Shown here: in pieces, positions 1 to 64,000 of the stretch | Layout: each line of letters opens with the position of its first letter | Numbering within the stretch: position 1 is the first letter of the stretch | DNA from: a virus | Virus genome (UHGV): UHGV-1440165 | DNA length: 64,000 nt | Reading direction: 5' to 3' (one strand) | Notes under the pieces: generated by a model | What the model was told of the DNA's origin: nothing | Seen by the model: the letters and a program-made list of their open reading frames with translations, nothing else | Database searches by the model: none | Made by a program: the position numbers and the translations under genes

Positions 1-1481
1 TCAACGATCTCATCAGCCTGTTTGCGCATGGCGTCCAGTTCAGCATCCAACACAGCAATGTCCGCAACCAGCTTGTCGTCCTGAGCCTTATGGTCATCAA
101 TCAGGGCAGTGACTTCGGCGGTGACTTTATCCAACTGGTTTAACTTCGATTGCAGTTCCTGGATCTGAGGATTGTACTCGCTCTCAATGCGCGCTTTGGT
201 ATCGTCGGACACCAGCTGGGTACACGTCGGGCAAGTCCCCATGTCGTGGAAGCGCTTGATGGCTGACTGATGGCCGTCCATTTCTGTTTGGAAACGGATG
301 CGGAAGTTCTCACCCTGTTGGCGGCGCTGGATAGCAGCGTTCAGGGCGTCCAGGTTTGTGTTGCGCTCGGTGAGCAGAGTGTTTTTGCTTTCGGCTACTG
401 TAAAGGCGCGGTCACGCAGGACCTGAAGATCATGCTCAGCAGCAGAAACCTCGATGCGTTCATAATCGTCGGCCTTTTCCTGGGCGACATCCTTCACCGC
501 CTGGATCTTGGCATCAAAGTCTTTCTTGACAGCCTCGATCTCCACCATGGATTCATCATGCAGGCGGCTTTCTACCGTCTTCATTTCCTGGGTGGCTTCA
601 AACTCAACCGCAGTGAGGCGGGTGCGCTCCTCATTCTGTGCGGCGATGTCAGCGTCCAAGGACTTCAGGGCTTCCTGTTGCTGTAAAAGGATATCAGCCG
701 ACTGCTGCTGGATCAGGGCGTTGGATTGCTCAATCTGCTGCAGCTGCGTTTTCTTGTTCGTGTGGTCAACAACCTTCAGGGCGCACTCATTGGCGATCGT
801 GTCCAGCTTTTCGTTCGCTTTCTTGATGGACGCCTTGACATCTTCATTCATCAGGCTGAAGAAGCCCAAGTCCCAGATAGTCTCCACCATGGCGCGGCGG
901 TCGGCGGTGTACATCTCGGTGAACGGAATGAACTTCTCTTTACCCAGCACCAGAGAGTTCTCAAACATCTTCTGGTCCACTCCGATGAGGTTCACGATGT
1001 ACTTGTTCATGTCGGCTTTGGCTGCTTCGTTATCGATCTGCATCCATTTGCCGTCCACCATCTGATGGACTTCAACAAAGTCAGGCTTGATGCCACGACG
1101 AACCTTCCATTCGCTGCCACGGCAGGCAAACTCCACCTCACCCACACATTCCTTGCGGCTCTGTGAGTTCACCAGGCCTGCCTTCTTCTCCTTCTTGCTG
1201 TACGTGTCGTTGTACAGTACGAAGAACAACAGCCATACCAGCATCGTGGATTTACCCGCGCCGTTATCGTCAGACGTGACGAGGGTGGCCGGGTTGCGCT
1301 GGTAATCGATCTCCATGAACTGATTGCCGATGGAGCGGAAGTTCTTGGCGCGGCCTTTGCGGAAGGTCAGTTTGTGCGTAATGTTGTCACACACTTCAAA
1401 TGGGACTTCGACCTCAACCGGAGTGTCGGCTACCTTCAAAAGATTGCCAAATTTGGCCAGGATATCTGTGCTCTGAGTCAT
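1..1481 (-). CDS. SbcC/Rad50-like recombination ATPase (T4 gp46-like), partial; C-terminus lies beyond the window
   Basis: Minus-strand translation from ATG at 1481 gives MTQSTDILAKFGNLL... with Walker A NGAGKST; the rest encodes a Q/L/E-rich coiled coil. Start sits 1 nt after the SbcD-like stop. Absent from ORF track because truncated at the window edge. Confidence 0.8.
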   Translation of the reverse strand, partial: MTQSTDILAKFGNLLKVADTPVEVEVPFEVCDNITHKLTFRKGRAKNFRSIGNQFMEIDYQRNPATLVTSDDNGAGKSTMLVWLLFFVLYNDTYSKKEKKAGLVNSQSRKECVGEVEFACRGSEWKVRRGIKPDFVEVHQMVDGKWMQIDNEAAKADMNKYIVNLIGVDQKMFENSLVLGKEKFIPFTEMYTADRRAMVETIWDLGFFSLMNEDVKASIKKANEKLDTIANECALKVVDHTNKKTQLQQIEQSNALIQQQSADILLQQQEALKSLDADIAAQNEERTRLTAVEFEATQEMKTVESRLHDESMVEIEAVKKDFDAKIQAVKDVAQEKADDYERIEVSAAEHDLQVLRDRAFTVAESKNTLLTERNTNLDALNAAIQRRQQGENFRIRFQTEMDGHQSAIKRFHDMGTCPTCTQLVSDDTKARIESEYNPQIQELQSKLNQLDKVTAEVTALIDDHKAQDDKLVADIAVLDAELDAMRKQADEIV

Positions 1482-1482
1482 G

Positions 1483-2598
1483 TTATGCGTCCAATTTGTT
1501 CAGGCGTTGTTGGGCAGCATTGTAGAAATGCTCTGCCAGTTTACAGACGTTGTCAGGGCGCTGGATGTTGTTCCCGGCGCGGATATCCTTCTTCAGGACT
1601 TCCACCGCATCGGTCGCCACCATCTCTTCGGTGACCTCAACCTTCTCAGCCGCCACTGTAATCGTCCGGTCTATGAAGTTGTAGTCAATGCACTTGCAGC
1701 GCTTCATTGCATCACAGAACTTTTCATAATGCTTGGCGTTGTCACGGTTCTGTACGATAACCTTAACGATTTGCCCTTCAATACCCAAGCCTGTGTTCAG
1801 CCATTCCGGGTCGATCCAGTTGCCTTCTTCATCGGAGGACAACTTGGTGTAGTCATACTCCACGAACCGGAAGAGCGTCTGGTGCTCGGCGTTCGGGATA
1901 AAGATCTCGCCACCGCGCATGTCGTCTACATAGAAGCCCCGGTTGGTGCCGTCTTTGTAGTCTTCCCAGTTCAGGTGATACGGAGTCCCAATATACTGAA
2001 TGTTACCTTCCATCGAACGGGTATGGAAATGCCCTGTGTCGACCCGGTCAAACTTGGAAAGCAATGCAACGTCGATCTGACCGTGATCACAAGTAGAGGA
2101 CTGGTACATTTTGAACCCTGCCAGCTCCAGATGCGCAAAACAGTACTTGGCGTCTGTATCTTGTATCGCCTTAATAGACGCATCATAGTTCTCCTTGTTG
2201 ATCCACGGTAGGAGCAGGGTCTTAACGCCCTCGATCATTACTTCAGTCGGTTCACTGTAATAGTGATAGACATCTGGGTCGAGTTCGTTCAGGTAGGACG
2301 GCCAGTTGATGCGGTTGGACTCTTCCAGGGTGATGTCATGGTTGCCCACGATGCCATTCCACTTGATACCAGCAGCTTTCAGCGCAGGAGTGAGTTCGTC
2401 CTTCAGCCAGTCTTTGTCGCGCCCGTACATGAATTTGCGGACATCAAAGGTGTCACCAAACTGCCAGATCTCTTTGATGTCAGAGTCAACAAGCTCAGGG
2501 ATGAAGTAATTGATGAGATAGTTCTTTATGAAGTCGCGAACGTAACGGGAACCATTACGGCTCCCGATATGCAGATCGCCGATTTTAGCAATCGCCAT
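1483..2598 (-). CDS. SbcD/Mre11-like metallophosphoesterase nuclease (T4 gp47-like)
   Basis: 371 aa; calcineurin-like phosphoesterase motifs (GDLHIG, GNHD); directly upstream of the SbcC-like gene. Confidence 0.85.
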   Translation of the reverse strand: MAIAKIGDLHIGSRNGSRYVRDFIKNYLINYFIPELVDSDIKEIWQFGDTFDVRKFMYGRDKDWLKDELTPALKAAGIKWNGIVGNHDITLEESNRINWPSYLNELDPDVYHYYSEPTEVMIEGVKTLLLPWINKENYDASIKAIQDTDAKYCFAHLELAGFKMYQSSTCDHGQIDVALLSKFDRVDTGHFHTRSMEGNIQYIGTPYHLNWEDYKDGTNRGFYVDDMRGGEIFIPNAEHQTLFRFVEYDYTKLSSDEEGNWIDPEWLNTGLGIEGQIVKVIVQNRDNAKHYEKFCDAMKRCKCIDYNFIDRTITVAAEKVEVTEEMVATDAVEVLKKDIRAGNNIQRPDNVCKLAEHFYNAAQQRLNKLDA

Positions 2599-3326
2599 TA
2601 TTCTGTTTCTCCTTCGTTTTCGTCCAGATCGAATTGGGTGTTGCCGAAGTCTTGATCTGAATTGTCTTCGGCCTGCGCTGTTACCGTATTCTTACCTTGT
2701 GACATGTATTGAAGTATGCCTTTCGCGATCTTTTTGTTCGATTCGGCGGCTCGGGCGTTCTCTACCTTCTCCCGCTCCTTCTGTCTTTGGGCATCCTTCT
2801 TGTTTTCGAAGTTTCCGATGCGCTCGCGGAAGTCCATGCCAATCCCAGTGGCATCAACAAAGATCTCTTGTTGGAAGTCAGGATCATCGGCCAGGCCTGC
2901 AAATCCACCTGCCTCTTCAAAGGAACGCAGCTTGATGTATGTGTGCTCTTCTTCTATGTTCAGCTTGCGGGCAAATGAGCGGTCAGCGCACATGGTCACC
3001 CAGGAGAAGAAGTTGATCTTGCCTTTGCGCCCGACGTGACCAACATCGAAGGTGTGGAGATAGCGAAGGATGTTGACTACAGCTTCAGACACCATGTCAT
3101 CGCGGTACGGATAATCGCGGTAATTGTAGCGGGTGCTCATCTTGCTGATGATGCGCTGGACCTGGACTGCAACGTAGTTGGGGATCTTGGGGAGCGGTGT
3201 GCCTTCAGTTAATGCCTTCTTGCGAGCGGGGATCCAATCACGAAGGATACTGATGACACGCTCGTTATCTTCGTCCGTAAAATATTTGACGACATTCTCG
3301 CCACGATCAACATAATTCATACCCAT
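2598..3326 (-). CDS. gp55-like late-transcription sigma factor (putative)
   Basis: 242 aa, ATG start; N-terminal half resembles T4 gp55 in pattern and sits next to the gp47/gp46-like genes as in T4; acidic C-terminal tail. Confidence 0.45.
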   Translation of the reverse strand: MGMNYVDRGENVVKYFTDEDNERVISILRDWIPARKKALTEGTPLPKIPNYVAVQVQRIISKMSTRYNYRDYPYRDDMVSEAVVNILRYLHTFDVGHVGRKGKINFFSWVTMCADRSFARKLNIEEEHTYIKLRSFEEAGGFAGLADDPDFQQEIFVDATGIGMDFRERIGNFENKKDAQRQKEREKVENARAAESNKKIAKGILQYMSQGKNTVTAQAEDNSDQDFGNTQFDLDENEGETE

Positions 3327-3337
3327 TGTGGGAACCC

Positions 3338-3865
3338 TCAGATACCGATAAATTCATCAAAAGATCCAACAACCTTCTTCACAGAGATCTTGTCGTTCTC
3401 AATCAGGAAGTTGCTGTCGTTCTTGGCTGCGGTAGCCCATGTGTCCGCGAGTTCATTGCCTTCAACACCCGCATGACCTTTGACCCATTTTAGTTCAACT
3501 TCACAAATTGAACTAACGAGATCATATATTCTGAACAGATCTTTTATGAGTTCAACATTCTTTTCCGGGAACCCCTGATACTCCCACTTGGCTCGCCATT
3601 CGGTGACGCTCTTGATGGTGTATTGACTGTCAGACCAAATTGTTGCCTTTGGTATCCTGCGCTCACCCTTTCCCGAGAATGCCCACAGTAGCTTCAATGC
3701 GTTGGTCACACCCAACAACTCGGCGATGTTGTTGGTGGACGGAGGAGGTAGGTGGCCGAAGAACACCTTCCATTGCATACCCGATATCGGCCTGATGGCA
3801 AAAGCCCACCCTGCAGCCTGATTTGTCCGAGGGTTAGAACCCCCGTCAGAAAAGATTTCAATCAT
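3338..3865 (-). CDS. Ribonuclease H (type 1)
   Basis: RNase H motifs IFSDGGS, TNNIAELLGVTNAL, DSQY, KGHAGVEGNELAD. ORF track extends to 3961 via a non-ATG start; first ATG is at 3865 (MIEIFSDGG...). Confidence 0.8.
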   Translation of the reverse strand: MIEIFSDGGSNPRTNQAAGWAFAIRPISGMQWKVFFGHLPPPSTNNIAELLGVTNALKLLWAFSGKGERRIPKATIWSDSQYTIKSVTEWRAKWEYQGFPEKNVELIKDLFRIYDLVSSICEVELKWVKGHAGVEGNELADTWATAAKNDSNFLIENDKISVKKVVGSFDEFIGI

Positions 3866-3867
3866 GA

Positions 3868-3875
3868 TATAAATA
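3868..3875 (+). promoter_or_regulatory. T4-type late promoter box TATAAATA (plus strand)
   Basis: Exact TATAAATA about 36 nt upstream of the ATG at 3911; RBS AGAGGAA lies between. Confidence 0.5.
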
Positions 3876-3910
3876 TCCCAAACTGGTTTTATAGAAAGAG
3901 GAATGAAACT

Positions 3911-4678
3911 ATGGCACCCCGCGCATATCGTTTCAGTCTCACCGCCCCGCAGATTGAGCAATTGCTCCTTTCTATCAATGATGCTATCAAGTCAGAAGAT
4001 ATCATCTATGATTATGCTACAGGTGGGACTGTTGGGCAAGTCGCAGCAGCGTCTGCCGTCAAGAACATGTGGCTCAAGCTCAATGAGATGGTGACAGGCC
4101 AAGGCCTCAAAGACGCCATCAACAGTGCTGGCGACAGCAACGTGTTCACCGACTATTATAAGTCTCTTCTGGATCGCGAAGGCTGGAAATTTATTGGCTC
4201 CCCAGCAGATATCCTGGCTCGAGACGATATCGACACCACGAACTTCACGGGCGGCGAAGTCATTCTACTTCAGAAGAACGCCTCAGGCAACCCTGAGTTC
4301 CAATACTGGAAGCGAACTCCCGTCGCGGGTGGTGACCCTACCTTCGCCTGGGCTTCGGTCTATGAAGGGAACTCCAACGACTCAACAATCGAAATCCCGG
4401 TGATCGGCACGAGCGTCCTCAAAGACATTCCCAAGGCTCTCTTCCATATGGTGGAGTTCCGAGTTCATGTCTATGACGAAACGCTGGGGCACTGGCAGGA
4501 TACAGACGGCAAGGTCGGTTATCGTGGTGAGGATCTGTTCTACAGCACGTACAATCATGTGCAGACCAAACCGCTCGCCACCATTGACTTCAGCCAAGAC
4601 ACAGACAGCATGAAGATCTCCGTGACTTCCCTGGAGCCGAATGTCAAATGCCATCTGTCGTTTATCGCTGGTTACTAA
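3911..4678 (+). CDS. Hypothetical late protein on plus strand
   Basis: ATG at 3911 with AGAGGAA RBS and upstream TATAAATA; 255 aa with protein-like composition. ORF track (3752..4678) begins at a non-ATG codon. Confidence 0.55.
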   Translation: MAPRAYRFSLTAPQIEQLLLSINDAIKSEDIIYDYATGGTVGQVAAASAVKNMWLKLNEMVTGQGLKDAINSAGDSNVFTDYYKSLLDREGWKFIGSPADILARDDIDTTNFTGGEVILLQKNASGNPEFQYWKRTPVAGGDPTFAWASVYEGNSNDSTIEIPVIGTSVLKDIPKALFHMVEFRVHVYDETLGHWQDTDGKVGYRGEDLFYSTYNHVQTKPLATIDFSQDTDSMKISVTSLEPNVKCHLSFIAGY

Positions 4679-6393
4679 ACCTCAAACACGGCATCGGTAA
4701 ACCAGGCGGGGAAGAACTCTGGGTTGCGCATCATCAATGATTCAAAAGACGAATCAAGGATGTATGTCGCAGCCCAGTCATTCACACCCCTGACCGAACG
4801 CCCGCACATCTGAACGATACGCAGCACCGCCATCCTGAAGTACGCCGAAGGGTCTACACTGTTGACATGAGCTACAAGCGGGTCACCCAGGTAGTCATAA
4901 GGCACTTTGATCAGGATTTGGAAGCGGCTGTAATCGCCTTTGAAGTCATACCCCTCTTCCATAGCCGGACTGGCAATCACACAAGGCTGCTTGGTCCGGA
5001 ACGCATGTTCCATGATATCCATCAGGGCTTTGCGAGTACGAGGCACATGAATGATGTTCCGGTACTTGCTGAACTTCTGTAGAGCCAGGGCACGGTCATA
5101 GCTAACGGTGTGGATGATACCGGACTGGCCGGGATGAAATGCGATGATCTCGTCCACGTACTCAGCCAGCTTCTTCATCTCGTAGTCGCCCATGTTCGCC
5201 GTCATCTTCATGACGGGCATGTAGTTGACCTTGCGATTCTCAATCGGGATAGGGTTGCCGATCTGAATCTTGTGGTACTCGCCATCACGGATGCCCAGTG
5301 ACCGGGCGTACGAGTCGATCCCGCAGATGGTCGCCGACATATGAACATGGTAATCGCCCTTGCGAAACAGGCCGAACTGGGACACATCAGACGCGATGAC
5401 AGGCTTGAACTGAATCATGCCCTTGTCCTTCTCCTGAACGATGAAGGTGCTGGCGTTGGTCTGTCCCATGATGCCGCAGTAGTCGCTGAGGTTGTGAAGG
5501 GTGTCTATGATGTCCGACAGCTTCATCACCTGGGCTTCCGTCAGGCGCTCGTCCTCGACCAGTTCCTCAAGAGTTTCCAGCAGGGCTTCAACCTTATCAT
5601 GCAGGTCGTCAAAGATTGCATGCATCTCACCTGTCAGCGAGTACAGCTTGCCCAACTCATAGTTCTCTGTGCGGATTACGATATCTTTGATGATCTCCAC
5701 GATAGGCACTCCCTCGGGGATCGTAAGCAACCCTTCCACAGCCTTTATGCTGTATTCCATGATCGTGTGCTCTAGGAGCGTAGAGGGCATCTTATGGCAC
5801 TCGTCAAGGATCAACATATCGGCACGGTTTTCTGGCTTCATACAGATCGTCGTACACATCTCCACCATCATGGCGGCGTTGGTGCAGCGCAGGGAGGAGA
5901 CGTCTGTCCACTGACGTCGCGCCTGAACATATGGGCAACGATTCTTGCTGCAGTGGCCATCCCGGCATGCCATACGGCACTGGATGGCGTTGTAGTACAG
6001 GTCAGGGCTGATATGGCAACGATAGTTCTTCTTGCCTTTCAGGATGTCTATCACCACTGCCCTTTCAGCCGCATACTGATCTTGCAGCCCTTTGGTCGGT
6101 GTCGTAATAGACGTGCGGAACTGACCATATGGGTTGCGCTCAAGAACCAGGTGGCGAAGCACATTATGAATAGTAGTACCGATCAGGGATTTACCCACAC
6201 CAGTTGGAGCCTCAATGATCACGTGTTTGACCTTCTTGTTCACGAGGGCATCAACGGCTTCAACGATGCATTCCATCTGGCCGGGGTTGGCGGTGTCGTA
6301 TGGGAAGAACTCAGTAGCAAGAGACTTGATGCGGTCTATGCTGACTGGTCCGACGCCATCGAGCGCCTTGGTGTATTGGTTGAATGCTGTCAC
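4675..6393 (-). CDS. Rad3/XPD/DinG-family DNA helicase with Fe-S cluster motif
   Basis: 572 aa; Walker A APTGVGKS, DECH box (ILDECH), four-cysteine cluster CRMACRDGHCSKNRC; GTG start preceded by AGGAG. Confidence 0.7.
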   Translation of the reverse strand: MTAFNQYTKALDGVGPVSIDRIKSLATEFFPYDTANPGQMECIVEAVDALVNKKVKHVIIEAPTGVGKSLIGTTIHNVLRHLVLERNPYGQFRTSITTPTKGLQDQYAAERAVVIDILKGKKNYRCHISPDLYYNAIQCRMACRDGHCSKNRCPYVQARRQWTDVSSLRCTNAAMMVEMCTTICMKPENRADMLILDECHKMPSTLLEHTIMEYSIKAVEGLLTIPEGVPIVEIIKDIVIRTENYELGKLYSLTGEMHAIFDDLHDKVEALLETLEELVEDERLTEAQVMKLSDIIDTLHNLSDYCGIMGQTNASTFIVQEKDKGMIQFKPVIASDVSQFGLFRKGDYHVHMSATICGIDSYARSLGIRDGEYHKIQIGNPIPIENRKVNYMPVMKMTANMGDYEMKKLAEYVDEIIAFHPGQSGIIHTVSYDRALALQKFSKYRNIIHVPRTRKALMDIMEHAFRTKQPCVIASPAMEEGYDFKGDYSRFQILIKVPYDYLGDPLVAHVNSVDPSAYFRMAVLRIVQMCGRSVRGVNDWAATYILDSSFESLMMRNPEFFPAWFTDAVFEV

Positions 6394-6443
6394 TTGCTTC
6401 CTCCTATGGGATTCGCCTTTAGTTTAACCGATTCCCAAGAACG

Positions 6444-6476
6444 AAAAAGCCGGAGCGTTTGCCCCGGCTTTCTCTT
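6444..6476 (-). terminator. Putative intrinsic terminator downstream of the HU-like gene
   Basis: GC hairpin (AGCCGG...CCGGCT) followed on the minus strand by a T-run. Confidence 0.45.
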
Positions 6477-6521
6477 TTGCCATGCCCTGCGTTGCAGAGC
6501 CAGGCCGCGCGTCAGATAGAA

Positions 6522-6800
6522 TTACTTGCCGTTGGCAGCGTTCTTCAGACCTTCGCCCACTTTGAATTTCACAACGTTTTTCGCCGCGATCTGAATGGTC
6601 TGGCCGTTCAGAGGATTGCGACCTTCACGAGCTTCTTGTGCTTTAACTTCGAACGCGCCGAAGCCGACCAGCTGTACAGACGCGCCTGCAGCAACTGCAG
6701 TTTTAACGCCGTCGATAAAGGATGCCACTACTTTCTCCGCTTCGCCTTTGGTGATGTTCTGGGTCGAAGCAATGTGGGCAACAAATTCAGTACGATTCAT
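6522..6800 (-). CDS. HU/IHF-family histone-like DNA-binding protein
   Basis: Strong HU-like sequence (VQLVGFGAFEV...REGRNPLNGQTIQIAAKNV). ATG at 6800 (MNRTEF...) with GGAGA RBS; track start 6842 is an upstream extension. Confidence 0.85.
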   Translation of the reverse strand: MNRTEFVAHIASTQNITKGEAEKVVASFIDGVKTAVAAGASVQLVGFGAFEVKAQEAREGRNPLNGQTIQIAAKNVVKFKVGEGLKNAANGK

Positions 6801-6894
6801 CTGGATTTCTCCGTTTGGGTTAATGTTTACTTTCATGTTCACTACAAGAGGACTACAGCTTACCTAACAAAACATATTGAATAAAGCGAAATTA

Positions 6895-7143
6895 TTAGTT
6901 TTCCGCCATGACTTCATTCGTCATCGTTCCCCTGCACCTACAGTGTTCACAGACCACGGCAACGCAAGGCTTAAACTTCTGAACACTGGCGACGGGGACA
7001 TTCACCGCATTTGGAAAAACTGGAATCTCTCTGGCTTCAATCCGTTGCTCAGAGAGACGGTCTTCATCCAAGAAGGTGACTGTCTTGTGCGGACAACGCA
7101 TTGACGCTTCACCTTCCCAGGTGATTACTGTGTTTGAGGTCAT
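6895..7143 (-). CDS. Small Cys-rich protein (possible zinc ribbon)
   Basis: 82 aa, ATG start; CPH...C...CEHCRC cysteine pattern. Confidence 0.4.
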   Translation of the reverse strand: MTSNTVITWEGEASMRCPHKTVTFLDEDRLSEQRIEAREIPVFPNAVNVPVASVQKFKPCVAVVCEHCRCRGTMTNEVMAEN

Positions 7144-7427
7144 GATTCTACCTCCGATTTGGAGATGAATGATTCCATGTCTGACCGGGAAATAATCGTT
7201 TCTACACGATCTTCATCGATCAACATTTCGTTCAGAAGGTCATAGCCCAGCACTTGCACACCACGAACACCCCAAGACCTTTTCTTCAGCTCTGCCTCAA
7301 TACTCAGAACTCTCTGAACCGTTAGACCGCCGGAAGAGAATGGAACCGGATAGAAGGTGGAGCACATTTGCGCGCTGCCATTTAATCTATAGCGAACCAG
7401 CAGAACATCACACCATACACCAGCCAT
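7140..7427 (-). CDS. Hypothetical protein
   Basis: 95 aa ORF, ATG start; overlaps neighbours by 4 nt in operon style. Confidence 0.4.
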   Translation of the reverse strand: MAGVWCDVLLVRYRLNGSAQMCSTFYPVPFSSGGLTVQRVLSIEAELKKRSWGVRGVQVLGYDLLNEMLIDEDRVETIISRSDMESFISKSEVES

Positions 7428-7428
7428 G

Positions 7429-8091
7429 TTACACCTCCACCGCGTGGGACTTCAGGAGTTCGTCAATCGCTTTCTGTCCCATGTAGGAGAACGGGGTGCG
7501 CTGGTAGAACGCCCACAGTACCAGCTGAACAACGGCACGGGAACGGGTTTCAGCCGTCATCACCAGGTCACTGAAATGAGGAGACTCGGCTGTCCATTGG
7601 ATCACTTCGCCGAAGTCCTGATTGCAAGTCACAGAGATGCGGAACTTGTTGCACAGATCGTCGACTTCTTTGTAGGCATCGGTGGACACTCGGAGTTGTT
7701 CCGCATGCATCCAAGGGGTTGTGACGATCCTTTCACCCAATGTCTTGTCCGAAATGAACCATTCGACCGTTTTGTCAGATTTGGAGAATCCGTTGATGCG
7801 GTAGATACCGCCTTGTGACTCCATACTGCGCATGGCGTGATAGCGAGCATCGATTTCGTTGTTATGCATGGCATTGAAGTCAATGAACACGCGCCGCGCC
7901 AACACATCGTCCTCCGGCTGAAGAGCCAGGAAATCGTTCAGGCGGCTATAATGGAGGACATTGGAACCGTCGTGGCCATGTGTGCAATATGCGTAATAGC
8001 TGCCGATACGGGCGTGGGCAACATAAGACAACGGGGCGAAGAATAATCCGTCAGGATCAGGTCCGACGATGATAGAATAAAGTTTTTCCAT
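7429..8091 (-). CDS. Hypothetical protein
   Basis: First ATG at 8091 (MEKLYSII...); track start 8106 is a TTG codon. Upstream GC hairpin plus TTTCATTTGAGAGACTATATC leader. Confidence 0.5.
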   Translation of the reverse strand: MEKLYSIIVGPDPDGLFFAPLSYVAHARIGSYYAYCTHGHDGSNVLHYSRLNDFLALQPEDDVLARRVFIDFNAMHNNEIDARYHAMRSMESQGGIYRINGFSKSDKTVEWFISDKTLGERIVTTPWMHAEQLRVSTDAYKEVDDLCNKFRISVTCNQDFGEVIQWTAESPHFSDLVMTAETRSRAVVQLVLWAFYQRTPFSYMGQKAIDELLKSHAVEV

Positions 8092-8146
8092 GATATAGTC
8101 TCTCAAATGAAAGGCGGCCTTATGATAAGCCGCCCGAGATTATTGA

Positions 8147-9061
8147 TTATTGGAAATCGCCAACATACATGTTCAGCTTGTCATCCCACTCCACGACGAC
8201 GCGGATCGTTCCGGAATCTTCAGGGAAGGTCAGCTTAGAGCACATGGCGCGGTTGACATAAGTCCCGCTCTGGTTGACGTTGTAGTCCTTCCCAGCACAG
8301 ACACCGAAACGTTTGAAGTCACGGGTCACCATCATGTTCAGAGTTGTCCAAGGGAGTGCATCGCGCAGGGCTTTACACAGGATGATCTTTCCATCCGGTC
8401 TGAAGGAGACAAACATCTCATTGGCAACCCGGCGGCGAGCAGGCGGTTCAAGTTCGCGCAGGGAGATGAATTCAGAGGGATCATCCAAGGCACCCAAGGC
8501 ACCCAGGGCGACCATGTCTTCGCGAACTTTACTGACAACTTCAGTTACTGCGGACACGACTTCAACAGCCGGATTCGCCTTAAATGGTTCAACAGTCTTG
8601 GACATCTTGGATACAGACATCCCATCACCCTTGCGCTTCTCCGCATATTGCTCGACGGACTTGTCGCTCACCGGAGGCAGTTTGGTGGCAGGGGTTATAA
8701 CCGGGCTTGCATCTGGTTTCGACTTCGGGGTGCTACGAGCCAGGCGAAGATTTTCTTGGGCTTGCAGAATACGCTCTTGTCGTGTCTGTGGAGCCTTTGG
8801 TGAGATCTTCGTACTGAAGTCAGAAACACCGACCCAGTCACCCTGGTCATTGCGCTTGGCAACCAATGTCAGTTTGTGGATGATGCCCTGCAGCTTGCTT
8901 TCACGCAAATTGTCGGCATACCAGAACCTGGCGCCCATCTCGAACTTCTCGGCGAAGATGACACGAGCGTCTTCATGTACGAGCATCACTCGAGCCGCGT
9001 TGGGAGCGAACGTTTTGTTCTTTTCAATGATCGCCGCAGCGATAGTTTTCGTCAGGAGCAT
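8147..9061 (-). CDS. Hypothetical protein with low-complexity linker
   Basis: About 304 aa; ATG at 9061; central P/S/K-rich linker between two domains. Confidence 0.5.
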   Translation of the reverse strand: MLLTKTIAAAIIEKNKTFAPNAARVMLVHEDARVIFAEKFEMGARFWYADNLRESKLQGIIHKLTLVAKRNDQGDWVGVSDFSTKISPKAPQTRQERILQAQENLRLARSTPKSKPDASPVITPATKLPPVSDKSVEQYAEKRKGDGMSVSKMSKTVEPFKANPAVEVVSAVTEVVSKVREDMVALGALGALDDPSEFISLRELEPPARRRVANEMFVSFRPDGKIILCKALRDALPWTTLNMMVTRDFKRFGVCAGKDYNVNQSGTYVNRAMCSKLTFPEDSGTIRVVVEWDDKLNMYVGDFQ

Positions 9062-9111
9062 CACGATGTATTCCTATCGGTTCAATTGGAGGTTAAATTT
9101 TACCCTGAAAT

Positions 9112-9444
9112 CTATTTTGAAACGCCGACAAAGTCCTGGGCAATTCCCCGACAATACATCAGGTCGGTCTTCGTTTGTGGGCTGTTTTCTGCCGCCGACA
9201 TCATCATTGGCAGGTCCAGCGCATTCTCTATCTGGTCAACGCTGAACAGGTCAAGGCGCTTCAGCTCTCCCTCGAAGTCGGACAGGAGAATAGACGTGTC
9301 TTTGTCGTCCGGATGGAATTGCTGATACGTCTCCATCCAGGCAGCGCATGTATTCAGTTTGGACGGCGGGGCGGCATGTACCCCGCCGATATAGGCAACC
9401 ACGACAGCCAGGATTAACAAGAGGATGATTTTACGAGTCATCAT
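9112..9444 (-). CDS. Small secreted or membrane-anchored protein
   Basis: 110 aa; N-terminal MMTRKIILLLILAVVVAYIGGVHA reads as a signal peptide or signal anchor. Confidence 0.5.
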   Translation of the reverse strand: MMTRKIILLLILAVVVAYIGGVHAAPPSKLNTCAAWMETYQQFHPDDKDTSILLSDFEGELKRLDLFSVDQIENALDLPMMMSAAENSPQTKTDLMYCRGIAQDFVGVSK

Positions 9445-10127
9445 TCGTTCTCCTTCATCATGTTATCACAGTCGACACGAGTCTGTTGCAGCTCACGCGA
9501 CATACGAGGATCGTCGAGGTTCACACTCAGATTCGTGGCCAGATCTTTCAGGCCGTTCTGAACACGATCCTCATAATAGTGGTCGTTCTCAACCAGCCAG
9601 GCTCTGAGGCCAAGAGCGCGGGTACGCCATTGTTTCTTCAGAACACGGTCGGTTGTTTGTTCGGCACTGTACTCAAAGACCTTGATGCACTGGTTGCCAT
9701 CGTCGATAAGGTTCAGGTGACGGCGGCCAATCTGCACACCCTTCTGTAATGCCGGAGAAGGGAGCGAACGGCACTGTCTGACGGTCATGCGTCCTTGGGT
9801 GCCCATACGCCCAGTCATGATCAGATCGCTGGCCTCCATGCCTCCACGGTTAAATTCGTCGTCATTGAGGTAGCCCTTGAGGTTATAGGCTCCCTGTTTG
9901 TATCGGTTGAACTCAATCCCGGCATTGACAACAGCGGTGGAGACGTTGCCTGTGTTCCAGAGTTCAGCAAAGTTCTCTATGGATCCAGACTTATCGATTG
10001 CGACTGCCTGGGAGAACCCAGCGCAGTAGGAAAGATCAGACCACAGTTTGTCACCTGTGGTGTTCAGCTTGGCAGCGGCAGGGAGTGCCAGACCTGCAAG
10101 CACAACCCCAAGGATTAAACGTTTCAT
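9441..10127 (-). CDS. Secreted protein (signal peptide)
   Basis: ATG at 10127 preceded by AAGGAG; MKRLILGVVLAGLALPAAA is a signal peptide; mature part contains Cys residues. Track start 10193 is an upstream extension. Confidence 0.55.
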   Translation of the reverse strand: MKRLILGVVLAGLALPAAAKLNTTGDKLWSDLSYCAGFSQAVAIDKSGSIENFAELWNTGNVSTAVVNAGIEFNRYKQGAYNLKGYLNDDEFNRGGMEASDLIMTGRMGTQGRMTVRQCRSLPSPALQKGVQIGRRHLNLIDDGNQCIKVFEYSAEQTTDRVLKKQWRTRALGLRAWLVENDHYYEDRVQNGLKDLATNLSVNLDDPRMSRELQQTRVDCDNMMKENE

Positions 10128-10211
10128 GGTGATTCTCCTTATTTCATTGGATGAAATGATAGGCGGCTCACCATGCTGAGTAAAGGGTTTCAATAAACTA
10201 TCGTATTCAGA

Positions 10212-10661
10212 TTAGTACCGACTATCACTGACCGTCCGGTACTTCACACCCTTGAACTGCTTGGCAACCTTGACGAACTCCATCGCAGGCATGTCCACTT
10301 TGTAGACCTTGATGCGCTGACGGTCATCCATGTTCAGAGCAGCCACATAGCGGTGGGAGCCGTCGACCACATAGTTATCAGAAGACACCCAAACCCGACC
10401 CATGGGCTTCTTGTTTCTGATGTTCTTCATGATCTTCCAGACCTTCATCTTGTTGATTTCGTTCTGGGTGAGACGGAGCGATTTGATAGGAACCTGGCCA
10501 GCATCGATAGTGATGCCGAGTTCCTCCAGGTAGTCATGGAAGGCATCCTGTTTGTCATCGTCGATTTGTGGCATAGAAGAACGCGAAAGCCCGAGGTTTC
10601 CAACAGGAATCCTCAGGCCGTTGATAATGTTCAACCAGTCTATGAAGGAAGACATGAACAT
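10212..10661 (-). CDS. ParB-like nuclease domain protein (putative)
   Basis: Contains VVDGSHRYVAAL, resembling the ParB/sulfiredoxin-fold DGxHR motif; ATG at 10661 with GAGGTGA RBS (track start is GTG at 10670). Confidence 0.4.
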   Translation of the reverse strand: MFMSSFIDWLNIINGLRIPVGNLGLSRSSMPQIDDDKQDAFHDYLEELGITIDAGQVPIKSLRLTQNEINKMKVWKIMKNIRNKKPMGRVWVSSDNYVVDGSHRYVAALNMDDRQRIKVYKVDMPAMEFVKVAKQFKGVKYRTVSDSRY

Positions 10662-10804
10662 GAGATTCACCTCGGGATATGAATTATCCCTTAGTTAGTC
10701 GTGAAATGTCTTGGCGAGAAACCTCCCGACATATTCACAAAAGGCAATGATCACTAAACCCAATCCGCAACCAATAAGCCAACCCCAAAATTCAATGTCC
10801 ACCA

Positions 10805-11092
10805 TCACACCTCGTCTTCTTCAGGTCCACCGTCAATCAGGATACGAGCGGTGTCGAAAGTTTCCCCGCCCGTGTTCAGCAGCTTGGTCAGATCGTCAAG
10901 ATATCGGACCGTGCCAAGATCAGATGACCGCGTTATAAATTCCAGCATACCATACAGGGCTGATTTGAATCGGCTGTTGTCGATATCGTTCTTGATTTCC
11001 ATCAGGCGCAAGATGTTCTCTGACTGAGTATGGCCAACACACGCCTTGTCTCTGATCATCTCCTTGATAGAACTTCTCTCTGTTGGTGTCAT
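10805..11092 (-). CDS. Hypothetical protein
   Basis: 95 aa ORF, ATG start. Confidence 0.4.
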   Translation of the reverse strand: MTPTERSSIKEMIRDKACVGHTQSENILRLMEIKNDIDNSRFKSALYGMLEFITRSSDLGTVRYLDDLTKLLNTGGETFDTARILIDGGPEEDEV

Positions 11093-11466
11093 AACGAACC
11101 ACCCCCGACAGAGATCAAGAACTCTTCTTCAATGGTCGTGACCGGGCGGCGGTTGCGGGTTTCGATCATGAAGCCCCAGCCGCCGTCGGCGACGTTGCCA
11201 AAGGTCTTGACGCCAAAGGTCTTCTTCCCGTTGGAGCAGGCATAGAAGTCCAGGATGAACGGGCTACCCTGATTGTCGATCCCACGGTTTACGCCGTCCG
11301 CTACACAGCGCTCAATCATCTTCCCGTTCTTATACAGAACGAGGTCTTGGCCATACGCCTTGAAAGCATAAACGCCGTTGGTAGACACTCCGGTGATGAC
11401 AGGAGGAGCGGAAACAGCAGAGAAGGAAGCGCCCAGCAGGGCAACGGCGAGGATTAACTTTTTCAT
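11089..11466 (-). CDS. Secreted protein (signal peptide)
   Basis: ATG at 11466; MKKLILAVALLGASFSAVSA signal peptide; two Cys in mature part. Confidence 0.55.
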   Translation of the reverse strand: MKKLILAVALLGASFSAVSAPPVITGVSTNGVYAFKAYGQDLVLYKNGKMIERCVADGVNRGIDNQGSPFILDFYACSNGKKTFGVKTFGNVADGGWGFMIETRNRRPVTTIEEEFLISVGGGSL

Positions 11467-11490
11467 GATATAGTCTCTTGGTTTCAAATG

Positions 11491-11512
11491 GGCGGGGTAT
11501 GATTACCCCGCC
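11491..11512 (-). other. GC-rich hairpin (GGCGGGGTA-loop-TACCCCGCC) of a recurring intergenic element
   Basis: Perfect 9-bp stem; followed on the minus strand by CATTTGAAACC and the RBS/start of the 11466 gene. Confidence 0.5.
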
Positions 11513-11518
11513 GTGGGT

Positions 11519-12025
11519 TTATAGGGTAACAAGTGATACGGTAAAAACCATCGTCCCGTCAGTTGCCATTTTTCTTGAAACTGGTATGACGCGAGGCTGG
11601 CAGAATATCCATTCTTTCTCCATGGACGCCAAGTCCAGCATATCCATTTCTGATTCATCGCCTTTGTTCACAAATTTTTCTAGAGAACCATAGACATTAA
11701 GCCCCTCCGGGAGTCCGTTTCGATGTTTGTAACATATGCGGGCGACAGCTCTGGTTCCATACGATTTAGAAAATTGTTTGGCCACATGCTTCAGTTCACT
11801 GAAGCTAAGACAAGAATCCCATGTCTGAAACATGTCTCCTCGTTCAAACATCATCTCCAAACGCGCAACGTCCTCTTTAGGCAACCCGCGATAAAGTGTG
11901 GTCATCTGCGGTTCGCGTAATTCTCGCACCAGACCACGGATGGCAGGGGAAACAGTGCCAGGGCGCATGATGTGGGACTTATCATGGACGAGGTAAAATA
12001 AATCTTGAATTTGTTGATCGGTCAT
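11519..12025 (-). CDS. Hypothetical protein; possible ADP-ribosyltransferase-like
   Basis: 168 aa; ATG with GAAGGA RBS; candidate R / S-x-S / E-x-E triad (LYRG, DSCLSFS, EKE) is suggestive only. Confidence 0.35.
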   Translation of the reverse strand: MTDQQIQDLFYLVHDKSHIMRPGTVSPAIRGLVRELREPQMTTLYRGLPKEDVARLEMMFERGDMFQTWDSCLSFSELKHVAKQFSKSYGTRAVARICYKHRNGLPEGLNVYGSLEKFVNKGDESEMDMLDLASMEKEWIFCQPRVIPVSRKMATDGTMVFTVSLVTL

Positions 12026-12084
12026 GATGTATTTCCTTCATTTCAAATAGGCGGGGTAATCATACCCCACCCTAAGTTATAGAA

Positions 12085-12324
12085 TTAACTGATGTGCTTC
12101 AGAAGAGCGAAGAGGATCGCGGCCTTGGCTTTCACCTTTCCGACGACGCCTGTTTCGACATCGACTTCTTCGGCAACCCAATCTTTTCCCTTCTTGCTGA
12201 TGATAACATCGCGGCGCTGGGCATATACTTCTTTGGTCGCATACACACGGCGGAACCCTTTAGCGCGGAGCAAGCCCCAATTGCGATCAATCTCTACTGA
12301 AGTTTCGACCATTTTGTTCTTCAT
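12085..12324 (-). CDS. Hypothetical small basic protein
   Basis: 79 aa, ATG start, downstream of an early-type promoter. Confidence 0.4.
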   Translation of the reverse strand: MKNKMVETSVEIDRNWGLLRAKGFRRVYATKEVYAQRRDVIISKKGKDWVAEEVDVETGVVGKVKAKAAILFALLKHIS

Positions 12325-12375
12325 GATATAATCTTACCTTTCAACCTGGTGAACCCATCGTTCGCCAGTTATTGA

Positions 12376-12405
12376 ATAATAGGACATTCTTTAGAGGAAG
12401 TAAAC
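12376..12405 (-). promoter_or_regulatory. Sigma70-type early promoter (-35 GTTTAC, 18-nt spacer, -10 TATTAT)
   Basis: Minus-strand GTTTAC-N18-TATTAT immediately after a terminator hairpin; resembles the T4 early-promoter -35 consensus. Confidence 0.5.
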
Positions 12406-12415
12406 CCCTAAAAGT

Positions 12416-12440
12416 AAAAATCCCCAACAAACGTTGGGGA
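12416..12440 (-). terminator. Intrinsic terminator (TCCCCAAC-loop-GTTGGGGA + T-run)
   Basis: 8-bp GC stem followed on the minus strand by TTTTTA; lies downstream of the 12458..12682 gene. Confidence 0.6.
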
Positions 12441-12457
12441 TTTAATAAAAGTTATGC

Positions 12458-12682
12458 CTATTTAATTTCTCGGCTTGAATTTTCCAGTTCTAATTTTCTT
12501 ATAGCGGAAATTCTACCTTCATCAGTTGCGGGAAACTCCCAAACAGCACGACGTCCGTTGTGAGTATCACAACTTGCCAGCCAGAAGAAATTAGAGGGAT
12601 CTTTAAACAAGACCAATTTAGGGTTAGCAATATTGTTCAGGCAAAATGGGGCGAGGTCAACAACGCGTGATACAGCAGACAT
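12458..12682 (-). CDS. Hypothetical small protein
   Basis: 74 aa ORF, ATG start. Confidence 0.4.
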   Translation of the reverse strand: MSAVSRVVDLAPFCLNNIANPKLVLFKDPSNFFWLASCDTHNGRRAVWEFPATDEGRISAIRKLELENSSREIK

Positions 12683-12731
12683 AATATATACCTTCTTTCA
12701 ACGGACGGGAACGCCCCGCCCTATGAATTCA

Positions 12732-12761
12732 ATAATACGTATTTGCCTTATAGAAGTAAAC
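12732..12761 (-). promoter_or_regulatory. Sigma70-type early promoter (second copy of the GTTTAC-N18-TATTAT cassette)
   Basis: Near-identical copy of the 12376..12405 promoter. Confidence 0.5.
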
Positions 12762-12771
12762 CCCTAAAAGT

Positions 12772-12796
12772 AAAAATCCCCAACGTTTGTTGGGGA
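12772..12796 (-). terminator. Intrinsic terminator (second copy, loop inverted)
   Basis: Same TCCCCAAC/GTTGGGGA stem as at 12416..12440 with the loop sequence reverse-complemented; T-run on the minus strand; downstream of the ACP-like gene. Confidence 0.6.
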
Positions 12797-12802
12797 CTTC
12801 TG

Positions 12803-13126
12803 TTATTTGCGCAGGGCAACCACGAATTCAGCGAGTTCACCCATGGTCGGGTCATCGCCTTTACTGCCCAGCCAGCCGTCGTCTATTTCGACCTGAAACT
12901 CTTCTTCTAGTTCCATTACGATTTCGATAGCATCCAGTTCATCGCCGCCGAGGTCTTTCTTGGTGCGGAGGCCAGCCAGTTTGTCCAGGGCGTCTTCGTT
13001 TTGAGATGCCACGTCGTCCAGCAGTTTGCGCTTGTCATCGTCGCGCCACAGATCCATATTCAGATTCTCTGTAGCGTACTGAGCCAGGTGTCGCATCACC
13101 TCAACATATGTCGGTTTACTGCTCAT
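12803..13126 (-). CDS. Acyl carrier protein-like protein lacking the phosphopantetheine-attachment serine
   Basis: 107 aa; DLGGDELDAIEIVMELEEEFQVEIDD closely matches the ACP helix-II region [20 protein letters not shown], but the DSL serine codon is GAA (Glu); ATG with GGAGA RBS. Confidence 0.6.
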   Translation of the reverse strand: MSSKPTYVEVMRHLAQYATENLNMDLWRDDDKRKLLDDVASQNEDALDKLAGLRTKKDLGGDELDAIEIVMELEEEFQVEIDDGWLGSKGDDPTMGELAEFVVALRK

Positions 13127-13144
13127 GTCACTTCTCCCAAAGAA

Positions 13145-13162
13145 GGGCGGGTTGCCCCGCCC
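13145..13162 (-). other. GC-rich hairpin (GGGCGGG-loop-CCCGCCC) between vWA and ACP-like genes
   Basis: 7-bp perfect stem immediately after the vWA stop; terminator-like but weak T-run. Confidence 0.4.
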
Positions 13163-13168
13163 GTTGGA

Positions 13169-15370
13169 TTAGATTTTGATCTCTTTCTCTGCCAGTTCGG
13201 CAGTGACCTTGTACTTCACGCCATCCACTTCAACTTCCATGGTTGACTCTTCCAGGTCGAGGTCGGTGAACCAGCCATGGCCAGCAACGATACCATACAC
13301 CACTTTAGACAGCGTCTTGTTCAGGGCGCGGACTTCAGTGATGGCCGCCTTGGCAGCAGCGTCGATCCAGTTTTCGATCAGCTGTTTCTGTACGGCTTCA
13401 GGCACAGCAGTAATAGCCGGGGACTTCACGAATGCGTCGTATTCTTTCAGTGCATTGGCGATGAACATATCACCCGCATTGAGAGCCTTTTTATCAGCAA
13501 TCTTCTTCTGTACCGCAGCGATGGACGGCAGAGAAGACGCCCCGGCGATCTTAACGTTCAGCTCACGGCTCATGTAGACGTCCGTGGAGTCCTTCAGCTC
13601 GGTCTTCGGTGAGAAGCCATAATCGCGGATACCAACACTAGACAGGTATTCTGCGGCCGCAGCGCCGTACTGAATAGCCAGACCTTTGGCATTACCCTTA
13701 CCAACCAGGGCGTCGCGATAGAACTTCAGTACCTTCTGCTTGCCTTTCAGGGCTTCCAGGCGAACGTTGTCGGCAAAGAACTGTGCAGCACTGATGTTCT
13801 TGACCATCGCACGGTTGACCAGCGGTACGCTTTCCAGGTTCAGAATGAACACTTCCGGACCAACGAACACGTGGACGCCCATTTCGATCAACTTCTGCAC
13901 AACTTCGATATCAGCCTTGAACGGCAGGGTCTTCACATTGATGATGCCGTCTTTGACGATGGTGTAGTTGCGCCACTGGAATGTGTCCAATTCTTCGGGT
14001 AGACCGAACTTCTTCTGAGCGAATTCGGGCACCGCCACAGTTCCATGCTGGATTGTACGCACACTGATGTTCGGGCGCTCAGAGTTATAGACCAGGTCGC
14101 TGATTGAGATCACGCCCAGATCGTTAGCAGGTTCAAACGACGGTGTCCACTCTTCGTGCTCAGCCAGCTTGAGAGCGAGGGCTTTACGCTCTTCTTTGGA
14201 CTTGGCGTTCGCGATTTCTTCCGCCAGCTTGTCTTCGGTATCATCGGCTTTCTGCACAGTACCGCGACCAATGCTCTTGTAGGAGAACATCGGGTGCTTG
14301 GTGGCAACAGACACGCCAGCTTCGGCCAGGTACGTCAGCACATCAACGACAGTGGTCGCATCTTCAGCCGGAACCATATTGTAGTCGATACCGTCCACGC
14401 CGCGCAGCTGATCATCAACGATGGCCTGGGTCAGATCAACTTTGATGTTGGAGTAGTCCTGCTTGGTGAAGCAGTTGCTGTACTGTTTGATGAAGCGGAC
14501 GTCGCCCGTTTTCTTCAGCGCAGCCCACACCAGGTCGGCGTCCATGATGTGTACGCCGTAGAACGCCAGCACGTATGCTGCCTGGATGTCCGTCAGCGCA
14601 TCAAGCTGGTCGATCATGTTAGGGTTGACGACCCACAGCTTCGTGACGCTCTCAGGGATGCTCACGTGGCCGATAGGATGGTCTTCATCCGGCTGTACCG
14701 CCAGCACGGTTGCTACGCCGTTTTCAACGTAGATGGCGTGAGTGTACACCACAGGAACGTCAACACGAACCTTCGGCACCGAGGACTTCAACACGTTTTC
14801 CAGCTCAGTCTGATATTCAGTCTGTCCTTCGGCGAACACGTGAGTCGCGCCGGAACGCTCGGACATCTGGGCCAGGAGTTCGCGGTTACAGTACCAGCCG
14901 TATTCGATAAAGGTGATGTTATCGAAAACAAATGGCAAGGTTTCGGCGACGGCCAGGATTTCATTGGAGCGCCAGCAGTTGTCATAACCATCGGTCATGA
15001 ACGCCAGGTTGTTGACGTAGCCGGGTTTCTTCAGGCTACGCGCAGTATCTACCGCGAGACCCAGGGGTTCGACGAAGCCAGTGCAACCGGATGGTTGCAG
15101 GAAGCGGTCGATCAGTTTGTTCAGCTCGCTCAGGTCAGACGCAGCACTGACCTGGCGGCCAGCGAACACAGTACCAAAGTCGCCACGGGATGAGAAGTAC
15201 AGGAGGCTCACTGTGTCTTCCGGTTTCACCAGGGAAGGCAGGTTCTCCTTCAGGTGCTTACGGACTTCAGGGAGCGCCCGGTACATGGAACCGGAAATGT
15301 CCACAACGATTACATGGTTGGACGGGGCAGCAGTCGCAACCGCATTCTTAAACTCCAGGGATTCAATCAT
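13169..15370 (-). CDS. von Willebrand factor A (vWA) domain protein
   Basis: MIDAS-type motif VVDISGSM near the N-terminus and later TDGYDN; about 733 aa from ATG at 15370 (MIESLEF...). Track start 15433 overlaps a small upstream ORF. Confidence 0.65.
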   Translation of the reverse strand: MIESLEFKNAVATAAPSNHVIVVDISGSMYRALPEVRKHLKENLPSLVKPEDTVSLLYFSSRGDFGTVFAGRQVSAASDLSELNKLIDRFLQPSGCTGFVEPLGLAVDTARSLKKPGYVNNLAFMTDGYDNCWRSNEILAVAETLPFVFDNITFIEYGWYCNRELLAQMSERSGATHVFAEGQTEYQTELENVLKSSVPKVRVDVPVVYTHAIYVENGVATVLAVQPDEDHPIGHVSIPESVTKLWVVNPNMIDQLDALTDIQAAYVLAFYGVHIMDADLVWAALKKTGDVRFIKQYSNCFTKQDYSNIKVDLTQAIVDDQLRGVDGIDYNMVPAEDATTVVDVLTYLAEAGVSVATKHPMFSYKSIGRGTVQKADDTEDKLAEEIANAKSKEERKALALKLAEHEEWTPSFEPANDLGVISISDLVYNSERPNISVRTIQHGTVAVPEFAQKKFGLPEELDTFQWRNYTIVKDGIINVKTLPFKADIEVVQKLIEMGVHVFVGPEVFILNLESVPLVNRAMVKNISAAQFFADNVRLEALKGKQKVLKFYRDALVGKGNAKGLAIQYGAAAAEYLSSVGIRDYGFSPKTELKDSTDVYMSRELNVKIAGASSLPSIAAVQKKIADKKALNAGDMFIANALKEYDAFVKSPAITAVPEAVQKQLIENWIDAAAKAAITEVRALNKTLSKVVYGIVAGHGWFTDLDLEESTMEVEVDGVKYKVTAELAEKEIKI

Positions 15371-15533
15371 CGTTATTGCCTTCTTCAGGGTTGTCATCGG
15401 CCTCACCTTCCGGATTGACCAGCATGTGTTCAACGAATTCGCGATTCAGCTCAATCTGGCTCATCAGCGCATCCGTCGGAGTAAAGCGGCGGTCGAGGTT
15501 ATCGACACCCGCACGTTTAAATGGTTTGGACAT
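15363..15533 (-). CDS. Small hypothetical ORF (56 aa) between NAMPT-like and vWA genes
   Basis: ATG at 15533 with GAGG RBS; its TGA stop overlaps the vWA start (ATGATTGA); acidic C-terminus. Not in ORF track (under 60 aa). Confidence 0.4.
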   Translation of the reverse strand: MSKPFKRAGVDNLDRRFTPTDALMSQIELNREFVEHMLVNPEGEADDNPEEGNNDD

Positions 15534-15543
15534 TCCTCGACCT

Positions 15544-15567
15544 CAAAACAGGGGAGTTTCCTCCCCT
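15544..15567 (-). terminator. Putative intrinsic terminator after the NAMPT-like gene
   Basis: AGGGGAG-TTTC-CTCCCCT hairpin followed on the minus strand by GTTTTG. Confidence 0.5.
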
Positions 15568-15574
15568 TCAGTTA

Positions 15575-17239
15575 TTAGATTTGTGAGGCCAGTTCTGCCA
15601 CCAGAGGAGCAGCACGAACACGCGCATCTTCCAGAGTCTGAGTGTTGAAGAACTTGCCATCACGGTACACCAGTTGGTGTTGGTTGTCGGCGTCTTGCAC
15701 CTGATCAAAGGTGATGCCGTCAACCAACACTAGTTTACCCTGAGAGTCTTTAATGACTTTAAGGAAACCACGCGCAGACTTTTTAGTCCCGCCTTTGTCG
15801 GTCTTCGGCTCTTTGAAGATCTCGCGGAATTCACCGTTCACCTTACCAGCCGTCGCTTTCACTGCCGTTCCAGTACTGTCACGGGTGTTCATCTGGTAGG
15901 TGTAGGAACCAATACCGAAGACCACGTTAATGGAAGCGAAGTTCCGGCCAGCCAGACGACCAAAGATCTGGTCTTCACGTGCCAATGTGATAGAGTCACC
16001 GTAGATCAGACCGATGTGATCGTCCAACAGGAAGTGGCCAGTCTCAGTTTGAGTACCGCCAAAGATCTCCCACAGGCGCTGAATAGAGCCGACTGCTTCA
16101 GAACGGCTGATGATATTACTGTCGTCTGCCATCAGAGAGTTGATCGTACCTTCGCCTGTGATCAGGTGATAGGTGTTCGTCTCTTCGATGTGGATGACTT
16201 CGGTGCTGCTGGACACGCCGCTGATGTTCAGCATAGCGCGGTCTTTGAACCCCTCGATGCGGTAGCCGCCGACGATGTGAACTGGGTCGCCAGAGTCAGG
16301 GCGGATCACGACTTTGCCGTTGCGTGCCATGATAATGTCTTTCAGGCGAGGGAGATAGTCGTCGATGACCTGCCAATAGTCCCACGCATCCGACACAATG
16401 CTGACGATGCCATCAGGATACACGTCCTGCACCAGGCGACGGAAGGTTTCGAATTCTCCATTCTTCGTACCCATGCACATCACGGCGTGTTCGGTGGCTG
16501 CAACGGAGCCAGCAACGACATAGTCTTCATCGATATCCGCGCCGTAATACTCTTCAACGAAGTCCAGGGCAGGGTTGGTGTCAGTGCCTTTGAAGAACAC
16601 CAGATGGCCAGAACCGGAAGACGCCGCGTCATGCCATCCGCTCATACCACGGAAGGAGAAGTCGTGGCCTTGGTAATCGATGAACCAATGGTCCGGTGAC
16701 ACGCCTGTGGCGATAGCGGCTTTCACCATCAGTGCCTTGTAATGCAGGGCGATGGTGGCGTTCGTCATGGGCTTCCAGATCTCAGAGCTGAACACAGTCT
16801 CCAGATAGTTGGTCAGCCAGTAGAACTCCGGCAAGGTGTTGAACATCACATACACCGGAACGCCATACGGGCACATGGTGCCTTCGGGTAGAGCACGGAC
16901 TTCGATAGGCAGATAACCGAGGTCATGCAGGGCTTCGATATGCTCTGTGCCAACACGACCTGGACCCAGTACTTTGTTCATGCGACGGGCATACTTCTTC
17001 AACACCTTGGCCTTCGGGCGCTGGAAGAACGCTTCGTCAAACAGTTCGTGGAACCAGGTCATGAAACCCTGGATGCCCCAGACCACCACGCCGTTCTTCG
17101 GCAGGTGAGAGTTGAATAATTTGTTGGAACGCGGAGTCCCGTTGGAGAACACCAGCTCACTACCTTCAGGGAACTGATAGATGTGCCCTGATTTGTAGAA
17201 GTCGATTGCATGAATTGGGTCTAAGTGGCGCATGCTCAT
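15575..17239 (-). CDS. nadV: Nicotinamide phosphoribosyltransferase-family protein (NadV/NAMPT-like)
   Basis: 554 aa; NAMPT-type N-terminus with the DFYKSGH motif; ATG start overlaps the stop of the upstream Prs-like gene by 4 nt. Confidence 0.8.
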   Translation of the reverse strand: MSMRHLDPIHAIDFYKSGHIYQFPEGSELVFSNGTPRSNKLFNSHLPKNGVVVWGIQGFMTWFHELFDEAFFQRPKAKVLKKYARRMNKVLGPGRVGTEHIEALHDLGYLPIEVRALPEGTMCPYGVPVYVMFNTLPEFYWLTNYLETVFSSEIWKPMTNATIALHYKALMVKAAIATGVSPDHWFIDYQGHDFSFRGMSGWHDAASSGSGHLVFFKGTDTNPALDFVEEYYGADIDEDYVVAGSVAATEHAVMCMGTKNGEFETFRRLVQDVYPDGIVSIVSDAWDYWQVIDDYLPRLKDIIMARNGKVVIRPDSGDPVHIVGGYRIEGFKDRAMLNISGVSSSTEVIHIEETNTYHLITGEGTINSLMADDSNIISRSEAVGSIQRLWEIFGGTQTETGHFLLDDHIGLIYGDSITLAREDQIFGRLAGRNFASINVVFGIGSYTYQMNTRDSTGTAVKATAGKVNGEFREIFKEPKTDKGGTKKSARGFLKVIKDSQGKLVLVDGITFDQVQDADNQHQLVYRDGKFFNTQTLEDARVRAAPLVAELASQI

Positions 17240-18090
17240 TTTACACGTCCTGTATTTTCAGTTTTGAAAGGAAGACCGTCGGCGGTGATGTTCTCCCACC
17301 AGACAGTGTCGGCATACACAGCATCGTAGATCCCGTCGAAAACAGAGAGACCTTTGCTGAAGATGCCATGGGTAACGAAGAGCGTCATGTGCTTAGGCTT
17401 GTGCTTCTGAAGCTCTTTACCCAGCTCAACAAACGTGCGCCCACCGTCGCAGATATCATCAACCACAACCAGATAGCGGTCTTTGATCAGTTCAGGGTTT
17501 GTAATACTCACCCCAATGATTTCACCAGTCTTGGTGTCACGGTTCTTGTGTCCGTAGACAACAGGAACGCCATCCAATGACAGGCTGAGGGTTTCGGTCT
17601 TCTTCGCCGCGCCGCCGTCAGGGGCTACCAGCACAGCATTGTTCCCACGGATGAACCAGCCCAGATACTGGCGCACGATGTGATCTTGTGGGACCACATG
17701 GACGTTGTTGATCAGGGAAGACACAACATGGCTGTGAGGGTCTTTGATCGCCACGCGGTCAAAGTTCATGTTGTTGATGAACTCAGCCGCCCACTTCACG
17801 GACAGAGGCTCGCCGAAGTCGCAATGGCGGTCCTGGCGAGCATACGGGAAGTAAGGGATATACGCATGGAAGGTAGTCAGACGGTCCACGTTACCCAGGC
17901 CGCGCACGGCGTTTACCAGAAGCGCCAGCTCAATGAAGTCGGCTGATGATTTGATGTGAGCATCAATCACCACGTTCTGGACGTGACCGACAGGGATGCC
18001 AGCCTTTTGGATCTTGATATGTTCCTCACCACCTGGGAAGGTGAAGTGCTTGTAGAACACATCTTGGTCGTTCAATTTCAAACGAAACAT
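17236..18090 (-). CDS. Ribose-phosphate pyrophosphokinase-family protein (Prs-like)
   Basis: 284 aa; type I phosphoribosyltransferase/PRPP-binding motif VVVDDICDGGRT; ATG start with GAGG RBS. Confidence 0.75.
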   Translation of the reverse strand: MFRLKLNDQDVFYKHFTFPGGEEHIKIQKAGIPVGHVQNVVIDAHIKSSADFIELALLVNAVRGLGNVDRLTTFHAYIPYFPYARQDRHCDFGEPLSVKWAAEFINNMNFDRVAIKDPHSHVVSSLINNVHVVPQDHIVRQYLGWFIRGNNAVLVAPDGGAAKKTETLSLSLDGVPVVYGHKNRDTKTGEIIGVSITNPELIKDRYLVVVDDICDGGRTFVELGKELQKHKPKHMTLFVTHGIFSKGLSVFDGIYDAVYADTVWWENITADGLPFKTENTGRVK

Positions 18091-18200
18091 AATGTAGCCT
18101 CATGGTGTATTGTACAGCCGTATTATACTGTGATGCACAAATTGAAACGCCCAGCAAATATACCGGGCGTTATTGTTATTGAAGGAGTTTGCTGATTCAG

Positions 18201-18995
18201 TTATTTGTAGGAATCGACGATGGCCTTGAACAGCGCGTCCTTCTGATCAGTTGGGATATAATTCGCCGGAGCCAGCAAGAGTCGCCTTATGTGTTCACAG
18301 CAGTCTTTCTGTTCTTCAGCGCTCATCTTATCCCAGGTGACAGCATTGAAGTAGATCCCGCCCTTGTAAGCCGCCATGCACGTCTTGGCCAGGCGAACAA
18401 CGAGTTCGGAATACAGCTCATCGGGATGCATGTATGAACGCAAATATGCTTCCACTCCAGCTTGGGCTGTGCTGTTGTGTAGATCGTTGTATCGTTCATT
18501 GTCGGTGCGAACCAAGCCAGCAACGAACCCTCGACTCGGATCTCGTGGATGTCGGAACACGAAAGACTGGCCGTGGCCTTGTAGGAATTCCGCCCCAGCC
18601 ATCTGATTTATCGTCCCTCTTTCGGAGACATACTGGAAGATGTCTATCTTCGCATCGGCGGTAGCCACCTCCAGCATCTGCTTCTCTACGACGGCGCGGT
18701 AGGCTTCCAGTTCCCACAGCTGGGAAAAGGTCTTGTCATAGGCCAGCTTCTTACCCAACTCTTCATCAAAGTTGGCGGGGTCGATAGAGGTGGAGCTATT
18801 CTTACCCCAAACGACAAAGCCGTTGTCCATCTTGAAGTGGCAGGTTATAACGCGATGGCCGCCGACTTCACGGTCTTCATAGATGACTTCGGCAATGTGG
18901 GACTTCAGAAGATCTGGGGACAGCCTCAGACCTTCTCGAACAGATTTACCCTTCAGTTCCACACCTTTGGGTTCATTACGATTGATGGTTGCCAT
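18201..18995 (-). CDS. Hypothetical protein
   Basis: 264 aa ORF, ATG start; no recognisable motif. Confidence 0.5.
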   Translation of the reverse strand: MATINRNEPKGVELKGKSVREGLRLSPDLLKSHIAEVIYEDREVGGHRVITCHFKMDNGFVVWGKNSSTSIDPANFDEELGKKLAYDKTFSQLWELEAYRAVVEKQMLEVATADAKIDIFQYVSERGTINQMAGAEFLQGHGQSFVFRHPRDPSRGFVAGLVRTDNERYNDLHNSTAQAGVEAYLRSYMHPDELYSELVVRLAKTCMAAYKGGIYFNAVTWDKMSAEEQKDCCEHIRRLLLAPANYIPTDQKDALFKAIVDSYK

Positions 18996-19001
18996 AATAG
19001 T

Positions 19002-19026
19002 TTCCTCAGATAAAAGAAACCCCGCA
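19002..19026 (-). terminator. Intrinsic terminator
   Basis: CCCCGC-ACAAG-GCGGGG hairpin followed on the minus strand by TTTCTTTTA; downstream of the 19060..19431 gene. Confidence 0.6.
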
Positions 19027-19059
19027 CAAGGCGGGGTTACTCAGGCCGGAGCCGACAGA

Positions 19060-19431
19060 TTATTTCAGCAGCGCTTCCAGTTCTTCAACAGATTTGCCTT
19101 CCAACTCCTGCTGTTTCTTACGCTGGATCAGCTCCAGGATAACCTGGTTGTTCGCCTTACGCTCTGCCGCGTCTTTGCTGTCATCACGCTCTTTCAGCTT
19201 GACGCCGATGATGTGCTTGACAACGTCGAAGCGCAGCTGCAGTTCGGAGTCAACGTTGCTTTTGGTGCCGATGAAATCTTCTTCATCGGTTTCCGCTGCC
19301 TTCACCTGACGGCTCAGGCTTTTCGCCATTTCGTTCAGGGCAGTCAGGCTCAGGTCCCAAACCTGCTCAACAGACAGCAGACCTTTGTTAGACTCGAAGC
19401 GCAGTTTCAGACGGGTTACTTTATCAAACAT
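19060..19431 (-). CDS. Hypothetical charged/coiled-coil protein
   Basis: 123 aa, ATG start, E/K-rich C-terminal half. Confidence 0.45.
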   Translation of the reverse strand: MFDKVTRLKLRFESNKGLLSVEQVWDLSLTALNEMAKSLSRQVKAAETDEEDFIGTKSNVDSELQLRFDVVKHIIGVKLKERDDSKDAAERKANNQVILELIQRKKQQELEGKSVEELEALLK

Positions 19432-19477
19432 TTTACTATCCTCAATGATGAATGGGTTACAGTTTCAAATCAGGGTT

Positions 19478-21496
19478 TTAGAACACAACTTTCACAGTAC
19501 GGTTGAACGAGCCGCTCACCTTCACGAACACGTGGTTGCGTTGGGTGGTAGAGAAGCCCAGTCCGGACAGCTGCTCAGTGCTTGGCTGTACCTTAATCTT
19601 ACTACCTAACATTTCAAAAACCTTACGGTGTTTATCCAGTTCCGGCTTCAGATATTCGTTGTAGAAGCCACGGGTGCCGACCGGGTTGGCACAACCTTCC
19701 AGGATGAAGAACACGTGCTTGTTGCCCGTCTGCTCGCCGTCCCAATGGTTTGGTGAGTTCAGAACCAGTTGCACCTTCTGGAAGACTGAGGTCTTGATAC
19801 CCCAGATTTCCTGGGAGCGAGCGTCGTCTTTCAGGGTCGAACTGATGCCTGTCAATTGTCCAGCGCGGACGTGGAGCACAACAGCCAGGGTGCGGTCTTT
19901 ATGCTTCAGACCGGGATGTGAGAAGCGCTTGGTCTGCCCTTTGTATTCGACTTCAATTTCAAAGCCCATATCGCAGGTTTCACGCTGGCTGAAGTTGGTG
20001 ACATAGAACTCATAGTCGCCATCGCGCAGCTTGCGCTCATCGCTGAAGAAGATGTTCTCGACCGGGCGACGATTTGGATCAATACCGTCCATGCCGTTCA
20101 TGTCGATGTCCAGGGTTGCGCCAGTTGCTGAACGACGGTTGTGGTAATACACATGGTTGTGCAGCGGATCGTTCATGCTCAGGTCCAGGTCATCGTTGTT
20201 GTGCCAAGCCAGGGACACCCGGAGGAAGCTGTCAACGTTGCCACCAGCGGTCTTCACGCGCTCTTTGATGGAGTCAGCCACTTCACCGTTGTATGACCAG
20301 CTGAAGCCGTTGTTCCACTTGAACAGGTTAGGAGCGCCAGCGGTAGCCGGAGCAATCAGAGACATCAGGTTGCCAGTGTGGGAGTTCTCAACCAGCACTT
20401 CCAGGGAATGCGCCTTTGGCAGCACGTTCGTCAGGAAGTCATCGATAGTGATCTCTTCAACCTTATCCAGGGACTTGGTTGGAGTCTTCACTTCAGACGC
20501 CAGCTGAGCAAACGGGTCCATCTTCTTCTGAGCCGCCAGGTCGGCGAACAGAACGTTGTTGATGGTCAGATCGTCATACACGGCATAACGGCGACCCAGT
20601 GAATCGGTCAGACCCAGCGCTTCAACTTCTTTCTGCGCGTTTTCGATCATCGACTTGGTCACCAGCGCAGTTGGGCGCTTGTAGTTCGTCGGAGCTACTT
20701 TGGCTTCGAAAGACTTGACGGCGGTTTCCAGGTCGCGGCCTTCGTTGAGGTCTACCAACAGAGAGCCAATCACGGTATTACGAATGCCGTGAGGGGTATG
20801 ACCGTTCGCACGATAGCCAGTGCGCCAAGCCCACAGAGCGCGTTTCTCTTCTGCAGTCTGTTCGTACAGGGTCTTGTTCACCACGAACGCCTGCACTGCC
20901 GCCTTGTGCTCTTCACCGCGATACAGAGAATTCTGATCAATCAGTTCCAGGACGATTTCGGCCGATTCCAGAGACAGCTCACGCAGACCGCGCTCAAACA
21001 CTTCGATCGCCTGGCGGATTTCACCCTTCTTAGAAGCGATGCCATCAGCGCGCAGAACATAGCTGCCCAGCAGATCGGCATGGAAGTGGTTATAAGTGCG
21101 CACGTTGCCGTCTTTCATTTCGTGATTCGACTCAACGCCGACTTTCTTGGTGTCGTTGAAGTATACGTCGACGATTGCGTGCTGTTTAACATACGCCGAC
21201 AGCGCCGCCGCAACAACATCGTATTCGTTACCCAGCTGAATGCCGTCCCAGATAGTAATCATTTCGTAATCAGGGGTGATGGTGACCACGCCGCCGATGT
21301 TACGGATGAATTGTTTGCAGCAGGTGCAGTCGTGCTCGGTGCGCTCACGGTAAAGCGGGTTAGTGCCCGCAGGGAAAGAAGACAGATACAGATCCCACAG
21401 AGCATCTTTATCGGTGTTGGTCATGAACAGACCAGTTGCTGACATGGCCAGCACGTTGTTGTTTACGGCTACTGCGAAGGGCTTGAATTGTGACAT
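19478..21496 (-). CDS. Large hypothetical protein (672 aa)
   Basis: ATG start; long ORF with protein-like composition; contains HDCTCC and MKDGNVR segments but no confidently recognisable domain. Confidence 0.55.
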   Translation of the reverse strand: MSQFKPFAVAVNNNVLAMSATGLFMTNTDKDALWDLYLSSFPAGTNPLYRERTEHDCTCCKQFIRNIGGVVTITPDYEMITIWDGIQLGNEYDVVAAALSAYVKQHAIVDVYFNDTKKVGVESNHEMKDGNVRTYNHFHADLLGSYVLRADGIASKKGEIRQAIEVFERGLRELSLESAEIVLELIDQNSLYRGEEHKAAVQAFVVNKTLYEQTAEEKRALWAWRTGYRANGHTPHGIRNTVIGSLLVDLNEGRDLETAVKSFEAKVAPTNYKRPTALVTKSMIENAQKEVEALGLTDSLGRRYAVYDDLTINNVLFADLAAQKKMDPFAQLASEVKTPTKSLDKVEEITIDDFLTNVLPKAHSLEVLVENSHTGNLMSLIAPATAGAPNLFKWNNGFSWSYNGEVADSIKERVKTAGGNVDSFLRVSLAWHNNDDLDLSMNDPLHNHVYYHNRRSATGATLDIDMNGMDGIDPNRRPVENIFFSDERKLRDGDYEFYVTNFSQRETCDMGFEIEVEYKGQTKRFSHPGLKHKDRTLAVVLHVRAGQLTGISSTLKDDARSQEIWGIKTSVFQKVQLVLNSPNHWDGEQTGNKHVFFILEGCANPVGTRGFYNEYLKPELDKHRKVFEMLGSKIKVQPSTEQLSGLGFSTTQRNHVFVKVSGSFNRTVKVVF

Positions 21497-21611
21497 GATG
21501 TAGTCTTCCTGTTTCAGTTCAAATGTGCGCCCCGTTTGCCAGGGCGCTTCGTTTAAGTGAGGTCAATAATACGTTGAAAAGAGTTATTGAAGAATGAAGT
21601 AAAGGGAATCT

Positions 21612-22865
21612 TTATTCAGGTTTCTTCAAACGATCAAGGAGATTGACAGAGCTGCGACCGAGCACAACTTCATCACAGCGCTTCTTGTAAGCACCACTTC
21701 CGTCATAACCGACCTTACCCCGAGGCTTATCTCCCCGTTGAACGGCTTCTACGCAGCGGGTGTACTTGCTCAGTTCACAGAACATGTTCTCCAGCTGCAT
21801 GACGTTCATACACTGATCTTCCGGGGCTTCAGCCGACCAGAACTGCTCCCGGACATAACCATAGTCCCCGTAAATCGAATCCTGGTGGTCACGCAGCCAG
21901 AAGATACATTCTTCATGCGTCATGCCGTCCTTGTTCAGGAACAACAGGTCGATCCCAGCGCGGCAACCCGGTCCAGCGATAGTGAAATGGTTCTCACTGA
22001 ACGGATACTCAGGAATGTACGTGAAGTCCACCCAGATCTGATAGGCCAGGAATGGACCCAAGCCTTCGATTTCGTCGTACATGGCCTGGTAGACTTCATC
22101 CGGAGATTCGCATTCCAGCAGCCGCTCGAAGTAATCAGGGTGCTTGTTGACGAATGCCCTCAGAGAACGGATGACGCGCATCGGCATGTACGGTTCCCAA
22201 CCCTCAATGGTGTAGAAGTCCGGCTCTGCTTCAGCAATTGCCTTCGCTTCTTTATAATCCATATTCTGGGTTGAACCGTCTTTGCAGATCAGATTCACCA
22301 TCATCCCACCGAAGCGCTGCTCCTTGTGGTTGACAACCAGCTCAGGGAAAGCCAGGCATTGCTTCAGGCCGCCCGTGTTGAAAGCATTGGTGAAGACTTT
22401 GCCGCCGTTGGCCTCGAACTTCTGTAAACGTTCGCGGGTCGCGTCAAGGTTGATCTTGGCGAAGTCGGAGATCGTCATCGCGCCGCCGATAGCCTGGATC
22501 GGATCCCAGAGGTTAAACATGCGGAACAACACGCAGTTGAACATCTTATCCGGCATAGACAGCGCATCGTTGTTAACGATGTTGTTGATTAGGTTGAGAG
22601 ACTGCCTGTCGTGCTCTCTCCGGACGTTGCAGAACTTGACCTGCCGTAGTATGGCATTATCCGTCCAAGGAGCAGGAAGACGCTGGACGTCCTTCTTAAC
22701 GTGGATCTTGTATCGCTCGCTCATCCATTCGTAAGAAAGACGACGATGAAACGGACTGAGCACGGGCTTGGCGGACTTGATTTTATCTTCGCGGACACCA
22801 CAATAAGGGATGTCACGGGCTTTATCTTTCATGGTATCCTCACAGAATACGAAAACAGAGGCCAT
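21612..22865 (-). CDS. Hypothetical protein (417 aa)
   Basis: ATG at 22865 (alternative ATG at 22832 with GAGGA RBS); no recognisable motif. Confidence 0.5.
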   Translation of the reverse strand: MASVFVFCEDTMKDKARDIPYCGVREDKIKSAKPVLSPFHRRLSYEWMSERYKIHVKKDVQRLPAPWTDNAILRQVKFCNVRREHDRQSLNLINNIVNNDALSMPDKMFNCVLFRMFNLWDPIQAIGGAMTISDFAKINLDATRERLQKFEANGGKVFTNAFNTGGLKQCLAFPELVVNHKEQRFGGMMVNLICKDGSTQNMDYKEAKAIAEAEPDFYTIEGWEPYMPMRVIRSLRAFVNKHPDYFERLLECESPDEVYQAMYDEIEGLGPFLAYQIWVDFTYIPEYPFSENHFTIAGPGCRAGIDLLFLNKDGMTHEECIFWLRDHQDSIYGDYGYVREQFWSAEAPEDQCMNVMQLENMFCELSKYTRCVEAVQRGDKPRGKVGYDGSGAYKKRCDEVVLGRSSVNLLDRLKKPE

Positions 22866-22901
22866 TATAAGCCTCTGCTGTTTAGTGAATAACTGGTTGT
22901 C

Positions 22902-23774
22902 TTAATCGATACGGGTCAGCTGGGTGATCGATGGAGTGATCGGAGTAGCGACGAACACGCGGACGTTAGCTTTCCATTTACCCCAGATCAGTGGCACGTC
23001 TGGCATGTTCTCTTTGTCAAACACAAACACCGGAACATAGCTTTCCATCGCTGTATCAGCATGCGCCTGGAAGCCAGGTTCCATGTACTGCATGATAGAA
23101 CGGACGAAGTCGAATGGGGCGAACCCGACACCAGCTTGTTCGTTGAAGCCGATCTGACCAGAATCGGCAGTGGCGGTCAGGATGATCTCAGTGATCTGAT
23201 GCTTAGGGGTAGCCGTCAGCATATCGGAGAAGTCAGGCTCTTTGAAGGTGGCCATGTTCTTCAGGAACTTCCCAGCCGGGTACTCTTTACCGTCGACGGT
23301 GATGGTGTCAACCACCTTGATGCAAGCCTGAGGGAATTCGCCTTCGATGCGCAGACTTTCACGTGGGAAGCCTTTATCGTAATAGTAGTCCAGCGCTGGC
23401 ACAACTTCATCCATGCTGCGGACGAACTTGCTCATGTTAGAGGCATACACGCGCTGTAAGCATTCATCGCCGTCGAAACCAGCAATGTGCGCCACGCCGT
23501 CGTTGACAGTTGTGATGTCGCCCTGGGCATCCATGATCTGGCGCATGATGTCTTTGGTGTCTACGATGGCAGGGGCGTCGCTCGGCTTAGGATTGACCGT
23601 CAGAGTCAAAGTCACATCGTGGTCAAAGAACGCCGCTTCCAGCAGTTCACGAGTTTCTTCCAGCACCAGTTTGGCCTGGTTGCGGATCTTTGCGAAGTTG
23701 GGCGACGTCACATCGCCCTTTGCATTACCGAAAGCCAGATTCAGTTTCACGTTCTTGTCAAATGTAGTTGTCAT
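22902..23774 (-). CDS. Hypothetical protein
   Basis: ATG at 23774 (MTTTFDKNV...) with GGAG RBS; track start 23861 is an upstream extension. Confidence 0.5.
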   Translation of the reverse strand: MTTTFDKNVKLNLAFGNAKGDVTSPNFAKIRNQAKLVLEETRELLEAAFFDHDVTLTLTVNPKPSDAPAIVDTKDIMRQIMDAQGDITTVNDGVAHIAGFDGDECLQRVYASNMSKFVRSMDEVVPALDYYYDKGFPRESLRIEGEFPQACIKVVDTITVDGKEYPAGKFLKNMATFKEPDFSDMLTATPKHQITEIILTATADSGQIGFNEQAGVGFAPFDFVRSIMQYMEPGFQAHADTAMESYVPVFVFDKENMPDVPLIWGKWKANVRVFVATPITPSITQLTRID

Positions 23775-23790
23775 AATATAGCGACTCCAG

Positions 23791-24255
23791 TTATTCGCTT
23801 TTGGCCTTCGTAGGCCGGATGATGTATTTTGGAACCAGCTTCCATTCAGGAACCTGATCATGTTTGACCACTTTGATGCGAGACATATCGGCGGCCTCAG
23901 TGATCTGCTCAGGGTTCAGAACCTTCAACATGTTCCACTGCTCCAGCAGCTTGATGATGCGGTTCATTCGCAGGATGTCCTCACGGTTGAAGCCGTTGTA
24001 GTGGCCATCCAGCATGAACAGATGCTTGAAGTGAACGATATAATACTTGCCATACTTATGAAGAATATGACAAGTCTGGTACAGAGTATTCGGCTCTTGG
24101 CGCGTGTTTACCCCAATTCGGCTCAGTGTTTCCTTGATCCCCAGGAAGATCCCTGGCCGATCTTGGTTCAATTGAACTTCAACCATACAATCAACGATGC
24201 TGGCCTCATCGTTGACGGCTGAAATGTTCAATATGTCTAGCGTATTGCGCGCCAT
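23791..24255 (-). CDS. regA: RegA-like translational repressor
   Basis: 154 aa; KETLSRIGV...LYQTCHILHKYGKYYIVHFK and EWKLVPKY match T4 RegA; sits next to the clamp-loader genes as in T4. Confidence 0.7.
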   Translation of the reverse strand: MARNTLDILNISAVNDEASIVDCMVEVQLNQDRPGIFLGIKETLSRIGVNTRQEPNTLYQTCHILHKYGKYYIVHFKHLFMLDGHYNGFNREDILRMNRIIKLLEQWNMLKVLNPEQITEAADMSRIKVVKHDQVPEWKLVPKYIIRPTKAKSE

Positions 24256-24284
24256 GACTTATTCCCCTTTTACAATAGTTTGAA

Positions 24285-24707
24285 CTACTTAGCCTTGCGC
24301 GGTTTCGCTTTGGCGTTCAACTCAGTACGTCCCATCTTCTCGCGTATCTCGGCCAGGACTTCCTGCGGCAAGAAACGGACGTACTCGGATGCCTTCTCCA
24401 TACTGATGTAGAAGTATTCGGACAGCATCTTCACATCAGGGTCTACAGCGCCCTTCTTAGACCATTTGTCATAACGTTTACGCGCCGGAATGGAATGAAA
24501 GGCGTATGACCATTGCATCCATGGAGTGATAGCATGCAGCTTATTCATCTGCTGTGCAAACACCAGAGTATCTTTGCTCTGGGCGAGACCACGCCGCGTC
24601 ATGAACGGGTCGAACCCCTTCTGCACTTCCGGATCATCGGTTTGCAGAAGGTTCTCTTTGCTGCTGTTCAGGGCAGACAGATAATCGAACAATCCAGGTG
24701 CGGCCAT
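24285..24707 (-). CDS. Clamp loader small subunit (gp62-like)
   Basis: 140 aa immediately downstream of the gp44-like gene; IPARKRYDKWSKK resembles T4 gp62 VPRGKRYGKWAKL. Confidence 0.55.
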   Translation of the reverse strand: MAAPGLFDYLSALNSSKENLLQTDDPEVQKGFDPFMTRRGLAQSKDTLVFAQQMNKLHAITPWMQWSYAFHSIPARKRYDKWSKKGAVDPDVKMLSEYFYISMEKASEYVRFLPQEVLAEIREKMGRTELNAKAKPRKAK

Positions 24708-24711
24708 AGTA

Positions 24712-25701
24712 TCACTTCCACTTGATGTTGAGCATGATGTTGGTCAGGAAGTACACGGCATGCAGCCATACGTCCCCAACCTGACGGTGCTCAATTTGAG
24801 ACTGACCGCAGACACAGACAAGGTCAGGGATAGACTCAGTCTGTACAGACATCGGCTTCTCTTTGTCCTGTGGTACACAGAACTGGAAGAAGCGGGAATA
24901 GAAGTCTTCGGTGATGTAGTTCTGATTGTCAGTCACCCACTGCTTCATGCCAGCCCAGTCATTGGCTTTCAGCATGCCGACCAGAGTGCCGAGGTCAGCC
25001 GCTTTCAACACAGCCAGGGCGCGTTCGTCAATCTTACCGAACGTGGTGACGTTGTCCTGCAGCGTACCCATGATGCGGCGGTTGTCGGGGAAATGGCGCT
25101 TAACGATAGCAGCCAGAACCTGTGGAACGAATTCAACGTTTTCGGCTCTGAGGATTTCAACGCAGCGCAGACAGAATTTACCCTGAACTTCCAGCGCTTC
25201 CTGCTCGTTCCAGATGAAGTCGATCTCACGGCAACGCGAGCGCAGAGGTTCGTTGACACGCTGCTTGGCGTTCGTGGTCAGGATAAAGGAGCAGTTCTTT
25301 GAGACCTTCTCTACGATACCCTTCAGGGATTCCTGCGCCGACATAGACAGGCGCTCAACTTCGTCGAGGATAACGACTTTGCGGCCGCCGAAGACGCTCA
25401 CGCCCGTAGAATACTGAATGACGCGATCACGGATAACATCGATGCTGTTGTCCAGGGATGCGTTGATAAACAGAGGTTGCTTACAACCGATCTCATTACA
25501 CACGGCCAGAGCAGTAGTGGTCTTGCCCGTACCCGGCTGAGGGGAGTAGAACAGCATGGACGGGATGTTGCCGCTGCCGCTGGTAATGTACCCATGGATT
25601 TTAGCGCGGACGTCCTGAGGGATGATGATCTCATCGAGGTTGTCAGGTCTGTACTTGTTCTCCCACGCATATTGGTCGGACACGATAGTGATATTGGACA
25701 T
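24712..25701 (-). CDS. Clamp loader large subunit (gp44-like, RFC-type AAA+ ATPase)
   Basis: Walker A PQPGTGKTT, Walker B VVILDEVE, SRC motif (RSRC); ATG overlaps the upstream stop (TAATG). Confidence 0.85.
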   Translation of the reverse strand: MSNITIVSDQYAWENKYRPDNLDEIIIPQDVRAKIHGYITSGSGNIPSMLFYSPQPGTGKTTTALAVCNEIGCKQPLFINASLDNSIDVIRDRVIQYSTGVSVFGGRKVVILDEVERLSMSAQESLKGIVEKVSKNCSFILTTNAKQRVNEPLRSRCREIDFIWNEQEALEVQGKFCLRCVEILRAENVEFVPQVLAAIVKRHFPDNRRIMGTLQDNVTTFGKIDERALAVLKAADLGTLVGMLKANDWAGMKQWVTDNQNYITEDFYSRFFQFCVPQDKEKPMSVQTESIPDLVCVCGQSQIEHRQVGDVWLHAVYFLTNIMLNIKWK

Positions 25702-26357
25702 TATGAATTCCCATGATATAGTTTACAGAATAGAACCCAAGCACTGTCATTATATGGGTTCCAACCTTCTTTGAATTTGTTTATCATACTCATTGCAGTG
25801 TTCTCTTTTATTGAGAACAAACGAGCAATTTTACGACAACCATCTCCGGTTTTCAACCAATGTAAGTAAACATCGCCCGATTTCAACCACATTGGTCTAG
25901 TGTTATGCAACAACGCAGCCCCTGTGTCCCAAGGGTTTATACCGAACACCGGATGAGAAGAACCTTTCCTACCGTTCATCGGATGTTCTTTCCCTTTCTT
26001 TCCTTTTAGCCAACCAGGCTTTCCCCTTCTGTGATGGTTTGGTCCTGCTGCTCTTCCGTTAGCCACAGAACACCCTTCCGGTTGAAACATCAAGTTTAAA
26101 CAGAGAGGATTTTGTGAATGTTCTGAAATGAGTTTCTGTTCTTTCCAATATGCATCTTCTGGAGAGTCGAACAATTCTACAAATATCACATCAAAGAAAT
26201 CAGAACCTTTCTTAGATATGATTTCCTTGACCGTTTGTGAAGAAGTGAAATACGAAGTGAACAATTGTAAAGGATGCGCACCCAATTTCGTTCTAGAACC
26301 AAAATAGAAAGAACCATCCTTTCCTAACAAATGATATACAAACGGTTGGTTCCTCAT
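25701..26357 (-). CDS. Putative GIY-YIG-type homing endonuclease (freestanding)
   Basis: VYHLLGKDGSFYFGS (GIY...YIG-like), downstream conserved E and N, basic C-terminal region; ATG at 26357 with AGAGG RBS; inserted between gp45 and gp44. Confidence 0.45.
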   Translation of the reverse strand: MRNQPFVYHLLGKDGSFYFGSRTKLGAHPLQLFTSYFTSSQTVKEIISKKGSDFFDVIFVELFDSPEDAYWKEQKLISEHSQNPLCLNLMFQPEGCSVANGRAAGPNHHRRGKPGWLKGKKGKEHPMNGRKGSSHPVFGINPWDTGAALLHNTRPMWLKSGDVYLHWLKTGDGCRKIARLFSIKENTAMSMINKFKEGWNPYNDSAWVLFCKLYHGNS

Positions 26358-26388
26358 TTCAGCCTCTTGTAGAAGAATCATTTCAAAT

Positions 26389-26407
26389 GGGCGGGAAAGC
26401 CCCGCCC
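26389..26407 (-). other. GC-rich hairpin (GGGCGGG-AAAG-CCCGCCC) of the recurring element
   Basis: Perfect 7-bp stem followed on the minus strand by ATTTGAAATG; a TATAAT hexamer lies just upstream. Confidence 0.45.
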
Positions 26408-26436
26408 ACACATTATAGCATCAGGCTGGAGATTGA

Positions 26437-27105
26437 TTACTCAATCTGCGCGCCGACGAAGTAATTGATCGTCGCGTCGGAGGACTGGAAGTTAACCATC
26501 TGCAGTTCAGCACAGGCACGGAGCGTGTAGTTGCCTTCGATCATCTTCAGGTTGGCAACGTCCAGAGGCATAACAAAGTCGCTCATGGCGGTTTCGCCCA
26601 GCTCTACGGTGTAGTTGTTGGAGTTGTCCAGGCCAGTAGTAGTCGCCACCATGCGGGTTTTGCCACCCTGAGCAACCAGGCGAACTGTTTTGTGGCCGAG
26701 GGTAGAACACGCACGAGTCAGTTCTTTCATCTTCTCTGGAGTGATGATCGCTTCAAAGTCGACGGAAGGCAGTTCGATGGTGTCAGCCGGGACCACAGTC
26801 AGTTCTTTGGCGGAACGCCAGAACTGCAGTTGAGAGCTTTCGCCTTTCAGCAGGATGTAGTCCTGATGGAATTCGGCTTTCGCGCCTTTAAAGGAAGGCA
26901 GACGCTGAATGGCCAGCAGCTTGGTCAGGTCCAGAATAGGGAATTCAAACGGGAAGTCTTCTTCGATCTGCGCAACGGCGATCACAGTAGAAGAATCGTT
27001 GATGCTGCGCAGCATTTTACCCGGTGTCAGAACGATAGAAGGGTTGATGGTCTCAAAGTTGGCCAGCAACTGAAGTGTACGTTCGGAGAGAGTGATCTCT
27101 TGCAT
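26437..27105 (-). CDS. Sliding clamp (gp45-like)
   Basis: 222 aa; N-terminus LQLLANFETINPSIVL resembles T4 gp45 ALLKNFATINSGIML; position upstream of clamp loader. Confidence 0.7.
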   Translation of the reverse strand: MQEITLSERTLQLLANFETINPSIVLTPGKMLRSINDSSTVIAVAQIEEDFPFEFPILDLTKLLAIQRLPSFKGAKAEFHQDYILLKGESSQLQFWRSAKELTVVPADTIELPSVDFEAIITPEKMKELTRACSTLGHKTVRLVAQGGKTRMVATTTGLDNSNNYTVELGETAMSDFVMPLDVANLKMIEGNYTLRACAELQMVNFQSSDATINYFVGAQIE

Positions 27106-27447
27106 TTATGTATCCTCAAAATATAGTGGGGGTTCAAGTCATGTTCGACGCAATCTAGTATCGCTGTGTTGTGCTTATAGAACAAGTGGCAAATTGCGCT
27201 ACGCGTTATAATAAATGCCTTCGGCATTTATGGACTTTATTAAAGATAATAACCTTTATTATTCCTATTCGCTTCGCTCATAAAACAAATACTCGTTGCT
27301 CGTTAACACTCACAACTCGTATAATACCACGCCAGATGTTCAACAAGAAAGCAGTTTTTATTCAACAGCAAAATTAATTTAATTTGGTCTAAACATGTAC
27401 GCGAAATAATATGTATGTCAGGTTAACCCAACACACGAGAGTAATAT
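27106..27447. promoter_or_regulatory. AT-rich divergent regulatory region with sigma70-like promoter elements and a stem-loop
   Basis: 342 nt without convincing ORF; plus-strand TTGCTC-N18-TATAAT near 27296..27325; second TATAAT near 27207; AAATGCC-TTC-GGCATTT hairpin near 27213..27229. Confidence 0.45.
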
Positions 27448-27825
27448 ATGAAACAGTTCGTAGGATTGTACGCAGTGGGATGCAGCAAGCCAGATGCTAT
27501 CCTCACCGCAGGGGAATTTGTTACAGGAACACCAGTGTATCTGTCACAGCTGGCGTCTGATAAGAACTTACCATCGGAACCGCGCTTTGTGCCACTTGGC
27601 CTGATGACAGGCATGAAAGTTGGCTTGTACATTGGTGTCGTTACCTTCAACGATGGTATCGAAGCGAAGGTGCTGCCATTCCAACTCAACAGTGAGCAAA
27701 CACTGAAAGAAACGATTGCTGAGCATCTGAATCCTCAGTGCCTGGCTTCCCTCGATAAATTGTTCGGCGCGGCGGGAGATGAAGGCGAGGCCACCCCCGC
27801 CTATGTGAATCAAGATCAATCGTGA
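27448..27825 (+). CDS. Hypothetical protein on plus strand
   Basis: 125 aa, ATG start, protein-like composition; the overlapping minus-strand ORF 27423..27689 looks non-coding. Confidence 0.45.
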   Translation: MKQFVGLYAVGCSKPDAILTAGEFVTGTPVYLSQLASDKNLPSEPRFVPLGLMTGMKVGLYIGVVTFNDGIEAKVLPFQLNSEQTLKETIAEHLNPQCLASLDKLFGAAGDEGEATPAYVNQDQS

Positions 27826-29324
27826 TTCCCGAGCGCCACCTTCATGAATTCCACGGGGTGACGCTCTGTTAGATAGAATTTGTATCGCTCTTGAGAATGC
27901 CTCACAGCGTGGTTCTGGGATCCTTTGTACGATGCATTGTCGACTAAGTCCCAGATCCATGCAACATCCTTAGAGGAGTGCTGGCGCATCAGACGGCCTA
28001 ATGTCTGTATGACACGGATGTATGACTTGCTCGGGTGAGCCAGTACCAGGTGATGTAGCTTTTTGATAGACACGCCCTGCTGCATTGTGCCATACGATGC
28101 CAACAGCGTGATATCCTCGCCATCTTCCATCGCTTTCTGAATACGCCGACGATCCTCGATCTTCACTTCACCGTTGATGACGAACACGTTGGGTTTCACC
28201 GCGCTCAACATCTCGTACACCACCATCATGTGGGCATCAATACGCTCAAACATGACAGCCACGTTCCCATTGAGGTTCAGTGCCATCTTCGCAATCACTT
28301 CGTTTCGTGACTGATGGGTGATGAGGTATTCAATTTCCTTGCTGTATTCCCCGTCCAGTGTCATTGCGTCGGCGATGGTATGCCTCAGCTCAATCATCTT
28401 GACTTTGATGTCAGTGGCGTAGCCCAGATTAATGAGGTCGCGAGCCGTGATGATCTTGTGATAGGTGCCGAAGTGAGCGACAACCTGCAGCCCAGCAACC
28501 TTCGTGTTCGCAAGCGTACCTGTCACGCCCAGACGCTGGTCGGCATAGATGCAGTTGTTGAGGATGTAGGACAGCTTCTCCGACTTGGAGGTGTGAACTT
28601 CGTCCACCACGATATCACCGAACTGATGGAACCATTCCTTCGGCTGATCTTGTATGCCCTGCCAGGTGCTGATTACAATCGGCTTGGTGATGTTTTTAGT
28701 CGCGCCCTCAAAGATCAGCTGAGTGTTGACAACAGGCTTCCAATCAGTCCCGTGGGAGTATTCTTCGAAGTTGTCATACAGCTGCGTAACCAGGTGGATT
28801 GACGGCACCACGATAAGCGTCCTCAGATTGCTTTCCAGAGCTTCTCTGCGTTGCCTGTAGTACCGCGCCATGACATACAGAACAAAGGACTTCCCGGCAC
28901 TCGTAGCCAGCTCACAGACGCATCTGGTCTGACGCATCGCCTTGGCTATCGTGTCAAACTGGTAATCACGGGTGATCGCATCGATGTACTCATGATTCTC
29001 TGTCCGGACTTTGGCATGCAGGCTGTTGATGAATTCGTGTATCTCTTCATCAGGAATGTTCTGAACGTATTTCAGCGCCGGGTCCAGCTCAATAGTGTAG
29101 CCGTTCTGTTTGCAGAACTTGAACACCTCGAACAACAGGCCGATGTCGATAAGGCCGGAAGATTTGGTGAACAGACGGACAATCCCATCCCATTTAGAGA
29201 ACGGGTTCGGAGTGTAGTTTGGGTCTTCGAATTTGAAGTAATCGTTCAGCTCTTCCCTGATAGAAAGATCTGCGATGCATCGCATGCGGACTTCGTTAAC
29301 CTTAACAATCTGAACGTCTGCCAT
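27816..29324 (-). CDS. uvsW: UvsW-like SF2 DNA helicase
   Basis: N-terminus FKFEDPNYTPNPFSKWDGIVRLF resembles T4 UvsW; Walker A TSAGKS, DEVH box. ATG at 29324 (MADVQ...); track start 29417 is an extension. Confidence 0.8.
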   Translation of the reverse strand: MADVQIVKVNEVRMRCIADLSIREELNDYFKFEDPNYTPNPFSKWDGIVRLFTKSSGLIDIGLLFEVFKFCKQNGYTIELDPALKYVQNIPDEEIHEFINSLHAKVRTENHEYIDAITRDYQFDTIAKAMRQTRCVCELATSAGKSFVLYVMARYYRQRREALESNLRTLIVVPSIHLVTQLYDNFEEYSHGTDWKPVVNTQLIFEGATKNITKPIVISTWQGIQDQPKEWFHQFGDIVVDEVHTSKSEKLSYILNNCIYADQRLGVTGTLANTKVAGLQVVAHFGTYHKIITARDLINLGYATDIKVKMIELRHTIADAMTLDGEYSKEIEYLITHQSRNEVIAKMALNLNGNVAVMFERIDAHMMVVYEMLSAVKPNVFVINGEVKIEDRRRIQKAMEDGEDITLLASYGTMQQGVSIKKLHHLVLAHPSKSYIRVIQTLGRLMRQHSSKDVAWIWDLVDNASYKGSQNHAVRHSQERYKFYLTERHPVEFMKVALGNHD

Positions 29325-29349
29325 ACAAAATCTCCCAAGATATATGGGA

Positions 29350-29356
29350 TATTTAG
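29350..29356 (-). promoter_or_regulatory. Late-promoter-like motif (minus strand CTAAATAT)
   Basis: CACTAAATATCCC about 26 nt upstream of the UvsW ATG. Confidence 0.4.
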
Positions 29357-30099
29357 TGGTTCGGCCATACTCCGTTCTGTTCTTTGTCCATACGATGGTA
29401 CAGGCGGACACGCTCAAACATCTTGCTCAGGATGTCATCACGGTGGAACTCGATGATGGTTGGGTTCAAAGAGGATTCGTTGGCGATGACGTTTATCAAC
29501 CGGGTGATCTTTACGCCAAACATCTGCTGGAACATGACCGAGTACAGGCAAAGCTGAATGCTGTAGTCCTCGATCATTCCGCGAGTCTTGATGGTATTGG
29601 AAGTCTTGAAGTCAATGATGGCTGGTTTACCCTCATACACCCCGATGAGGTCTACGCGCCCAGCGAGGCCAAGGACTTCGCTATATAATGGGATCTCCTG
29701 AGCATAGATCTTGCTCATCTTGTTCAGGTAAGGGAAGAGTTGCTTGAACATGAACATGTATTCGCCAGCCGCCTCAAGCACTTCTTTCATCGGGCGATTC
29801 TTCAAATACAGTTCACAGGCGAGGTGCAACTTCTCACCACGGTCGGCACACCGCATGGTCTCTAAATCGGCGGCCTCGTGTCCTAGCTTGTCCCTCCAGG
29901 CTTCTAGCCATTCATGGTCCCCAGTACGCCCAAGCATCGTCGTGACCGAAGTCAGTTTGACGCCAGTTGGTGAGACGTAGTGGCGACCATTCTCCGTCGT
30001 GACACATTCCAGTTCTTTGTATGGGAGTTCATACTGCTGGAATGTGTGGTGACGATTTTCGAAGTCGTTCAGCTTACGAAGAGCCTGGAGGGATGCCAT
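29353..30099 (-). CDS. PD-(D/E)XK family nuclease (RecB/Cas4-like fold)
   Basis: 248 aa; motif RVDLIGVYEGKPAIIDFKTS fits D...(D/E)xK nuclease core. Confidence 0.55.
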   Translation of the reverse strand: MASLQALRKLNDFENRHHTFQQYELPYKELECVTTENGRHYVSPTGVKLTSVTTMLGRTGDHEWLEAWRDKLGHEAADLETMRCADRGEKLHLACELYLKNRPMKEVLEAAGEYMFMFKQLFPYLNKMSKIYAQEIPLYSEVLGLAGRVDLIGVYEGKPAIIDFKTSNTIKTRGMIEDYSIQLCLYSVMFQQMFGVKITRLINVIANESSLNPTIIEFHRDDILSKMFERVRLYHRMDKEQNGVWPNH

Positions 30100-30114
30100 T
30101 ATATATGATCCTTG

Positions 30115-30567
30115 TTATGCACCATCAAGATATTTTCTCCATTCAATAGCGTTCTTCACTTCGTAGCCCAGCTTGTTCAGGCGGTCCAAACAGCTTTCGA
30201 TAAATTTCACTTTGGCTTTCTGTTCCTGAAGCAGGATAGACAGTTCGACGTAATCTTCGTCGGCCTTGATCCACACATCGATCTCTGACTTCAGAGGACG
30301 GACTTTCAATGGACGCTCGGCATAGATGTTGGGTGGTAACTCCCCGGCGTAATAGCGACGCAGGTAAAGATCAATCTGTCGGAAGCGCCCATTGAGGAAT
30401 TCCAGATAGCGCCCTTCACGCAGGTAATGGCGCTGCACGACCATCCATGAGCGCCCGACCTTCAGTGAGATCTGATCGAGGTTCATGTCTTCTGGGTTCA
30501 CCGCAACCAGCGGCTCCAGCTCATCCATGATGTCCTCGGTCTTCATTGTTTGTAGTTGCTCTGTCAT
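30115..30567 (-). CDS. UvsY-like recombination mediator (putative)
   Basis: 150 aa; similar size, YYAG segment (compare UvsY YYSG) and genomic position near UvsW as in T4. Confidence 0.4.
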   Translation of the reverse strand: MTEQLQTMKTEDIMDELEPLVAVNPEDMNLDQISLKVGRSWMVVQRHYLREGRYLEFLNGRFRQIDLYLRRYYAGELPPNIYAERPLKVRPLKSEIDVWIKADEDYVELSILLQEQKAKVKFIESCLDRLNKLGYEVKNAIEWRKYLDGA

Positions 30568-30609
30568 AACATATCCCAGCTTGTCAATGTCATAAAATTA
30601 TACCGCACA

Positions 30610-31110
30610 TCACGGATTAGAATCTATCTCACGGCCCACAATGGTGGGGACCATCTCCTGGAACTTGAACGTCACAGTTGAAACCAGCTGAGGAACAGCA
30701 GCGTCCACGTCGACCAACACGTTGTCAAGAGCCGTCGGGCGGGAGTCTTGTAACACCAGAGTCAGGCCAATCGGGCGGTTCAGGTTGTCCAGCAGGTCAA
30801 TGGTGATATCCTTGCTCACAGGCAGATCCTTCCCGACGTTGGAGCGAATCCAGTTGTGTAACATCAGCCACGTTTTCCAGTCCTCATCGATTACGAAAGT
30901 AAATACGACGGGGTCATATGTGATACGTTCCGACGGGATGGAAACGAGAACGTCACCAGGTGATGGACCGTCGATGCCCTCGGAATACAAGCCTGGAATG
31001 CTGAAGTCATGGATGTTACGGGATACAAGTACAAGGTCTCCGATAGATAAACGCCACTTATCGGACGCCGCAAAATTAGGGTTTTCGTTTTTGAATTGTA
31101 CATCAGACAT
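30610..31110 (-). CDS. Hypothetical protein
   Basis: 166 aa ORF, ATG start. Confidence 0.45.
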   Translation of the reverse strand: MSDVQFKNENPNFAASDKWRLSIGDLVLVSRNIHDFSIPGLYSEGIDGPSPGDVLVSIPSERITYDPVVFTFVIDEDWKTWLMLHNWIRSNVGKDLPVSKDITIDLLDNLNRPIGLTLVLQDSRPTALDNVLVDVDAAVPQLVSTVTFKFQEMVPTIVGREIDSNP

Positions 31111-31139
31111 AATAGCACCTTTTGCTGTGGAGATATTTT

Positions 31140-31790
31140 GTGACCCTGATGCGCGGGATCAGTAGATTGATGTTGGCATGTGCGATGCTCTTACTCACGA
31201 GCTGTCGCATCTTTGTCACGCCGATCATTTCTGTTTCCGAATTGTGGAACCCGGAAGTGCGCACCCTACCAGTCACCATATCGGCTAATGTCCAGACTTG
31301 CAACAAAGGAATCTTGGACGGCATCGTCCAAGAGTTCCAGAACTTCCAGAAGCTCGTGCCCCTGGGTTGCTTCGAGGAGAACACCAACACCCTCAAACCG
31401 TATTGGAAGACAACCATTCCACTTCTGCGCCGGGGCGATGAAGGGAAGATACCTTACCTGTCTGCCAGTATTTATTACTCCCAGAACAACAGCATCATCA
31501 TCACATTCAATCCATCATTCTATAAAAAACTGAAGCAGCACACTGTGGGGCGTGTTGATGTTGGATCAGAAGTGATTGTTACATTCAAGATCGTGAACGA
31601 CACAGGCAAGCCCGTCCGGATCGCAACTCAGGGCGTGTTCGTCAACAATGATGCCGTTGGGAATGAGATGAACATCTTTGAAGTGAAGCCAGAGGGAACG
31701 ATCTGGGTCAGACTGAGCAATGTGGGAGTGAACTCCCTACTGTTGGATGGCATCGAACCAGTGGGAGTTCTTCCGGCGCGGGAGCGCTGA
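31140..31790 (+). CDS. Putative lipoprotein on plus strand
   Basis: GTG at 31140 preceded by GGAGA (ATG at 31149 also in frame); basic n-region, hydrophobic LMLACAMLLL, lipobox LTSC; convergent with 31791..32519. Confidence 0.5.
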   Translation: MTLMRGISRLMLACAMLLLTSCRIFVTPIISVSELWNPEVRTLPVTISANVQTCNKGILDGIVQEFQNFQKLVPLGCFEENTNTLKPYWKTTIPLLRRGDEGKIPYLSASIYYSQNNSIIITFNPSFYKKLKQHTVGRVDVGSEVIVTFKIVNDTGKPVRIATQGVFVNNDAVGNEMNIFEVKPEGTIWVRLSNVGVNSLLLDGIEPVGVLPARER

Positions 31791-32519
31791 TTACTTCAGG
31801 GCGCTCTTCAGATTATCGGAACCGATGTTGTTGATGACGCCTCCGGCACACAGATCTTTAGCCCACTCGGACAGAACATTGGCAAACGAGAAGTTCAGAC
31901 ACTTGCTGACCATGTCTTGGATGTGGGCTAACTCTGCAGCAATACCATTGGCGATGTCTTGACCGATTTGTGCCACCTGAGCAATAGCAGTATTGATGTA
32001 CCCGGTAACTTCGGCGGCCAGTGCCTGGATCTTTGCCAGGCCAGCGCTCACGCCCTGCGCAACTAACTCAGCCAATTCGGCCATCTTGGCAGTAACAGTG
32101 CTGAGAGCGCTCTCCATAGCCCCGATCCACTGGCGGCCAAGAGTCTGTATGACACCGAAGGCATTGTTGATCAGATCACAGTTAGTCGGCTCTCGCTGGA
32201 TCGACTTCAGGCCGGATTTATACGACACGGAAGTCCCGATGCGGGAATAAGCCTCATTGACGGTCTGGTCGCCGTAATTGTTCAGAGTGGTGAGGCTGGT
32301 GTCGGCAGAGGTGAACATCGTGTTTGTTTCGTTGAGTTTGGCCGTGGTTAGCCCACCTGCCGTCAGAGCGCCCTGGATTTGCGTATCGCCAGTGTTAGCC
32401 AATGAGGCTGTAGTCGCCTTGCCACTGGTGATTAAACCATGAGACGTGCTGCTGAGGGACGGGAGAGGATTGTTAAATGCGTTACCCTGCTCAAGGGCGT
32501 CATAGATCTGTGCGTTCAT
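31791..32519 (-). CDS. Hypothetical late protein (Ala/Thr-rich)
   Basis: 242 aa, ATG start; preceded by a late-promoter-like motif. Confidence 0.5.
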   Translation of the reverse strand: MNAQIYDALEQGNAFNNPLPSLSSTSHGLITSGKATTASLANTGDTQIQGALTAGGLTTAKLNETNTMFTSADTSLTTLNNYGDQTVNEAYSRIGTSVSYKSGLKSIQREPTNCDLINNAFGVIQTLGRQWIGAMESALSTVTAKMAELAELVAQGVSAGLAKIQALAAEVTGYINTAIAQVAQIGQDIANGIAAELAHIQDMVSKCLNFSFANVLSEWAKDLCAGGVINNIGSDNLKSALK

Positions 32520-32547
32520 AAGAAAATACCCCCATGGATGATGGGGG

Positions 32548-32554
32548 TATTTAG
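32548..32554 (-). promoter_or_regulatory. Late-promoter-like motif (CCCTAAATACCCCC)
   Basis: About 29 nt upstream of the 32519 start; embedded in a CCCCCA...TGGGGG inverted repeat. Confidence 0.45.
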
Positions 32555-32766
32555 GGATCAGGGTAGTTTGTAAACGAAGTTGGACCAGAACTTCTGAGCG
32601 AACTTCTTGGCATAGACCTTCCGGCTGACGTACTCGCCATCCTTCAGATCGTTGTATGTCTCGTGCGCTACTGCGGCAAGGAAGTACGCCGTGAAGATAT
32701 AGCAGAACAGATTGATGACAAACATGATGTATCTCCGCTGTGTGGACTCAAATTATTTATGACAGG

Positions 32767-33189
32767 TTACAAAAGGCGCTTGGTTTTGGGTTTACCCATT
32801 AGAGTGATATCCACAGGGAGACCTGCCTTCTTCAGCCTGTTTATCATGTCCAGGGTGCCAGTGGACGAACCATCCCACATCGCAATCGGATACACTTCCA
32901 GCTTGGTCTGCCTGGCGAGTTCCAATGCCTTGTCTAACATGTCCTGATTGCGTTTGTTGCCCATCCCTTTGCCATATTTCTCATAATAGCCGTCCGGGAT
33001 TGGCATAGGAGTGACATCAACATAATTGATTTCAGCCCAATCACGACAAATCGTGTCGACGCCCGTGGCTTCGCCCTCGATCAACGTATAGACTTCATGA
33101 GGATCGAGGAGTTCATCCAGCTTGGCGAAGACCTTATCCCGCTCGGTAATTGAGCGGGAACCAGTGATGACAACGATATACTTCTTCAT
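32767..33189 (-). CDS. Rossmann-like SLOG/DUF2493-type protein (putative)
   Basis: KKYIVVITGSRS near the N-terminus resembles the SLOG/DprA-like GSR motif; first ATG at 33189, RBS weak (track start 33234). Confidence 0.35.
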   Translation of the reverse strand: MKKYIVVITGSRSITERDKVFAKLDELLDPHEVYTLIEGEATGVDTICRDWAEINYVDVTPMPIPDGYYEKYGKGMGNKRNQDMLDKALELARQTKLEVYPIAMWDGSSTGTLDMINRLKKAGLPVDITLMGKPKTKRLL

Positions 33190-33194
33190 AGAAC

Positions 33195-33539
33195 TCACAG
33201 CACCCCAAGATTGCCGATGACATACAGGGAGCACAGGGGAGCCCCTGACGAACGGGGTTCGATTGTCATCCCGCTCAGGCGGATCAGTTCCAGCAAGCCG
33301 TCGGTGGTCTGATACCCGCGTGTCGAACCGTTCGGACGGTATAGCTCCAGCTCGGTTCGCCCTTCCTTTAATGCGTTACGGATGCGAGTGAACACACTGT
33401 GGCCGCCGAACTTCTGTTTCAGAAGATCCAGCTTGGTGACCAGGCGGCGCGTTTTGCGTGGCTTACGCTCGCTCGGCTTTTCGAATTTGACGATGTGGGG
33501 GATCTCCACGGATTTGTTCAGTTTGGTGTCTACTGCCAT
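33195..33539 (-). CDS. Hypothetical basic protein
   Basis: 114 aa ORF, ATG start. Confidence 0.4.
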   Translation of the reverse strand: MAVDTKLNKSVEIPHIVKFEKPSERKPRKTRRLVTKLDLLKQKFGGHSVFTRIRNALKEGRTELELYRPNGSTRGYQTTDGLLELIRLSGMTIEPRSSGAPLCSLYVIGNLGVL

Positions 33540-33608
33540 GGTAAAGTCCTCTATTTGTAGGGGATAGGGTATGAGTTTAACATACCCCGTTCAAAGGTTT
33601 AGAACAAA

Positions 33609-33905
33609 TCAAGCACCAAGCAATTGGGTGACATAACCCTTTTCACCACGTTTGTACGGCTTGCCCGCATTGATGCGACCCAGAATGTCAGTCGCGAATT
33701 TGGTAGCATCAGCGATAGCCTGCTTTTTGGTATAGCGCTCGTTCACGCCGTGCTCGTTCTTGGAGCCGTCGATGCCGAGGCAAGAAACATAAGTGTCACC
33801 GACATAAAGGGAATACACATATGAGTTTTGGCTGTTGGCCCATGCTTCAACGATAAAGCGAGAATCGATTACCAGAGCAGTTTTGGTGGTTGGCATATTG
33901 TTCAT
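33609..33905 (-). CDS. Hypothetical protein
   Basis: 98 aa ORF, ATG start; preceded by an early promoter embedded in a hairpin. Confidence 0.45.
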   Translation of the reverse strand: MNNMPTTKTALVIDSRFIVEAWANSQNSYVYSLYVGDTYVSCLGIDGSKNEHGVNERYTKKQAIADATKFATDILGRINAGKPYKRGEKGYVTQLLGA

Positions 33906-33954
33906 GGTGTAGTTCCTTCATTTCAGAGTCAGTGTTGTGCTGCTTATGGAATGA

Positions 33955-33986
33955 AGTATACGGGGTTTATTGAAGAAGTAAACCCC
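33955..33986 (-). promoter_or_regulatory. Early promoter (GTTTAC-N17-TATACT) overlapping a terminator-type hairpin
   Basis: Hairpin GGGGTTTA-loop-TAAACCCC (about 33962..33986); the -35 GTTTAC is part of the stem; -10 TATACT at about 33955..33960 on the minus strand. Confidence 0.5.
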
Positions 33987-34007
33987 GTTTATTGAATTAT
34001 TTTAAGA

Positions 34008-34244
34008 TTATTTGAATCGGTCAGGAAGGGTGTCGTGCAGTTCAGCTGACATGACTAAGAACTTGCCGTCTTTGGTCGGAAAGCAATAGTCTTTCTTCAC
34101 GATCTTCAGGTGCTCTGCGGTGGCCCGAACACACTCATCGGTGATGTCGGTCTTATTACCAACCCACATGGACTTGACCGTGTCTAGAGTGCCCTGGTAA
34201 ATGGTTCCACCCAATGGGCTTGCGCCGATAGTTTTGATTCTCAT
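34008..34244 (-). CDS. Hypothetical protein
   Basis: 78 aa ORF. Confidence 0.4.
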   Translation of the reverse strand: MRIKTIGASPLGGTIYQGTLDTVKSMWVGNKTDITDECVRATAEHLKIVKKDYCFPTKDGKFLVMSAELHDTLPDRFK

Positions 34245-34252
34245 GGTTGACC

Positions 34253-34690
34253 TCAGTTAATACGGAACAAATGTGGATAACCGCCAGGATGACCTTCCCC
34301 GGTGACAAATACTTCGAACTTCGAACCCTTGATTAGGCCAGGCAGATTGCCAGAGTCCAGCAGTTCTCGGATCTGATCCATCGCCAGCATCCAGTTCTTG
34401 GCAGGTTCGGCCTCTGCCTCCCCACGGTTGATTTTGATCACACCCTCTGAATAATACTTCCCGCTGTCTTTCATGTAGTACAGCTTGATGTGGATATACT
34501 GAGGGGAAGGGACCAAGCGCCAGCCTTCATCAATCAGATCCTGACGATCATTGTCCAGCGACTGGTAATCGATATCACCGGATGCCAGGCCGTAGCTGCG
34601 CATGTAGCGGAACTTCTCGACGCGGTCTTTCACATCGGAGATAAAGAACTCCTTCGTGGCCGGACTGATGAAGATGTATTTCTCTGCCAT
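34253..34690 (-). CDS. Hypothetical protein
   Basis: 145 aa ORF. Confidence 0.45.
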   Translation of the reverse strand: MAEKYIFISPATKEFFISDVKDRVEKFRYMRSYGLASGDIDYQSLDNDRQDLIDEGWRLVPSPQYIHIKLYYMKDSGKYYSEGVIKINRGEAEAEPAKNWMLAMDQIRELLDSGNLPGLIKGSKFEVFVTGEGHPGGYPHLFRIN

Positions 34691-34702
34691 AATATAGATC
34701 CT

Positions 34703-34960
34703 TCAGTTCAAAATGGGATGTTCGTCGATGTCGGACTGTGTTGCAATCTCCCAGCGGACGATATTTTCGGGTGTGATGAAATCACGGTTCAGGTGAGAGG
34801 ATGGCACATACACCATTGTGTTGACCATGAAGTAACGCTGCTCGTTGTTCCAGGAGTCAACATAAGCCTCAATAAGGCATACTTCGATCACTTCGCCTTT
34901 CGGCTTCTTCACAATCTTTTTCAGGTACATGACACAGCCCTCGGATAGTAGACGGGGCAA
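34703..34960 (-). CDS. Hypothetical protein
   Basis: 85 aa ORF. Confidence 0.4.
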   Translation of the reverse strand: MPRLLSEGCVMYLKKIVKKPKGEVIEVCLIEAYVDSWNNEQRYFMVNTMVYVPSSHLNRDFITPENIVRWEIATQSDIDEHPILN

Positions 34961-34990
34961 TAATACCTCTCGCCCCGTTATTGAAAACTG

Positions 34991-35302
34991 TTAGTCTTTA
35001 GCAGGATCTTCGCAGTCTGGATGATAGAAGCTACCCAGCTTGCTGTGGATAACGTTCAGATGGTTGGTGATAGCTTCAATGATATCGTCCTGGGAGGACT
35101 GGATATCAATGATGGCACCGATCAGACCCGGCATAGGCTGTTGTGACAATTTGTCTGGATTCGCTGTCGGGAAATCACCGTCCAGTTGAACGCGGATACC
35201 CTTGATGTCGGCGAGGACATCGTACAGCCGCTCTTTCTGGGTACGAGCGTTTTTCAGGATTTGGGATACAGACTGCTCTGTTGATACGAGGTTACTTGAC
35301 AT
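34991..35302 (-). CDS. Hypothetical protein
   Basis: 103 aa; ATG at 35302 with AGGAG RBS that lies inside an 11-bp-stem hairpin. Confidence 0.45.
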   Translation of the reverse strand: MSSNLVSTEQSVSQILKNARTQKERLYDVLADIKGIRVQLDGDFPTANPDKLSQQPMPGLIGAIIDIQSSQDDIIEAITNHLNVIHSKLGSFYHPDCEDPAKD

Positions 35303-35310
35303 GATTTATA

Positions 35311-35348
35311 CTCCTGTTGTATGGTTGACTGTATAAGCATACAACAGG
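35311..35348 (-). other. Strong hairpin (CCTGTTGTATG...CATACAACAGG) that includes the RBS of the downstream gene
   Basis: 11-bp perfect inverted repeat with a 14-nt loop; one arm contains the AGGAG of the 35302 gene. Confidence 0.5.
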
Positions 35349-35402
35349 TGGGTGTATTGAACAACGCGGGTATTAAATCGACACGATAAAGGAATTAACT
35401 CG

Positions 35403-36875
35403 TCAGACCAAGACGTATTTTATCAGGCCACAGTTCCAAATCCTGACCAGACCTGCTTCAGATGCCAGTTGACTCTCCGTTTTACCTTCGACGTCATACC
35501 CCATGCGAGCAAATGAACCTTTTCTGAAACCGAATTTGTGCTCACGCATAAATGTCCCTGGTTTGTGGTATTTGTAGTCTGGCTTCTGCACTTCCTCTTC
35601 TACGAATCCGTGGGATAGGTAAATGTTGGACAATCTGCTTACAACACACCTATCCCCAAAGGAATAGATTGTGGTGTCGATAAATTTTCTTCTGAAGTGT
35701 GAAAGAAGTTTACTGAATGCCCCGTGACAGTCATGGGAAGCAAATCTGACCAATTCCAGGCCATCTTTCCTTTTAGTGAACAGCATCACGGCTTGTATGA
35801 CCCCACTCTTGTCAATTAACGACAAATGGTAGGTGGAAGAAACGGAACCTTGTATGTGGTGTTTGTCTAAAAACTCCCTCAAGCCATTTATATTTCCCCA
35901 AACGACTTTGTGTTGGCGAGCATATGACGCAGGCGTTTTAATGCCAAGTTTAGCTTTCAGAAGAGATTCGACCACTTCCTGTTTCTCAACCCATTCATCT
36001 TCCCAGATGTGGATCAACTGGATACCCTGAGTTTCACATATTTCAGTCTTTTCCAGGTGATAATGTTTCTCTTTAAAAACTTCTGAATGCCAGTACAGGC
36101 CATTAAATTCAATCGCCAATTTATGTTCATGGCAATAGATATCTAGTTGTTTACCGGATAATATGCTGTAATCAGAAACAGTGTTCACAACTCCCATTGA
36201 GGTGAGAAACTCAGATATTTCCTTTTCATAAGAAGATTTCTTGTTCCTGATAGAACCATTGCTGAACAACGCACGTTTTAGTATGGTCGAGTTTTTCATA
36301 GGGTTGTCAACACCGTAACGTTCTTGTAACGTTGCCAACGCCTTCTCCCTCACACCAGGTAATTGTAGTGTGGAGCAGCTTCCGTATTTGGATATATTCG
36401 AAGTCTCTATGGCTTTACGACCAATCCCACCTTTACACATAGAAACCTGATAACATTCTTCAGAACAATATGTTCTGTAATCTTTATCATTGATGTAAAA
36501 GTTGGTTTCCTTGGAACACACCGGGCATATTTTCACGGTCCTATTGTGTAGCCAAGCTGTGACTTTACAAGCCAAATCTTGTAGGGTGTTGTGGGCATTG
36601 GCGAACACTAAAAGGTCTACATTGATGTGCTTCATAAGCAGTTCAGATTTGCATTTTTGGATATCCAATTTGTTGTTCTTGGTAAACATATTTTTATAGA
36701 AAAATTGGCGATATGATTCCTCATCAGACAATGTCTTCACTGCTTCAAGGAAACCTTCCGGGAGGTTCTTTAGGGTGTTCGATGCGAAGGTCTTGCAAGC
36801 ATCTGAACAAAATTTCTTGTCTTTCCTGGCAGATTTAAATTGTTCATGGCAGATACCACAGATTACCTGATACAT
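35403..36875 (-). CDS. Putative freestanding homing endonuclease (zinc-finger + PD-(D/E)XK-like nuclease domain)
   Basis: 490 aa; N-terminal Cys clusters (CGICHEQF...C..C; CPVCSKE); DIYCHEHKLAIEFNGLYWH fits a D...E-x-K nuclease motif; inserted just downstream of the major capsid gene. Confidence 0.4.
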   Translation of the reverse strand: MYQVICGICHEQFKSARKDKKFCSDACKTFASNTLKNLPEGFLEAVKTLSDEESYRQFFYKNMFTKNNKLDIQKCKSELLMKHINVDLLVFANAHNTLQDLACKVTAWLHNRTVKICPVCSKETNFYINDKDYRTYCSEECYQVSMCKGGIGRKAIETSNISKYGSCSTLQLPGVREKALATLQERYGVDNPMKNSTILKRALFSNGSIRNKKSSYEKEISEFLTSMGVVNTVSDYSILSGKQLDIYCHEHKLAIEFNGLYWHSEVFKEKHYHLEKTEICETQGIQLIHIWEDEWVEKQEVVESLLKAKLGIKTPASYARQHKVVWGNINGLREFLDKHHIQGSVSSTYHLSLIDKSGVIQAVMLFTKRKDGLELVRFASHDCHGAFSKLLSHFRRKFIDTTIYSFGDRCVVSRLSNIYLSHGFVEEEVQKPDYKYHKPGTFMREHKFGFRKGSFARMGYDVEGKTESQLASEAGLVRIWNCGLIKYVLV

Positions 36876-36930
36876 AATTATTCTCCTCTATATGGTATCT
36901 AGTATAACCCATTTGATAATATGAACAAAT

Positions 36931-36956
36931 AAAAACCCCGCCGAAGCGGGGTTTTA
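36931..36956. terminator. Strong intrinsic terminator (bidirectional architecture) after the major capsid gene
   Basis: AAAAA-CCCCGC-CGAA-GCGGGG-TTTT. Confidence 0.7.
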
Positions 36957-36980
36957 ATACGTAAGATGTTGTTTTAATTA

Positions 36981-38312
36981 TTAAAACAAACCTTTTATTA
37001 ACCCTTTACGGAAATACACGTTGCTGTCCTGGGCGATACCATCTGCAGTCACATAGACCTGCGGATCCTGGTTCGCTGGGATCTGAACGAATGGGTTAGC
37101 GCACAGGCCGTAGCGGGTCTTGAACGCCATACGTGGGCTGAAGGTGGTTTCACCCTGGGTGCGGTACATTTCCAGCGGCACATACGGCGCGAAGAAGATA
37201 CCAGCATCCAGCGCGGTCGCGCCTTTATATGCCAGGGTGATGTACTCTGCTACTGCATACGGGTCGATGTAAACGCGCATGCCGTTAGACAGAACACCAG
37301 CGAAGGTCTGGCCAGTTGGGTCGATCGCCAGCTTGGTGTTTTCCTGCAGCGCTGGAGCATAATCCAGCATACCGGACATTGCCAGAGCAGATGCTACGTT
37401 CGGAGAACACAGAACACGGTTGCCTTTACCACGACGGGTGTCAACACCGATGCCGTTCGCTTCGACTTCCAGCATGAAGGTCATGTACTTCCATTTTTCC
37501 AGCGCCCAACGACCGGAGATATCGGTAGAGATATCCACGATGCCGTTTGCACCGAATTTTTTGAAGCGTACTGCGCTGAAGTTCATGGTGCGGATAAACT
37601 CACGGTTCATCTCGGCCTGAATCTCAGTGACCATTACGTCAGACAGGATGCTGTCCACGTCTTCGCCGTGAATCGCCATCATGTCCTGACGCAGCTCATG
37701 GCTGTAGTCAGCGTACAGGCCGCGAGACTTCGCAGTCACGGTGGCTTTCTGCACGGTGATACCAACACGCGCCCATGGGTTTGCGGAAGTACCCAGCAGT
37801 TCAGCGTCGGTGCTTGGCATACCTTTACCGATGGTGGTCACGCCAGCGCCGGAACCTTCGATCTCAGCCTGGGTAAAGCCAGATGGGTCACCAGCCTGTA
37901 CAGTACCGTCACCGGAGTAGCCAGAATCAGCTTCCTGCATGAACAGTTCTTTACGAGACTGTGCGGTGTTGGAGCCGTCTGCAACGCCCTGGCGAGCACG
38001 CAGTGCGAAGATCTGACCGTCAGGACCAGACAGCGGCTGAACGCCGAAGAAGTCCATAGCGATGTTGATCGGCGCCAGACGTTTAGCCATGTCGATCAGA
38101 ACTGGCTGCCATTTACCAACAGTGTTGTTCAGAGAGCCAGGGGCTTCGGATTCGCCCAGGTTTTTGGCGTTCCATTCAGCCTGGTTTTGCAGCAGGCGGA
38201 CGGCAACGTTTTCGGCAGACAGCGGCTGAATCTGTTTGGACTCTTCAGAGAGTACTGGCAGCCACTCTTTGCGCATTTCTTCGGTAACAAGTTTCTTAGC
38301 CATGGTGGTCAT
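36981..38312 (-). CDS. Major capsid protein (putative, T4 gp23/gp24-like position)
   Basis: 443 aa; follows prohead protease and scaffold genes in canonical order; followed by a strong terminator. No motif-level confirmation. Confidence 0.65.
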   Translation of the reverse strand: MTTMAKKLVTEEMRKEWLPVLSEESKQIQPLSAENVAVRLLQNQAEWNAKNLGESEAPGSLNNTVGKWQPVLIDMAKRLAPINIAMDFFGVQPLSGPDGQIFALRARQGVADGSNTAQSRKELFMQEADSGYSGDGTVQAGDPSGFTQAEIEGSGAGVTTIGKGMPSTDAELLGTSANPWARVGITVQKATVTAKSRGLYADYSHELRQDMMAIHGEDVDSILSDVMVTEIQAEMNREFIRTMNFSAVRFKKFGANGIVDISTDISGRWALEKWKYMTFMLEVEANGIGVDTRRGKGNRVLCSPNVASALAMSGMLDYAPALQENTKLAIDPTGQTFAGVLSNGMRVYIDPYAVAEYITLAYKGATALDAGIFFAPYVPLEMYRTQGETTFSPRMAFKTRYGLCANPFVQIPANQDPQVYVTADGIAQDSNVYFRKGLIKGLF

Positions 38313-38394
38313 TCCTTACATTGATATTCAGTTAAGTTGAAATTACTTAGTAGTTCAAAATCAAGCCCCCTTTCGAGGGCTGTGGCTGCTAAAA

Positions 38395-39273
38395 TTAGCC
38401 GTTGATGCCGTACTTCGCACGATAAGCTGCAGTCTGACGACGGATCGATTCTTTCAGCTCTTTGTCTGTTTCATCTTCGTCATCGTCGTTATCGTTGTCG
38501 TCATCACCTTCTTTTTTCGGTTTCTTGCCTTCGTCGACTTTGTCTTTGTCGCCTTTGCCTTTACCGTCGTTGTCATCATCGCCGTCTTTACCGCCGACTT
38601 TGTCCTGGAAGTCATCGTCGTCACCTTCTTTCTTGGTGGACTTACCTTCTACCAGGTTACGGAAGGTGTGAACACGAGAAGCGAATTCGCTTTCGGTGGT
38701 GAACTGAACCGCTTCCAGCAGACCAACGACGGTCGCTTTCTTGGTGTCCACCATACCTTCACAGATACGAGCAATGACAGAATCACGCAGAGTTGCATTC
38801 GCAGCTTCTTTGATCTGACGGTTTTCACTTTCAGCCGCAGCAGCGCGTTGTTCTGCTTCAGTCAGGCGAGCAGTCAGCGCAGCGATCTGGCCGTTTTCGT
38901 CGGTAGCAAAGTTGATGCCAGCTTCTTTCAGAACGCCAGTCAGGCCAGTCAGCAGGTTTTCAGCCGCTTCGCGCTTGATCTGAGCATCGATCGCAGGAGC
39001 GTTCTTGTTAGCCCACTCTTCTACAACCGCGTTCAGGAAGCCGTCGACTTTGACAGCCAGCTCTTGCATGTGAGACTCTTTCAGCTGAGCAATTTCAGCC
39101 TGGTGAGACTCAACGAGGCGCAGGCGCTCAACGTTGGCAGCGTTTTCGGTTTCTTGGATAGCAGTCAGGCGAGCGGCTTCTACTTTAGACTCCAGCAGGC
39201 CGGACACTTTATCCAGGAAGTCAGTGTTGAGGCCGTTAACGCCCTCAAACAGTTTTTGCAATTCAGGTTTCAT
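38395..39273 (-). CDS. Prohead scaffold protein (gp22-like)
   Basis: 292 aa, coiled-coil A/E/Q-rich, highly acidic D/E/K-rich C-terminal third; position between protease and capsid genes. Confidence 0.65.
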   Translation of the reverse strand: MKPELQKLFEGVNGLNTDFLDKVSGLLESKVEAARLTAIQETENAANVERLRLVESHQAEIAQLKESHMQELAVKVDGFLNAVVEEWANKNAPAIDAQIKREAAENLLTGLTGVLKEAGINFATDENGQIAALTARLTEAEQRAAAAESENRQIKEAANATLRDSVIARICEGMVDTKKATVVGLLEAVQFTTESEFASRVHTFRNLVEGKSTKKEGDDDDFQDKVGGKDGDDDNDGKGKGDKDKVDEGKKPKKEGDDDNDNDDDEDETDKELKESIRRQTAAYRAKYGING

Positions 39274-39300
39274 GATTATTTCCTTCTGAACGATTTTCAG

Positions 39301-39307
39301 TATTTAG
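39301..39307 (-). promoter_or_regulatory. Late-promoter-like motif (CACTAAATACTG)
   Basis: About 28 nt upstream of the scaffold gene start. Confidence 0.45.
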
Positions 39308-39318
39308 TGAGGCTGAAT

Positions 39319-39987
39319 TCAGCCCAGATGTTTCAATGCGATATCAAGGCGGCGCAGGAAGTCGTCTTCGAATTGAATATTGGTTTTCACCAATGAATCG
39401 ACCACCTGCCCCTTAATGTCTTTAGGAACCCAAATTCCTGAAGATTCATCAAGCTGCCATTCCACAGATTCGCTCACAGCCTTTACATAACAAACTTGTC
39501 CAGAAGGACGGTCGACTGCATCAACAGCAGTGAGCATGAAGCCAGGTTGAACGTCATCATAACCATTCACTGACTTGGTCTCACCAAGGCCACGTGTAGA
39601 CACGGCCAGGTTGAAGTCTGCTTCAGCCAGAGCACGAATGATCTGACCTTTCGGTGTATTTAGGATCCGCGCTCGACCGATAGCGTTGGTGCCTTCCCAG
39701 CGCATGGATTCGGTTTTGAGCGCAGCGTGTTCGATATCGGGGAAAGGATAATCCGGATGCTTGAGTTCACCGATTGCGCGACGATCCTGGATATACTCTT
39801 TGTCGTATGCTTCGACAGCAGGGATACCCACTTTCTGGAGATCGTAGTTGCGGCCATTACGGTTCACCTGGTTACACATCACGAATGGACCTTCGATGTA
39901 CATGGCTTTGCCGCCAGTAGCCGTGGCCGCTTCACCAATCTGAAGGTCTTTCCCTATCGCAGTGATCTCACGCAACAGTTTCATCAT
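39319..39987 (-). CDS. Prohead core protein/protease (gp21-like)
   Basis: 222 aa; position upstream of scaffold and capsid as in T4. Confidence 0.6.
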   Translation of the reverse strand: MMKLLREITAIGKDLQIGEAATATGGKAMYIEGPFVMCNQVNRNGRNYDLQKVGIPAVEAYDKEYIQDRRAIGELKHPDYPFPDIEHAALKTESMRWEGTNAIGRARILNTPKGQIIRALAEADFNLAVSTRGLGETKSVNGYDDVQPGFMLTAVDAVDRPSGQVCYVKAVSESVEWQLDESSGIWVPKDIKGQVVDSLVKTNIQFEDDFLRRLDIALKHLG

Positions 39988-39994
39988 TCGCTCC

Positions 39995-40300
39995 TTAACT
40001 CAGCCCCATCATACGACGGAACTTCATCGCTTTCTTCTTACGACGCTCGATTTTCCGCTGGTAGCCCATGCCCATGCGTTTCTTGGCTCGGATTGCCTTG
40101 CGGTTGCCCAGCTTGCGAGTACGGCGCTCACTGGCGACCATTACCTCACAACGAGAACCATCCGCAGACAGTTTGAAACCAGGAGCACACTGCAGGCGGC
40201 GACGGCGTTTGCCTCTTGCGTTCACCTTGTCAATGACTTTCTGCTCGTCCATGCGGGAAGCCAGGAAATCAGCGAACGTTGCAACTTCTTCGATTTCCAT
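39995..40300 (-). CDS. Basic prohead core/internal protein (putative)
   Basis: 101 aa, extremely R/K-rich C-terminal half; between portal and protease genes. Confidence 0.45.
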   Translation of the reverse strand: MEIEEVATFADFLASRMDEQKVIDKVNARGKRRRRLQCAPGFKLSADGSRCEVMVASERRTRKLGNRKAIRAKKRMGMGYQRKIERRKKKAMKFRRMMGLS

Positions 40301-40312
40301 GATACATTCCTC

Positions 40313-40483
40313 TTACTGGTCGTCGTCAACAGGACCCATGTCTTGGCTCAGGGAGTCCAAGACATATGCAGTACCCTGCTGCACCAGTTCTTGGGCGCGA
40401 GCAGACAGTTCAGTTTCACACTCAGCTACAGCAGCATCGGTGTCACCAGCGATGATTGCCTTTACCAGATCGATTGCGGCCAT
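40313..40483 (-). CDS. Small acidic protein (56 aa), possible prohead core component
   Basis: ATG at 40483 with AGAGGA RBS; MAAIDLVKAIIAGDTDAAV...; not in ORF track (under 60 aa). Confidence 0.35.
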   Translation of the reverse strand: MAAIDLVKAIIAGDTDAAVAECETELSARAQELVQQGTAYVLDSLSQDMGPVDDDQ

Positions 40484-40521
40484 GTTCGTATCCTCTAAAA
40501 TGTTTTCTATACTTAGTTGAA

Positions 40522-42219
40522 TTATTCTTCACCACCAGGCGGGGTAGGCGCTGGGATGACGTTAGGTCTGAATTTCAGTGGGCTGACTTCCCCGCCGCCG
40601 CCGAAGCCGCCGGATTCATCTGCCTGCACTTCAGGATATTTGCCTTCTTTCTTCTCTTTCGCGATCTTCTCTTGCTGATCTTTGATGTCTTCGTCAGACA
40701 TGCGCAGCAGATTGCGTTGAGCATAATCGATAGAGAAGAGAGTGCCGATGTACGGTTCAATCTGACCAAGAGCCGCCATACGCTGTGACAAGATTTCATT
40801 CTCTTGTTGTTCACGGATGAAGCTGTCTGAAGTGAATTCGAACTTGACAAACGGCTTGATCTTTTCGTTCCAGTCGGCCTGATCTGTAATGCCTTTCAGT
40901 ATCAGCTGGCGACGCAGAAGTTCCAGGAAGATACCAGAAGAATAACGGCGGCGCAGGCTGGCGCAGAACTTGTTGAAGCGCAGTTCTTCCTGAGTAATCT
41001 CAGCCAGATTGGAGCCACCAATGTTGATGGAACCTTCCTCTTGTAGACGCCCTTTCGGGATCATCAGGGACTCGTACAGCTTCTCACGGAAGTAGTTCAC
41101 GTGATCCATCTGGCCAAGCTGATCACCGCCGCCGACGTTGGAGATCTCGGTTGCGTTCTGCCCTTCACGACGCGGCAGCCAGTAGTCTTCAGCGATACCC
41201 ATGAGATGGGTGTTGCCAGCAACCTTACCTGTTGTGCGGTCATATGCCAGACGGTTTTTGAATTTACCCATCATGGCTTGCATGTATTCTTCTGCCGACT
41301 TCTTACCCAGCGTACCCACGTCGAGGTAGAACGCTCGCTTCTCAGGAGCACGCGTGATCGCATAGATGACCGTTGCATCCTCGGTTGTAACAAGGTTGTT
41401 CAGGGGACGGATAGCCGGGTTCAGCAGGCCTGGTACAACCCCATTTGCCAGAGGCTCTTCGCCGCTGTCCAGGTACACAATACTCTCATCGTCGAACACC
41501 AGTTCTTGTTGTGACGGCTGGAAGTTCTGAGACGTACCGGACTGACCAGTGAACTGGTTGCGGTTGTAGTTCGGGTTGTAATAGTATTGGAGTTTGACTT
41601 CGCTGATGACTTCGATGCCGTCACGCATTTCCTTTTGTACGATGTACACAGGACGGATACAGCGTGAGTCCATCATGATGAGTTTGGCGATACCCGCTTT
41701 CTTGTTCTTCGGGTCCACCACGACGTGATAAGCCTGGCGACCTTCAACATACCATTTGCGGATCTTCTGATACGCAGTGTTGTCGAAGTCAAGGAGATGC
41801 ATGATCTCTTTGAATGCGTCAGTGATCTTCTCTTTGACTTCGTCTGTGACGCCCTCTACCTTCTCCAGGTTGATGGATACAGGAGTCTCGTCCTCTTCAC
41901 AGGTGACGACGTCGTTGACAATGATATCCACAGCCTTACGAATCTCAGGCTGCTGGGCCATGGACTGGTACTCTTCGACCAGCTGTTTGACGTTGAGCAA
42001 CTCACTCTCAACACCAACGAAATTGAATGTGTTCGCGCCGCCCTGGAGGATGATGGAACCATCCTGAGCATCGTCCAGCGCAACAACAGTCGCTTTTGAA
42101 AGCAACTTCTCTTCTTGGTTCGTGACCAACTTGTCGGTATCAATCGGCGCTTCTACTTTGCCGCCGCTACCGAACAGGCCGAAGAACCCGTTTCCGAATG
42201 CACCATTACCGAATGCCAT
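40522..42219 (-). CDS. Portal protein (gp20-like)
   Basis: 565 aa, ATG start, glycine-rich N- and C-termini; lies between tail tube and prohead core genes as in T4. Confidence 0.7.
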   Translation of the reverse strand: MAFGNGAFGNGFFGLFGSGGKVEAPIDTDKLVTNQEEKLLSKATVVALDDAQDGSIILQGGANTFNFVGVESELLNVKQLVEEYQSMAQQPEIRKAVDIIVNDVVTCEEDETPVSINLEKVEGVTDEVKEKITDAFKEIMHLLDFDNTAYQKIRKWYVEGRQAYHVVVDPKNKKAGIAKLIMMDSRCIRPVYIVQKEMRDGIEVISEVKLQYYYNPNYNRNQFTGQSGTSQNFQPSQQELVFDDESIVYLDSGEEPLANGVVPGLLNPAIRPLNNLVTTEDATVIYAITRAPEKRAFYLDVGTLGKKSAEEYMQAMMGKFKNRLAYDRTTGKVAGNTHLMGIAEDYWLPRREGQNATEISNVGGGDQLGQMDHVNYFREKLYESLMIPKGRLQEEGSINIGGSNLAEITQEELRFNKFCASLRRRYSSGIFLELLRRQLILKGITDQADWNEKIKPFVKFEFTSDSFIREQQENEILSQRMAALGQIEPYIGTLFSIDYAQRNLLRMSDEDIKDQQEKIAKEKKEGKYPEVQADESGGFGGGGEVSPLKFRPNVIPAPTPPGGEE

Positions 42220-42286
42220 GATTAAGTCCTCAACATTTTCTTGTAATTAGTGAGGGGGAATAAAGATTCCCCCAGCACCGAGGACA

Positions 42287-42820
42287 TTAGAGAGACTTGT
42301 CGGAGATGGCCTGGAAGTAACGCAGGTCAACAGTGAACTGAGTATAAGAGTCCATTGCAGACATGTCCAGTTCCAGCTGGCCGAGGTTCTGTGGCCAGGT
42401 GCCCTGAAGGGTCCAGGTCTTGGTGACGTTATCGTTCGCATCCAGAAGTTCCATGATCACGTCACGGAAGTAATCGTCCGGATTTGCAGACGCACGGTTG
42501 TTGTTGCTACCGTTAATGTACTGCTGCCAGACTTCGAATGCGTTGTAAGGGGCGTTGTCCACGACGTTGATGAACGTCACAGGCAGAGCCTCAAAACGAC
42601 GGTCACCAGGGAATGGAAGTTCACGTCCACCCCATGGGACAAGGATCTCACCCAGCTGGCCAGTCGGGGTGTTGGTTGTTACAGCCAACAGAGACACATC
42701 ACGAATGGTGTCTGAACCCGCCACGAAAGCTGGGAATGGAATGGTTACACGCCAGCGGTGTTGACGTTGTACGCCACCACCACGGGACATGGCACCACGG
42801 AATTCGTTTACTGTAGCCAT
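42287..42820 (-). CDS. Tail tube protein (gp19-like)
   Basis: 177 aa; follows the sheath gene. Confidence 0.65.
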   Translation of the reverse strand: MATVNEFRGAMSRGGGVQRQHRWRVTIPFPAFVAGSDTIRDVSLLAVTTNTPTGQLGEILVPWGGRELPFPGDRRFEALPVTFINVVDNAPYNAFEVWQQYINGSNNNRASANPDDYFRDVIMELLDANDNVTKTWTLQGTWPQNLGQLELDMSAMDSYTQFTVDLRYFQAISDKSL

Positions 42821-42840
42821 TATAGATTCTCCAGAAAGAG

Positions 42841-43554
42841 TTACACAATTCTATTTAGCTGCCAACCAGTCGTATTCAAACGTTCAATGGTCGCAGTTTT
42901 CCTATGATACACAGACGGCGGTGGAACTGGAATACCCTTGTCGATATAGTCATACAATGCTGAATATTTAAGCCCGAGTGTTTCTACATACTCGCGGCAA
43001 TTGCCATGGATGAAGTATTCTTCACCTGATGGAGAAATCAACTTGAACTTCTTGGCGTGTCCGTTGTTTTTGCCCTTCCGAATGCCAGTCTCCACACAAG
43101 TTTTACTGAATAAAGATTTGTCTTCATCTGACCATACTATGCCTGTACGGCAACTAACAATCTCGCCAGTCTTCCAACGCGGGTCATCACAACTGACAAG
43201 ACCCAAACTTTTCCCGGTGATGGGGTCTTTAGCTCCATGTTTCCCTATGAAAGCGGCTCCGTCTCCGCCTGTGGTCTTGTTGTACCCTTTCTGTAGTGAC
43301 ATATGGGTGCCATGTTGCTCGATTAGGATGATTTCTAAATCTTTGAGGTCTTCGGGGGTTTTGGTCTGGGCTATGACCTGGAATGAGAAAGACTCTTCAC
43401 CATATTTGCGTATAGCCTGATGAATGAAGAAATCAGAACCATTCTTGGCACTGTTACAGTGCTCCCACCAGCGATGGTTTGGGTCTCTGGCTGTTATCCC
43501 GATGTACGCTTTCTGATTTACGAGATTCGTGATTTTGTATACGCTTCCGATCAT
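42841..43554 (-). CDS. GIY-YIG homing endonuclease (freestanding)
   Basis: N-terminus VYKITNLVNQKAYIGIT...R...WEH with downstream conserved E/N is a classic GIY-YIG signature; inserted between sheath and tube genes. Confidence 0.7.
   Translation of the reverse strand: MIGSVYKITNLVNQKAYIGITARDPNHRWWEHCNSAKNGSDFFIHQAIRKYGEESFSFQVIAQTKTPEDLKDLEIILIEQHGTHMSLQKGYNKTTGGDGAAFIGKHGAKDPITGKSLGLVSCDDPRWKTGEIVSCRTGIVWSDEDKSLFSKTCVETGIRKGKNNGHAKKFKLISPSGEEYFIHGNCREYVETLGLKYSALYDYIDKGIPVPPPSVYHRKTATIERLNTTGWQLNRIV
42852..42858 (-). promoter_or_regulatory. Late-promoter-like motif (GCTAAATAGAA)
   Basis: About 32 nt upstream of the tail tube ATG, inside the 3-prime end of the GIY-YIG gene. Confidence 0.4.
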
Positions 43555-43634
43555 TTCGATGCTCTCTTAGTGAAATCGATCTATTGTAACTCGCAAGAGA
43601 TCATTGAAATGCCCTCCGGAGAGGGCATGTGTAT

Positions 43635-45530
43635 TTAAGATGCTGCGACGATACCGCCGCCAGTTTCGATCTCGGAGAACTCCATGTCCGGTCGAACGGA
43701 AGCAAAGTCAAGATACACCCAATTTATGCTGTACTCTGGCTTCAACCAGATACCCGCAACCATCTGGTTGGCAGCGATGACGTCGGCGGTGTTGTTGTCA
43801 GCATCACACTTGACTTTACCGTCATAGATCGCACCCATGTTCGCCAGCTGGCGGATGTATGGGCGTACAGCGTTGCTGAACAGGCTGCGAGTGAACTCAT
43901 CGTTGTTCTCACCAAGGTAGTATTTGGCGATGGCAGCGATGTTCTGCTCGGCCATGATGAACAGGCCACGAACGTTGATGCGGTCAAACGCAGATGGACG
44001 AGTCAGGCCAGTCTTGTCGCCGTACAGCACGATGCCTTCGTTGGAGAAGGTAACGATGCTGTTGACCTGATTGCGATAGAGTACAGCACGCTCATCAGAA
44101 GACGCAGACCAGGCCATGCGATTGTAGTTGTTGTATTTGCCACGGTTGTGGAACGCTGGAGACTTGTAGATACCAGCCAGCTCAATGCTGCGTGCCCAAA
44201 CACCTGCCGTACCACCACACGCCGGGATCCAGCGCATCTTGTCGTTGTACTTGTCGTACACATACGCCCAGTTGTCGTCCATGAAGAAGTAGGAGGAGTC
44301 GCGCACCAGGCTTTCGCGCCAGGCAACAACATCATCCATCTCACGCCCACGGTTGCCAACGACATTGTCACGCAGTGGAGATACGAAAGACACGGTGTCT
44401 TTACGCTCGGTAGACAGATCAATCAGCGCCTGTTGCTCGATGAGTTCTTCACAGAAACCGAACACTGGCTTGGCGTCATACGCTTCAGCGTTGTTCAGCG
44501 CCTGGATAGCCGCCACGCGGTTCCCAGTGTAATCGTCCACACCACCTTCGAGTTCAGTAACACCAGCGGCCAGGGTGGTGGCGAAGGTGTACACCCAATT
44601 GGAGGTGTCGTTGATCACATCTTTGAAGTACGCGTTGGAGCCATCGGATTTCTTAGAACCCTGAGTGGTCTGCATCAGTTCATACTTCTCGATGATCGTA
44701 CCGGAAGCGCCGACAGTGGTGATGACAGCGGTAGCAGTCAGACCATTGGCGTCTGGAACAATCGCAGTCACAGCCTGAGGACCGATGGCTTTATGGGTAA
44801 CGATGACGGTGTTGGACTTCACAACAACAGAAGAATACACGTCAGTCAGAGCCGTCAGCGCAGTGCCGATCTTGGTCGCCAGAGTCGCCGGAGTATCAGT
44901 GTCGGTGTACGCCACGTCTTCACCAGCAACAGAGATGGAGCCAGCAGCTGTTGCAGTACCGGAAACAGAGATACGGTCAACCTGACCAACAGCACCAGAA
45001 GAGTCGGTGATGCGACCCACTTTGTCAACGATGACGATGTGGTATTCACCCGGCTGTGGAGCATATGCGAAGTTGTTGCGGAATTCCCAAGTCGGGAACA
45101 GCGCAGCATCACAGATGTTCACAGCGATATCGTTACCCAGGGTGCCAGCATAGCGGCCAGTCCAGGTAATAGACGCAGACGGGGTTGCCGCTTCGAAGTC
45201 CAGCTTGTTGCGGATCAGGATGGCGGTCTGGCCTTTGGTGACGGAGTTACGCGCCGCCGGACCAACCACACGAGTTACCCAAGCCACAGAGCTGTAGGAC
45301 AGGAAGTCAGCAACAACCAGAAAGTCGGTTGCAGTTGCGTCGTTCGGTTTGAAGAATTTCTTCACAAGGCCAGTTTCACCACCAGTAACAAGCACTGGGA
45401 GTTCAGCTTCACCCCATTGGAATTTACCAACGGCTGCACCCTGTACAACAACGGATGGAGACGTCTGAAGCGTGGCATCACGCTCCGTCCACTGTACGGA
45501 CGGCGCGACGCTGAAGCTTTGAGTTGCCAT
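43635..45530 (-). CDS. Tail sheath protein (gp18-like)
   Basis: About 631 aa from ATG at 45530 (MATQSF...) with GAAGGA RBS; immediately downstream of the large terminase gene as in T4. Confidence 0.7.
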   Translation of the reverse strand: MATQSFSVAPSVQWTERDATLQTSPSVVVQGAAVGKFQWGEAELPVLVTGGETGLVKKFFKPNDATATDFLVVADFLSYSSVAWVTRVVGPAARNSVTKGQTAILIRNKLDFEAATPSASITWTGRYAGTLGNDIAVNICDAALFPTWEFRNNFAYAPQPGEYHIVIVDKVGRITDSSGAVGQVDRISVSGTATAAGSISVAGEDVAYTDTDTPATLATKIGTALTALTDVYSSVVVKSNTVIVTHKAIGPQAVTAIVPDANGLTATAVITTVGASGTIIEKYELMQTTQGSKKSDGSNAYFKDVINDTSNWVYTFATTLAAGVTELEGGVDDYTGNRVAAIQALNNAEAYDAKPVFGFCEELIEQQALIDLSTERKDTVSFVSPLRDNVVGNRGREMDDVVAWRESLVRDSSYFFMDDNWAYVYDKYNDKMRWIPACGGTAGVWARSIELAGIYKSPAFHNRGKYNNYNRMAWSASSDERAVLYRNQVNSIVTFSNEGIVLYGDKTGLTRPSAFDRINVRGLFIMAEQNIAAIAKYYLGENNDEFTRSLFSNAVRPYIRQLANMGAIYDGKVKCDADNNTADVIAANQMVAGIWLKPEYSINWVYLDFASVRPDMEFSEIETGGGIVAAS

Positions 45531-45572
45531 AATATTATTCCTTCTCGGTAGAGTTTCGCTCAATTTGAAAGA

Positions 45573-45579
45573 TATTTAG
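45573..45579 (-). promoter_or_regulatory. Late-promoter-like motif (CACTAAATATCTT)
   Basis: Between the terminase stop and the sheath gene, about 43 nt upstream of the sheath ATG. Confidence 0.45.
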
Positions 45580-45582
45580 TGA

Positions 45583-47793
45583 TCACCGTCTCAACCATTC
45601 TTCCATAGACATGCCGGAACGTTCGTCATAAACCTGGATTCCACCAAAGCCTGGCACGTTCTCTATGGAGTGTGGATCAGGGGCAGACAGCACTCCCCCG
45701 AATGGCATCATCTGTGATTCTTCCATCGCAGACAAACGTCCCCTCATGTCCACTGAGATGCTTGAGTTGGTGAGATCACTAAACCATTCTTGTTTCACCG
45801 CCCATGCATAGAGCACGAGAGGCATTACACAGTCATCATGACAACCATCGTCGGCTTCATACCTTGTCCCAGTCCATACGAATGTACTGAGTTCATCGAT
45901 TGTGTCCTGATCGTCGATAACCAACATCTCACGTTCGATGAGAGCCTTGAGGTTGGCACAACCATTCGAACGCACTTTCTTGTTGGTGTTGATACCAGGT
46001 TCAGGGCGGCGGCCACCAATTCGTTTACCAGTGCCCTTCGCATCTGTCGTGGTGAAGATGATCTCTGGATATTCAATTTCCTGATATAGAATTGTGATTA
46101 CCTGGCCACCCACGTCGTTGTTGGTTTCAACCAGCATCGGGCACGTGCCATACTTCTCGCCCATATCGGCGATAGTGTATGCATACATCATTGGAGGTAT
46201 CGTGTTGTTTCGATACTTGGCCGCAATCTTGTGAGGATAATCTGTGATGTCCAAGATGGTCAGAACAGAGTAATCCCCCTCCACTCCCTTGCCTGTATCG
46301 GCGATACCCATGTAGATGCGCTTCGGATCGTAATCGTGATAGATCTTGGTGAACTCGTTTGGCTCCTGATAGAGCTTCGAGGTCATCTTGTCTAAACACT
46401 TCGCCGGGATCAATGAGCCGACAGAACCACGGAACTTGATACCGAATTCCTGATCGAAACGTGCATCGCCCAGCTTCGCCCTCTGTTTGGATTCCCAGTT
46501 TGGATCTTTGGTGTACGTTGGAACGCGATACCATGGGACCTCTGTGAGTTTGAAGTCGTTGTACTGAGGATGCTCTGGGTTCGCCTTGGTGACGATGTCG
46601 TAGAACAACCCGCGCTGGCCTTTCGGTGTACTGGTCAGGATACAACGTGAAGTCTCTGCAGATGCAATCGCGGGGAATGTAGACTCCCAGAATTCAAAGT
46701 CGTTTTCAATGAACGCCACTTCGTCCACATATAGGAGCGATACAGATCGACCACGGATGGAGTCGGATGATGTCGCATAGGCGTAGATCTTCGAACCGTT
46801 TTCGAACTCGATAAGCGTGGAGCCGAACTTCTCACAACCCTGTTGGAGGAAGAATGGCAGATCCTGATACGCCTTGCGGATACGGTCCAGGATTTCAATC
46901 GCCTGCTTCTCTTTGTTCGCCAGTACCGCGATCTCTTTGTCGGAGTGGAACATCGCATACCAGAGGAGGAACGCTGCCACGACTGTCGTGTTATGGCTGA
47001 GGAACCCACCTGTGTAATAACGCTGATCACTCGACTTGACTTGCAGGTCGAACATGTGATGCATTTCACCAGTCTGCCAGACCTCGGCCACTTCTTCTAA
47101 ACCATCTTCGGTCTGAAGGTAAGACCCGGCCTCCAGGTCTTTGGCGAACACTTCCTTCATGTTGCTATTGAAGAACATGTGATCGTCGGCAACGTGAATG
47201 CGTCGACCTGTGGTGGTGACAACCACATACTCCTGATACTGCTTCGTCTTGTGCGCTGCAATAACCGGAACCCAGCCTTTGTCGCAACGAACAAAATAAC
47301 GCTTGCCGAAGCGGCTGTCTACGAACTTATCGTGCTTGCCAAAGGCATTCAGTGGCTCAGCGTGATTCGGTCCCTCGAAGCGGCTGTGAAGCTCCTCGAT
47401 GGTGATGCTGAACTCTTCCTGGCTGACAGTGTCATACACAGTGATGTAAGTGTCGCCCTTCACACACTTACCAGACTGACGCGCCTGCACGACTGCATTG
47501 AAGCGGTGATCCTGAAAGTCGTGGAACAATTGCTTCTGATAATCGTGCATATCGAAGAGGATGAAGCCCTTATCGATTGTCGTGATCTTGTAGTAGTTGG
47601 CAGCGAAGTAATGGGCGTCCATCGCACACTCGACGAACTCAGATTCCTGTTCATCAGTCAGCATCAACTCTACACGAGGAGCACGCACAGACGGCTTGCG
47701 CATGAACGTCTGGTCCATACGCAATCTGACGTCTTCGATTTTGAACCCCGTCTTTATCGGGGCGTATTCGATATCACGCTTCTGATACGCCAT
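45583..47793 (-). CDS. Terminase large subunit (gp17-like) interrupted by a mini-intein
   Basis: ATG at 47793 with GAAGGTGA RBS (track start 47802 is GTG). Removing the insert restores the Walker A motif ARQSGK-TT. Confidence 0.8.
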   Translation of the reverse strand: MAYQKRDIEYAPIKTGFKIEDVRLRMDQTFMRKPSVRAPRVELMLTDEQESEFVECAMDAHYFAANYYKITTIDKGFILFDMHDYQKQLFHDFQDHRFNAVVQARQSGKCVKGDTYITVYDTVSQEEFSITIEELHSRFEGPNHAEPLNAFGKHDKFVDSRFGKRYFVRCDKGWVPVIAAHKTKQYQEYVVVTTTGRRIHVADDHMFFNSNMKEVFAKDLEAGSYLQTEDGLEEVAEVWQTGEMHHMFDLQVKSSDQRYYTGGFLSHNTTVVAAFLLWYAMFHSDKEIAVLANKEKQAIEILDRIRKAYQDLPFFLQQGCEKFGSTLIEFENGSKIYAYATSSDSIRGRSVSLLYVDEVAFIENDFEFWESTFPAIASAETSRCILTSTPKGQRGLFYDIVTKANPEHPQYNDFKLTEVPWYRVPTYTKDPNWESKQRAKLGDARFDQEFGIKFRGSVGSLIPAKCLDKMTSKLYQEPNEFTKIYHDYDPKRIYMGIADTGKGVEGDYSVLTILDITDYPHKIAAKYRNNTIPPMMYAYTIADMGEKYGTCPMLVETNNDVGGQVITILYQEIEYPEIIFTTTDAKGTGKRIGGRRPEPGINTNKKVRSNGCANLKALIEREMLVIDDQDTIDELSTFVWTGTRYEADDGCHDDCVMPLVLYAWAVKQEWFSDLTNSSISVDMRGRLSAMEESQMMPFGGVLSAPDPHSIENVPGFGGIQVYDERSGMSMEEWLRR
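46990..47466 (-). mobile_element. Mini-intein inserted in the terminase P-loop
   Basis: 159 aa insert beginning with Cys (GK|CVKGDTYI...) and ending ...GGFLSHN|T (His-Asn then Thr). Confidence 0.65.
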
Positions 47794-48481
47794 TGTCTTC
47801 ACCTTCTTCCTTCGGCTGCGGCTCCGCCTGAACGTCGATTACATCTTCTTCAGGAGCAGGTTCTTTGGCCGCAGATTTCGCAGCAGCACGCTCGTCAGCC
47901 CGTCTTTTAGCATCTTCAATAGTCTTCAGCAGATCACGCGAAGACCTGGCCTGTTTGCCGACGTTGACTGTTGTTGTGCCATCAGGAGATGTCGTGACTT
48001 CAACAGTCGTTTCATCACCAGGAGGCGGCTCTCTGTCCCCTGTGACAGCCTTGATGGTTTTTTGGTTCTCCATCAGGTCTTTGTTCAGGCCGCGCATGAG
48101 TTCACCCAGCTCTTTGAAGACTGTGAACGCGCGGGGCGCTTCTGTCGTCGTCGCGAGTTTGGCCGCCTGTCCCATCATGAACATGGTGGCCTCTTGCATC
48201 GCATAGGTCGTGTCACGGATGCGTTTGTAGTCGGTGGTGGCATCAGTGTCTTCGAAGTCTGGAACTTTAGACTCCTTGGACTTCAACTCTTCCGGGTCCA
48301 GGGATGGCGGGAACACCACAGGCTCGTACCCTGCAGGCTTTTCACCCAGCCACTCACCTGTATCTGGATCGTAATCCACACCAGCCTTTGGAGTTGTTTT
48401 CTCCATGACCTCTTGAGCGACTTCATCCCTTGCATGGATAGCATCAAGAGTGCTCAGCAAACGTTCCGACATGTTACTCAT
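47774..48481 (-). CDS. Putative terminase small subunit (by position)
   Basis: ATG at 48481 with GGAGA RBS; 3-prime end overlaps the terminase large subunit start; charged, low-complexity C-terminus. Confidence 0.4.
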   Translation of the reverse strand: MSNMSERLLSTLDAIHARDEVAQEVMEKTTPKAGVDYDPDTGEWLGEKPAGYEPVVFPPSLDPEELKSKESKVPDFEDTDATTDYKRIRDTTYAMQEATMFMMGQAAKLATTTEAPRAFTVFKELGELMRGLNKDLMENQKTIKAVTGDREPPPGDETTVEVTTSPDGTTTVNVGKQARSSRDLLKTIEDAKRRADERAAAKSAAKEPAPEEDVIDVQAEPQPKEEGEDNGVSEA

Positions 48482-48483
48482 AA

Positions 48484-49179
48484 TCAATCTCCAGGATGAT
48501 GTACACCGTCTTTGTCAACACGGAACCACTCAGGCAGTTCCGACCACGGCGTTTTCAAATCATTAGACATTTCAATAATTATCTCTTTGATTCCGTTCGG
48601 ATCTCCGCCGCCACCCTGGTCCACCCAATAATCGTAGCCATAGATGAACCCACTGAGCACGAAGGTGAACGTGCAGTCGACGTGTGGAGATTCGCTGGCA
48701 TCCCCTTCCCAGTTGTCGGACATCTGGTGCCCGGTCAGCTGGATCTTGATCTTCTGATCTTGCTGAAGAGTGTCGTTGTCCTTGATGGCACAATCCAGAG
48801 AAGGAGTGTACACAGAATAAATCTGCTCCAGCACCTGCAACATCTCCACCAGTTTCTTGGTCCGGATATTGTACTCGAAATCGATGTTGACTGGGATTCG
48901 CTGTTTTGCCCCCGCCGTCTGTGTTGTTTGACGGTTGTGGAAGGACTTGGTCACGCTCTTATTCGGTTCGAATTGCCCAAAGCTGAAGGTTGCGAACGGC
49001 AGCATATTGGACGGCACGTTCCTGTTGAGGTCATTGCGCCGCCCGATTGCCATATGCAGGGGGACTTCCATCAGGCCACGTTCTGTGTTCACCTTCAGGT
49101 CCGACATGATGGTGGCAAACAGATTGATGTACTTCAGGAACGACTCGTGATAGAAGTATTTTTCAAATGGTCTGGCCAT
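48484..49179 (-). CDS. Putative tail completion/sheath stabiliser protein (gp15-like by position)
   Basis: 231 aa ORF, ATG start, in the slot that T4 gp15 occupies. Confidence 0.35.
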   Translation of the reverse strand: MARPFEKYFYHESFLKYINLFATIMSDLKVNTERGLMEVPLHMAIGRRNDLNRNVPSNMLPFATFSFGQFEPNKSVTKSFHNRQTTQTAGAKQRIPVNIDFEYNIRTKKLVEMLQVLEQIYSVYTPSLDCAIKDNDTLQQDQKIKIQLTGHQMSDNWEGDASESPHVDCTFTFVLSGFIYGYDYWVDQGGGGDPNGIKEIIIEMSNDLKTPWSELPEWFRVDKDGVHHPGD

Positions 49180-49181
49180 GG

Positions 49182-49832
49182 TTAGTCTCCGAAGTCAATC
49201 TTCAGTTTGTCTAGCGCGAGGTCTTGTTCTAACACATCGGCCTGCGCATTATCAGTCTGAAGAGACGAATCTTTGTACACACCCGGATCCCCTTCTTCGT
49301 CCAGGATAGACAGACGCTTATCAATGTCGTCGATCTCTGGTACGCCAGTGTCGAAGTTCTCGTTGCCGTACTGGAACAACGTGCATGGCAGGGAATAGGT
49401 GTGCCACTTGCCGAACTGCATGAAGTCTTCGTCATTGTTCGGGTTGTTCACTTTGAAGATCTTGTTCGCCAGCGGCAGGTAAATCAAATCACCTTCCTGT
49501 GGCTGTTGTTCGAGGCCGACACCGTTGCCAATGACCTCTGCGAATCGACGACGAGAAATAGAGAACGTGACCTCGTCCTGCAGCTGGATACCCCCGAACT
49601 TCTCCCACATCTGGGTGTTGAAGCCCTGGTAGTCCTGCATGTACGCTTCGATGTCGAACGCCTGGTCGAATCTGTGGTTGGCATCGTTGGTGATAGGAAA
49701 TTTTTCAACGATGGAACGTGGTATATACTTGATGTCTATCCCACGCAACTCAATCATTTCCTGTACCAGGTCATCAATCAGCTTTTGGGTGCCGTTGTGT
49801 CCGGTGTAGTTGAAATATTTTGAAGTGGCCAT
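49182..49832 (-). CDS. Putative neck protein (gp14-like by position)
   Basis: 216 aa, ATG start; preceded by a late-promoter-like motif. Confidence 0.35.
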   Translation of the reverse strand: MATSKYFNYTGHNGTQKLIDDLVQEMIELRGIDIKYIPRSIVEKFPITNDANHRFDQAFDIEAYMQDYQGFNTQMWEKFGGIQLQDEVTFSISRRRFAEVIGNGVGLEQQPQEGDLIYLPLANKIFKVNNPNNDEDFMQFGKWHTYSLPCTLFQYGNENFDTGVPEIDDIDKRLSILDEEGDPGVYKDSSLQTDNAQADVLEQDLALDKLKIDFGD

Positions 49833-49856
49833 ATCAATACCCTCAATTTTGAAGGT

Positions 49857-49863
49857 ATTTAGT
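49857..49863 (-). promoter_or_regulatory. Late-promoter-like motif (GACTAAATACCTT)
   Basis: About 25 nt upstream of the 49832 start. Confidence 0.45.
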
Positions 49864-49891
49864 CGAAGTTTATTCTTTTGAGGAATAGCTC

Positions 49892-50104
49892 ATGCAAGTG
49901 GAAGACATCAAAGAAACGCGCGATGGTCGCCGGGTTCGTATTATCTGTATTGATGCGAAGATTGGCGGTGGGGTTTACAATACTGTTGGGCTGGTGAAAG
50001 AACCTGATGGCACCGACTTCATTGAGTGGTGGAACATCACTGAAATGACAGAAGACGGTCTTGTGCGAGGCAGTGGGGACGGCAGTTTAGATCTCAAGCT
50101 GTAA
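49892..50104 (+). CDS. Small hypothetical protein on plus strand
   Basis: 70 aa, ATG with GAGGAA RBS; followed directly by a canonical intrinsic terminator. Confidence 0.45.
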   Translation: MQVEDIKETRDGRRVRIICIDAKIGGGVYNTVGLVKEPDGTDFIEWWNITEMTEDGLVRGSGDGSLDLKL

Positions 50105-50131
50105 AAGAAAGCCGGGGAAACCCGGCTTTTT
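50105..50131. terminator. Intrinsic terminator, bidirectional architecture
   Basis: AGCCGGG-GAAA-CCCGGCT followed by TTTTT on the plus strand and by a T-rich run on the minus strand. Confidence 0.65.
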
Positions 50132-50132
50132 G

Positions 50133-50885
50133 TTATCCCATGTAGAAGTCGATAGGGTACTGCTGACCAGTACGCAGTTCTTCCTCCAACCGCTCGATCT
50201 CCGCTTCGGCCTCGCTGAACATAGTATCACCATCCAGCTCGATACCGCCAGGGAGACGGATGCCTCTTGCCTTCTTCAGCACCTCTGCCCAACGGCGTTT
50301 GACCAACGCTGTCGCATATGCCTTCAGCCACATGTCATTCCATGCTTCTTCATTGCCCTCTACCTCTGGGTCAATGTTCTGGAAACATTTGAACGCCAGA
50401 GCCTCGTCCTTCGTCAGGGCGAATTGAGGGTAGAGCCTGCGTTGGAATTTCTTGTACACGAAGGTGCGCTTCACATTCAGCACACTGGTGATGTCAGACA
50501 GGCGCTGCTGCATGGACACGTAGTCAATCAGGCGGATGGAGACCAGAGCCGACTTCGGCACCAACATGGCCTGCGCCATCTGCCACTGAGGGGTTGCCCA
50601 GTTGCCGATAGATTCGATCGGCGGACCAGGAATTACTTCGGTCACGTCATCGATGTCTTTGGGGAATTCGATGTAGCCGTTGGTGATGGTTTCTTCAGTC
50701 ACAACATGGACGAAGAAAGCGTCTTGGCTGCCATCGCGGTGATACTCCCAGAATTTCTGTAGAGCATCATCGACAGCGTCTGACACCTGTGATGGGTCGA
50801 GGTTGATCTGAATTACAGGTGCCCCCAATTTTTTGAGGATGTAATTCATAAACCCCTTGCGGTCTCTGATGGAATTAACGGACAT
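50133..50885 (-). CDS. Putative neck protein (gp13-like by position)
   Basis: ATG at 50885 with AAGGGGA RBS (track start 50903 is GTG). Confidence 0.35.
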   Translation of the reverse strand: MSVNSIRDRKGFMNYILKKLGAPVIQINLDPSQVSDAVDDALQKFWEYHRDGSQDAFFVHVVTEETITNGYIEFPKDIDDVTEVIPGPPIESIGNWATPQWQMAQAMLVPKSALVSIRLIDYVSMQQRLSDITSVLNVKRTFVYKKFQRRLYPQFALTKDEALAFKCFQNIDPEVEGNEEAWNDMWLKAYATALVKRRWAEVLKKARGIRLPGGIELDGDTMFSEAEAEIERLEEELRTGQQYPIDFYMG

Positions 50886-51213
50886 TGGTGTTCCCCTTAC
50901 CACTCTGGAGATCAGATACTGTAATCCGCAGAGTTCGCACGTCGTCGGACAGACTGCTGCTATTGAGTTTTAATTCAGCAACATTCTGCTTGACGTAGTT
51001 GACGTCTGTGTTCAACACAGCGATCTTCTCACTCATATCGTTGACTTTCACAAGGATCTGGTCAACCTTGTTAGAATCTCGCTCAACCACGTCAAGTCGA
51101 TTCTCGAACTTGCCCATCATCCAAACAACAGAGCCGACGGAGACTATCGCCGCCGTCAGCACCCCGGTGAGGATCGCTTTCACATCGATCACGCTGTTAG
51201 TTTGAGTTGTCAT
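50875..51213 (-). CDS. Membrane-anchored coiled-coil protein
   Basis: ATG at 51213 with AGGAGG RBS; N-terminal hydrophobic helix AILTGVLTAAIVSVGSVVWMMG followed by coiled-coil-like sequence. Confidence 0.5.
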   Translation of the reverse strand: MTTQTNSVIDVKAILTGVLTAAIVSVGSVVWMMGKFENRLDVVERDSNKVDQILVKVNDMSEKIAVLNTDVNYVKQNVAELKLNSSSLSDDVRTLRITVSDLQSGKGNTNVR

Positions 51214-51445
51214 CTTGACCTCCTGACGGGAGTTCGATCCCGAGGTGTTCTGCCAACATCTGGACAGTACTGTTAAGACGCTCAATCTGGGCAGCCTGGT
51301 CAACGATGACTTGTTCTCTGGTCTCTTGTTGCTGGCGTGCACGTAAGGCCGCCAACCCCGCCGCATAGTCTGTATTGACGATTGCGCCAGGGCAAGAGTT
51401 GCTTCTCATCATTGATGCGTGCCCCTGAACTTTTACTCCACGCAT
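51197..51445 (-). CDS. Hypothetical protein
   Basis: 82 aa, ATG start; overlaps the downstream gene start by about 17 nt. Confidence 0.4.
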   Translation of the reverse strand: MRGVKVQGHASMMRSNSCPGAIVNTDYAAGLAALRARQQQETREQVIVDQAAQIERLNSTVQMLAEHLGIELPSGGQDDNSN

Positions 51446-51496
51446 AATCTTATCCTCTAGGTTGTGGCGGGGTTGCCCCCGCCTTTACATTTCTAT

Positions 51497-54400
51497 TTAC
51501 GCCAGAGCAATCAGGCGGAAATCCTTGAACGATGGAGGAGCCACACGGTTGCCACGAACCAGCGCTCTCACCTTCACGGCAACGAACGGATTCGTCGCGC
51601 TCACAGTCTTGTCGTACTCGTACTCGAAGAATGTGGATCCATCGTTCACCAGAGGCGACAGAGGTGTCACGGTTTCCCATGCCACGCTATCCATATCTTG
51701 ACCTGCACGGAGCAGTTTGACCTGCACGGCCATGGTTGACTGCGACGGCAGCATTGCACCAAAGTATAGCTTAATGGTCGAACATGGGTTATCAAATCCG
51801 ACGTCTTTGGTGATGTAGCGGAACACGTCTTCAAATGGATCAACCCCGAAGGTGTTGAAGACCACTGTGAAGTCGTCTCCGTCAACCATTGGCGCAACGA
51901 AGTTGTTGGACTCACTGCGCGTCATGGTAGCCCGAACCTGGAAGTCGCCCACCTGACGATAGATGCCCTCTGTTGGGAGGTACACGTTCGTCTCGGATTC
52001 GAACTCAATCCAATCGGACATTGAATTGGAGGTCGCATCACGGTAGCGGTATTCCAGTTTTAGAATTGAACCTTCCAGAGCCGAGTTCGTGGCGCTGCCA
52101 TAGAACATATCGACCAGATAGTTCCCCAGGTACGAAGCGTCATCACCACCAATTTGTCCGCTGGAGGTAGCCGCCGCGCCCACATCGATGGTGAAGTTGC
52201 TGAACGCAGCATCAGTCACGACATGTGTTTTGTTCAGTTGCTCTGGAGTAAACCCACAGCCGCCTGTCAGGCCGGACAGGGTCACACTGTTGCCCGCAAC
52301 CAGACCGTGGCCAATCGCATCGATCACGATTGTTGAAGCGCCCGAGGTGCAGTTCAACTCATTCAGACCCAGAGGGCGAGGCTTCGGACCAGCTTTCACA
52401 TCGAAGGTGACGATGTTTGCACCAGCATTGAAGTTCGCGCGATACACACGGAATTTCAGGTCTGCCATCTGGTTTGGAGACCAGGTGCTTCCGTTTGAAG
52501 ACGTGAAGAACACGCCAGTGTACGGCTGCTTGGCGATATACTCGTTGGACAGAAGGTTCTTCTTGCCCATCTCTGCGATATATGCGTTGTAGTCCTGAGT
52601 GTTCGCCAGCAGAACGATAGCGAATTCAGTACCAGCCTGCAGATACACAGGGTAATCGAACGTGAACTTCGTAGCCGTCTCAGAGTTGTTGGAGACATTC
52701 ACCTGGTCCGGAGTCAGCGTCTTACGAGTGATCACGCTGTTAGACGGCAGACCGTTGGACATCTCGCGGATCTCCAGTGTGATCGGCACATCACGCGATT
52801 TCGTGGACAGGAAGACTTCCACACCTTCGATGTACTCACCACCGACACTGCTCTGCACCATGAAGGACTGAGCAATCGGGTCTTTCCACTTCTTGATCAG
52901 TTCAGTGTTAGAAGTGGTTTCAGTACTGGAAGACGCGGTGTAACCCAGAACACGGGTGTTCAGATAAGTCTTCTGGATACCCTGTTTCTTGCCGAAAGAT
53001 TTGTGAACAATTTCGGCATTGGTCAGAGTGTCATCGGCAGACTTGCTGTCAACCGGGCTATCCGTCAAACGGAACACGTTATCGCCAGTGTTGAAGCGGT
53101 CTGTTTCTGTCACAGGCACACGGAACACACCTTTGACAGTACCGCTGGCATCTGTCATCAGGGGATCGCCGAAGTTACCAGACTCAGGCTTACAGAACGC
53201 ACTGACAGCACGATTTGAGAAGAACGCATACATCTGGGTGAACGGACGCAGGCCGCTGCCTTCAAACGCGATGTCAGACTGACGCATATACGGGATGACC
53301 TGAGTCTCCACAATCTGCTCGCCAGTCATGGTCGTGGTTGTTGTATCAGTGTACGTGTAAGTGATCACATCACGGGTAGACACTGTGGTGCGGTAGCGGT
53401 AGCCCCACTTGCCGACCTGGGTCTGGTATTCGGTTGTAGAAGAAGTCTTCCACGTACCGTAAACGGAACCCGGCTGGATAGCCCCACGAGTGTTGATCGT
53501 TTCGTTGATCACACGCGGTGCGACATAATAGTTCTCAAACCAGTAGTCGGTGGTCGGGTTCAGTTTGATGTAGCCTTCCCAGTTGAACACGGCGTATGGG
53601 TTCACGTTGATGGTGGTAGTCGCATATTCCTGATTCACAGAGATTTCAGGAGTGTAACGACACACAACCATTCCATCCATAACCTTATCCCAGTTCACTG
53701 GAGTCAGGTCAACGGCATTCTGCTGAGTGAACGGGCGTAGACGACCATTGTCGGTATCAACAGAGCCCATCCAGTCGGAAGACAGATCGTCAATCAGACG
53801 GAAGTCTTTGAACGGGTCGGCGGCGATACCATTTTTGAATCGTGGGTTGCCAGTGATAGGGTCGAACACCTGCTGGGTCATGGCTGATGATTCCAGCTGA
53901 GACAGGGAGGTGTAATATTCGACGTTAGAAATACGCGTCTCCAGCTTCCCGATATCACGCATCGTGTAGCGGCGGTTGTCGACAGTGCGAATCTGGATAT
54001 CGTCGATGTCAGCCGTATACGGCGGGATCAGCATCTCATACAAGCGCATGGCGTTGTCTGGGATAGCCGGGGCTGCCAGGTTGTTGGAGCTGATACCACG
54101 AGCGATGTTGAACACGCCGTTTTCTGCCAGGTACACAGCATCAATTCGAGGCAGATAATACTCTGTGTCCAGGATTACAGCCGTGTTCGGGCGCACCATA
54201 TCGGTATCTGAAGTCCCGTTGGCAATCTTCGGACGGAAATCCAAAGAATCTGCCAGGCTGTACACGGTCCCAGAAGTGCGGGATGTGTAGGTCGGGATAT
54301 CCTGGTAGTCGATAGAGGAGTACGAGTCCGCGGAGAAGAAGTCCCCGGCGCTGTGAGCGAAGTATGAGTACACCACTGTGAAAGTGCCTGAGATTGCCCC

Positions 54401-56320
54401 TGCAGCGGAATTCAACGTGGATGGATAGTAACCCGCATCGCGCTGCCCGCCGTCCAGGGTAAATCTGTTGGTCACATCGGCGCCAGTAGAGTCTTTCACA
54501 CTGATAAGTTTGTACCCGTCCAGGTTAGTCAGAGCCACAGACGTGGAAGAAGTGAAGGTCACTGTTTGAGTCACTTCAGTCACTGTCTTGGTTTTGATGT
54601 TTGCCGTCGTGCGCACCATCATCGCCAGAAGGCTGATCGTCTGGTTGGCATAACTCGCACCCAAGGAAATCTGCAGAGCAGAACCCACCGGAGTACCAGT
54701 CAGTGCCAGGCCAGAGGAAATGTCGAACTGAGCTGTCGTGCCGTCTGCTTTTGCTGCAGAGTACAGAGAAAATTCAGGACTGAAGCTGTATCCCAGAGGA
54801 GCAGAAATCGAACCGGAGCCAGTTGCGCCCAGAGTAACCTTGTAGGTGCGCAGAACCGAATAGTTGATGTCGATCACACCGCTCGGAGCAAGGGTCTTAA
54901 CACCGCTCACAGGCAGAGGGAACACCAGATCGATTGAAGAACTCTGAGAGAACTGGTTCGACTCCAGGTCTGCAGAGAACATGGTTGTGCCACTTTCTTC
55001 ATAAGCGATCTTGGTCACAGTGGACATGTCACCAGTCACCGTCAGGTCACGCAGGTAAAGTTTGAATTCTGTACCAGTACGTTCGGCCGAGATACACAGA
55101 GCAGTTGCCTGAAGGACGCTGGAGGCGTTCAGGAGCTTGTAACGGATAGTGCGTGAGATAACCGGGACGCCCTTGGAGTTCTTGGACACCAGATAGTTCC
55201 CGGTTGCCACAGCCACAGGCGTGTTGTTCAGTACTTCAGTGTCACGGGCTTTGTCGACGTTCACCAGGACTTCACCCAGGTTTTCGATACGACGACCACG
55301 AACATAGGAGACCCCCGGCTTCATAACAGCCACGAACTTGCTTGAATCACCACCTTCGGCTGGGGTATACACGCCGCCGTTGTTGTTCTGTTTCAGGTGT
55401 TCGCGCAGGTCGATCTGGTGCGGAGAAACGTTGTAGTCACCTGATTCTTCATAGGTGCGCTGCGCCATCGTGTCTTCGAGGATATTGTAGGTGGACTGTG
55501 TCACCATGGACTGAATACGCCCATCTTTGACCTTAGCCAGTTCCACAAAGTCCGGCACTTGTTCATCGTAGCCGAAAGCCTGGAGAACCATATCGATACG
55601 GAGACGATGCGCGCCCGGCGCTTTGGAGTTCGGAGTACCCTGAGCATTGGAGTACAAACTCTCATCTTCTGCTTCGGTGACGATGGTCTCGGTTACTTTG
55701 AACCCAACTCGATGTGAAGACGTGTTGGATGTCTTGTCCACGATTAGAGTTGCTGGCTCAACGTCCAGGAACATACCACGAACAAAGTACACGCCACGAG
55801 TCATGCGCGCAACAATAGAACCGCCGACAGTGGCAGCAACACCATAACCGATGCGAATAAAGTTATTGTTGACGTCATAGGTGTTGAAGTACAGGTTGTC
55901 ACCAGCTTCGAAGCCGTCAGAGTTCCCGCTTTCGGTCATCTCCAGAATGGCGTACATCGTGTCTGGTTCAGTAACATAGCGCTCCAGGGACAAGACGCGA
56001 GCCTTCGCATTGTTGTCCTTACCCAGGACATACAACTCCGGGATGTTTTCCAGATCAGTGAATTCAGTACCGCCTGCCAGAGTGAACTTCATGGATACCG
56101 CAGAGTTCGTGATCGTCAGGCCGCCGGGGATAACCATTGATCCGTCTTTGAACAGATGATTCCCAAGTTTCTCCAACTGGTCTTGGAAGATGGTCTGCAT
56201 CTGGTTCAGTTCGCGAGTCTGGATTTTGACCGGAGCTGGACGGAATAAGATGCGTGAAAAACGCTTCTCAGGGTTCCAGTCATCCCAGTATGGGCGACGG
56301 TTTAGATTCATTTCTTGCAT
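51497..56320 (-). CDS. Giant virion structural protein (1607 aa), putative tail/baseplate or adhesin component
   Basis: Single uninterrupted ORF with ATG start and upstream late-promoter-like motif; T/S/G/N-rich composition typical of fibre or baseplate proteins; no specific motif recognised. Confidence 0.55.
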   Translation of the reverse strand: MQEMNLNRRPYWDDWNPEKRFSRILFRPAPVKIQTRELNQMQTIFQDQLEKLGNHLFKDGSMVIPGGLTITNSAVSMKFTLAGGTEFTDLENIPELYVLGKDNNAKARVLSLERYVTEPDTMYAILEMTESGNSDGFEAGDNLYFNTYDVNNNFIRIGYGVAATVGGSIVARMTRGVYFVRGMFLDVEPATLIVDKTSNTSSHRVGFKVTETIVTEAEDESLYSNAQGTPNSKAPGAHRLRIDMVLQAFGYDEQVPDFVELAKVKDGRIQSMVTQSTYNILEDTMAQRTYEESGDYNVSPHQIDLREHLKQNNNGGVYTPAEGGDSSKFVAVMKPGVSYVRGRRIENLGEVLVNVDKARDTEVLNNTPVAVATGNYLVSKNSKGVPVISRTIRYKLLNASSVLQATALCISAERTGTEFKLYLRDLTVTGDMSTVTKIAYEESGTTMFSADLESNQFSQSSSIDLVFPLPVSGVKTLAPSGVIDINYSVLRTYKVTLGATGSGSISAPLGYSFSPEFSLYSAAKADGTTAQFDISSGLALTGTPVGSALQISLGASYANQTISLLAMMVRTTANIKTKTVTEVTQTVTFTSSTSVALTNLDGYKLISVKDSTGADVTNRFTLDGGQRDAGYYPSTLNSAAGAISGTFTVVYSYFAHSAGDFFSADSYSSIDYQDIPTYTSRTSGTVYSLADSLDFRPKIANGTSDTDMVRPNTAVILDTEYYLPRIDAVYLAENGVFNIARGISSNNLAAPAIPDNAMRLYEMLIPPYTADIDDIQIRTVDNRRYTMRDIGKLETRISNVEYYTSLSQLESSAMTQQVFDPITGNPRFKNGIAADPFKDFRLIDDLSSDWMGSVDTDNGRLRPFTQQNAVDLTPVNWDKVMDGMVVCRYTPEISVNQEYATTTINVNPYAVFNWEGYIKLNPTTDYWFENYYVAPRVINETINTRGAIQPGSVYGTWKTSSTTEYQTQVGKWGYRYRTTVSTRDVITYTYTDTTTTTMTGEQIVETQVIPYMRQSDIAFEGSGLRPFTQMYAFFSNRAVSAFCKPESGNFGDPLMTDASGTVKGVFRVPVTETDRFNTGDNVFRLTDSPVDSKSADDTLTNAEIVHKSFGKKQGIQKTYLNTRVLGYTASSSTETTSNTELIKKWKDPIAQSFMVQSSVGGEYIEGVEVFLSTKSRDVPITLEIREMSNGLPSNSVITRKTLTPDQVNVSNNSETATKFTFDYPVYLQAGTEFAIVLLANTQDYNAYIAEMGKKNLLSNEYIAKQPYTGVFFTSSNGSTWSPNQMADLKFRVYRANFNAGANIVTFDVKAGPKPRPLGLNELNCTSGASTIVIDAIGHGLVAGNSVTLSGLTGGCGFTPEQLNKTHVVTDAAFSNFTIDVGAAATSSGQIGGDDASYLGNYLVDMFYGSATNSALEGSILKLEYRYRDATSNSMSDWIEFESETNVYLPTEGIYRQVGDFQVRATMTRSESNNFVAPMVDGDDFTVVFNTFGVDPFEDVFRYITKDVGFDNPCSTIKLYFGAMLPSQSTMAVQVKLLRAGQDMDSVAWETVTPLSPLVNDGSTFFEYEYDKTVSATNPFVAVKVRALVRGNRVAPPSFKDFRLIALA

Positions 56321-56353
56321 TTTGATGCTCCATCGATAGGTGCCATTATAGAG

Positions 56354-56360
56354 ATATTTA
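56354..56360 (-). promoter_or_regulatory. Late-promoter-like motif (TACTAAATATCTC)
   Basis: About 34 nt upstream of the giant ORF start. Confidence 0.45.
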
Positions 56361-56416
56361 GTATACAGCCAACCGAGGAATAGAAAGAAATAAGCCCTCC
56401 GAAGAGGGCTTAGTTT

Positions 56417-56896
56417 TCATGTCGTACTCCATTGAGACACCCTGATAAGCCATGCAGACACACCCAAACCTCCGGTGGTGGTGGGCGTTTGTCCTGGGTC
56501 GACTGTCTTTGGAAGTGAGCCGCCCCAACGATATAAAGAAGTTCCGTCGCTGACGACTTCGTTTTTCACGCGAATGGTGAATCCAGAAGTGAAATCTTCA
56601 GTCAGAACCACGAACTCTTCCCGAAGCACGGCGAGTGCTCCGAGATCTATAGTTCCTGCAGAGTGCACAAGAACTCCATCTATCAGGCTGGTGATGGTAG
56701 CGCCAGCGGGCAGGTTAGAAGGCAATGCATAGGAGCGCTGAGACACCTTATCGTAGATCACCTTGTAACCAGTCAGGGTGGATCCTGGTTTAGCATACAG
56801 AACCTCGGACTTCTTGCACCCGAACTTGCGTGCAATAGAGTCCTTGTTGGTCTCTTTCGAGACCGCACCTTTCGGCTGTGAAAATTGCGGATTCAT
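56417..56896 (-). CDS. Hypothetical structural protein
   Basis: 159 aa, ATG start; between tailspike genes and the giant ORF. Confidence 0.4.
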   Translation of the reverse strand: MNPQFSQPKGAVSKETNKDSIARKFGCKKSEVLYAKPGSTLTGYKVIYDKVSQRSYALPSNLPAGATITSLIDGVLVHSAGTIDLGALAVLREEFVVLTEDFTSGFTIRVKNEVVSDGTSLYRWGGSLPKTVDPGQTPTTTGGLGVSAWLIRVSQWSTT

Positions 56897-57058
56897 AACG
56901 AATCTCCTGTTGTTCTCAATATCGTGAATGATAACTCATTAATGTGTAAAACTCAAATGCGAAACGCCGGACTACGGCAGCAACGTGACGCGGCGAATGC
57001 ACAACTGGATTTTATTCTAAGTAAAAGTACAGAGCCGTAGCCCCGTACTTTGAATTGT

Positions 57059-59497
57059 TTACCAAGACCAAAGATTACCATTGGTATCACAGTTTCCAGT
57101 AGCAACAACCTTAGTCAGACCAGAACCACCCCTAGTCTGGAAGATGTTACCAGTAAGGTTAACAAGTGAGGTGTTTCCATAAGATATATTAATATCTTCA
57201 GAATACCCATAAACTATATTAGCTGACACAGTTGCAATTGCACGGCTATCCGAGTTTGTATTATCCAACCTGATACCATACTGACCAGGTGATACTGATG
57301 CATGTACAATCTGGTTGTTACTGATATTAACGTTACCAACGCTGCGAATATTACCAACAGTAAGAGCGGTATATGCCCCAGGAGTTGGTGCAGTAAACAG
57401 CATTTGATTGCCATTAAAGGAAAACCACCGCAAGCCTTGGGTTGTTGTGGTATTGGTAGTTGTTGTAACTTGGATGTTTTCAAACTGGTTATTATCAATC
57501 TTAACAGTTGCACAGGATTTAATGTGCAGAATTGCCTGCTTATTAAATGAAGTAAACTTGTTATTGACAAAGCTAACTGAAGTTAGTACATCTTGGTCTT
57601 GTTCATAATAAATACCACCAATTGATGTATACTCTGATGGGTTATTAAGAACAGCCGTGTTACCATCAAAGATAACACCCTTGCAAAGACCAATAGCAAC
57701 TAAGCAACCATTTAGTGCATCCTTGGTGTTATTACCTACAGCTACAGAATCAGTACAACTCTCAAAGTCAATGCACACATCTTTGCAGCCATCAACAGCG
57801 TTGCCAGTGATAGTAACCCTATCACCCATAGCACCCCAAATGCCACCTACGGCATTACGTACAGTGTTACCAGAGATTGTTACGTCATTACACTTACGAG
57901 GCTTAGTCATGTCATAGCCCTCATCTGCTTTAAGTGCATCTCCACCAACGAACTGGATACCTTCCTTGTGACCATCAATGTAATTACCGCTAATACGCGC
58001 CATCTTTGCATATGCAGTATAGATTGCAGCTGGTCTGAATGGCGCCCCAAGCACACCATCACCACTACCATAAGACTGACAGTTTACAACTTCAATGTTA
58101 GTACAGTAATCTGCATCCGTTGTAATAAGTGGATATGCACTACCAGCACCAAATCCAATATCATGTGCAATCATGGGGTTTGGACACTTACGAGACTTAG
58201 TAGAGAATAGCGCCATTATCACAGAGACACAGTTACGCATTGAAACATTGTTACAGGAGACTAAGTTAACAGCTGGTGCAAGTGATACACTAGATGCGGC
58301 ATCAAACCTAAGACCTTTAAAAACTATGTTAGATTTCTCAATACCTGTAAATACAGCTTGCCCCTCTTTATCAAGCGTCACCTTGATAATGGCATTATTA
58401 CCACTATGTATCTGGTTAGATTCGAGCATAAGTACACCAGAGTCAACAAGATAAGTACCAGCTGGGTAATCTATCTTGCGTGCACCAGATAATATTGCAG
58501 ATTGAAGGGCTGCGGTATCATTTGTAACACCATCACCGATAGCCCCAAAGTCACGAATGCTGATCGTCTCCAGTAGTTTGTCATGAACTGTACGTGAGAC
58601 GGCACTTGCTAACGGCTGTTTCATCCCTATCAGGGCATCACCTAATACAACGTTAGTAGTGTCCACAAGGTCGTCGCGTAGGTTAGGGTCAGTTTGCGGA
58701 ATCCAATCCGCAGTACCGACCGGGTTAGCCCCTGCGGCTATGACGTGCGGCAACGTCCCGGCCCATGAGTACCACGTCTTACTCACAGGGTCATACACTA
58801 CCTTATTACGGTCGTTAACACCGAGTGTACCTCCAGTATAGAATGTAAACCCAGCGTCAGTGTAGCCATTTTCAATCGCCCAATTAAGTTTTAATTTAAC
58901 CAAGTCAGTATCAATATCATTAAGTTCTTCCTGTACAGTTTGACCGGAAGACGTACCAATCAGACTTGCGCCTCCATCGGAAGAGAGCGCCAGGTAATTC
59001 TGCTTAATGGACATTTCTGCCACGACCCAAACTCCAGCCGCAGGCGAACCTGTGAGGAAACTCACAACTCCTGTTGTGCTGTTGTAGCTGTAGTTGACGC
59101 CAGGAACCTGGAACCGCCCATCGACGTACAGGGACTGCACCCCATAAGATGTGAAGTCTGGGGTGAATGAGGTCTCGTTGCCAACGGCCTGGAATTTGTA
59201 GATGCGGATCCCGTTTTCATAATCTTCTGGGGACAGGATCTTGTCAAACAGACAGTACACTACATCATCAGCCTCCAGCGCTCGACCGAGGTTGACTGTG
59301 TTGCCATCGATTTCGTAATTGTCTACGGGAACCTGAACTCCACCATTGATGGTGATGAAGCCTGTAACGGGATAGAACGGGAGGGAGATAAACGTCTCTC
59401 CACCCGTTGCTGTGTAAGTGTATGGAATCTGGTGCGGGGCTGTTACAACCGCTCCAAAGATGCTCTCGACGTTTCTGGTCATTTGAAGATACCCCAT
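57059..59497 (-). CDS. Tailspike protein with pectate-lyase-type right-handed beta-helix (putative depolymerase)
   Basis: 812 aa; IRDFGAIGDGVTNDTAALQSAI (about 58493..58558) is the hallmark N-terminal motif of pectate-lyase-superfamily beta-helices; N/T/G-rich repeats downstream. Confidence 0.7.
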   Translation of the reverse strand: MGYLQMTRNVESIFGAVVTAPHQIPYTYTATGGETFISLPFYPVTGFITINGGVQVPVDNYEIDGNTVNLGRALEADDVVYCLFDKILSPEDYENGIRIYKFQAVGNETSFTPDFTSYGVQSLYVDGRFQVPGVNYSYNSTTGVVSFLTGSPAAGVWVVAEMSIKQNYLALSSDGGASLIGTSSGQTVQEELNDIDTDLVKLKLNWAIENGYTDAGFTFYTGGTLGVNDRNKVVYDPVSKTWYSWAGTLPHVIAAGANPVGTADWIPQTDPNLRDDLVDTTNVVLGDALIGMKQPLASAVSRTVHDKLLETISIRDFGAIGDGVTNDTAALQSAILSGARKIDYPAGTYLVDSGVLMLESNQIHSGNNAIIKVTLDKEGQAVFTGIEKSNIVFKGLRFDAASSVSLAPAVNLVSCNNVSMRNCVSVIMALFSTKSRKCPNPMIAHDIGFGAGSAYPLITTDADYCTNIEVVNCQSYGSGDGVLGAPFRPAAIYTAYAKMARISGNYIDGHKEGIQFVGGDALKADEGYDMTKPRKCNDVTISGNTVRNAVGGIWGAMGDRVTITGNAVDGCKDVCIDFESCTDSVAVGNNTKDALNGCLVAIGLCKGVIFDGNTAVLNNPSEYTSIGGIYYEQDQDVLTSVSFVNNKFTSFNKQAILHIKSCATVKIDNNQFENIQVTTTTNTTTTQGLRWFSFNGNQMLFTAPTPGAYTALTVGNIRSVGNVNISNNQIVHASVSPGQYGIRLDNTNSDSRAIATVSANIVYGYSEDINISYGNTSLVNLTGNIFQTRGGSGLTKVVATGNCDTNGNLWSW

Positions 59498-59518
59498 AGA
59501 GGATTTGCCAATATGGGG

Positions 59519-59525
59519 TATTTAG
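59519..59525 (-). promoter_or_regulatory. Late-promoter-like motif (GACTAAATACCCC)
   Basis: About 22 nt upstream of the 59497 start. Confidence 0.45.
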
Positions 59526-59549
59526 TCTAAAGAACGATTTGTAGATTTA

Positions 59550-62504
59550 TCAAATTATGCAATAACTAATAACCCCAATTGCTGTAGATGCGGCATCATT
59601 TGCATTCATTGCAATCATCACATTAAGTCCAGAACCTACGTTCTCTCGGCTCAGTATTACTTCACCTTCTCGCCCAAAATCGCTTTTTATAACAACAGGC
59701 GAGGATGGGTTATTTACATTGTTGATGGTTATTGAAGCGCTTACTTGTGTGTTTCCTGATGCAGCATTTGTCGGTACGGACACAATGTTATATTTAATGT
59801 AACATTGATGTCCATATGGAACGTTGAAAAAACCAACGTTCTTAGAGACATCACCAGTAACAGCTGTGTTTAATGTAACCTTCCCATCTTCTTTGAAGCC
59901 ATTGTAACCTTTCCAATCTGATTCAATCATACTGAAAGGAACTGGTCCGAGTTTTCCATCAGTACCAGAGTAACAGTTACTGCTAGAGAAGATGAACTGG
60001 CGTGAGTCAAATTCAGCAGGTCCAGTAGGTGCCTGGATATATAGAACCTTATTTTTAGTTTGAGCGAATCCATTACCAGTAATTAACAGTGGGAATGGGA
60101 AACCTCCACTTAGTGCTGTTGTTGATTTCTGCACCCAGATATCATATCCATTGAACAGGAAGCAGTTACCAATAATGGTCTTAGAGCCTTCTGAGGCCGG
60201 ATTGCCCACAGATGCCGGGATAGTGAAGTTAACCCCAATAGGGTTATTTTCAATCTGTGAACCACTCATATAGAAACTGGTATTCCACCCCGCAACAATA
60301 CCCACTGTTGTGTTTTCTGAAATGGTGCAGCCAATAATCGACTGAGAGCCAGCAAAGGAAAACTCGCTGAGTGATAAGCCACGACCGTTAAGAACGAACT
60401 CACACCCAAAGAAACGGTTTTGGTCAGAACCACCTTCGGCAGAGCCATCTACCTTATCGATGTTACAGCCCGTGGAGCACCACAGGGCGTGCACGTTATA
60501 GAAGTTGTTGAGGTAAACAACACCCGCTAACTTAATACCAAAATCAAAATAACGGATATGAAGACCACTGAAGTTGTTCTCACGAACATGGAAAACTCCG
60601 GCATTCACCGTTTCGTCAACAGATACCCCACAGTACCCATTAACGTTAAGATCTGGCCCCTCTAACATCAAATCCTGTATTTTTACACCAGTTATCCCAT
60701 AATCGAATCGATATCCATCTAGCACAGGCACCAGTTTAAAAATGTCATTATGACCCACTGCCTTAAAGCATGGCATCTGTTTACGAGCTACGGTGGATCC
60801 GCCGTCACCAACAATTTTGATTGGCTTGTTGATGGTGATCGCAGATGAAATCTTATACATAGACTTTGGTGTAGGCACGATGAGCGTACCACCCCACGGG
60901 GTAGCATCAACAGCAGCCTGGGTTGCTGCCGTATCATCAGTACTACCATCACCAGTGGCAAACCAACCAAGGTTAACAGCACCAACTGTTTGGCGTTTCC
61001 AACGTAAACCTGTAGTGTCTACTAAGATGGTCCCCCCATTATCAGCAGAAGTCGCATCAGTGGGGTCGGATTCAAAGATACCAAATCCGCCATCGTATTT
61101 ATTAACCTTTCCTAGACTGTAAACTCGACCATTAACTGGATTTGTATTGGCACGAACATCTGCATAATTGGCAGCACCAATCAAACCAAACCCCAATTTT
61201 CCTGCCAGATTTTTTCTCAACTCGGTTGCCGAGTCGGCAACATCCAAAAGAGTGACTGTCGTGTTCGTACTGCCAACGACATATGTCAGCTGATTACCAG
61301 AGACACTCACAATAGATGCCGTGGTTGGGATGCCCGCTGGGAGTCCCCAAGATTTCTGCGCGACCACGTCATAGATGACGGTCTTACCATTCAGCTTGGT
61401 GATCGTATCAGAACTGAGGATCACCTGAGAGACAGGCACGTTAGCTGCCCGAGCAACTTCATTTGGGGTACGGTCAATCTGGTTGTACAGGGTCGGATCA
61501 CCGTTGATGACAACAACCACTTCATCACCCGCATCCAGCTCATCCGCAAGTGTGATCAGCTTCGTCGTGGAATTATACTGGAACCCAAGATTCTTTTGCT
61601 GGCGTGTGCCGTTGATAAAGATCTCAGACACTTCTTCTGCGTCGACGTCCAGTGTAATTGTTGTCTCGCCGCCTACCGCCGAGCCAGAGTTGTACACCCA
61701 AGTGATGACAGTACCGCCGCCGGAACCACTACCGCCTGCTCCGAGTTGGATAGGGACATACTGGATGATCTGCAATTCTGAACCAGAGGTCAGAGCTGGG
61801 CTGAAATTAACATTGTAGCCATCCAGGGAATACTTGGAATCCAGCAGGCGCTTGCCATCGACGTAGACATCAACGATAGATGGCTGGGTCGCCAGCGTCA
61901 CCTGAGTCGTGTCGGTGGCCAGGGTTGTGGTGAAGATTGTACGGCTGTACACGCGCCCTTGCCCCAGACCAACTCCAGCAGTGACGATCCAACCACGAGC
62001 ATCACCAGACCAGGTGAAAGTGGCAGACACGCTATCCGTGGATAATGTCATCGGTTCAGTAGAACCATAGATGGCATAACCGTTCGGATCGATGGTGAGA
62101 GGATAGACGGAGAATTTACCGTACAGGTCGCATACAGTAACAGAGTCGCCAACGCGCGTAGGATCCGGAAACACCACCGTAGAGACGCCGGAAGAGTTAT
62201 CCACCAGATAGCCCCGCCCTTCAGCCAAAGTTGCCGTAGAGGCATGAGGAAGCACTTCCCAGCGGATACCTCCACCACCCAGAGGTAGCCAACCCCCGTT
62301 CTCGTAATAACCTTCGAATTCGTCGGACGCAGAATTGTATCGAACAGCGGAAGGAAGACCATCCACAGCATCACCTTCAGGGACGGTCATCACCGCATCC
62401 GGTCCATGTTCGATGATACCAGTGTTGAGGACACCAGCCAGTTTAGATTGCTCAGCAGTTTCAAGCCCGAGAGGGAAAATCGGCTGTGTTGGTTTGTTAG
62501 CCAT
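59550..62504 (-). CDS. Tailspike protein with pectate-lyase-type beta-helix (second, distinct)
   Basis: 984 aa; VNLGWFATGDGSTDDTAATQAAVDA motif mid-protein; long N-terminal region preceding the beta-helix. Confidence 0.7.
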   Translation of the reverse strand: MANKPTQPIFPLGLETAEQSKLAGVLNTGIIEHGPDAVMTVPEGDAVDGLPSAVRYNSASDEFEGYYENGGWLPLGGGGIRWEVLPHASTATLAEGRGYLVDNSSGVSTVVFPDPTRVGDSVTVCDLYGKFSVYPLTIDPNGYAIYGSTEPMTLSTDSVSATFTWSGDARGWIVTAGVGLGQGRVYSRTIFTTTLATDTTQVTLATQPSIVDVYVDGKRLLDSKYSLDGYNVNFSPALTSGSELQIIQYVPIQLGAGGSGSGGGTVITWVYNSGSAVGGETTITLDVDAEEVSEIFINGTRQQKNLGFQYNSTTKLITLADELDAGDEVVVVINGDPTLYNQIDRTPNEVARAANVPVSQVILSSDTITKLNGKTVIYDVVAQKSWGLPAGIPTTASIVSVSGNQLTYVVGSTNTTVTLLDVADSATELRKNLAGKLGFGLIGAANYADVRANTNPVNGRVYSLGKVNKYDGGFGIFESDPTDATSADNGGTILVDTTGLRWKRQTVGAVNLGWFATGDGSTDDTAATQAAVDATPWGGTLIVPTPKSMYKISSAITINKPIKIVGDGGSTVARKQMPCFKAVGHNDIFKLVPVLDGYRFDYGITGVKIQDLMLEGPDLNVNGYCGVSVDETVNAGVFHVRENNFSGLHIRYFDFGIKLAGVVYLNNFYNVHALWCSTGCNIDKVDGSAEGGSDQNRFFGCEFVLNGRGLSLSEFSFAGSQSIIGCTISENTTVGIVAGWNTSFYMSGSQIENNPIGVNFTIPASVGNPASEGSKTIIGNCFLFNGYDIWVQKSTTALSGGFPFPLLITGNGFAQTKNKVLYIQAPTGPAEFDSRQFIFSSSNCYSGTDGKLGPVPFSMIESDWKGYNGFKEDGKVTLNTAVTGDVSKNVGFFNVPYGHQCYIKYNIVSVPTNAASGNTQVSASITINNVNNPSSPVVIKSDFGREGEVILSRENVGSGLNVMIAMNANDAASTAIGVISYCII

Positions 62505-62541
62505 TTCAAATACCCCTAAATGTGTTCATGTCATCTAGGGG

Positions 62542-62548
62542 TATTTAG
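62542..62548 (-). promoter_or_regulatory. Late-promoter-like motif (AACTAAATACCCC)
   Basis: About 38 nt upstream of the 62504 start; overlaps an ACCCCTA...TAGGGGT inverted repeat. Confidence 0.45.
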
Positions 62549-62556
62549 TTTTCATT

Positions 62557-63726
62557 TTAGAAAGAAGCGACCAGATTGTAGTCTACTGTGCACGCTGTTG
62601 ATGTGTTCGCATTCGTTATTATCAGACGAAGTTTTGAAGCTACAACCGAACCCGCAAATGTGATTGTTCCAGAAGTTGATTTCTGAATCAGTAACTCAGT
62701 CTTAATAGTTCCGTCTCGAGTGATCGTGACACGATACGTATCGACAACGTTACCAGTGCCCCATTGGGCTGCAACCAATACCTGGCAAAGGTTCACCAGG
62801 TTGAAATCAGGCAATGCCGTGTTACCTGAAGCAGCGATGGTGATACCGCTCGGGTTCGTCTTACCAATCGTCACACGGGCAGCATCAGCCGCATCCAGCG
62901 CCGCCATCTTGGTGTTGTAGGTTGAGGTGTCCACCTTAGCAGCGATGCTGGCATCCAAAGACGTCATCTTCGTATTGTACGTGCTGACATCCACTTTACC
63001 GGAAGTCAGGCTAGCAATACTCGCGTCCAGTGAAGTCATCTTGGTGTTGTAGGTCGATGTGTTGACCTTGGCAGCCAGAGTTGTGTTCACAGTGTTGAAC
63101 TGAGACTGAATATCCAACATATCCGCGTCATAGTCAACAACTTTCACGTAATCATTGAATCTGTTGTCTGCAAACACGGCGTTGAAAAATGCTGTGGTAT
63201 CATACTTGACCGTGTCAACACCACTGGTCATCAACATCTGCGCTGGGGCACCAGAACCGGAATATGATGGCAAGTTGGTCCCATCGATTAAGAGTTTGTT
63301 GTACCCTCCAGGGAGCAATTCGATCCGCAGGCCGGAATTAGATCCAGCAGTGTCTTCGCTAACACCGTGTTTGCGCAGCATTGAAAGGTTGACACCATCG
63401 GTGGAATCAATCGGTTCATCCGTGATGGTCAGTTTCTTCCCCGTGGGGACACTGACACCTCCGAAAGCCCTGATCTCAGCCGCAAAGGTTTTACGACCAT
63501 TGATCGTTTGCTCGCCGCCATCAGTTCTGATAACCTTGGTGCTCAGGGTATCATTGATGGTGTCCACCGCAACCTTGAGCTGATATGTCAGATGCGAAGA
63601 TGCGGGGAATAGAGCATCATCCACCGCGAAATCGTTGGTTATATCGTTCTTGCTCACCTTCTCGTCAACAGACCCAAGAATCTGATCAATCTGCTGACCT
63701 GTGTAACGACTCAGGAAATCGGCCAT
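62557..63726 (-). CDS. Tail fibre-like protein with internal tandem repeats
   Basis: 389 aa; three tandem 21-aa repeats (STYNTKMTSLDASIA...) in the middle; T/S/N-rich. Confidence 0.5.
   Translation of the reverse strand: MADFLSRYTGQQIDQILGSVDEKVSKNDITNDFAVDDALFPASSHLTYQLKVAVDTINDTLSTKVIRTDGGEQTINGRKTFAAEIRAFGGVSVPTGKKLTITDEPIDSTDGVNLSMLRKHGVSEDTAGSNSGLRIELLPGGYNKLLIDGTNLPSYSGSGAPAQMLMTSGVDTVKYDTTAFFNAVFADNRFNDYVKVVDYDADMLDIQSQFNTVNTTLAAKVNTSTYNTKMTSLDASIASLTSGKVDVSTYNTKMTSLDASIAAKVDTSTYNTKMAALDAADAARVTIGKTNPSGITIAASGNTALPDFNLVNLCQVLVAAQWGTGNVVDTYRVTITRDGTIKTELLIQKSTSGTITFAGSVVASKLRLIITNANTSTACTVDYNLVASF
62878..63072 (-). repeat. Three tandem 63-bp in-frame repeats inside the fibre gene
   Basis: Near-identical nucleotide repeats encoding V(N/D)TSTYNTKM(T/A)(S/A)LDA... 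Confidence 0.7.
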
Positions 63727-63728
63727 TT

Positions 63729-63980
63729 TTAGCTCCTCGAACTTTCCAGGAATACAGTAAACCCAGCAGGATGGAAATGCTGACGGAAGACACGCTCAAA
63801 CACGCCTTCAAAATCAGATACTTCGCCAGGAACTCTTATCACGTATGTGAATTCATCATAGTAATAGTCATCGCGCATACCAGTTGCGCCATCACATTCA
63901 AAGTTGTCATCAAGTCCACCGATAACTTCCTTCGGGTAATACACGTTCACTGGGCAACCAAAGTAAATCCAGAAGAACAA
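63729..63980 (-). CDS. Hypothetical protein, possibly N-terminally incomplete at window edge
   Basis: 83 aa ORF ending 2 nt before the fibre gene start; true start may lie beyond 64000. Confidence 0.3.
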   Translation of the reverse strand: MFFWIYFGCPVNVYYPKEVIGGLDDNFECDGATGMRDDYYYDEFTYVIRVPGEVSDFEGVFERVFRQHFHPAGFTVFLESSRS

Positions 63981-64000
63981 CTCTATCGCTTTCTTTGTCC

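Follow-up and report, generated by a model that had tools for sequence, protein, structure and literature searches.

The closest described systems to the gene analyzed here come from phage T4. I-TevI, the GIY-YIG enzyme of the T4 td intron (PDB IDs 1MK0 and 1LN0), combines an N-terminal nuclease, a flexible linker, and a C-terminal DNA-binding module. The T4 Seg and Mob endonucleases (segA-G, mobA-E) are freestanding elements that undergo 'intronless homing' (PMC2988022); they cut away from their own gene and co-convert the flanks. [quoted passage not shown]

In the Ackermannviridae, a GIY-YIG endonuclease between the tail tube and tail sheath genes of PhiSH19 was tabulated in 2011 (PMC3220722), and abundant freestanding endonucleases were reported for this phage group with LIMEstone1 in 2012 (PMC3296691). 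Nuclease genes at recombination boundaries adjoining essential phage genes have also been described (PMC10448857). The gene analyzed here is of an already known kind, as dozens of GenBank records list orthologues under the name of GIY-YIG or homing endonuclease. RPN242 gp149, KE27 CDS0016, SKML-39 gp014, ChubbyThor gp196, XF4 'F-LimII', S118 gp151, and the genes of phiMAM1 and phiA8-29 (orf156) share its position and orientation between sheath and tube, 47–82% of its amino acids, a 5' hairpin, and a 3' overlap with the tube promoter. For Dickeya phage XF4, we set the name 'F-LimII' aside, as it stems from a LIMEstone1 gene located elsewhere, beside the head completion protein. The 152-amino acid 'GIY-YIG endonuclease' of the PhiSH19/Vi01 type (PMC3220722) occupies the same junction and belongs to the same superfamily but derives by truncation from another, Menlow-type lineage; this ORF is 43% identical to the N-terminal domain of our protein and lacks the DNA-binding half.

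We analyzed a 64,000-nucleotide stretch of viral DNA (UHGV virus genome UHGV-1440165), hereafter called the window. The endonuclease ORF starts with an ATG at 43554-43552, ends with a TAA at 42843-42841, and encodes a 237-amino acid protein. It is flanked by the sheath gene upstream and the tube gene downstream.

42841-43554, minus strand: freestanding GIY-YIG homing endonuclease gene, defined by its ORF and by profile matches.
43635-45579, minus strand: tail sheath gene (gp18-like, 631 amino acids; ORF 43635-45530 with the ATG at 45530; PHROG 23, E = 1.8e-112), together with a CTAAATA motif at 45573-45579.
42287-42832, minus strand: tail tube gene (gp19-like, 177 amino acids; ORF 42287-42820; PHROG 45, E = 4.9e-57), together with its Shine-Dalgarno sequence GGAGAA (42827-42832).

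The large terminase (45583-47802) and portal (40522-42219) genes lie on the same strand as the endonuclease gene, giving the T4 order gp17-gp18-[endonuclease]-gp19-gp20, and prohead protease, scaffold, and major capsid protein genes on this strand could be called from position and sequence. The GC content of the endonuclease gene is 45.1%, compared with 54.4% for the sheath and 53.7% for the tube gene, and we found no paralogue elsewhere in the 64-kb window. A 4-kb query around the gene matched 282 phage records, all but one named for phages of enterobacterial hosts, with Salmonella phage pSal-SNUABM-02 (Agtrevirus, 96.4%) and Yersinia phage CAU_YEP3 (94.1%) as the nearest genomes. Judged from these matches, the carrier is an Agtrevirus-like phage of the Ackermannviridae. 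The one odd record is labelled as an Enterococcus phage; every record that we opened belongs to the Ackermannviridae.

A sequence-only reading of this DNA had described the gene as a freestanding, likely mobile element interrupting an otherwise conserved sheath-tube junction. Comparing this junction in related phages, we could identify empty-site alleles in Ag3, MK-13, Gloob, P46FS4, and EspM4VN, with a contiguous sheath-tube spacer of 78–81 bp (only 78 bp in Shigella phage Ag3 and Salmonella phage P46FS4). The probe was a 278-bp sequence spanning the Ag3 empty junction, which finds a contiguous match in five distinct phages. In the endonuclease-bearing Agtrevirus genomes SKML-39 and ChubbyThor, the same probe aligns with 97.9% identity and stops exactly at the cassette edge; Agtrevirus genomes with and without the gene are 98–100% identical right up to this edge. 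Alignment of occupied and empty junctions defines the inserted segment and its upstream neighbor.

42859-43601, minus strand: inserted cassette of 743 bp, replacing ∼6 nt ('AAAGCA') of the Ag3 and P46FS4 alleles.
43609-43628, minus strand: terminator-like hairpin of the sheath gene, AUGCCCUCUCCGGAGGGCAU, common to occupied and empty alleles, with a poor U-tail on the minus strand.

On the left, homology with the empty alleles extends over the sheath stop codon, the terminator-like hairpin (GCCCUCUYCGGAGGGC across occupied and empty alleles), and about seven bases beyond. On the right, it restarts at (A/G)CTAAWTAGAATTGTGTAAC...GGAGAA...ATG, the upstream region of the tube gene, and the last six endonuclease codons and the stop codon (CAG CTA AAT AGA ATT GTG TAA) fall within sequence found in the empty alleles as well. 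A distant IMG/VR relative, whose tube protein is 78% identical, is also empty and carries CTAAATAGA at this position. By this alignment, the cassette is placed exactly between the terminator hairpin of the sheath gene and the late promoter of the tube gene, and its insertion site is the terminator-promoter spacer of roughly 20 nt.

The identical protein is already public in JGI/ENA on a 159,985-bp contig, under the JGI name 'group I intron endonuclease', which stems from the NCBIfam model TIGR01453. Our protein does score above the cut-off of this model, as expected if the gene resided in a group I intron splitting a structural gene. A search of the whole window with Rfam at gathering threshold, however, returned no family at all, both flanking ORFs are complete and keep stop, terminator, promoter, and Shine-Dalgarno sequences of their own, and the empty alleles are ordinary 78-bp intergenic spacers. 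An intron-encoded endonuclease is thus extremely improbable, and the freestanding arrangement proposed from the sequence stands.

The N-terminal GIY-YIG domain, called clear in the same reading, is matched by Pfam PF01541 over residues 3–85 (E = 2.3e-9, 37.9 bits with a cut-off of 22.6). PHROG 314 ('homing endonuclease') covers residues 1–235 (E = 3.5e-37), and TIGR01453, which describes I-TevI-like enzymes, aligns residues 3–207 with profile positions 2–204 of 215 (62.1 bits with a trusted cut-off of 56.05). The Pfam family SegE_GIY-YIG (PF19835), representing the T4 Seg proteins, reaches 19.3 bits, below its cut-off of 25 (E = 0.0014). By score, the protein is a member of the GIY-YIG superfamily (PF01541/CL0418) and of the TIGR01453 subfamily, and not a Seg orthologue. 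It can be divided into three regions.

43264-43554, minus strand: N-terminal GIY-YIG catalytic domain, about residues 1–97 (Tyr-6, Tyr-17, Arg-28, His-32, Glu-74, Asn-92).
43060-43263, minus strand: linker region, about residues 98–165, with residues 137–165 predicted to be disordered and occurring as two sequence types.
42844-43059, minus strand: putative C-terminal DNA-binding domain, about residues 166–237, with a β-hairpin, short helices, and a conserved RLNTTGW tail.

An AlphaFold2 model (mean pLDDT 81.7) shows the α/β fold of GIY-YIG nucleases in the N-terminal domain (pLDDT ∼90 or higher for residues 1–80, and 88 for residues 81–90), drops below 50 at residues 137–165, and is confident again for the C-terminal domain (residues 166–237). 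Tyr-6, Tyr-17, Gly-19, Arg-28, His-32, Glu-74, and Asn-92 are invariant in an alignment of 29 homologues; they comprise the two GIY-YIG tyrosines, the catalytic arginine and histidine, the metal-binding glutamate, and the asparagine. I-TevI aligns with residues 3–64, covering its Tyr-6, Tyr-17, Arg-27, and His-31. We take the full correspondence to be Tyr-6/Tyr-17/Arg-27/His-31/Glu-75/Asn-90 in I-TevI numbering with Tyr-6/Tyr-17/Arg-28/His-32/Glu-74/Asn-92 in our protein. The two enzymes thus share catalytic fold and residues as well as their overall architecture, whereas their catalytic domains are only 21–22% identical, our gene lies outside any intron, and its linker lacks a recognizable CxC...CxxC zinc finger. 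By eye, we could not make out a four-cysteine, I-TevI-style finger; cysteines are found at about residues 122, 135, 153, and 186, without CxxC spacing. No Pfam domain could be assigned to the C-terminal half; its sole match, DUF3104, is at chance level and was dropped. I-HmuI is the only non-GIY-YIG nuclease to match, weakly and presumably through the C-terminal DNA-binding region. Comparison with five orthologues yields dN/dS values of 0.05–0.14, which indicate purifying selection. From its alignment and profile matches, the protein is a complete two-domain enzyme with an intact GIY-YIG active site, and its invariant catalytic residues and low dN/dS make it look functional.

We next asked how the gene is distributed. 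Only 49 of the 282 records contain an orthologue with at least 60% amino acid identity; they comprise members of Agtrevirus, Kuttervirus, and Limestonevirus, along with Taipeivirus-like Klebsiella phages and Serratia phage phiMAM1. At 47% identity, an orthologue is also found at this junction in the distant Aeromonas phage phiA8-29 (Tedavirus). A search for related loci with the endonuclease alignment yielded nothing but remote GIY-YIG genes on unrelated viral contigs, which were of no help in comparing the junction. Relative to pSal-SNUABM-02, the sheath and tube genes of the window are 98.8% and 98.9% identical at the nucleotide level, and the endonuclease gene is 76.8% identical. The divergence is confined to one tract.

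42946-43745, minus strand: recombinant tract relative to pSal-SNUABM-02, reaching from ∼110 nt before the end of the sheath gene through the spacer to about codon 200 of the endonuclease gene; identity is 53–89% inside and 99–100% outside.

Identity to this genome is 99–100% through the sheath gene to about position 43780 and again over the whole tube gene; as read from the alignment, dense mismatches begin at 43745 and the last mismatch is at 42946. The best matches to the endonuclease, at 82% amino acid identity, are found in KE27 and RPN242, whose flanks are only 80–90% identical. Because the flanks are 99% but the gene only 77% identical to the nearest genome, its history differs from that of its flanks, and at the level of sequence the two are decoupled. 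The mosaic between the window and pSal-SNUABM-02 is an exchange between two endonuclease-bearing genomes; it proves recombination, not endonuclease-driven homing. Judged by its alignments, the window allele is a new recombinant (best isolate-phage match 82% amino acid identity), which carries a type-A linker and a sheath 3' patch like those of the Kuttervirus phages KE27 and S118 and not those of its nearest genomic relative. The two versions of residues 137–165 are interchangeable among alleles, and the endonuclease gene is therefore itself a mosaic. Empty alleles, the incongruence between gene and flanks, and the break in homology at the cassette edge all support the earlier suggestion of a likely mobile homing element.

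Some of these observations can also be read in another way. The gene could encode a domesticated, essentially vertically inherited nuclease that serves the phage, for example by cutting competitor or host DNA or by stimulating recombination, and that has lost homing, presence and absence then reflecting losses. Strong purifying selection fits this view, as do the rarity of empty sites and the presence of the same lineage at the same junction in distant genera including Tedavirus (47% in phiA8-29), which is consistent with old vertical inheritance followed by losses. The incongruent histories of gene and flanks within a genus argue against it, as does the 98–100% identity, up to the cassette edge, of Agtrevirus genomes with and without the gene. 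Cutting of competitor DNA (marker exclusion) is moreover part of the homing mechanism and no alternative to it. Further evidence comes from the other occupants of the junction. We surveyed the gap between sheath and tube genes at 35 loci and found the following.

80–81 bp: empty.
548–561 bp: a 152-amino acid GIY-YIG ORF, Menlow-type but cut off after the catalytic domain (58% identity over 128 amino acids).
787 bp: full Menlow-type gene, 43% identical to the protein of the window.
801–819 bp: window-type gene.
903 bp: a 264-amino acid GIY-YIG gene on the opposite strand.
1233–1264 bp: window-type and truncated Menlow-type genes in tandem.
1375 bp: the reverse-strand gene plus a truncated Menlow-type gene.
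1253–1257 bp: two hypothetical ORFs.
2110–2384 bp: a Hef-like gene of 599–608 amino acids on the opposite strand.

The truncated 152-amino acid ORF, which is devoid of the DNA-binding domain, is found in most Kuttervirus and Taipeivirus phages. The Hef-like occupant corresponds to F-LimVIII of LIMEstone1 (PMC3296691), and next to it that phage retains a C-terminal remnant of a window-type gene. By sequence comparison, this series is what one would expect if selfish endonuclease genes invade, decay, and are replaced. Unrelated endonuclease genes swap at one spot and leave truncated remnants behind, which is typical of selfish-element turnover; taking both sides together, we regard domestication as unlikely. 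The same remnants, namely the C-terminally truncated Menlow-type ORF and the LIMEstone1 fragment, show that genes at this locus do decay, and the gene in the window might be such a relic, open by chance. It is full length, however, with all catalytic residues invariant, dN/dS values of 0.05–0.14, and both domains confidently predicted, and we consider an inactive relic very unlikely. The eight occupancy states of one spacer besides the empty state are mildly new, as is a sharply localized hypervariable end of the sheath gene.

43635-43745, minus strand: hypervariable, mostly synonymous patch at the sheath 3' end, from pairwise identity by bins.

When Ag3 is compared with SKML-39 and ChubbyThor, identity falls from 94–100% over the preceding 900 nt of the sheath gene to 70–86% over its last 100 nt. 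Between Ag3 and P46FS4, both of which are empty, it falls from 100% to 70% in the bin 50–100 nt before the sheath stop codon. We could not detect such a drop at the 5' end of the tube gene in the genomes compared. The differences at the sheath end are almost all synonymous and include a switch between serine codon families (TCC/AGC), which argues for import from divergent donors rather than local mutation. We hypothesize from these alignments that the patch arose by repeated gene conversion around a break site located in or close to the sheath 3' end. Among the sheath 3' and tube 5' variants, we found no clean sorting of endonuclease-bearing from empty alleles.

How might the gene be expressed? 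The window contains ten copies of CTAAATA, all on the minus strand, compared with 3.1 expected, and none of 100 shuffles reaches ten. Nine of the ten copies are located 22–43 nt upstream of the start codons of minus-strand ORFs, among them sheath, scaffold, tube, and several others. The motif resembles the T4 late promoter TATAAATA. Late promoters in LIMEstone1 have likewise been assigned by similarity to T4 (PMC3296691). Two elements at the ends of the endonuclease gene are relevant here.

42852-42858, minus strand: late-promoter-like CTAAATA of the tube gene, inside the last endonuclease codons and 32 nt upstream of the tube ATG.
43555-43608, minus strand: predicted RNA hairpin, in which UUCAAUGAUCUCUU (43595-43608) pairs with the Shine-Dalgarno region of the endonuclease gene, AAGAGAGCAUCGAA (43555-43568), and which ends at the AUG, from minimum free energy and centroid folds.

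The tube motif had been placed at the 3' end of the endonuclease gene from the sequence, and its overlap with the last codons bears this out. As (A/G)CTAAWTA is present in every junction configuration compared, including the empty ones, this promoter is resident sequence and not part of the mobile element. A σ70 scan of the 80-nt spacer upstream of the endonuclease gene (43555-43634) found no site, and by inspection this spacer contains no good CTAAATA site. A candidate promoter of the gene's own in the hairpin loop, TTACAATAGA, shares only four of seven core positions with CTAAATA (compared by eye with the nine upstream copies) and was rejected. From its sequence, the cassette appears to be promoter-less. 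As the spacer shows no promoter and the U-tail of the sheath hairpin is poor on the coding strand, endonuclease mRNA most likely originates at the sheath late promoter (45573-45579), and read-through of this terminator into the gene is plausible from the sequence.

The predicted RBS hairpin directly follows the terminator (z about −2 in RNA folding). Its arms are retained in nine other alleles; in S118-type alleles a 26-nt loop is deleted, leaving a 14-position stem with a 3-nt loop, and phiMAM1, with a different sequence, has a stronger predicted hairpin over its start codon (z = −4.8). Folding thus yields an RBS-covering hairpin in each type of allele. Eleven of the 12 pairs are invariant and one appears as UA, UG, or CG; covariation is therefore uninformative, and shuffles reach the observed score in 437 of 500 cases. 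The proposed occlusion of the RBS rests on thermodynamic folds and on the retention of the hairpin in loop-deleted and divergent alleles, which suggest that translation of the endonuclease is probably throttled by sequestration of its Shine-Dalgarno sequence. A predicted RBS-sequestering hairpin upstream of the gene is a further likeness to I-TevI, but ours contains no convincing internal late promoter to release the RBS at late times.

Intergenic insertion between conserved essential genes, a promoter-less cassette, a downstream promoter in the endonuclease ORF (compare segG/gene 32), sporadic distribution, and co-conversion-like mosaic flanks are all shared with the T4 Seg and Mob elements. 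The gene differs from these in being orthologous by sequence to no Seg gene, in residing in the Ackermannviridae, and in its insertion site. By analogy, it would be a Seg/Mob-like 'intronless homing' element equipped with an I-TevI-like enzyme.

Our comparisons make it very probable that the window carries a freestanding, I-TevI-like homing endonuclease gene of the GIY-YIG type that is functional or was so until recently. During coinfection with a cassette-less phage, the C-terminal domain would bind a long, asymmetric site, and the N-terminal domain would introduce a double-strand break near the sheath-tube junction, at a position that we would guess to lie within or beside the final ∼100 nt of the sheath gene. 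Repair by recombination with the endonuclease-bearing genome would then bring in the cassette and neighboring sheath sequence alike (co-conversion). Transcripts of the cassette probably start at the sheath late promoter and read through the weak terminator, and the Shine-Dalgarno-sequestering hairpin probably limits translation. The tube gene would retain its own promoter, now within the endonuclease coding sequence, and this embedding would make the insertion non-polar and hard to delete. Only five phages offer a truly empty site, which implies few present-day opportunities for homing.

More tentatively, the sheath-tube spacer could be a family-wide landing pad, on which at least five unrelated endonuclease lineages have converged and replaced one another, with the final ∼100 nt of the sheath gene as a shared cleavage and conversion zone and the endonuclease of the window as a chimera. 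The putative lineages would be the window-type, the Menlow-type, the reverse-strand GIY-YIG gene, the Hef-like gene, and the two-ORF cassette. The swapped linker module may, on such a pad, re-set the cleavage spacing or the specificity of the endonuclease. We consider this broader proposal possible but rather doubtful.

Beyond correct annotation, the gene itself matters little. It encodes a textbook freestanding homing endonuclease, found in a phage family with uses in biocontrol. Its practical value as an I-TevI-like nuclease, probably with a long target site, is modest. The natural series of occupied, empty, truncated, and replaced alleles would lend itself well to studies of how homing endonucleases invade, decay, and replace one another. 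Differences at the sheath-tube junction between otherwise near-identical Ackermannviridae reflect the turnover of selfish elements, not tail function. If the landing pad proposal were true, most sequence diversity at the C terminus of an essential tail protein would be driven by competition between endonucleases and not by mutation.

Comparison of the sheath-tube junction across related phages and contigs revealed several other occupants of the site that holds the GIY-YIG homing endonuclease gene in the window (coordinates are internal to each junction locus):

L011, L014, L018, L024, L026 and L029, about 3011-3470 (grouped with L012, 2769-3476): 152-aa GIY-YIG ORF
L013 (LIMEstone1), 1420-3246, reverse; L007 (PC3), 4381-6180; L015; L020: Hef-like endonuclease gene F-LimVIII, 599-608 aa
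L013, 3340-3477: remnant of a window-type GIY-YIG gene (residues 185-237, 45% identity)
L006, 3908-4699, and L009, 2289-3079 (LHE287 and an IMG/VR contig): pair of short hypothetical ORFs, the first 100 aa and the second about 118-125 aa

The 152-aa ORF, annotated as 'GIY-YIG endonuclease', lies between tube and sheath in most Kuttervirus and Taipeivirus genomes. Judged by sequence, it is a truncated form of the Menlow-type endonuclease, a further GIY-YIG lineage at this junction: the catalytic domains are 58% identical, and the DNA-binding half is missing. In S118-type genomes, a window-type gene is inserted directly upstream of this ORF. F-LimVIII occupies the junction on the opposite strand and in LIMEstone1 adjoins the window-type remnant. 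The two hypothetical ORFs fill the junction of some phages, and the second of them is found alongside the Hef-like gene in PC3.

We find that the sheath gene itself is hypervariable between genomes at its end next to this site (the window and loci L002, L005, L112, L113 and L001):

43635-43745, minus strand: hypervariable patch at the 3' end of the tail sheath gene, ∼100 nt

The differences are almost purely synonymous, and the preceding 900 nt are 94-100% identical between genomes that differ in the patch. The patch is also hypervariable between Ag3 and P46FS4, both of which have an empty site.

An open frame runs antisense to the entire sheath gene:

43629-45551, plus strand: open frame, 640 aa

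We found no family support for this frame, which most likely arises from the GC3-rich codon usage of the sheath gene (GC3 61%).

The large terminase (TerL) gene (45583-47802) contains a probable mini-intein:

46990-47466, minus strand: 159-aa insert

It interrupts the Walker A P-loop, with boundaries placed by sequence at ...VVQARQSGK / CVKGDTY...GGFLSHN / TTVVAAFLL..., and matches Pfam Intein_splicing weakly, below the cut-off (E = 4.3e-4). TerL has the same length in relatives, and the phage Marshall record names it 'intein-containing terminase large subunit'.

Upstream of many early-region genes lies a GC-rich hairpin (GGGCGGGG...CCCCGCCC or a sequence like it) and, after it, (A/C)TTTGAAA with an SD:

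about 7430-13130 and 26380, minus strand: GC-rich hairpin modules

This arrangement looks like a repeated terminator-plus-initiation module.

A different motif, CTAAATA, is over-represented and strand-specific in the window, most commonly extended to ACTAAATAY:

29350, 32548, 39301, 39657, 42852, 45573, 49856, 56355, 59519 and 62542, all minus strand: CTAAATA sites

Start codons, several of them of structural genes, lie 22-43 nt downstream of nine of the 10 copies. The copy at 39657 is inside the prohead protease gene. The portal and capsid genes carry the variants CTAATTA and CTAAGTA, respectively. CTAAATA is probably the core of the late promoter of this phage.

Follow-up and report, generated by a model that had tools for sequence, protein, structure and literature searches.

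A predicted endonuclease-free class 1 mini-intein interrupting the Walker A motif of an Ackermannviridae large terminase

The virus genome UHGV-1440165 was analysed over a stretch of 64,000 nucleotides, referred to here as the window, which carries the gene for a large terminase (terL) on its minus strand (Table 1). When read from the ATG at 47793, the gene encodes a precursor of 736 amino acids plus stop codon with a mass of 84.6 kDa. The open reading frame extends to a GTG codon at 47802 (45583..47802, -), and numbering from this codon places the insert that is the subject of this work at residues 113-271. Annotated orthologues begin at the ATG at 47793 (MAYQKRD...), where the insert becomes Cys110-Asn268, and this numbering is used here. 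The terminase was found to match the Pfam families Terminase_6N (4e-17) and Terminase_6C (2.9e-6). The features of a T4 gp17-like host protein were all observed, namely RQSGKTT once the insert is removed and, in the C-extein, the Walker B/catalytic Glu segment LLYVDE, the C-motif TSTP and a C-terminal RNaseH-like nuclease.

The insert consists of 159 codons, is in frame and free of stop codons, and interrupts the terminase within its Walker A motif. The junctions read VVQARQSGK / CVKGDTYITVY...GGFLSHN / TTVVAAFLL, where the first six residues of the motif close the N-extein, with the P-loop Lys at position -1. A preliminary description of this DNA had placed an insert that starts with Cys and ends with His-Asn followed by Thr at these same positions, and the translation of the open reading frame agrees with it to the base. 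It had also proposed that removal of the insert restores the P-loop. Deletion of the insert from the translation gives ARQSGK/TTVVAAF with an unbroken Walker A motif (ARQSGKTT), and the predicted 577-residue spliced product aligns with T4 gp17 (PDB 3ezk) over residues 29-517 of the product with an E-value of 5.5e-72. The alignment contains no gap at the junction (ARQSGKTTVVAAF in spliced TerL and SRQLGKTTVVAIF in T4 gp17), and the deletion product is collinear with T4 gp17 across Walker A. The base composition of the insert is not foreign, at 51.6% GC compared with 50.3% in the extein and a GC3 of 64 compared with 61.

Table 1. Position of terL and of the parts of its predicted intein in the window
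Feature	Coordinates	Strand	Description
terL precursor gene, intein included	45583..47793	-	T4 gp17-like large terminase, Terminase_6 family
N-extein coding part	47467..47793	-	109 aa, last residues VVQARQSGK
Mini-intein (predicted)	46990..47466	-	159 aa, 18.4 kDa, Cys1 to Asn159; one Hint domain
Block A, intein residues 1-12, CVKGDTYITVYD	47431..47466	-	Cys1 invariant, 29/29 same-site inserts
Variable loop, intein residues 31-46	47329..47376	-	Lowest-confidence region of the model; length variation of ~30 aa among relatives
Block B, intein residues 87-99, GRRIHVADDHMFF	47170..47208	-	Ala93, Asp94 and His96 invariant
Block F, intein residues 136-150, HHMFDLQVKSSDQRY	47017..47061	-	Met138 and Asp140 invariant
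Block G, intein residues 151-159, YTGGFLSHN	46990..47016	-	Thr152, Leu156, Ser157, His158 and Asn159 invariant
+1 Thr codon ACG	46987..46989	-	First C-extein residue; Walker A Thr of GKT
C-extein coding part	45583..46989	-	468 aa + stop; remaining ATPase domain and RNaseH-like nuclease domain

Hint blocks A, B, F and G, which the preliminary description had left to be looked for, were all located and their key residues were observed to be invariant. Twenty-nine inserts of 150-451 aa were collected at the same site (RQxGK/T), and all of them start with Cys, end with SHN/T and have Thr as the +1 residue. Across 25 mini-inteins, which are 31-82% identical to the intein of the window, residues C1, A93, D94, H96, M138, D140, T152 and L156-N159 do not vary. 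The canonical Thr of the TxxH motif in block B is replaced by an invariant Ala (ADDH) throughout the aligned same-site inserts, where His96 is also invariant. VidaL, which is splicing-active, has Ala at the same position in the profile alignment (AFNH), and we therefore regard the replacement as probably a tolerated variant. Class 3 inteins lack the N-terminal nucleophile and use a Trp-Cys-Thr triplet in which a block F Cys is the nucleophile. Their signature was not found in this insert, as Cys1 is present and invariant and no Cys occurs in block F residues 136-150.

A profile of 25 same-site inserts was compared with the PDB and matched ten sequences, all of them inteins, with the best E-values for gp41-1 (2.2e-11), VidaL (5e-11) and Cat (4e-8). 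The insert is not a chance pattern. An HMM made from the same-site inserts of other phages scores it at 243 bits, and when the window was translated in all six frames this HMM had no other match, so that a second Hint copy is absent. The AF2 model of the 159 residues (pLDDT 92, pTM 0.85) forms a single complete Hint fold, and the best 50 Foldseek matches in the PDB, with TM scores of 0.57-0.83, comprise only inteins and intein-like Hint (BIL) domains. Among the family libraries, the NCBIfam model TIGR01445 (intein_Nterm) gives 24.7 bits on the isolated insert, with a cut-off of 24.5, and 18.9 bits on the precursor. The Pfam model PF14890 (Intein_splicing) gives 26.5 bits, which is under its gathering score of 35.8, and it is listed for several orthologues in precomputed Pfam tables. 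PHROGs holds no family for the isolated insert. Since Intein_splicing and PT-HINT of Pfam both remain below threshold, family membership is argued here from the custom profile together with the fold and the logic of the junctions. Searches of the insert against Pfam, NCBIfam and PHROGs gave no endonuclease family; 36 residues lie between the end of block B (residue 99) and the start of block F (residue 136), and the whole insert is one Hint domain, in agreement with the earlier statement that no homing-endonuclease domain is evident. The length of 159 aa (within a range of about 130-200), the missing endonuclease domain and the single-domain model are those of a mini-intein.

Intein-free syntenic orthologues with 74-85% extein identity (P0015-P0019) have the junction ARQSGKTTVVAAFLLWYA. 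In these and in many more distant TerL sequences, which read ARQSGK/TTVVAAFLLWYA, the insert is absent exactly, and the DNA of the empty site in the intein-free relatives is GGTAAG/ACNAC. They share the gene context gp14-gp15-terS-terL-sheath with the intein-bearing phages, and in the extein tree the intein-free alleles nest among the intein-bearing ones. The preliminary description had looked to an alignment with terminases that lack the insert, and had named as one contrary outcome the same 159 residues as a conserved non-splicing domain of related terminases; instead, intein-free orthologues exist and carry exactly the ligated junction it predicted. The empty site was seen only in metagenomic relatives. 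Among terminases of close cultured phages (at least 80% junction identity), the insert is present in all of the ~40 sampled from 275 records, and a fixed domain would give an identical picture. The intein has a dN/dS of 0.05-0.13 and, when compared with that of pSal-SNUABM-02, a pS of 0.18 with a pN of 0.

Taken together, the junction residues, the Hint blocks, the intein-only profile matches, the Hint fold, the low dN/dS and the empty sites support the intein reading of the preliminary description. The insert is very probably a class 1 mini-intein without an endonuclease that splits the P-loop (Walker A, GK/T) of a large terminase, and the phage is of the Ackermannviridae (Agtrevirus-like). 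Efficient splicing is predicted from the viability of these phages, for which terL is an essential gene; a literature search found no splicing experiment on TerL of Kuttervirus, Agtrevirus or Limestonevirus. The steps can be proposed by applying the established class 1 pathway to the residues of the terL intein. In the precursor as translated, 159 residues would separate the two parts of the ATP-binding loop, and the protein would be unable to work as a packaging ATPase. After folding of the Hint domain, Cys1 (Cys110 of the precursor) would undergo an N-S acyl shift with the assistance of His96 of block B, and the hydroxyl of the +1 Thr, the putative nucleophile of trans-esterification, would attack the thioester to form a branched intermediate. 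Cyclisation of Asn159, assisted by His158 and by Asp140 of block F, would then release the 18.4-kDa intein, and an O-N shift would form the Lys-Thr peptide bond, giving a TerL of 66.2 kDa in which the P-loop reads ARQSGKTT without interruption.

Several GenBank records, some of them of Dickeya phages, name the orthologue 'pretoxin HINT domain protein', which points to a different reading where the insert is a non-splicing Hint domain (BIL or pretoxin HINT) that stays in TerL permanently as a structural or autoproteolytic element. A faint Pfam PT-HINT match (13.6 bits, E=0.08) and the presence of the insert in every close cultured relative sampled agree with this, but the match is far under the cut-off of 27.7. 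BIL and pretoxin-HINT domains do not require a +1 nucleophile, and their usual setting is a variable or secreted protein, not a conserved catalytic motif. The insert could not be assigned to them, as it splits the Walker A loop, has a conserved Cys1 and Thr+1 and scores below the PT-HINT cut-off; the terminal His-Asn, for which these domains likewise have no need, is invariant. Moreover, the best matches in sequence and structure are true inteins, close orthologues lack the insert with an exact empty junction, and 159 residues between the Walker A Lys and Thr would, judging from P-loop structure, preclude ATP binding. A non-splicing domain is therefore considered highly improbable. Even less credible is an intein that is decaying or impaired in splicing, with TerL supplied by internal initiation or by complementation of the N- and C-terminal cleavage products. 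The loss of the endonuclease, with which the decay cycle of inteins usually begins, and the Thr to Ala change in block B would fit such decay, but the low dN/dS, the pN of 0 despite a pS of 0.18, the catalytic residues that are all invariant over deep divergence and the confident, complete Hint fold speak against it, and the C-extein alone would be without the Walker A Lys.

The intein might also have been domesticated as a conditional switch, where splicing, and with it the packaging ATPase, is held until a signal late in infection, for example the redox state or the binding of DNA or a partner. The literature discusses conditional splicing for inteins in P-loops (PMC4760082), and a switch would explain why an element without its own endonuclease is apparently fixed in cultured enterobacterial Ackermannviridae, as suggested by the ~40 sampled records. 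The strong purifying selection on the intein is in line with this, and so is its position within a catalytic loop, in an enzyme for which timing is important. However, purifying selection is expected in any case, since a splicing defect in a P-loop intein kills an essential protein, and the insert is dispensable because intein-free alleles nest inside the clade. There is also no conserved second Cys to act as a redox trap; Cys61, the only Cys of the intein besides Cys1, is variable among relatives. We consider a switch quite unlikely.

The terL intein is not new, as it has already been annotated and published for sister phages. A mat_peptide of Salmonella phage Maynard (KF669654) is annotated as "intein from Cys110-Asn268", and the TerL intein was reported in the genome papers of Maynard, Marshall and Mooltan (PMC3868846, PMC3853055, PMC6486243). 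The intein of these Kuttervirus phages has the same gene, site (ARQSGK/TT), length of 159 aa and numbering and also lacks an endonuclease, with 73% intein identity and about 90% extein identity to the window. The allele of the window differs from that of Maynard and belongs to the pSal-SNUABM-02/CAU_YEP3 class (97-100% mutual identity), and the subfamily differs as well, the phage of the window being Aglimvirinae-like whereas the Maynard group is Cvivirinae. In the nearest relatives of the window the gene is annotated merely as 'terminase large subunit'. A homology search with the isolated insert returned only two matches, the 'intein' mat_peptide of Maynard/Marshall and a fragment, and the precursor as query found full-length terminases.

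The naturally split inteins gp41-1 and VidaL and the engineered intein Cat (PDB 6qaz, 6vgv and 6dsl) are the nearest solved structures by both profile and fold, with VidaL matched by Foldseek at E=5.6e-11 and TM 0.75/0.83. Like the window intein they are small class 1 Hint domains that end in SHN or THN, but they have just 14-21% identity to it and other exteins, and the window intein is contiguous and has an extra variable loop (residues 31-46). The TerL1-a inteins of mycobacteriophages likewise interrupt a phage large terminase after the invariant Lys of Walker A and ahead of the nucleophilic Thr, a position called a 'classic' P-loop intein site (Kelley et al. 2016, PMC5050341). Those terminases are Terminase_1 proteins from phages of other hosts, whereas the window has a Terminase_6/T4 gp17-like protein, and the insertion in the Terminase_6 type of mycobacteriophages is in the C-motif (site f) and not in the P-loop (PMC5050341). 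Terminase inteins are also known from Campylobacter phages CP220, which is annotated with intein signatures, and vB_CcoM-IBB_35 (PMC3322345). By tblastn with the intein of the window as query, the Hint insert of these terminases shows 27-28% identity over the C-terminal 113 aa, and that in the T4-like terminases of the Vibrio Ackermannviridae-like phages Kuja and BX-1 shows 30-33% identity over the full length. Both are much more divergent than the Kuttervirus intein, and the Vibrio inserts are longer (173-179 aa as against 159).

The present case adds to the well-known preference of inteins for the P-loop Lys/Thr in phage terminases. For annotation, the terL product is better described as an intein-containing precursor of 736 aa that would give a terminase of 577 aa and an intein of 159 aa. 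The intein goes unmentioned in most GenBank records of the group, those of the nearest relatives included, and the pretoxin name in some of them is a mislabel. TerL is a common phylogenetic marker, and a fast-evolving, recombining intein left in the alignment distorts trees; extein identities of 97-99% were found together with an intein identity of 75%. The intein is compact (159 aa) and contiguous, uses Cys1 and Thr+1 as predicted nucleophiles and has gp41-1 and VidaL as relatives, and it may be of minor interest as a candidate part for protein engineering.

Intein alleles were found to be shuffled between subfamilies of the Ackermannviridae, apparently by recombination. Escherichia phage AV101 combines an Ag3-type extein (98%) with an intein of the Kuttervirus CBA120/PhaxI type (96% aa, 93.5% nt). 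The tract of high identity to CBA120 spans terL nt ~270-720, does not reach the terS-terL junction and stops inside the intein about 85 nt short of the C-terminal junction. Such a tract has the look of homologous recombination in which both alleles carried the intein, and not of endonuclease-anchored co-conversion or precise homing. The free-standing endonuclease gene found between terS and terL in relatives is therefore not supported as the driver of this exchange, although other events may differ. As the intein encodes no endonuclease, vertical inheritance with reshuffling through homologous recombination is its probable mode of transmission, and not active homing. It seems unlikely that trans-acting or out-of-frame endonucleases still mobilise the mini-intein (collaborative homing), or that a fixed intein was co-opted to time packaging.

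Endonuclease genes were also noticed in relatives. In the nearest relatives of the window, the gene directly upstream of terL encodes a free-standing HNH/NUMOD3 endonuclease of the F-LimIX type. In a metagenomic relative, a homing-endonuclease gene lies out of frame within an insertion of roughly 290 aa in the variable loop of the intein. The 443-aa relative has a filler rich in R, S and K, for which an intron or a structured RNA was considered; Rfam gave nothing credible, and this filler is explained by an open reading frame in an alternative frame.

The insert interrupts a single long minus-strand ORF in the ORF listing of the window, and its flanks belong to the T4 gp17-type large terminases (Pfam Terminase_6N, 4e-17; Terminase_6C, 2.9e-6). 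This ORF is listed from a GTG codon, and the ATG lying nine bases 3' of it (MAYQKRD...) is the start found in the annotated orthologues of SW16-7, Ag3, AV101, Maynard and CBA120, which gives a precursor of 736 aa. The coordinates, length and junctions of the preliminary description were all found to be exact, with ...VVQARQSGK before the insert (CVKGDTYITVY...GGFLSHN) and TTVVAAFLL... after it. The window has the T4-like gene order gp15 - terS - terL - tail sheath, and the nucleotide identity of the terL region is 97.6% with Salmonella phage pSal-SNUABM-02 (Ackermannviridae, Aglimvirinae, Agtrevirus), 95.8% with Yersinia phage CAU_YEP3 and about 90% with both Ag3 and SW16-7. We also noticed that the whole tail-sheath gene is covered by an antisense ORF with a V/R/G-rich translation of non-biological appearance; rather than a gene, this is probably an artefact of codon bias in the mechanical ORF listing.

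Positions of terL-region features in the window and in related loci
Locus	Feature	Position (strand)	Description
Window	terL ORF from GTG	45583..47802 (-)	739 aa
Window	terL ATG	47793 (-)	start in annotated orthologues
Window	Intein	46990..47466 (-)	159 codons; residues 113-271 from GTG, Cys110-Asn268 from ATG
Window	terS/terL overlap	47774-47802	20 nt
Window	Tail-sheath gene	43635-45563 (-)	642 aa
Window	Antisense ORF	43629-45551 (+)	640 aa
L002 (pSal-SNUABM-02)	Free-standing endonuclease gene	3698-4576	NUMOD3 protein / F-LimIX
L004 (CAU_YEP3)	Free-standing endonuclease gene	3692-4576	NUMOD3 protein / F-LimIX
L005 (LIMEstone1)	Free-standing endonuclease gene	3698-4576	NUMOD3 protein / F-LimIX
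L009 (AV101)	Intein	2908-3384	Kuttervirus-type
L011 (CBA120)	Intein	2501-2977	
L012 (metagenomic)	Intein of P0084	1762-3090	443 aa
L012 (metagenomic)	ORF in another frame	1865-2749 (+)	294 aa

The observation is thus confirmed, and its interpretation as an intein is supported by several lines of evidence. As had been proposed, deletion of the insert restores the P-loop: the 577-aa product aligns with T4 gp17 (PDB 3ezk, E=5.5e-72) with no gap at the junction, ARQSGKTTVVAAF against SRQLGKTTVVAIF, and it keeps Walker B with its Glu (LLYVDE) and the C-motif (TSTP). With the precursor as query, 774 TerL relatives were found at E<=1e-10, and among the best 120 of these the site is empty in P0015-P0019 (575-581 aa, 74-85% extein identity) and in dozens of more distant TerLs, all reading ...RQSGK/TTVVAAFLLWYA, which is identical, letter for letter, to the predicted ligated exteins. 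In a neighbour-joining tree of the exteins the empty alleles are nested among alleles with the 159-aa insert, and their contigs show the same neck-gp15-terS-terL-sheath order. A Cys start and a ...SHN/T end were observed in all 29 inserts at the RQxGK/T position (lengths 150-451 aa). The Hint blocks named in the preliminary description are also in place: across 25 aligned mini-versions, which share 31-82% identity with the window's intein, the residues that never vary are those with catalytic or structural roles: Cys1 in block A, Ala93-Asp94-x-His96 in block B, Met138-x-Asp140 in block F, and Thr152 together with Leu156-Ser157-His158-Asn159 in block G.

A profile of the 25 inserts matched ten PDB sequences, all of them inteins (gp41-1, 2.2e-11; VidaL, 5e-11; Cat, 4e-8; also CDC21, NrdJ-1, DnaX and GyrA). 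The AlphaFold2 model of the insert, built with the same alignment, is one all-beta domain (pLDDT 92, pTM 0.85) with lower confidence only at residues 31-50, and each of its top 50 Foldseek matches in the PDB is an intein or an intein-like Hint (BIL) domain, the best being VidaL (E=5.6e-11, TM 0.75/0.83). NCBIfam TIGR01445 (intein N-terminal splicing region) scored 24.7 bits, just over its cut-off of 24.5, and Pfam PF14890 was sub-threshold (26.5 against 35.8). The insert is under purifying selection: dN/dS is 0.05-0.13 in comparisons with four relatives, and the comparison with pSal-SNUABM-02 gave pS of 0.18 and pN of 0. No endonuclease family was detected in it with Pfam, NCBIfam or PHROGs, in line with the preliminary description, and the 36 residues between blocks B and F leave no space for one. 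The one deviation from a class 1 mini-intein lies in block B, where Ala replaces the Thr, and the crystallised intein VidaL has Ala aligned at the same position; at every other point that could be tested the combined evidence agrees with this class. By all sequence and structure criteria, the insert would count as a bona fide class 1 mini-intein.

Mapped onto these residues, the standard class 1 pathway would begin with an N-S acyl shift at Cys110, followed by attack of the Thr269 hydroxyl, cyclisation of Asn268 and an O-N shift, and would convert the 84.6-kDa precursor with its split P-loop into a 66.2-kDa active TerL and an 18.4-kDa intein. Splicing presumably takes place, given that TerL is essential and these phages are viable; our literature search found no splicing experiment on a Kuttervirus, Agtrevirus or Limestonevirus TerL intein.

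With tblastn the insert was matched in 307 phage records, nearly all from enterobacterial Ackermannviridae, and diverged versions were found among Vibrio (30-33% identity) and Campylobacter phages and in two jumbo phages. A 70-aa spliced-junction query matched 275 records at an identity of at least 80%. The intein looks fixed in the cultured close relatives since each of the best 40 of these 275 matches is broken into two pieces that together cover 687 nt (210 + 477). Among the matches listed, the closest intein-free cultured relatives, at about 56% identity, are Vibrio phages, and empty alleles nearer than these are confined to metagenome and SRA assemblies.

The histories of intein and extein disagree. 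The window and P0003/AV101 are 97-98% identical in the extein and 75-76% in the intein, AV101 and PhaxI/CBA120 87% and 96% (93.5% in intein nucleotides), and PhaxI and Maynard 98% and 79%. Between the window and SW16-7, intein dS (1.08) is three times extein dS (0.33). As an example, AV101 combines an Ag3-type extein (98%) with a Kuttervirus-type intein, where the tract of high identity to CBA120 (terL nt ~270-720) begins roughly 60 nt ahead of the N-terminal junction and stops some 85 nt short of the C-terminal one; beyond it, AV101 terL is 95-100% identical to Ag3. Because the exchanged tract ends inside the intein, the sequences point to homologous recombination between two intein-bearing genes, not to precise homing. 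Intein alleles are mosaic across phage subfamilies, and TerL trees with the intein left in will mislead.

A free-standing homing-endonuclease gene of roughly 880 bp lies between terS and terL in the nearest relatives, pSal-SNUABM-02, CAU_YEP3 and LIMEstone1, and is absent from the window, SW16-7, Ag3, AV101, CBA120 and Maynard. The metagenomic P0084 carries a longer "intein" at the same Walker A site, with an insertion of ~290 residues that read as R/S/K/N/Q-rich filler in the frame of the intein, and an ORF in another frame fills exactly that insertion. This ORF has weak matches to Ros/MucR zinc-finger and restriction-endonuclease-like families and looks like an out-of-frame homing-endonuclease gene; its insertion point corresponds, in the window's intein, to residues 31-46, a variable loop modelled with low confidence, and P0116 has the same arrangement at the protein level. 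The layout matches that recently described for actinobacteriophage inteins, where the homing endonuclease occupies a separate reading frame (bioRxiv 10.1101/2025.01.02.630785). In P0079 (Vibrio phage VP-1 TerL, 738 aa), P0076, P0052 and P0099, a GIY-YIG domain follows the ATPase domain in the expected place of the RNaseH-like nuclease domain, with a P-loop intein in three of the four, which suggests that a GIY-YIG homing-endonuclease gene splits terL or is fused to it in these phages. P0050 (838 aa) and P0092 (970 aa) have a P-loop intein and roughly 200-300 extra residues deeper in the ATPase domain, with a SegE-like GIY-YIG match at residues 373-449 of P0092, and these may represent a second insertion in the same gene.

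The finding is correct but already known, since the orthologous insert is annotated in GenBank and published. The Salmonella phage Maynard entry carries the CDS note "intein from Cys110-Asn268" with separate mat_peptide features, an nr entry "intein [Salmonella phage Maynard/Marshall]" is 73% identical to the window's intein, and the papers announcing the Maynard, Marshall and Mooltan genomes report that an intein interrupts the large terminase (PMC3868846, PMC3853055, PMC6486243). For mycobacteriophage large terminases, Kelley et al. 2016 (PMC5050341) call an intein between the Walker A Lys and Thr the "classic" P-loop insertion. Terminase_6 is also among the common intein hosts listed by Novikova et al. 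2016 (PMC4760082). The window contributes a further allele; in the GenBank records closest to this phage the gene is described as no more than "terminase large subunit". What modest interest is left lies in the shuffling of alleles and in a part that endonucleases, adjacent or out of frame, may play. In some Dickeya phage records (KM209228, KM209320, KJ716335, KM209271) the orthologous intein-containing TerL is labelled "pretoxin HINT domain protein", a mis-annotation that arises because a Hint domain is present and that is unsupported by the evidence here.

Follow-up and report, generated by a model that had tools for sequence, protein, structure and literature searches.

What is a 70-codon reading frame doing between the genes of two neck proteins, on the strand opposite to both of them? 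The locus lies in a window of 64,000 nucleotides (by which we mean the whole stretch of viral DNA analysed, from genome UHGV-1440165), and the original prediction regarded the frame as a moron-like gene with a terminator of its own. Megablast with positions 49100-51000 of the window returned 243 phage records, every one of them of the Ackermannviridae type, with Salmonella phage pSal-SNUABM-02 (Agtrevirus, 97.5% identity) as the best match and Yersinia phage CAU_YEP3 (95.2%) as the second best; the window is that of an Agtrevirus-like phage of the Ackermannviridae. The minus-strand surroundings comprise terS, gp15 (sheath stabiliser), gp14 (head closure) and gp13 (adaptor), and the same minus-strand run then holds small virion proteins and a 1607-aa structural protein. 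The small frame does run opposite to its flanking neck genes, as had been predicted, gp14 and gp13 both being encoded on the minus strand, and in the closest relative it is one of four opposite-strand genes among 55 across 49 kb.

Several features of the neighbourhood deserve mention in their own right. Only two other opposite-strand candidates lie nearby, 31122-31790 (+) and 27448-27825 (+), which correspond to pSal-SNUABM-02 genes 140 and 145; the first encodes a DUF7424 protein (E 8e-56), and no Pfam match was found for the second. Three of the listed minus-strand ORFs (50875-51366, 50133-50903 and 57059-59497) have mechanically assigned starts that are too far upstream: the gp13 start is most likely at 50885 (MSVNSIRD, per orthologues) and not at 50903, the gene in 50875-51366 begins at about residue 52 (the phrog_3961 match covers 52-161), and the gene of the tail-spike region, in 57059-59497, begins at the second ATG (59482), past its leader hairpin. 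The TerL gene (45583-47802, minus, 739 aa) appears to hold a mini-intein of ~160 aa in its Walker A loop, with putative junctions …QARQSGK/CVKGDT… and …GGFLSHN/TTVVAAF…; the Pfam Intein_splicing model scores 20.6 bits there, under its cut-off, TerL orthologues are of similar length, and one paper names the gene 'terminase large subunit precursor'. An Rfam scan of 49000-51000 gave no match.

Table 1. Features of the region between gp14 and gp13 (positions are those of the window, except for the endonuclease-like gene, which is located in relatives).
Feature	Position	Strand	Remarks
gp14, head closure / neck protein, flanking late gene	49182..49832	-	Pfam T4_neck-protein 4.6e-28; phrog_679
Candidate sigma-70-like promoters for the small gene, in gp14 codons 26-45	49700..49757	+	promoter scans and synonymous constraint
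P1, TTTTCA-16-TATACT	49702-49729	+	reported by the scanner; same site in Vi01 and KN2-1
P2, TTGATG-17-AATCAT	49729-49757	+	Vi01/KN2-1 version TTGACG-17-TATCAT, 10/12
gp14 leader hairpin; 5' arm starts inside CTAAATA, 3' arm covers Shine-Dalgarno GAGGG	49832..49860	-	dG -11.5, z -5.3
Late-promoter-like motif CTAAATA, would restart gp14, gp15 and terS	49856..49862	-	strand bias; invariant in relatives
Shine-Dalgarno GAGGA of the small gene, 7 nt before ATG	49880..49884	+	TTGAGGAAT invariant in 21 distinct relatives
Small protein-coding gene, 70 aa, ATG start	49892..50104	+	orthologue of Ag3 orf00201, LIMEstone1 ORF153 and Vi01_165; phrog_4466
Putative bidirectional intrinsic terminator, common to small gene (+) and gp13 (-)	50106..50136	.	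hairpin in 21/21 distinct relatives
gp13, neck / head-tail adaptor, flanking late gene	50133..50885	-	phrog_211; start from orthologues (MSVNSIRD)
Endonuclease-like gene of relatives	pSal-SNUABM-02 L002:2291-2998; LIMEstone1 ORF152 L001:2292-2999; Kuttervirus Mutine L022:753-1469	+	absent from window 49833-49891

The reading frame is a genuine small gene. Its extent and its good ribosome-binding site are confirmed, with the TAA stop at 50102-50104, and the ATG start is as invariant as the GAGGA that precedes it among the 21 distinct relatives examined. The product matches the HMM of phrog_4466 significantly and over its full length (E 9.5e-33, 112.9 bits, residues 1-70 on profile positions 1-70 of 70), so that it belongs to this family; no paralogue was found within the window. 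Orthologues in Shigella phage Ag3, Dickeya phage LIMEstone1, Salmonella phage Vi01 and pSal-SNUABM-02 (gene 113) are alike in strand and in their position between gp14 and gp13, are 70-74 aa long and have 55-100% identity to the window ORF, the window allele being that of pSal-SNUABM-02 (100% identity). Neither the gene nor the cassette is new: the records of Ag3, LIMEstone1, Vi01 and other phages, more than 270 genomes in all, list a hypothetical protein here, and the LIMEstone1 paper described the cassette in 2012.

Conservation across relatives had been named as a way to check the prediction, and the ORF is not disrupted in them. A tblastn search with the small ORF found 280 phage records, in 272 of which a single match spans 80% or more of the query; some 275 phage genomes have the gene intact, and both the ORF and the hairpin behind it are kept across at least three genera. 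Records outside Vibrio number ~276, against ~273 records with a close gp14 (at least 80% identity), and by this match in counts the small gene accompanies gp14 essentially one-to-one throughout the enterobacterial Ackermannviridae (Agtrevirus, Limestonevirus, Kuttervirus, Taipeivirus and their allies). Among eight genomes, pN/pS is 0.145 for codons 1-47 and a relaxed 0.55 for codons 48-70, to be compared with 0.117 for gp14 and 0.106 for gp13, at synonymous sites that are near saturation (mean pS 0.74-0.78). Codons 1-47 of the small ORF are under purifying selection that is comparable to that on the two neck genes. In the protein, a near-invariant core (residues 1-47) is followed by a C-terminal third that differs from genus to genus, and nearly all of the 28 residues that are invariant among 23 cluster representatives fall within the first 47. 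A chance ORF or a spacer is excluded by this selection and conservation, and a foreign, compositionally odd island was rejected because the GC content of the small ORF (~0.50) equals that of its flanks (0.48-0.55).

The comparison of the window with CAU_YEP3 shows a different side of this history. Identity drops to 62-78% across ~49912-50092, with flanks at 93-100%, and pS reaches 0.73 in the ORF, compared with 0.135 for gp14 and 0.067 for gp13. This contrast with the flanks, in identity as well as in pS, shows that recombination has exchanged the body of the ORF between close relatives; the crossovers fall within the ultra-conserved 5' region and the terminator.

A gene that faces its late neighbours raises the question of when it is transcribed. 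The motif CTAAATA occurs ten times on the minus strand of the window (at 62548, 59525, 56361, 49862, 45579, 42858, 39663, 39307, 32554 and 29356) and not once on the plus strand, where ~3.5-4 copies would be expected per strand, and most of the copies precede a minus-strand start codon by 25-45 nt. This strand bias, together with the spacing to the starts, suggests that CTAAATA is the late-promoter core of the phage in the window; the motif also precedes gp14 in Vibrio phage D506. For their own search, the authors of the Ag3 paper used the T4 consensus TATAAATA, and they state that no regulatory sites had been identified for ViI. Upstream of the small ORF, neither CTAAATA nor TAAATA was found on the plus strand of the window.

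The arrangement is altered in ~46 Ackermannviridae genomes by a plus-strand gene of 235-238 aa (CapR zinc-ribbon repeats and a MUG113/T5orf172 domain of the GIY-YIG superfamily) between gp14 and the small ORF, and the window is without this 708-bp endonuclease-like gene, which precedes the small ORF in pSal-SNUABM-02 and LIMEstone1. Its identity of 97% between Limestonevirus, Agtrevirus and Kuttervirus marks the insert as a mobile gene that resembles homing endonucleases. It takes the place of the first ~30 nt of gp14 and of the promoter region, and the old start and late promoter remain downstream as a remnant. The accessible text of the LIMEstone1 paper never mentions ORF152, and its table lists 14 endonucleases. 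Relatives with the endonuclease gene have a TAAATA-containing element that faces the plus strand, and the LIMEstone1 annotation places a possible late promoter on the plus strand in the endonuclease-bearing version; late expression of the small gene is possible in such phages, in which its timing may differ. We also considered the small ORF as a partner or immunity factor of the endonuclease-like gene and rejected this reading, because the small ORF is present with or without the insert and because the endonuclease is nearly identical across genera whose small-ORF alleles are ~65% identical.

The product itself is a protein of 7.8 kDa and pI 4.5, acidic, hydrophilic and soluble, whose predicted detectable tryptic peptides include IGGGVYNTVGLVK and EPDGTDFIEWWNITEMTEDGLVR. 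AlphaFold2 with the family alignment gave five beta strands (pLDDT 86.8, pTM 0.72), which the model arranges as a five-stranded beta-barrel, probably of the SH3/Tudor-like type. Neither the protein nor any of 50 remote relatives matched a model in Pfam or NCBIfam, the local Pfam scan being without the model for PF26890, for which known carriers (P0064, P0112 and P0128) gave no match either. A PDB sequence search returned only a chance match (E 0.56), and Foldseek against viral predicted structures returned uncharacterised proteins only. A profile search of 1.8 billion representatives found 82 proteins, in which the domain often occurs in 2-3 tandem copies, with the consensus TRDGRxVRIxCxDxK..Y.VGL...DG.E.IE.W..DG......DL; a second profile search led to 808 clusters, including many proteins of ~120 aa that carry PF26890 (Phage_HP1_YO09). 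The alignment by hhalign of the small-protein family with a PF26890-carrying relative has 95.5% probability (E 1.4e-8), and the link to PF26890 comes from this alignment and the profile search, the precomputed Pfam field being empty for the 70-aa proteins. These results indicate that the small protein is probably a distant relative of a large, uncharacterised phage domain family. Our literature search for PF26890 or phrog_4466 found nothing usable.

The genomic surroundings of these relatives are informative. Those of the PF26890 type lie in long runs of small unannotated genes, and one adjoins an AcrVA2-like gene. Two Vibrio phages, 1.031.O (L004:2845-3210) and 1.255.O (L005:2965-3249), carry the same beta-barrel domain in differing contexts: one copy has a 55-aa N-terminal extension and lies in a run of small same-strand genes, and the other adjoins baseplate genes. 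From these differing contexts, it follows that the domain has moved between genomic positions of different kinds.

LIMEstone1 ORF151 and ORF154 are flagged as 'confirmed structural protein' and ORF153 is not, Vi01_165 has no structural label while its neighbours have one, and the virion mass-spectrometry table in the main text of the Sajous1 report lists gp143, gp145 and gp146 and omits gp144, which, from the numbering, would be the orthologue of the small ORF. Detection in purified particles is not recorded in the literature and annotation evidence, as far as these sources were accessible, with the proviso that small proteins are easily missed in virion proteomes. Taken together, the fold, the family context and the missing virion label favour a non-structural, protein-binding accessory role.

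A different role inside the neck module would be that of a morphogenesis helper, that is, a late-expressed chaperone or assembly factor for the gp13/gp14 neck that is not kept in the virion. Such a function would fit the exact position of the small ORF between two neck genes in every enterobacterial Ackermannviridae genome, and in those relatives that carry the endonuclease gene, the plus-facing TAAATA-type element, which has been annotated as a putative late promoter, would provide for late expression. Yet the small ORF is opposite in strand to all neighbouring late genes and has no plus-strand CTAAATA in the window to serve it, a Vibrio relative has orthologous gp13 and gp14 without the small ORF, and the distant relatives of the protein are found in arrays of small non-structural genes and not in morphogenesis modules, with the same domain placed in other contexts elsewhere in Vibrio phages. 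We consider a helper of this kind unlikely, and prefer to regard the product as a non-virion accessory protein.

Whether the gene forms a cassette of its own depends to a large part on its terminator. The ORF had been said to end 1 nt before a hairpin followed by a T-run, with a second T-run in the other orientation, and this description is borne out. The stem is formed by 50106-50116 and 50121-50131, with a GAAA loop at 50117-50120 and a GC core of GCCGGG/CCCGGC. Read on the plus strand, the hairpin (50106-50131) has a dG of -20.1 kcal/mol [z -4.0, 0/200 shuffles as stable] and is followed by the tail TTTTTGTTAT, with the U-tract at 50127-50136; read on the minus strand, the same stem has a dG of -15.2 and is followed by CTTTCTTTTAC, and the U-tract (the complement of 50098-50110) overlaps the stop codon of the small gene. 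A GC-rich stem-loop with a U-tract is found on both strands, which is the sequence pattern of a bidirectional terminator. The stop codon of gp13 (50133-50135) is 1 nt off the other side of the hairpin, just as the stop codon of the small ORF is 1 nt off the near side, so that the whole 28-nt convergent gap is terminator.

This structure is maintained across the group. Hairpins of the 21 distinct relatives have dG values from -16.5 to -21.3, as read from per-sequence folds, the MAFFT alignment of such short hairpins being out of structural register. One C-G pair of the stem is exchanged for G-C with compensation on the other arm (GCCGGG/CCCGGC vs GGCGGG/CCCGCC), and the loops vary freely. Kuttervirus genomes have a degraded tail on the plus strand (CTTCTCTTAT) and a strong one on the minus strand, the side of gp13 (TTTCTTTTTAT). 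The terminator is already annotated, for both strands in Ag3 and for one of them in LIMEstone1; a simple terminator scanner missed the site in the window, probably because its greedy stem absorbs the T-run, and the same scanner reports the counterparts of the site in Vi01 (minus strand) and KN2-1 (plus strand).

The origin of the layout can be read from Vibrio phage D506. Its gene order (large structural protein, small virion proteins, gp13, gp14, gp15, terS) is that of the window, and the ~85 nt from gp13 to the real start of gp14 contain no ORF. What the gap does contain is a hairpin (dG -23.4, z -4.7) with the U-tract UUUUUGUUUAUUU, directly after which comes CCTAAATA, 29 nt ahead of ATGGCTACTAATAAATAC (MATNKY, the start of gp14). 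Nothing lies between the adjacent gp13 and gp14 genes in cyanophage P-RSM6 and in a Schizotequatrovirus (Vibrio phage TCU-VP04-AIR2). We conclude from these comparisons that the ancestral layout was gp13, terminator, late promoter and gp14, and a gap that has terminator and promoter without an ORF shows that the small gene entered backwards between these pre-existing elements, in the enterobacterial lineage. The idea of a self-contained gene with its own terminator is not supported, because the terminator and CTAAATA already stand between gp13 and gp14 in the Vibrio relative that has no ORF, and because the T-tract of Kuttervirus is good only in the direction of gp13. The same two observations suggest that the terminator is common to both genes and is primarily or equally that of gp13.

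How much of a moron, then, is the small gene? It lies between genes that are adjacent in related phages, and its insertion origin and its exchange by recombination agree with the label that it had been given. The rest of the label does not fit: presence is neither sporadic nor recent, since the gene is found in essentially every enterobacterial Ackermannviridae genome, its composition is not atypical, and its terminator is common with gp13. As to a promoter of its own, the plus strand is without the late motif and offers weak sigma-70-like sites in gp14, at a cluster of synonymous constraint. The term accessory fares similarly, as distant relatives do sit in arrays of small accessory-type genes, while the self-containment that came with it does not stand. 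Hence, the small gene is moron-like only in origin and layout, and is now fixed in the enterobacterial clade.

For the stronger claim that the gene is a dispensable lambdoid-type moron of recent acquisition, with a role in host fitness or exclusion and a private promoter and terminator, one could cite the additional DNA that separates two genes found side by side in other T4-related phages, the recombination-swapped ORF body and the words of the LIMEstone1 authors, who in the accessible part of their paper call the small ORF an insertion with its own promoter and terminator. We hold this claim to be very improbable, given that the gene occurs in intact form in essentially every member of several genera, has the GC content of its flanks, and ends at a terminator that is older than the gene and serves gp13. 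Moreover, the enterobacterial Ackermannviridae are virulent phages, to which lysogenic conversion does not apply.

With a late promoter missing from the plus strand of the window, candidate promoters of the host type come into consideration, and these lie within the 5' part of gp14 (Table 1). Their hexamers score weakly in the window (9/12 and 8/12), and the chance level of sigma-70-like matches is high, with 13 found vs 6.8 expected at the Vi01 locus. An independent signal comes from 24 distinct gp14 sequences, in which the lowest synonymous diversity falls on codons 28-49 and overlaps the candidate promoters [permutation P = 0.0004 with windows of 20 codons, 0.002 with windows of 16]; among the longest invariant runs of gp14 are 49723-49732 (ATATACTTGA) and 49700-49707 (ATTTTTCA), which coincide with the hexamers of P1. 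On the strength of the hexamers and of this constraint cluster, we infer tentatively, and with a confidence that stops just short of even, that a host-type promoter embedded in gp14 drives the small gene. Such a promoter would give pre-late expression and a leader of 130-155 nt that is antisense to the 5' end of gp14. The synonymous constraint could instead serve the mRNA of gp14 itself. A search of the literature for Ackermannviridae transcriptomics or transcription-start mapping found nothing usable.

The 59 nt between the two start codons (49833-49891) are more conserved than the coding sequence. On the minus strand, leader hairpins similar to each other are found in at least four late leaders (62546-62504, 59523-59480, 49860-49832 and 32552-32519), with dG values from -11.5 to -19.7 and z from -4.2 to -7.1, and in these hairpins the 5' arm begins within CTAAATA and the 3' arm masks a GGGG/GAGGG Shine-Dalgarno sequence. 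The leader hairpin, the promoter and the Shine-Dalgarno sequence would together explain the near-invariance of these 59 nt. The least credible reading, in which the protein is incidental and what matters is plus-strand transcription, either antisense to the 5' end and late promoter of gp14 or as convergent insulation of the gp13 and gp14 units, can draw on this conservation and on the overlap of ~70-100 nt of gp14 coding sequence, leader and late promoter by an RNA from 49736-49764, but it is opposed by strong purifying selection on amino acids where synonymous change is saturated, by the invariant Shine-Dalgarno sequence and ATG, by a confident predicted fold in a recognisable domain family, and by the gp14 elements that account for the intergenic conservation.

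To account for the reversed gene and its surroundings, we propose an explanation that we regard, as a whole, as somewhat probable: a fixed reversed insertion with a common terminator encodes a protein-binding module that is made before the late phase and is not part of the virion. The small gene entered in reverse into a gap that held the terminator of gp13 and the late promoter of gp14. The terminator would work, or at least is built to work, in both directions and so end the transcripts of the small gene and of gp13, and gp14 would restart from its own CTAAATA late promoter. Expression would take place ahead of the late genes, by host sigma-70 RNA polymerase from one or more promoters in the 5' part of gp14, and the small gene would be shut off late. 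Its product would be a cytoplasmic protein-binding module of an accessory or host-interaction type. One may go further and see in the 70-aa protein an early host-takeover or anti-defence factor, a minimal single-domain member of the HP1 Orf9-like family that is expressed from a host-type promoter within a late structural gene and binds a host protein, possibly RNA polymerase in the way of the CarD/Mfd Tudor domains, with a C-terminal third that is tuned to the host; so specific a proposal is a speculation that we think quite unlikely to be right in full.

What this study adds to the earlier descriptions is the selection on the gene and its universality in the clade, the recognition of the terminator as the pre-existing end of gp13, a promoter location that can be tested, and the link to a large domain family. 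The small protein is a convenient minimal member of this widespread family, and a binding partner, if one were found, could annotate hundreds of phage protein clusters. Since these phages are used in the biocontrol of Salmonella, E. coli O157, Dickeya and Klebsiella, every conserved gene in them is of some practical interest.

Several known systems resemble parts of this locus. In the case of T4 gene e, gene 49 and I-TevI, the ribosome site is masked in read-through transcripts, and translation is possible only from RNAs that begin at the late promoter. The late-leader hairpins of the window look like this arrangement, and by analogy they may function in the same manner. At the level of the protein, PF26890 Phage_HP1_YO09 proteins have the same beta-barrel domain, and the window protein is the bare 70-aa domain without the C-terminal extension of these ~120-aa proteins. 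Among the closest known systems are the RNA-polymerase-binding Tudor-like domains (CarD and the Mfd RID, the NusG KOW domain, the C-terminal Tudor domain of PcrA/UvrD) and PipX. As for morons, the small gene is like them in being extra DNA between genes that are adjacent in relatives, in having an intrinsic terminator after the gene, in being exchangeable by recombination and in being read independently of the surrounding late operon. It is unlike them in that it is fixed across its clade, has an ordinary base composition, ends at an ancestral terminator that it has in common with gp13, and is carried by virulent phages under a promoter that is only putative.

Follow-up and report, generated by a model that had tools for sequence, protein, structure and literature searches.

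vriC of an Agtrevirus-like phage probably encodes a long form of the DUF4815 tripod family of baseplate proteins

Introduction

What is the function of a giant late reading frame that lies between the neck genes and the tailspike genes of a phage, and does its product decide which host is recognised? The question is raised by an open reading frame of 1607 codons in a stretch of 64,000 nucleotides of the virus genome UHGV-1440165 (this whole stretch is referred to as the window), the source of which is an Agtrevirus-like phage of the Ackermannviridae. A first-pass annotation described the product as a structural protein lacking recognisable domains, proposed that it could be a baseplate hub, an adhesin or a scaffold anchoring the tailspikes, and considered it central to host recognition.

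A gene of this kind, vriC, is already known and the likeness of its product to baseplate proteins of phages A511 and 812 has been published; the first A511/812 comparison is reportedly that of Plattner 2019 (J Mol Biol). vriC is used as a marker flanking the tailspike cluster (PMC8432352), and a review noted the likeness of VriC to the A511/812 proteins and suggested that the "prongs" visible in EM images consist of VriC (PMC11721090). Ackermannviridae are widely used for biocontrol, and the question of VriC in adsorption is already recognised in the field.

Results

The reading frame begins with ATG and runs uninterrupted on the minus strand; the first-pass annotation had placed it correctly, leaving the strand unstated. 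With approximately 3 stop codons per 64, 1607 open codons are far beyond chance. The gene and the signals around it are:

51497..56320, minus strand: vriC coding sequence, 1607 aa plus stop (ORF list and translation), probably a DUF4815 / tripod-type baseplate protein
56391..56412, minus strand: hairpin followed by TTTCTTTC, terminator-like, closing the upstream tailspike transcription unit
56355..56361, minus strand: CTAAATA late-promoter-like motif, 35 nt upstream of the vriC ATG, a putative promoter
56345..56372, minus strand: sigma-70-like TTGGCT-16 nt-TATAAT, 10/12 consensus matches, overlapping CTAAATA
56329..56332, minus strand: GGAG ribosome-binding site, as read from the sequence, 8 nt before the vriC ATG
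51466..51483, minus strand: GC-rich hairpin GGCGGGG-GCAA-CCCCGCC, 13 nt past the vriC stop, without a T-run on the coding strand

CTAAATA occurs ten times in the window, always on the minus strand, with about 4 copies expected per strand, and nine of the ten copies lie approximately 25-65 nt upstream of late-gene start codons. Together with the location of the vriC copy after a hairpin and T-run, this upholds the claim that the gene has its own late-promoter-like motif. The sigma-70-like site is a consensus match only; such sites are no commoner in the region than in shuffled sequence. At the other end of the gene, the hairpin at 51466..51483 lacks a T-run and the next gene starts at 51445, making read-through likely.

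In the direction of transcription, vriC is preceded by genes for a 984-aa TSP4-like protein, an 812-aa TSP2-like protein and a 159-aa TSP1-type stub and is followed by genes for an 82-aa virion protein, neck proteins (Ad2; Hc2, the T4 neck protein family) and a gp15-like sheath stabiliser. The gene order (wedge, 389 aa, TSP4-like, TSP2-like, TSP1 stub, vriC, neck) agrees with the published description, and vriC flanks the tailspike cluster on the side opposite the baseplate wedge genes, as in its ortholog group. These gene-by-gene matches confirm the location between neck and tailspike genes and support the view that the frame belongs to the late structural genes, in a tail or baseplate module. 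Among the wedge-region neighbours, the 592-aa protein is T4 gp6-like; a PDB sequence search gave weak ubiquitin-like matches only for the 389-aa protein and no match for the 284-aa protein, and it detected no homolog of the 812 arm scaffold for either. In phage 812 the tripods are held by docking loops of that scaffold, a wedge-derived protein (gp117; gp105 in A511). A tailspike or depolymerase was also considered for VriC itself and rejected: unlike the three upstream genes, it has no Beta_helix, Pectate-lyase or Tail_spike_N match.

The vriC product is 99.8% identical at the amino acid level to QOI58342.1 (gp109) of Salmonella phage pSal-SNUABM-02, and apart from a few substitutions relative to that deposited sequence there is nothing of note. 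Homologs align end to end with 100% of the product. In at least 185 phage records, 80% or more of vriC is covered at 77-99.6% nucleotide identity, many of these records having the annotation VriC or VrlC, and synteny with annotated vriC extends to at least 185 phage records. Ackermannviridae orthologs (CBA120/Vi01/Ag3, Sajous1 gp140) share the length of ~1607-1613 aa, those of Kuttervirus, Agtrevirus, Limestonevirus and Taipeivirus have ~78% nucleotide and 80% amino acid identity to the window's vriC, and in all of them the gene has the tailspike cluster on one side and the neck genes on the other.

In many GenBank records the product is called "virulence-associated protein VriC/VrlC", a name that presumably rests only on similarity to VrlC of the Dichelobacter vrl locus and would then speak against a function in virulence. 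A scan of bacterial genomes for the origin of the "Vrl" name returned mostly metagenome-assembled contigs, probably phage DNA, and gave no clue. The gene has also been listed among putative virulence genes (PMC6783827). Nevertheless, thousands of proteins from lytic phages belong to the family, vriC lies in a late structural module, its product has fold-level homology to a solved baseplate protein, and the ortholog gp140 of the kuttervirus Sajous1 is abundant in purified virions, where it was among the top five proteins with 311 spectra from CsCl-purified particles (PMC10892097). That the phage carries a bacterial-type virulence factor here is an idea to which we give next to no credence. The Sajous1 data also answer, for an ortholog, the doubt whether the protein is in virions at all, on which the first-pass annotation had made its proposal depend.

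The description of the protein as lacking recognisable domains proved wrong. Pfam DUF4815 matches VriC with 206.2 bits (E = 1e-60; Pfam gathering cut-off, 30 bits), and PHROG 358 and PHROG 877 match as well. With phmmer, the sole PDB match is 9euf_0 (E = 2.6e-59), a DUF4815 protein of 1152 aa from the baseplate of Staphylococcus phage 812; four collinear stretches align VriC 4-1585 with residues 3-1128 of the chain, and a profile of 47 homologs matches the same protein with E = 6.3e-125. In tblastn, gp106 of Listeria phage A511 matches VriC residues 715-1307 (29% identity, E = 1e-40), and a Kayvirus "adsorption-associated tail protein" is also among the matches. Structure prediction, proposed earlier as a check, pointed in the same direction: with an AF2 model of residues 1-1190 (pLDDT 76), the only significant Foldseek matches in the PDB are 812 baseplate chains containing the 1152-aa protein (E = 3.7e-23), so that the predicted fold agrees with that of the solved tripod protein, with low TM-scores to the solved 812 chains and low-confidence stretches at residues 790-1000. 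From the entries containing it, its 81 chains, its fold matches and the Kayvirus annotations, we infer that the 1152-aa chain is 812 gp119, the tripod (PDB 9EUF/9EUI/9TIC and others; EMBO J 2026, PMC13433997). Each 812 virion has 36 copies of the tripod.

A baseplate hub or central spike, one of the functions proposed for the gene, would fit the large size and the tail-module location only, whereas the Pfam, PHROGs, PDB sequence and fold searches gave no gp27/gp5-type, lysozyme or beta-helix spike match and every significant match is a peripheral tripod protein; we regard a hub as highly improbable and this part of the proposal as not borne out.

The alignment to the 812 tripod divides VriC into the following segments:

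56105..56320, minus strand: residues 1-72, conserved N-terminal stretch that includes a long helix (35-56), aligning to 812 tripod 3-70
55730..56104, minus strand: residues 73-197, beta-rich insert 1, ~125 aa versus ~28 aa in the 812 tripod (phmmer boundaries)
55154..55729, minus strand: residues 198-389, conserved, aligning to 812 tripod 99-271
54221..55153, minus strand: residues 390-700, beta-rich insert 2, ~311 aa versus ~114 aa in the 812 tripod
52406..54220, minus strand: residues 701-1305, best-conserved core, aligning to 812 tripod 386-951 and to A511 gp106
52040..52405, minus strand: residues 1306-1427, insert 3, a small beta domain similar to phage phi92 endosialidase residues 192-261
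51500..52039, minus strand: residues 1428-1607, beta-sandwich at the C-terminus with weak similarity to 812 tripod 986-1128, without a LysM-like segment

The VriC models consist of beta-sandwich and beta-barrel domains plus helices. When distant homologs are compared, insert 1 shows the lowest conservation; it is predicted by AF2 as strands (pLDDT ~80-87), insert 2 is confidently predicted to hold several beta domains, and the core has a long helix (787-815), long beta-hairpins and a PHR/lectin-like beta-sandwich (~1147-1305). Pfam searches with the three inserts and the C-terminal domain separately, at E up to 10, returned noise only, and even at E = 10 the C-terminal segments, an all-beta sandwich, gave no Pfam match to LysM. 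The predictions are of monomers; the low-confidence long hairpins and helices at 790-1010 are compatible with elements that would depend on oligomerisation, as in a VriC trimer.

VriC and the 812 tripod share the conserved helices, the long beta-hairpin region and the lectin/PHR-like and C-terminal beta-sandwiches at an identity of ~22-28%. They differ in that VriC (i) has a Gram-negative host, (ii) is 455 aa longer by virtue of three inserts (~73-197, 390-700, 1306-1427), (iii) lacks the LysM-like hook of the 812 tripod, which is a feature of the Herelleviridae subgroup and not of the whole family, and (iv) has beside it no protein recognisable from sequence as an arm scaffold or arm segment partner. 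A511 gp106 is the pyramid/tripod of a double-layered baseplate and has homologs in Bacillus phages (Deep-Blue Gp176, Vp4 Gp120); BLAST finds only the central and C-terminal core in these proteins and matches neither the N-terminal half of VriC nor its last 300 residues. Lectin/CBM-like beta-sandwich domains are present in both the 812 tripod and A511 gp106, which are located on the arms of the baseplate, and CBM-like C-terminal domains have been described for gp106 and its Bacillus phage homologs (PMC11406892). VriC is matched along its entire length (100%), at 34-38% identity, by homologs from Vibrio phage Kuja, Delftia phage PhiW-14 and Ralstonia phage RSP15. The "VrlC / virion structural protein" of T4-like Synechococcus and Prochlorococcus cyanophages belongs to the same family, covering about two thirds of VriC in several separate pieces, and the C-terminal 300 residues are not common to the two. 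In a literature search we found no structure or cryo-EM paper on an Ackermannviridae baseplate and none pairing Ackermannviridae with the tripod.

VriC has ~80-82% amino acid identity to the proteins of Salmonella, E. coli, Klebsiella and Dickeya phages without a hypervariable segment, and conservation among close homologs is even along its length (62-96% per 40 residues). Yersinia phage CAU_YEP3 has ~97% (96.7%) nucleotide identity through vriC and an unrelated tailspike cassette; the similarity ends exactly at the terminator upstream of vriC (56391..56412), where the variable tailspike cassette begins. These observations bear on whether VriC is the primary host-specific receptor-binding protein that sets the host range. 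Lectin/CBM-like beta-sandwich domains are present in VriC, the protein has been described as "previously associated with host range" (PMC10892097), and its relatives in phages of Gram-positive bacteria are annotated as adsorption-associated tail proteins; host range in the family, however, tracks tailspike subtypes (PMC8432352). Given the even conservation and the place just outside the swappable tailspike cassette, VriC is not the host-range determinant, and we consider a primary receptor-binding function improbable. The importance originally attached to the gene in host recognition is thus not sustained; even conservation and the position at a recombination boundary argue instead for a conserved structural role.

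Discussion

Combining the homology, fold and synteny data, we conclude that the giant reading frame is probably vriC, the conserved Ackermannviridae marker gene, and that its product represents a long form within the DUF4815 "tripod" family, to which 812 gp119 and A511 gp106 belong. The earlier suggestion of an adhesin came close to the mark with respect to this homology. VriC is a conserved structural or secondary-contact component rather than a host-range determinant.

By analogy with the solved relative, VriC would form trimers, dock on the baseplate, bind glycans and undergo a conformational switch. In such a scheme, VriC would be made late from its own CTAAATA-type promoter and its trimers would dock on the periphery of the baseplate wedges. 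After the tailspikes have bound and cleaved the O-antigen or capsule, the lectin/CBM-like beta-sandwiches may point at, or swing to, the cell surface, and a conformational change together with tripod-tripod contacts could help to hold the baseplate to the envelope and to stabilise it after contraction. Counting against the analogy are the three inserts and the missing LysM-like hook, the failure to detect an arm-scaffold homolog by sequence among the neighbouring wedge proteins, and the low TM-scores and low-confidence stretches of the N-terminal model.

Alternatively, the branched tailspike complex could be anchored to the baseplate through VriC acting as a platform. vriC always adjoins the tailspike cluster, an outer tripod fiber domain touches RBP2 in contracted phage 812, and a baseplate partner of the TSP4 anchor domain is not identified in the literature examined. 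Against this, the receptor-binding proteins of phages 812 and A511 attach to the arm scaffold / wedge-3 protein and not to the tripod, the TSP4-like gene itself encodes a conserved baseplate anchor at the N-terminus (match to PDB 7rej, E = 4e-149), and the family is also present in T4-like cyanophages and Herelleviridae, which lack tailspike clusters. We therefore consider a platform of this type unlikely, and the scaffold proposed for the gene finds no counterpart in the solved relative.

Returning to the tripod-type baseplate protein, we tentatively consider, as a possibility that we would not yet lean towards, that VriC is the "prong" under Ackermannviridae baseplates and a conserved sensor of a secondary receptor that triggers sheath contraction by tripod rearrangement. 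The additional 455 aa in three inserts and the missing LysM hook imply that the surface contacts of VriC must differ from those of the 812 tripod and involve the outer membrane or LPS instead of peptidoglycan. After cleavage of O-antigen or capsule by the tailspikes, the three extra domains of VriC and its non-LysM C-terminal sandwich would contact a conserved outer-membrane or LPS-core feature, and the endosialidase-like small beta domain may be one of the contacting extra domains.

For annotation, which is where our findings mainly matter, the evidence supports relabelling the vriC product as a tripod-type baseplate protein. Most records still label it "hypothetical" or "virulence-associated protein", and because of the latter, authors have marked therapeutic phages as carriers of a virulence factor (PMC6783827). 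If VriC does act as a sensor, this would confirm a suggestion already floated in a 2024 review; the 812-type trigger mechanism would extend from Gram-positive to Gram-negative hosts, and one conserved machine behind interchangeable tailspikes would be explained. VriC is the obvious candidate for that step of adsorption and triggering which is conserved in the Ackermannviridae and does not depend on the tailspikes.

VriC, a probable tripod-type baseplate protein

The vriC gene, an ATG-initiated open reading frame of 1607 codons at positions 51497-56320, is real, and it lies on the minus strand, a detail that the first-pass annotation had left out. Database homologs cover 100% of the frame and share its start, and a frame of this length cannot have arisen by chance. 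The gene is near-identical to a deposited sequence: by megablast it is found in 196 phage records, 185 of which cover at least 80% of it, with nucleotide identities of 99.6% to Salmonella phage pSal-SNUABM-02 (Agtrevirus, Ackermannviridae), 97.3% to Yersinia phage CAU_YEP3 and ~78% to Ag3, Limestone-type Dickeya phages, kutterviruses and others. The matching records label it "hypothetical protein", "unknown structural protein" or "virulence-associated protein VriC/VrlC", and vriC serves as a conserved marker for locating the tailspike cluster in Ackermannviridae (PMC8432352; PMC11721090). It is, in short, an already known, named and widespread gene whose family assignment and likely role have been published: a 2024 review noted that VriC resembles baseplate proteins of Listeria phage A511 and Staphylococcus phage phi812 and suggested that it may form the "prong-like structures" seen beneath the baseplate (PMC11721090). 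As to presence in virions, on which the first-pass annotation had made its structural reading depend, the ortholog gp140 is found in CsCl-purified particles of the kuttervirus Sajous1, where, with 311 spectra, it is among the five most represented proteins (PMC10892097).

The protein had been described as lacking recognisable domains, and this does not hold: VriC matches Pfam DUF4815 with 206 bits (cut-off 30) and has strong matches to PHROG 358 and 877. A search of all PDB sequences returned a single protein, a 1152-aa "DUF4815 domain-containing protein / ORF65" (E = 2.6e-59), present as 81 chains in 15 entries of the Staphylococcus phage 812 baseplate; with a profile built from 47 homologs the match strengthened to E = 6.3e-125. 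We infer that this chain is gp119, the tripod protein of 812, because the entries in which it occurs are the 812 study's reconstructions of the whole baseplate and of arm segments A/B (PMC13433997), because the chain count is high, because the predicted VriC domain folds match those reported for the tripod domains and because the same gene is annotated "adsorption-associated tail protein" in kayviruses. Independently, tblastn matched VriC residues 715-1307 to A511 gp106 (29% identity, E = 1e-40), the protein that builds the pyramidal structures in the double-layered baseplate of A511 (PMC11406892).

The family is large. In a library of 1.8 billion proteins it comprises 4804 clusters (50% identity) at E <=1e-3 and 2311 at E <=1e-30, with lengths from ~950 to 2470 aa, and tblastn matched 1692 phage genome records, including those of T4-like cyanophages (~440) and of Staphylococcus (342), Bacillus (245), Salmonella (164), Vibrio, Enterococcus and Listeria phages. 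Vibrio phage Kuja, Delftia phage PhiW-14 and Ralstonia phage RSP15 encode full-length homologs of ~1600 aa (30-40% identity), and members are also found on many metagenome-assembled contigs.

For structure prediction, two overlapping VriC fragments were aligned with 46 full-length homologs (28-89% identity). The model of residues 1100-1607 is confident and all-beta (pLDDT 84.9), with disorder limited to 46 residues at the cut end, and corresponds closely to the 812 tripod domains, which have been described with CBM16, CBM61 and Cwp84-like folds (PMC13433997). The model of residues 1-1190 (pLDDT 76) has confident beta domains at 65-780, three helices (35-56, 280-289 and 787-815) and, at 790-1000, long hairpins of low confidence that probably need the oligomer. 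With this model, the only significant Foldseek matches in the PDB were 812 baseplate chains containing the 1152-aa protein (E = 3.7e-23 to 1.5e-14); TM-scores were low because relative domain positions differ.

VriC and the 812 protein align in four collinear stretches (VriC 4-72, 198-389, 701-1305 and, weakly, 1428-1585). By the alignment boundaries, VriC carries three inserts, at ~73-197, ~390-700 and ~1306-1427, where the 812 protein has ~28, ~114 and ~34 aa, respectively. The C-terminal beta-sandwich aligns weakly to 812 residues 986-1128, and the LysM-like "hook" of the 812 tripod was not detectable, as would be expected if the phage targets an outer membrane and not thick peptidoglycan.

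Gene neighbourhood and flanking signals

The position between neck and tailspike genes proposed in the first-pass annotation is borne out by the gene order.

Genes at 44-64 kb in order of transcription; minus strand except the last line
Baseplate wedge gene, cut off at the window end
62557-63726, 389-aa structural protein (PHROG 3838)
984-aa tailspike, residues 1-338 matching the CBA120 TSP4 baseplate-anchor structure 7rej (E = 4e-149)
812-aa tailspike, matching CBA120 TSP2, 6w4q (E = 1e-75)
56417-56896, 159-aa stub, TSP1-type N-terminal domain only
51497-56320, vriC, 1607 aa
82-aa virion protein and PHROG 3961 protein
Neck proteins
gp15-like sheath stabiliser, terminase subunits and sheath
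49892-50104, plus strand, 70-aa ORF between two neck genes, the sole plus-strand ORF among these late genes; hypothetical protein in both relatives

The 159-aa stub (Pfam Tail_spike_N; PHROG 32933 positions 1-151 of 666) has no beta-helix receptor-binding part, ends at the terminator 5' of vriC and has also been annotated in pSal-SNUABM-02; one possibility is a truncated tailspike still able to fill a docking site in the branched complex. The 389-aa protein is conserved and lies between wedge genes and tailspikes. Its residues 80-126 weakly resemble ubiquitin repeats (best E = 8e-5, no stretch passing alone), which may reflect a ubiquitin-like beta-grasp domain, and the protein is a candidate for attaching the tailspikes or VriC.

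The 96 nt before the vriC ATG contain four features; a fifth is found in the 51 nt that separate vriC from the next gene.

Signals flanking vriC
56412-56391, minus strand, 9-bp hairpin, then TTTCTTTC; resembles a terminator closing the tailspike genes before it
56361-56355, minus strand, heptamer CTAAATA
Overlapping CTAAATA, minus strand, sigma-70-like TTGGCT-16-TATAAT
8 nt 5' of the ATG, GGAG
51466-51483, perfect 7-bp GC hairpin GGCGGGG-GCAA-CCCCGCC

The late-promoter-like motif noted earlier upstream of vriC is a genuine repeated signal, since CTAAATA, often extended as CTAAATAcc/tc, recurs ten times on one strand, in all but one case before structural genes.

CTAAATA copies in the 64-kb window, minus strand
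29356, 32554, 39307, 39663, 42858, 45579, 49862, 56361, 59525, 62548

All ten copies are on the minus strand (~4 per strand expected), and nine lie 25-65 nt upstream of start codons of structural (late) genes, among them sheath, neck and both tailspikes. The T4 late consensus TATAAATA occurs once, on the opposite strand. On sequence grounds we suggest CTAAATA as a candidate late-promoter element of this phage. The hairpin at 51466-51483 follows the vriC stop, ends 20 nt short of the next start codon and has no T-run on the coding strand. Transcription therefore probably continues into the next gene, and the hairpin may act in RNA stability or attenuation and not as a terminator.

vriC flanks a swappable host-range cassette

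Windows of 40 residues show 62-96% identity across 24 close homologs, evenly along VriC and without any hypervariable segment, and the protein shares ~80-82% identity with its counterparts in Dickeya, Klebsiella, E. coli and Salmonella phages. CAU_YEP3 is collinear with the window (96.7%) over 47780-56411, a stretch that takes in all of vriC and ends exactly at the terminator preceding it; over the tailspike cassette (56412-61930) almost no nucleotide similarity remains, and similarity resumes at 61930, inside the N-terminal anchor of the TSP4-like gene. In the near-identical pSal-SNUABM-02 a match is lacking only for 59527-61345, the C-terminal receptor portion of the 984-aa TSP4-like gene; the phage thus seems to be a variant of the deposited one with a swapped tailspike. 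The even conservation and these breaks mark vriC as conserved sequence that borders a swappable host-range cassette and does not belong to it, which argues against the proposal that VriC is central to host recognition.

Two further differences were observed. A gene with a NUMOD3 motif (homing-endonuclease-like), located between the small and large terminase genes of both relatives (CAU_YEP3 L001 20541-21430; pSal-SNUABM-02 L002 17316-18205), is absent from the window at ~47755-47779, and a 720-nt gene between neck genes of pSal-SNUABM-02 (L002 14504-15223) is absent at ~49818-49870. Both appear to be mobile endonuclease-type genes that are polymorphic for presence or absence.

A model for VriC function

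The arm scaffold of 812 holds twelve tripod trimers on its docking loops; receptor binding makes them rotate and refold, turning their lectin-like domains towards the cell wall, after which they lock together and stabilise the contracted baseplate (PMC13433997). The literature search found no high-resolution Ackermannviridae baseplate structure, and the neighbouring 284-aa and 389-aa proteins gave no sequence match to the arm scaffold. Combining the observed homology, gene context and conservation of VriC with the 812 data, and inferring trimerisation, the docking site, the ligand and the conformational change by analogy, we suggest that VriC most likely forms trimers at the periphery of the Ackermannviridae baseplate. 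In this model, the tailspikes would clear polysaccharide, VriC would subsequently contact a conserved envelope component and VriC would take part in the baseplate switch. The main practical value of the assignment is that it corrects the misleading "virulence-associated" or "hypothetical" label on vriC.
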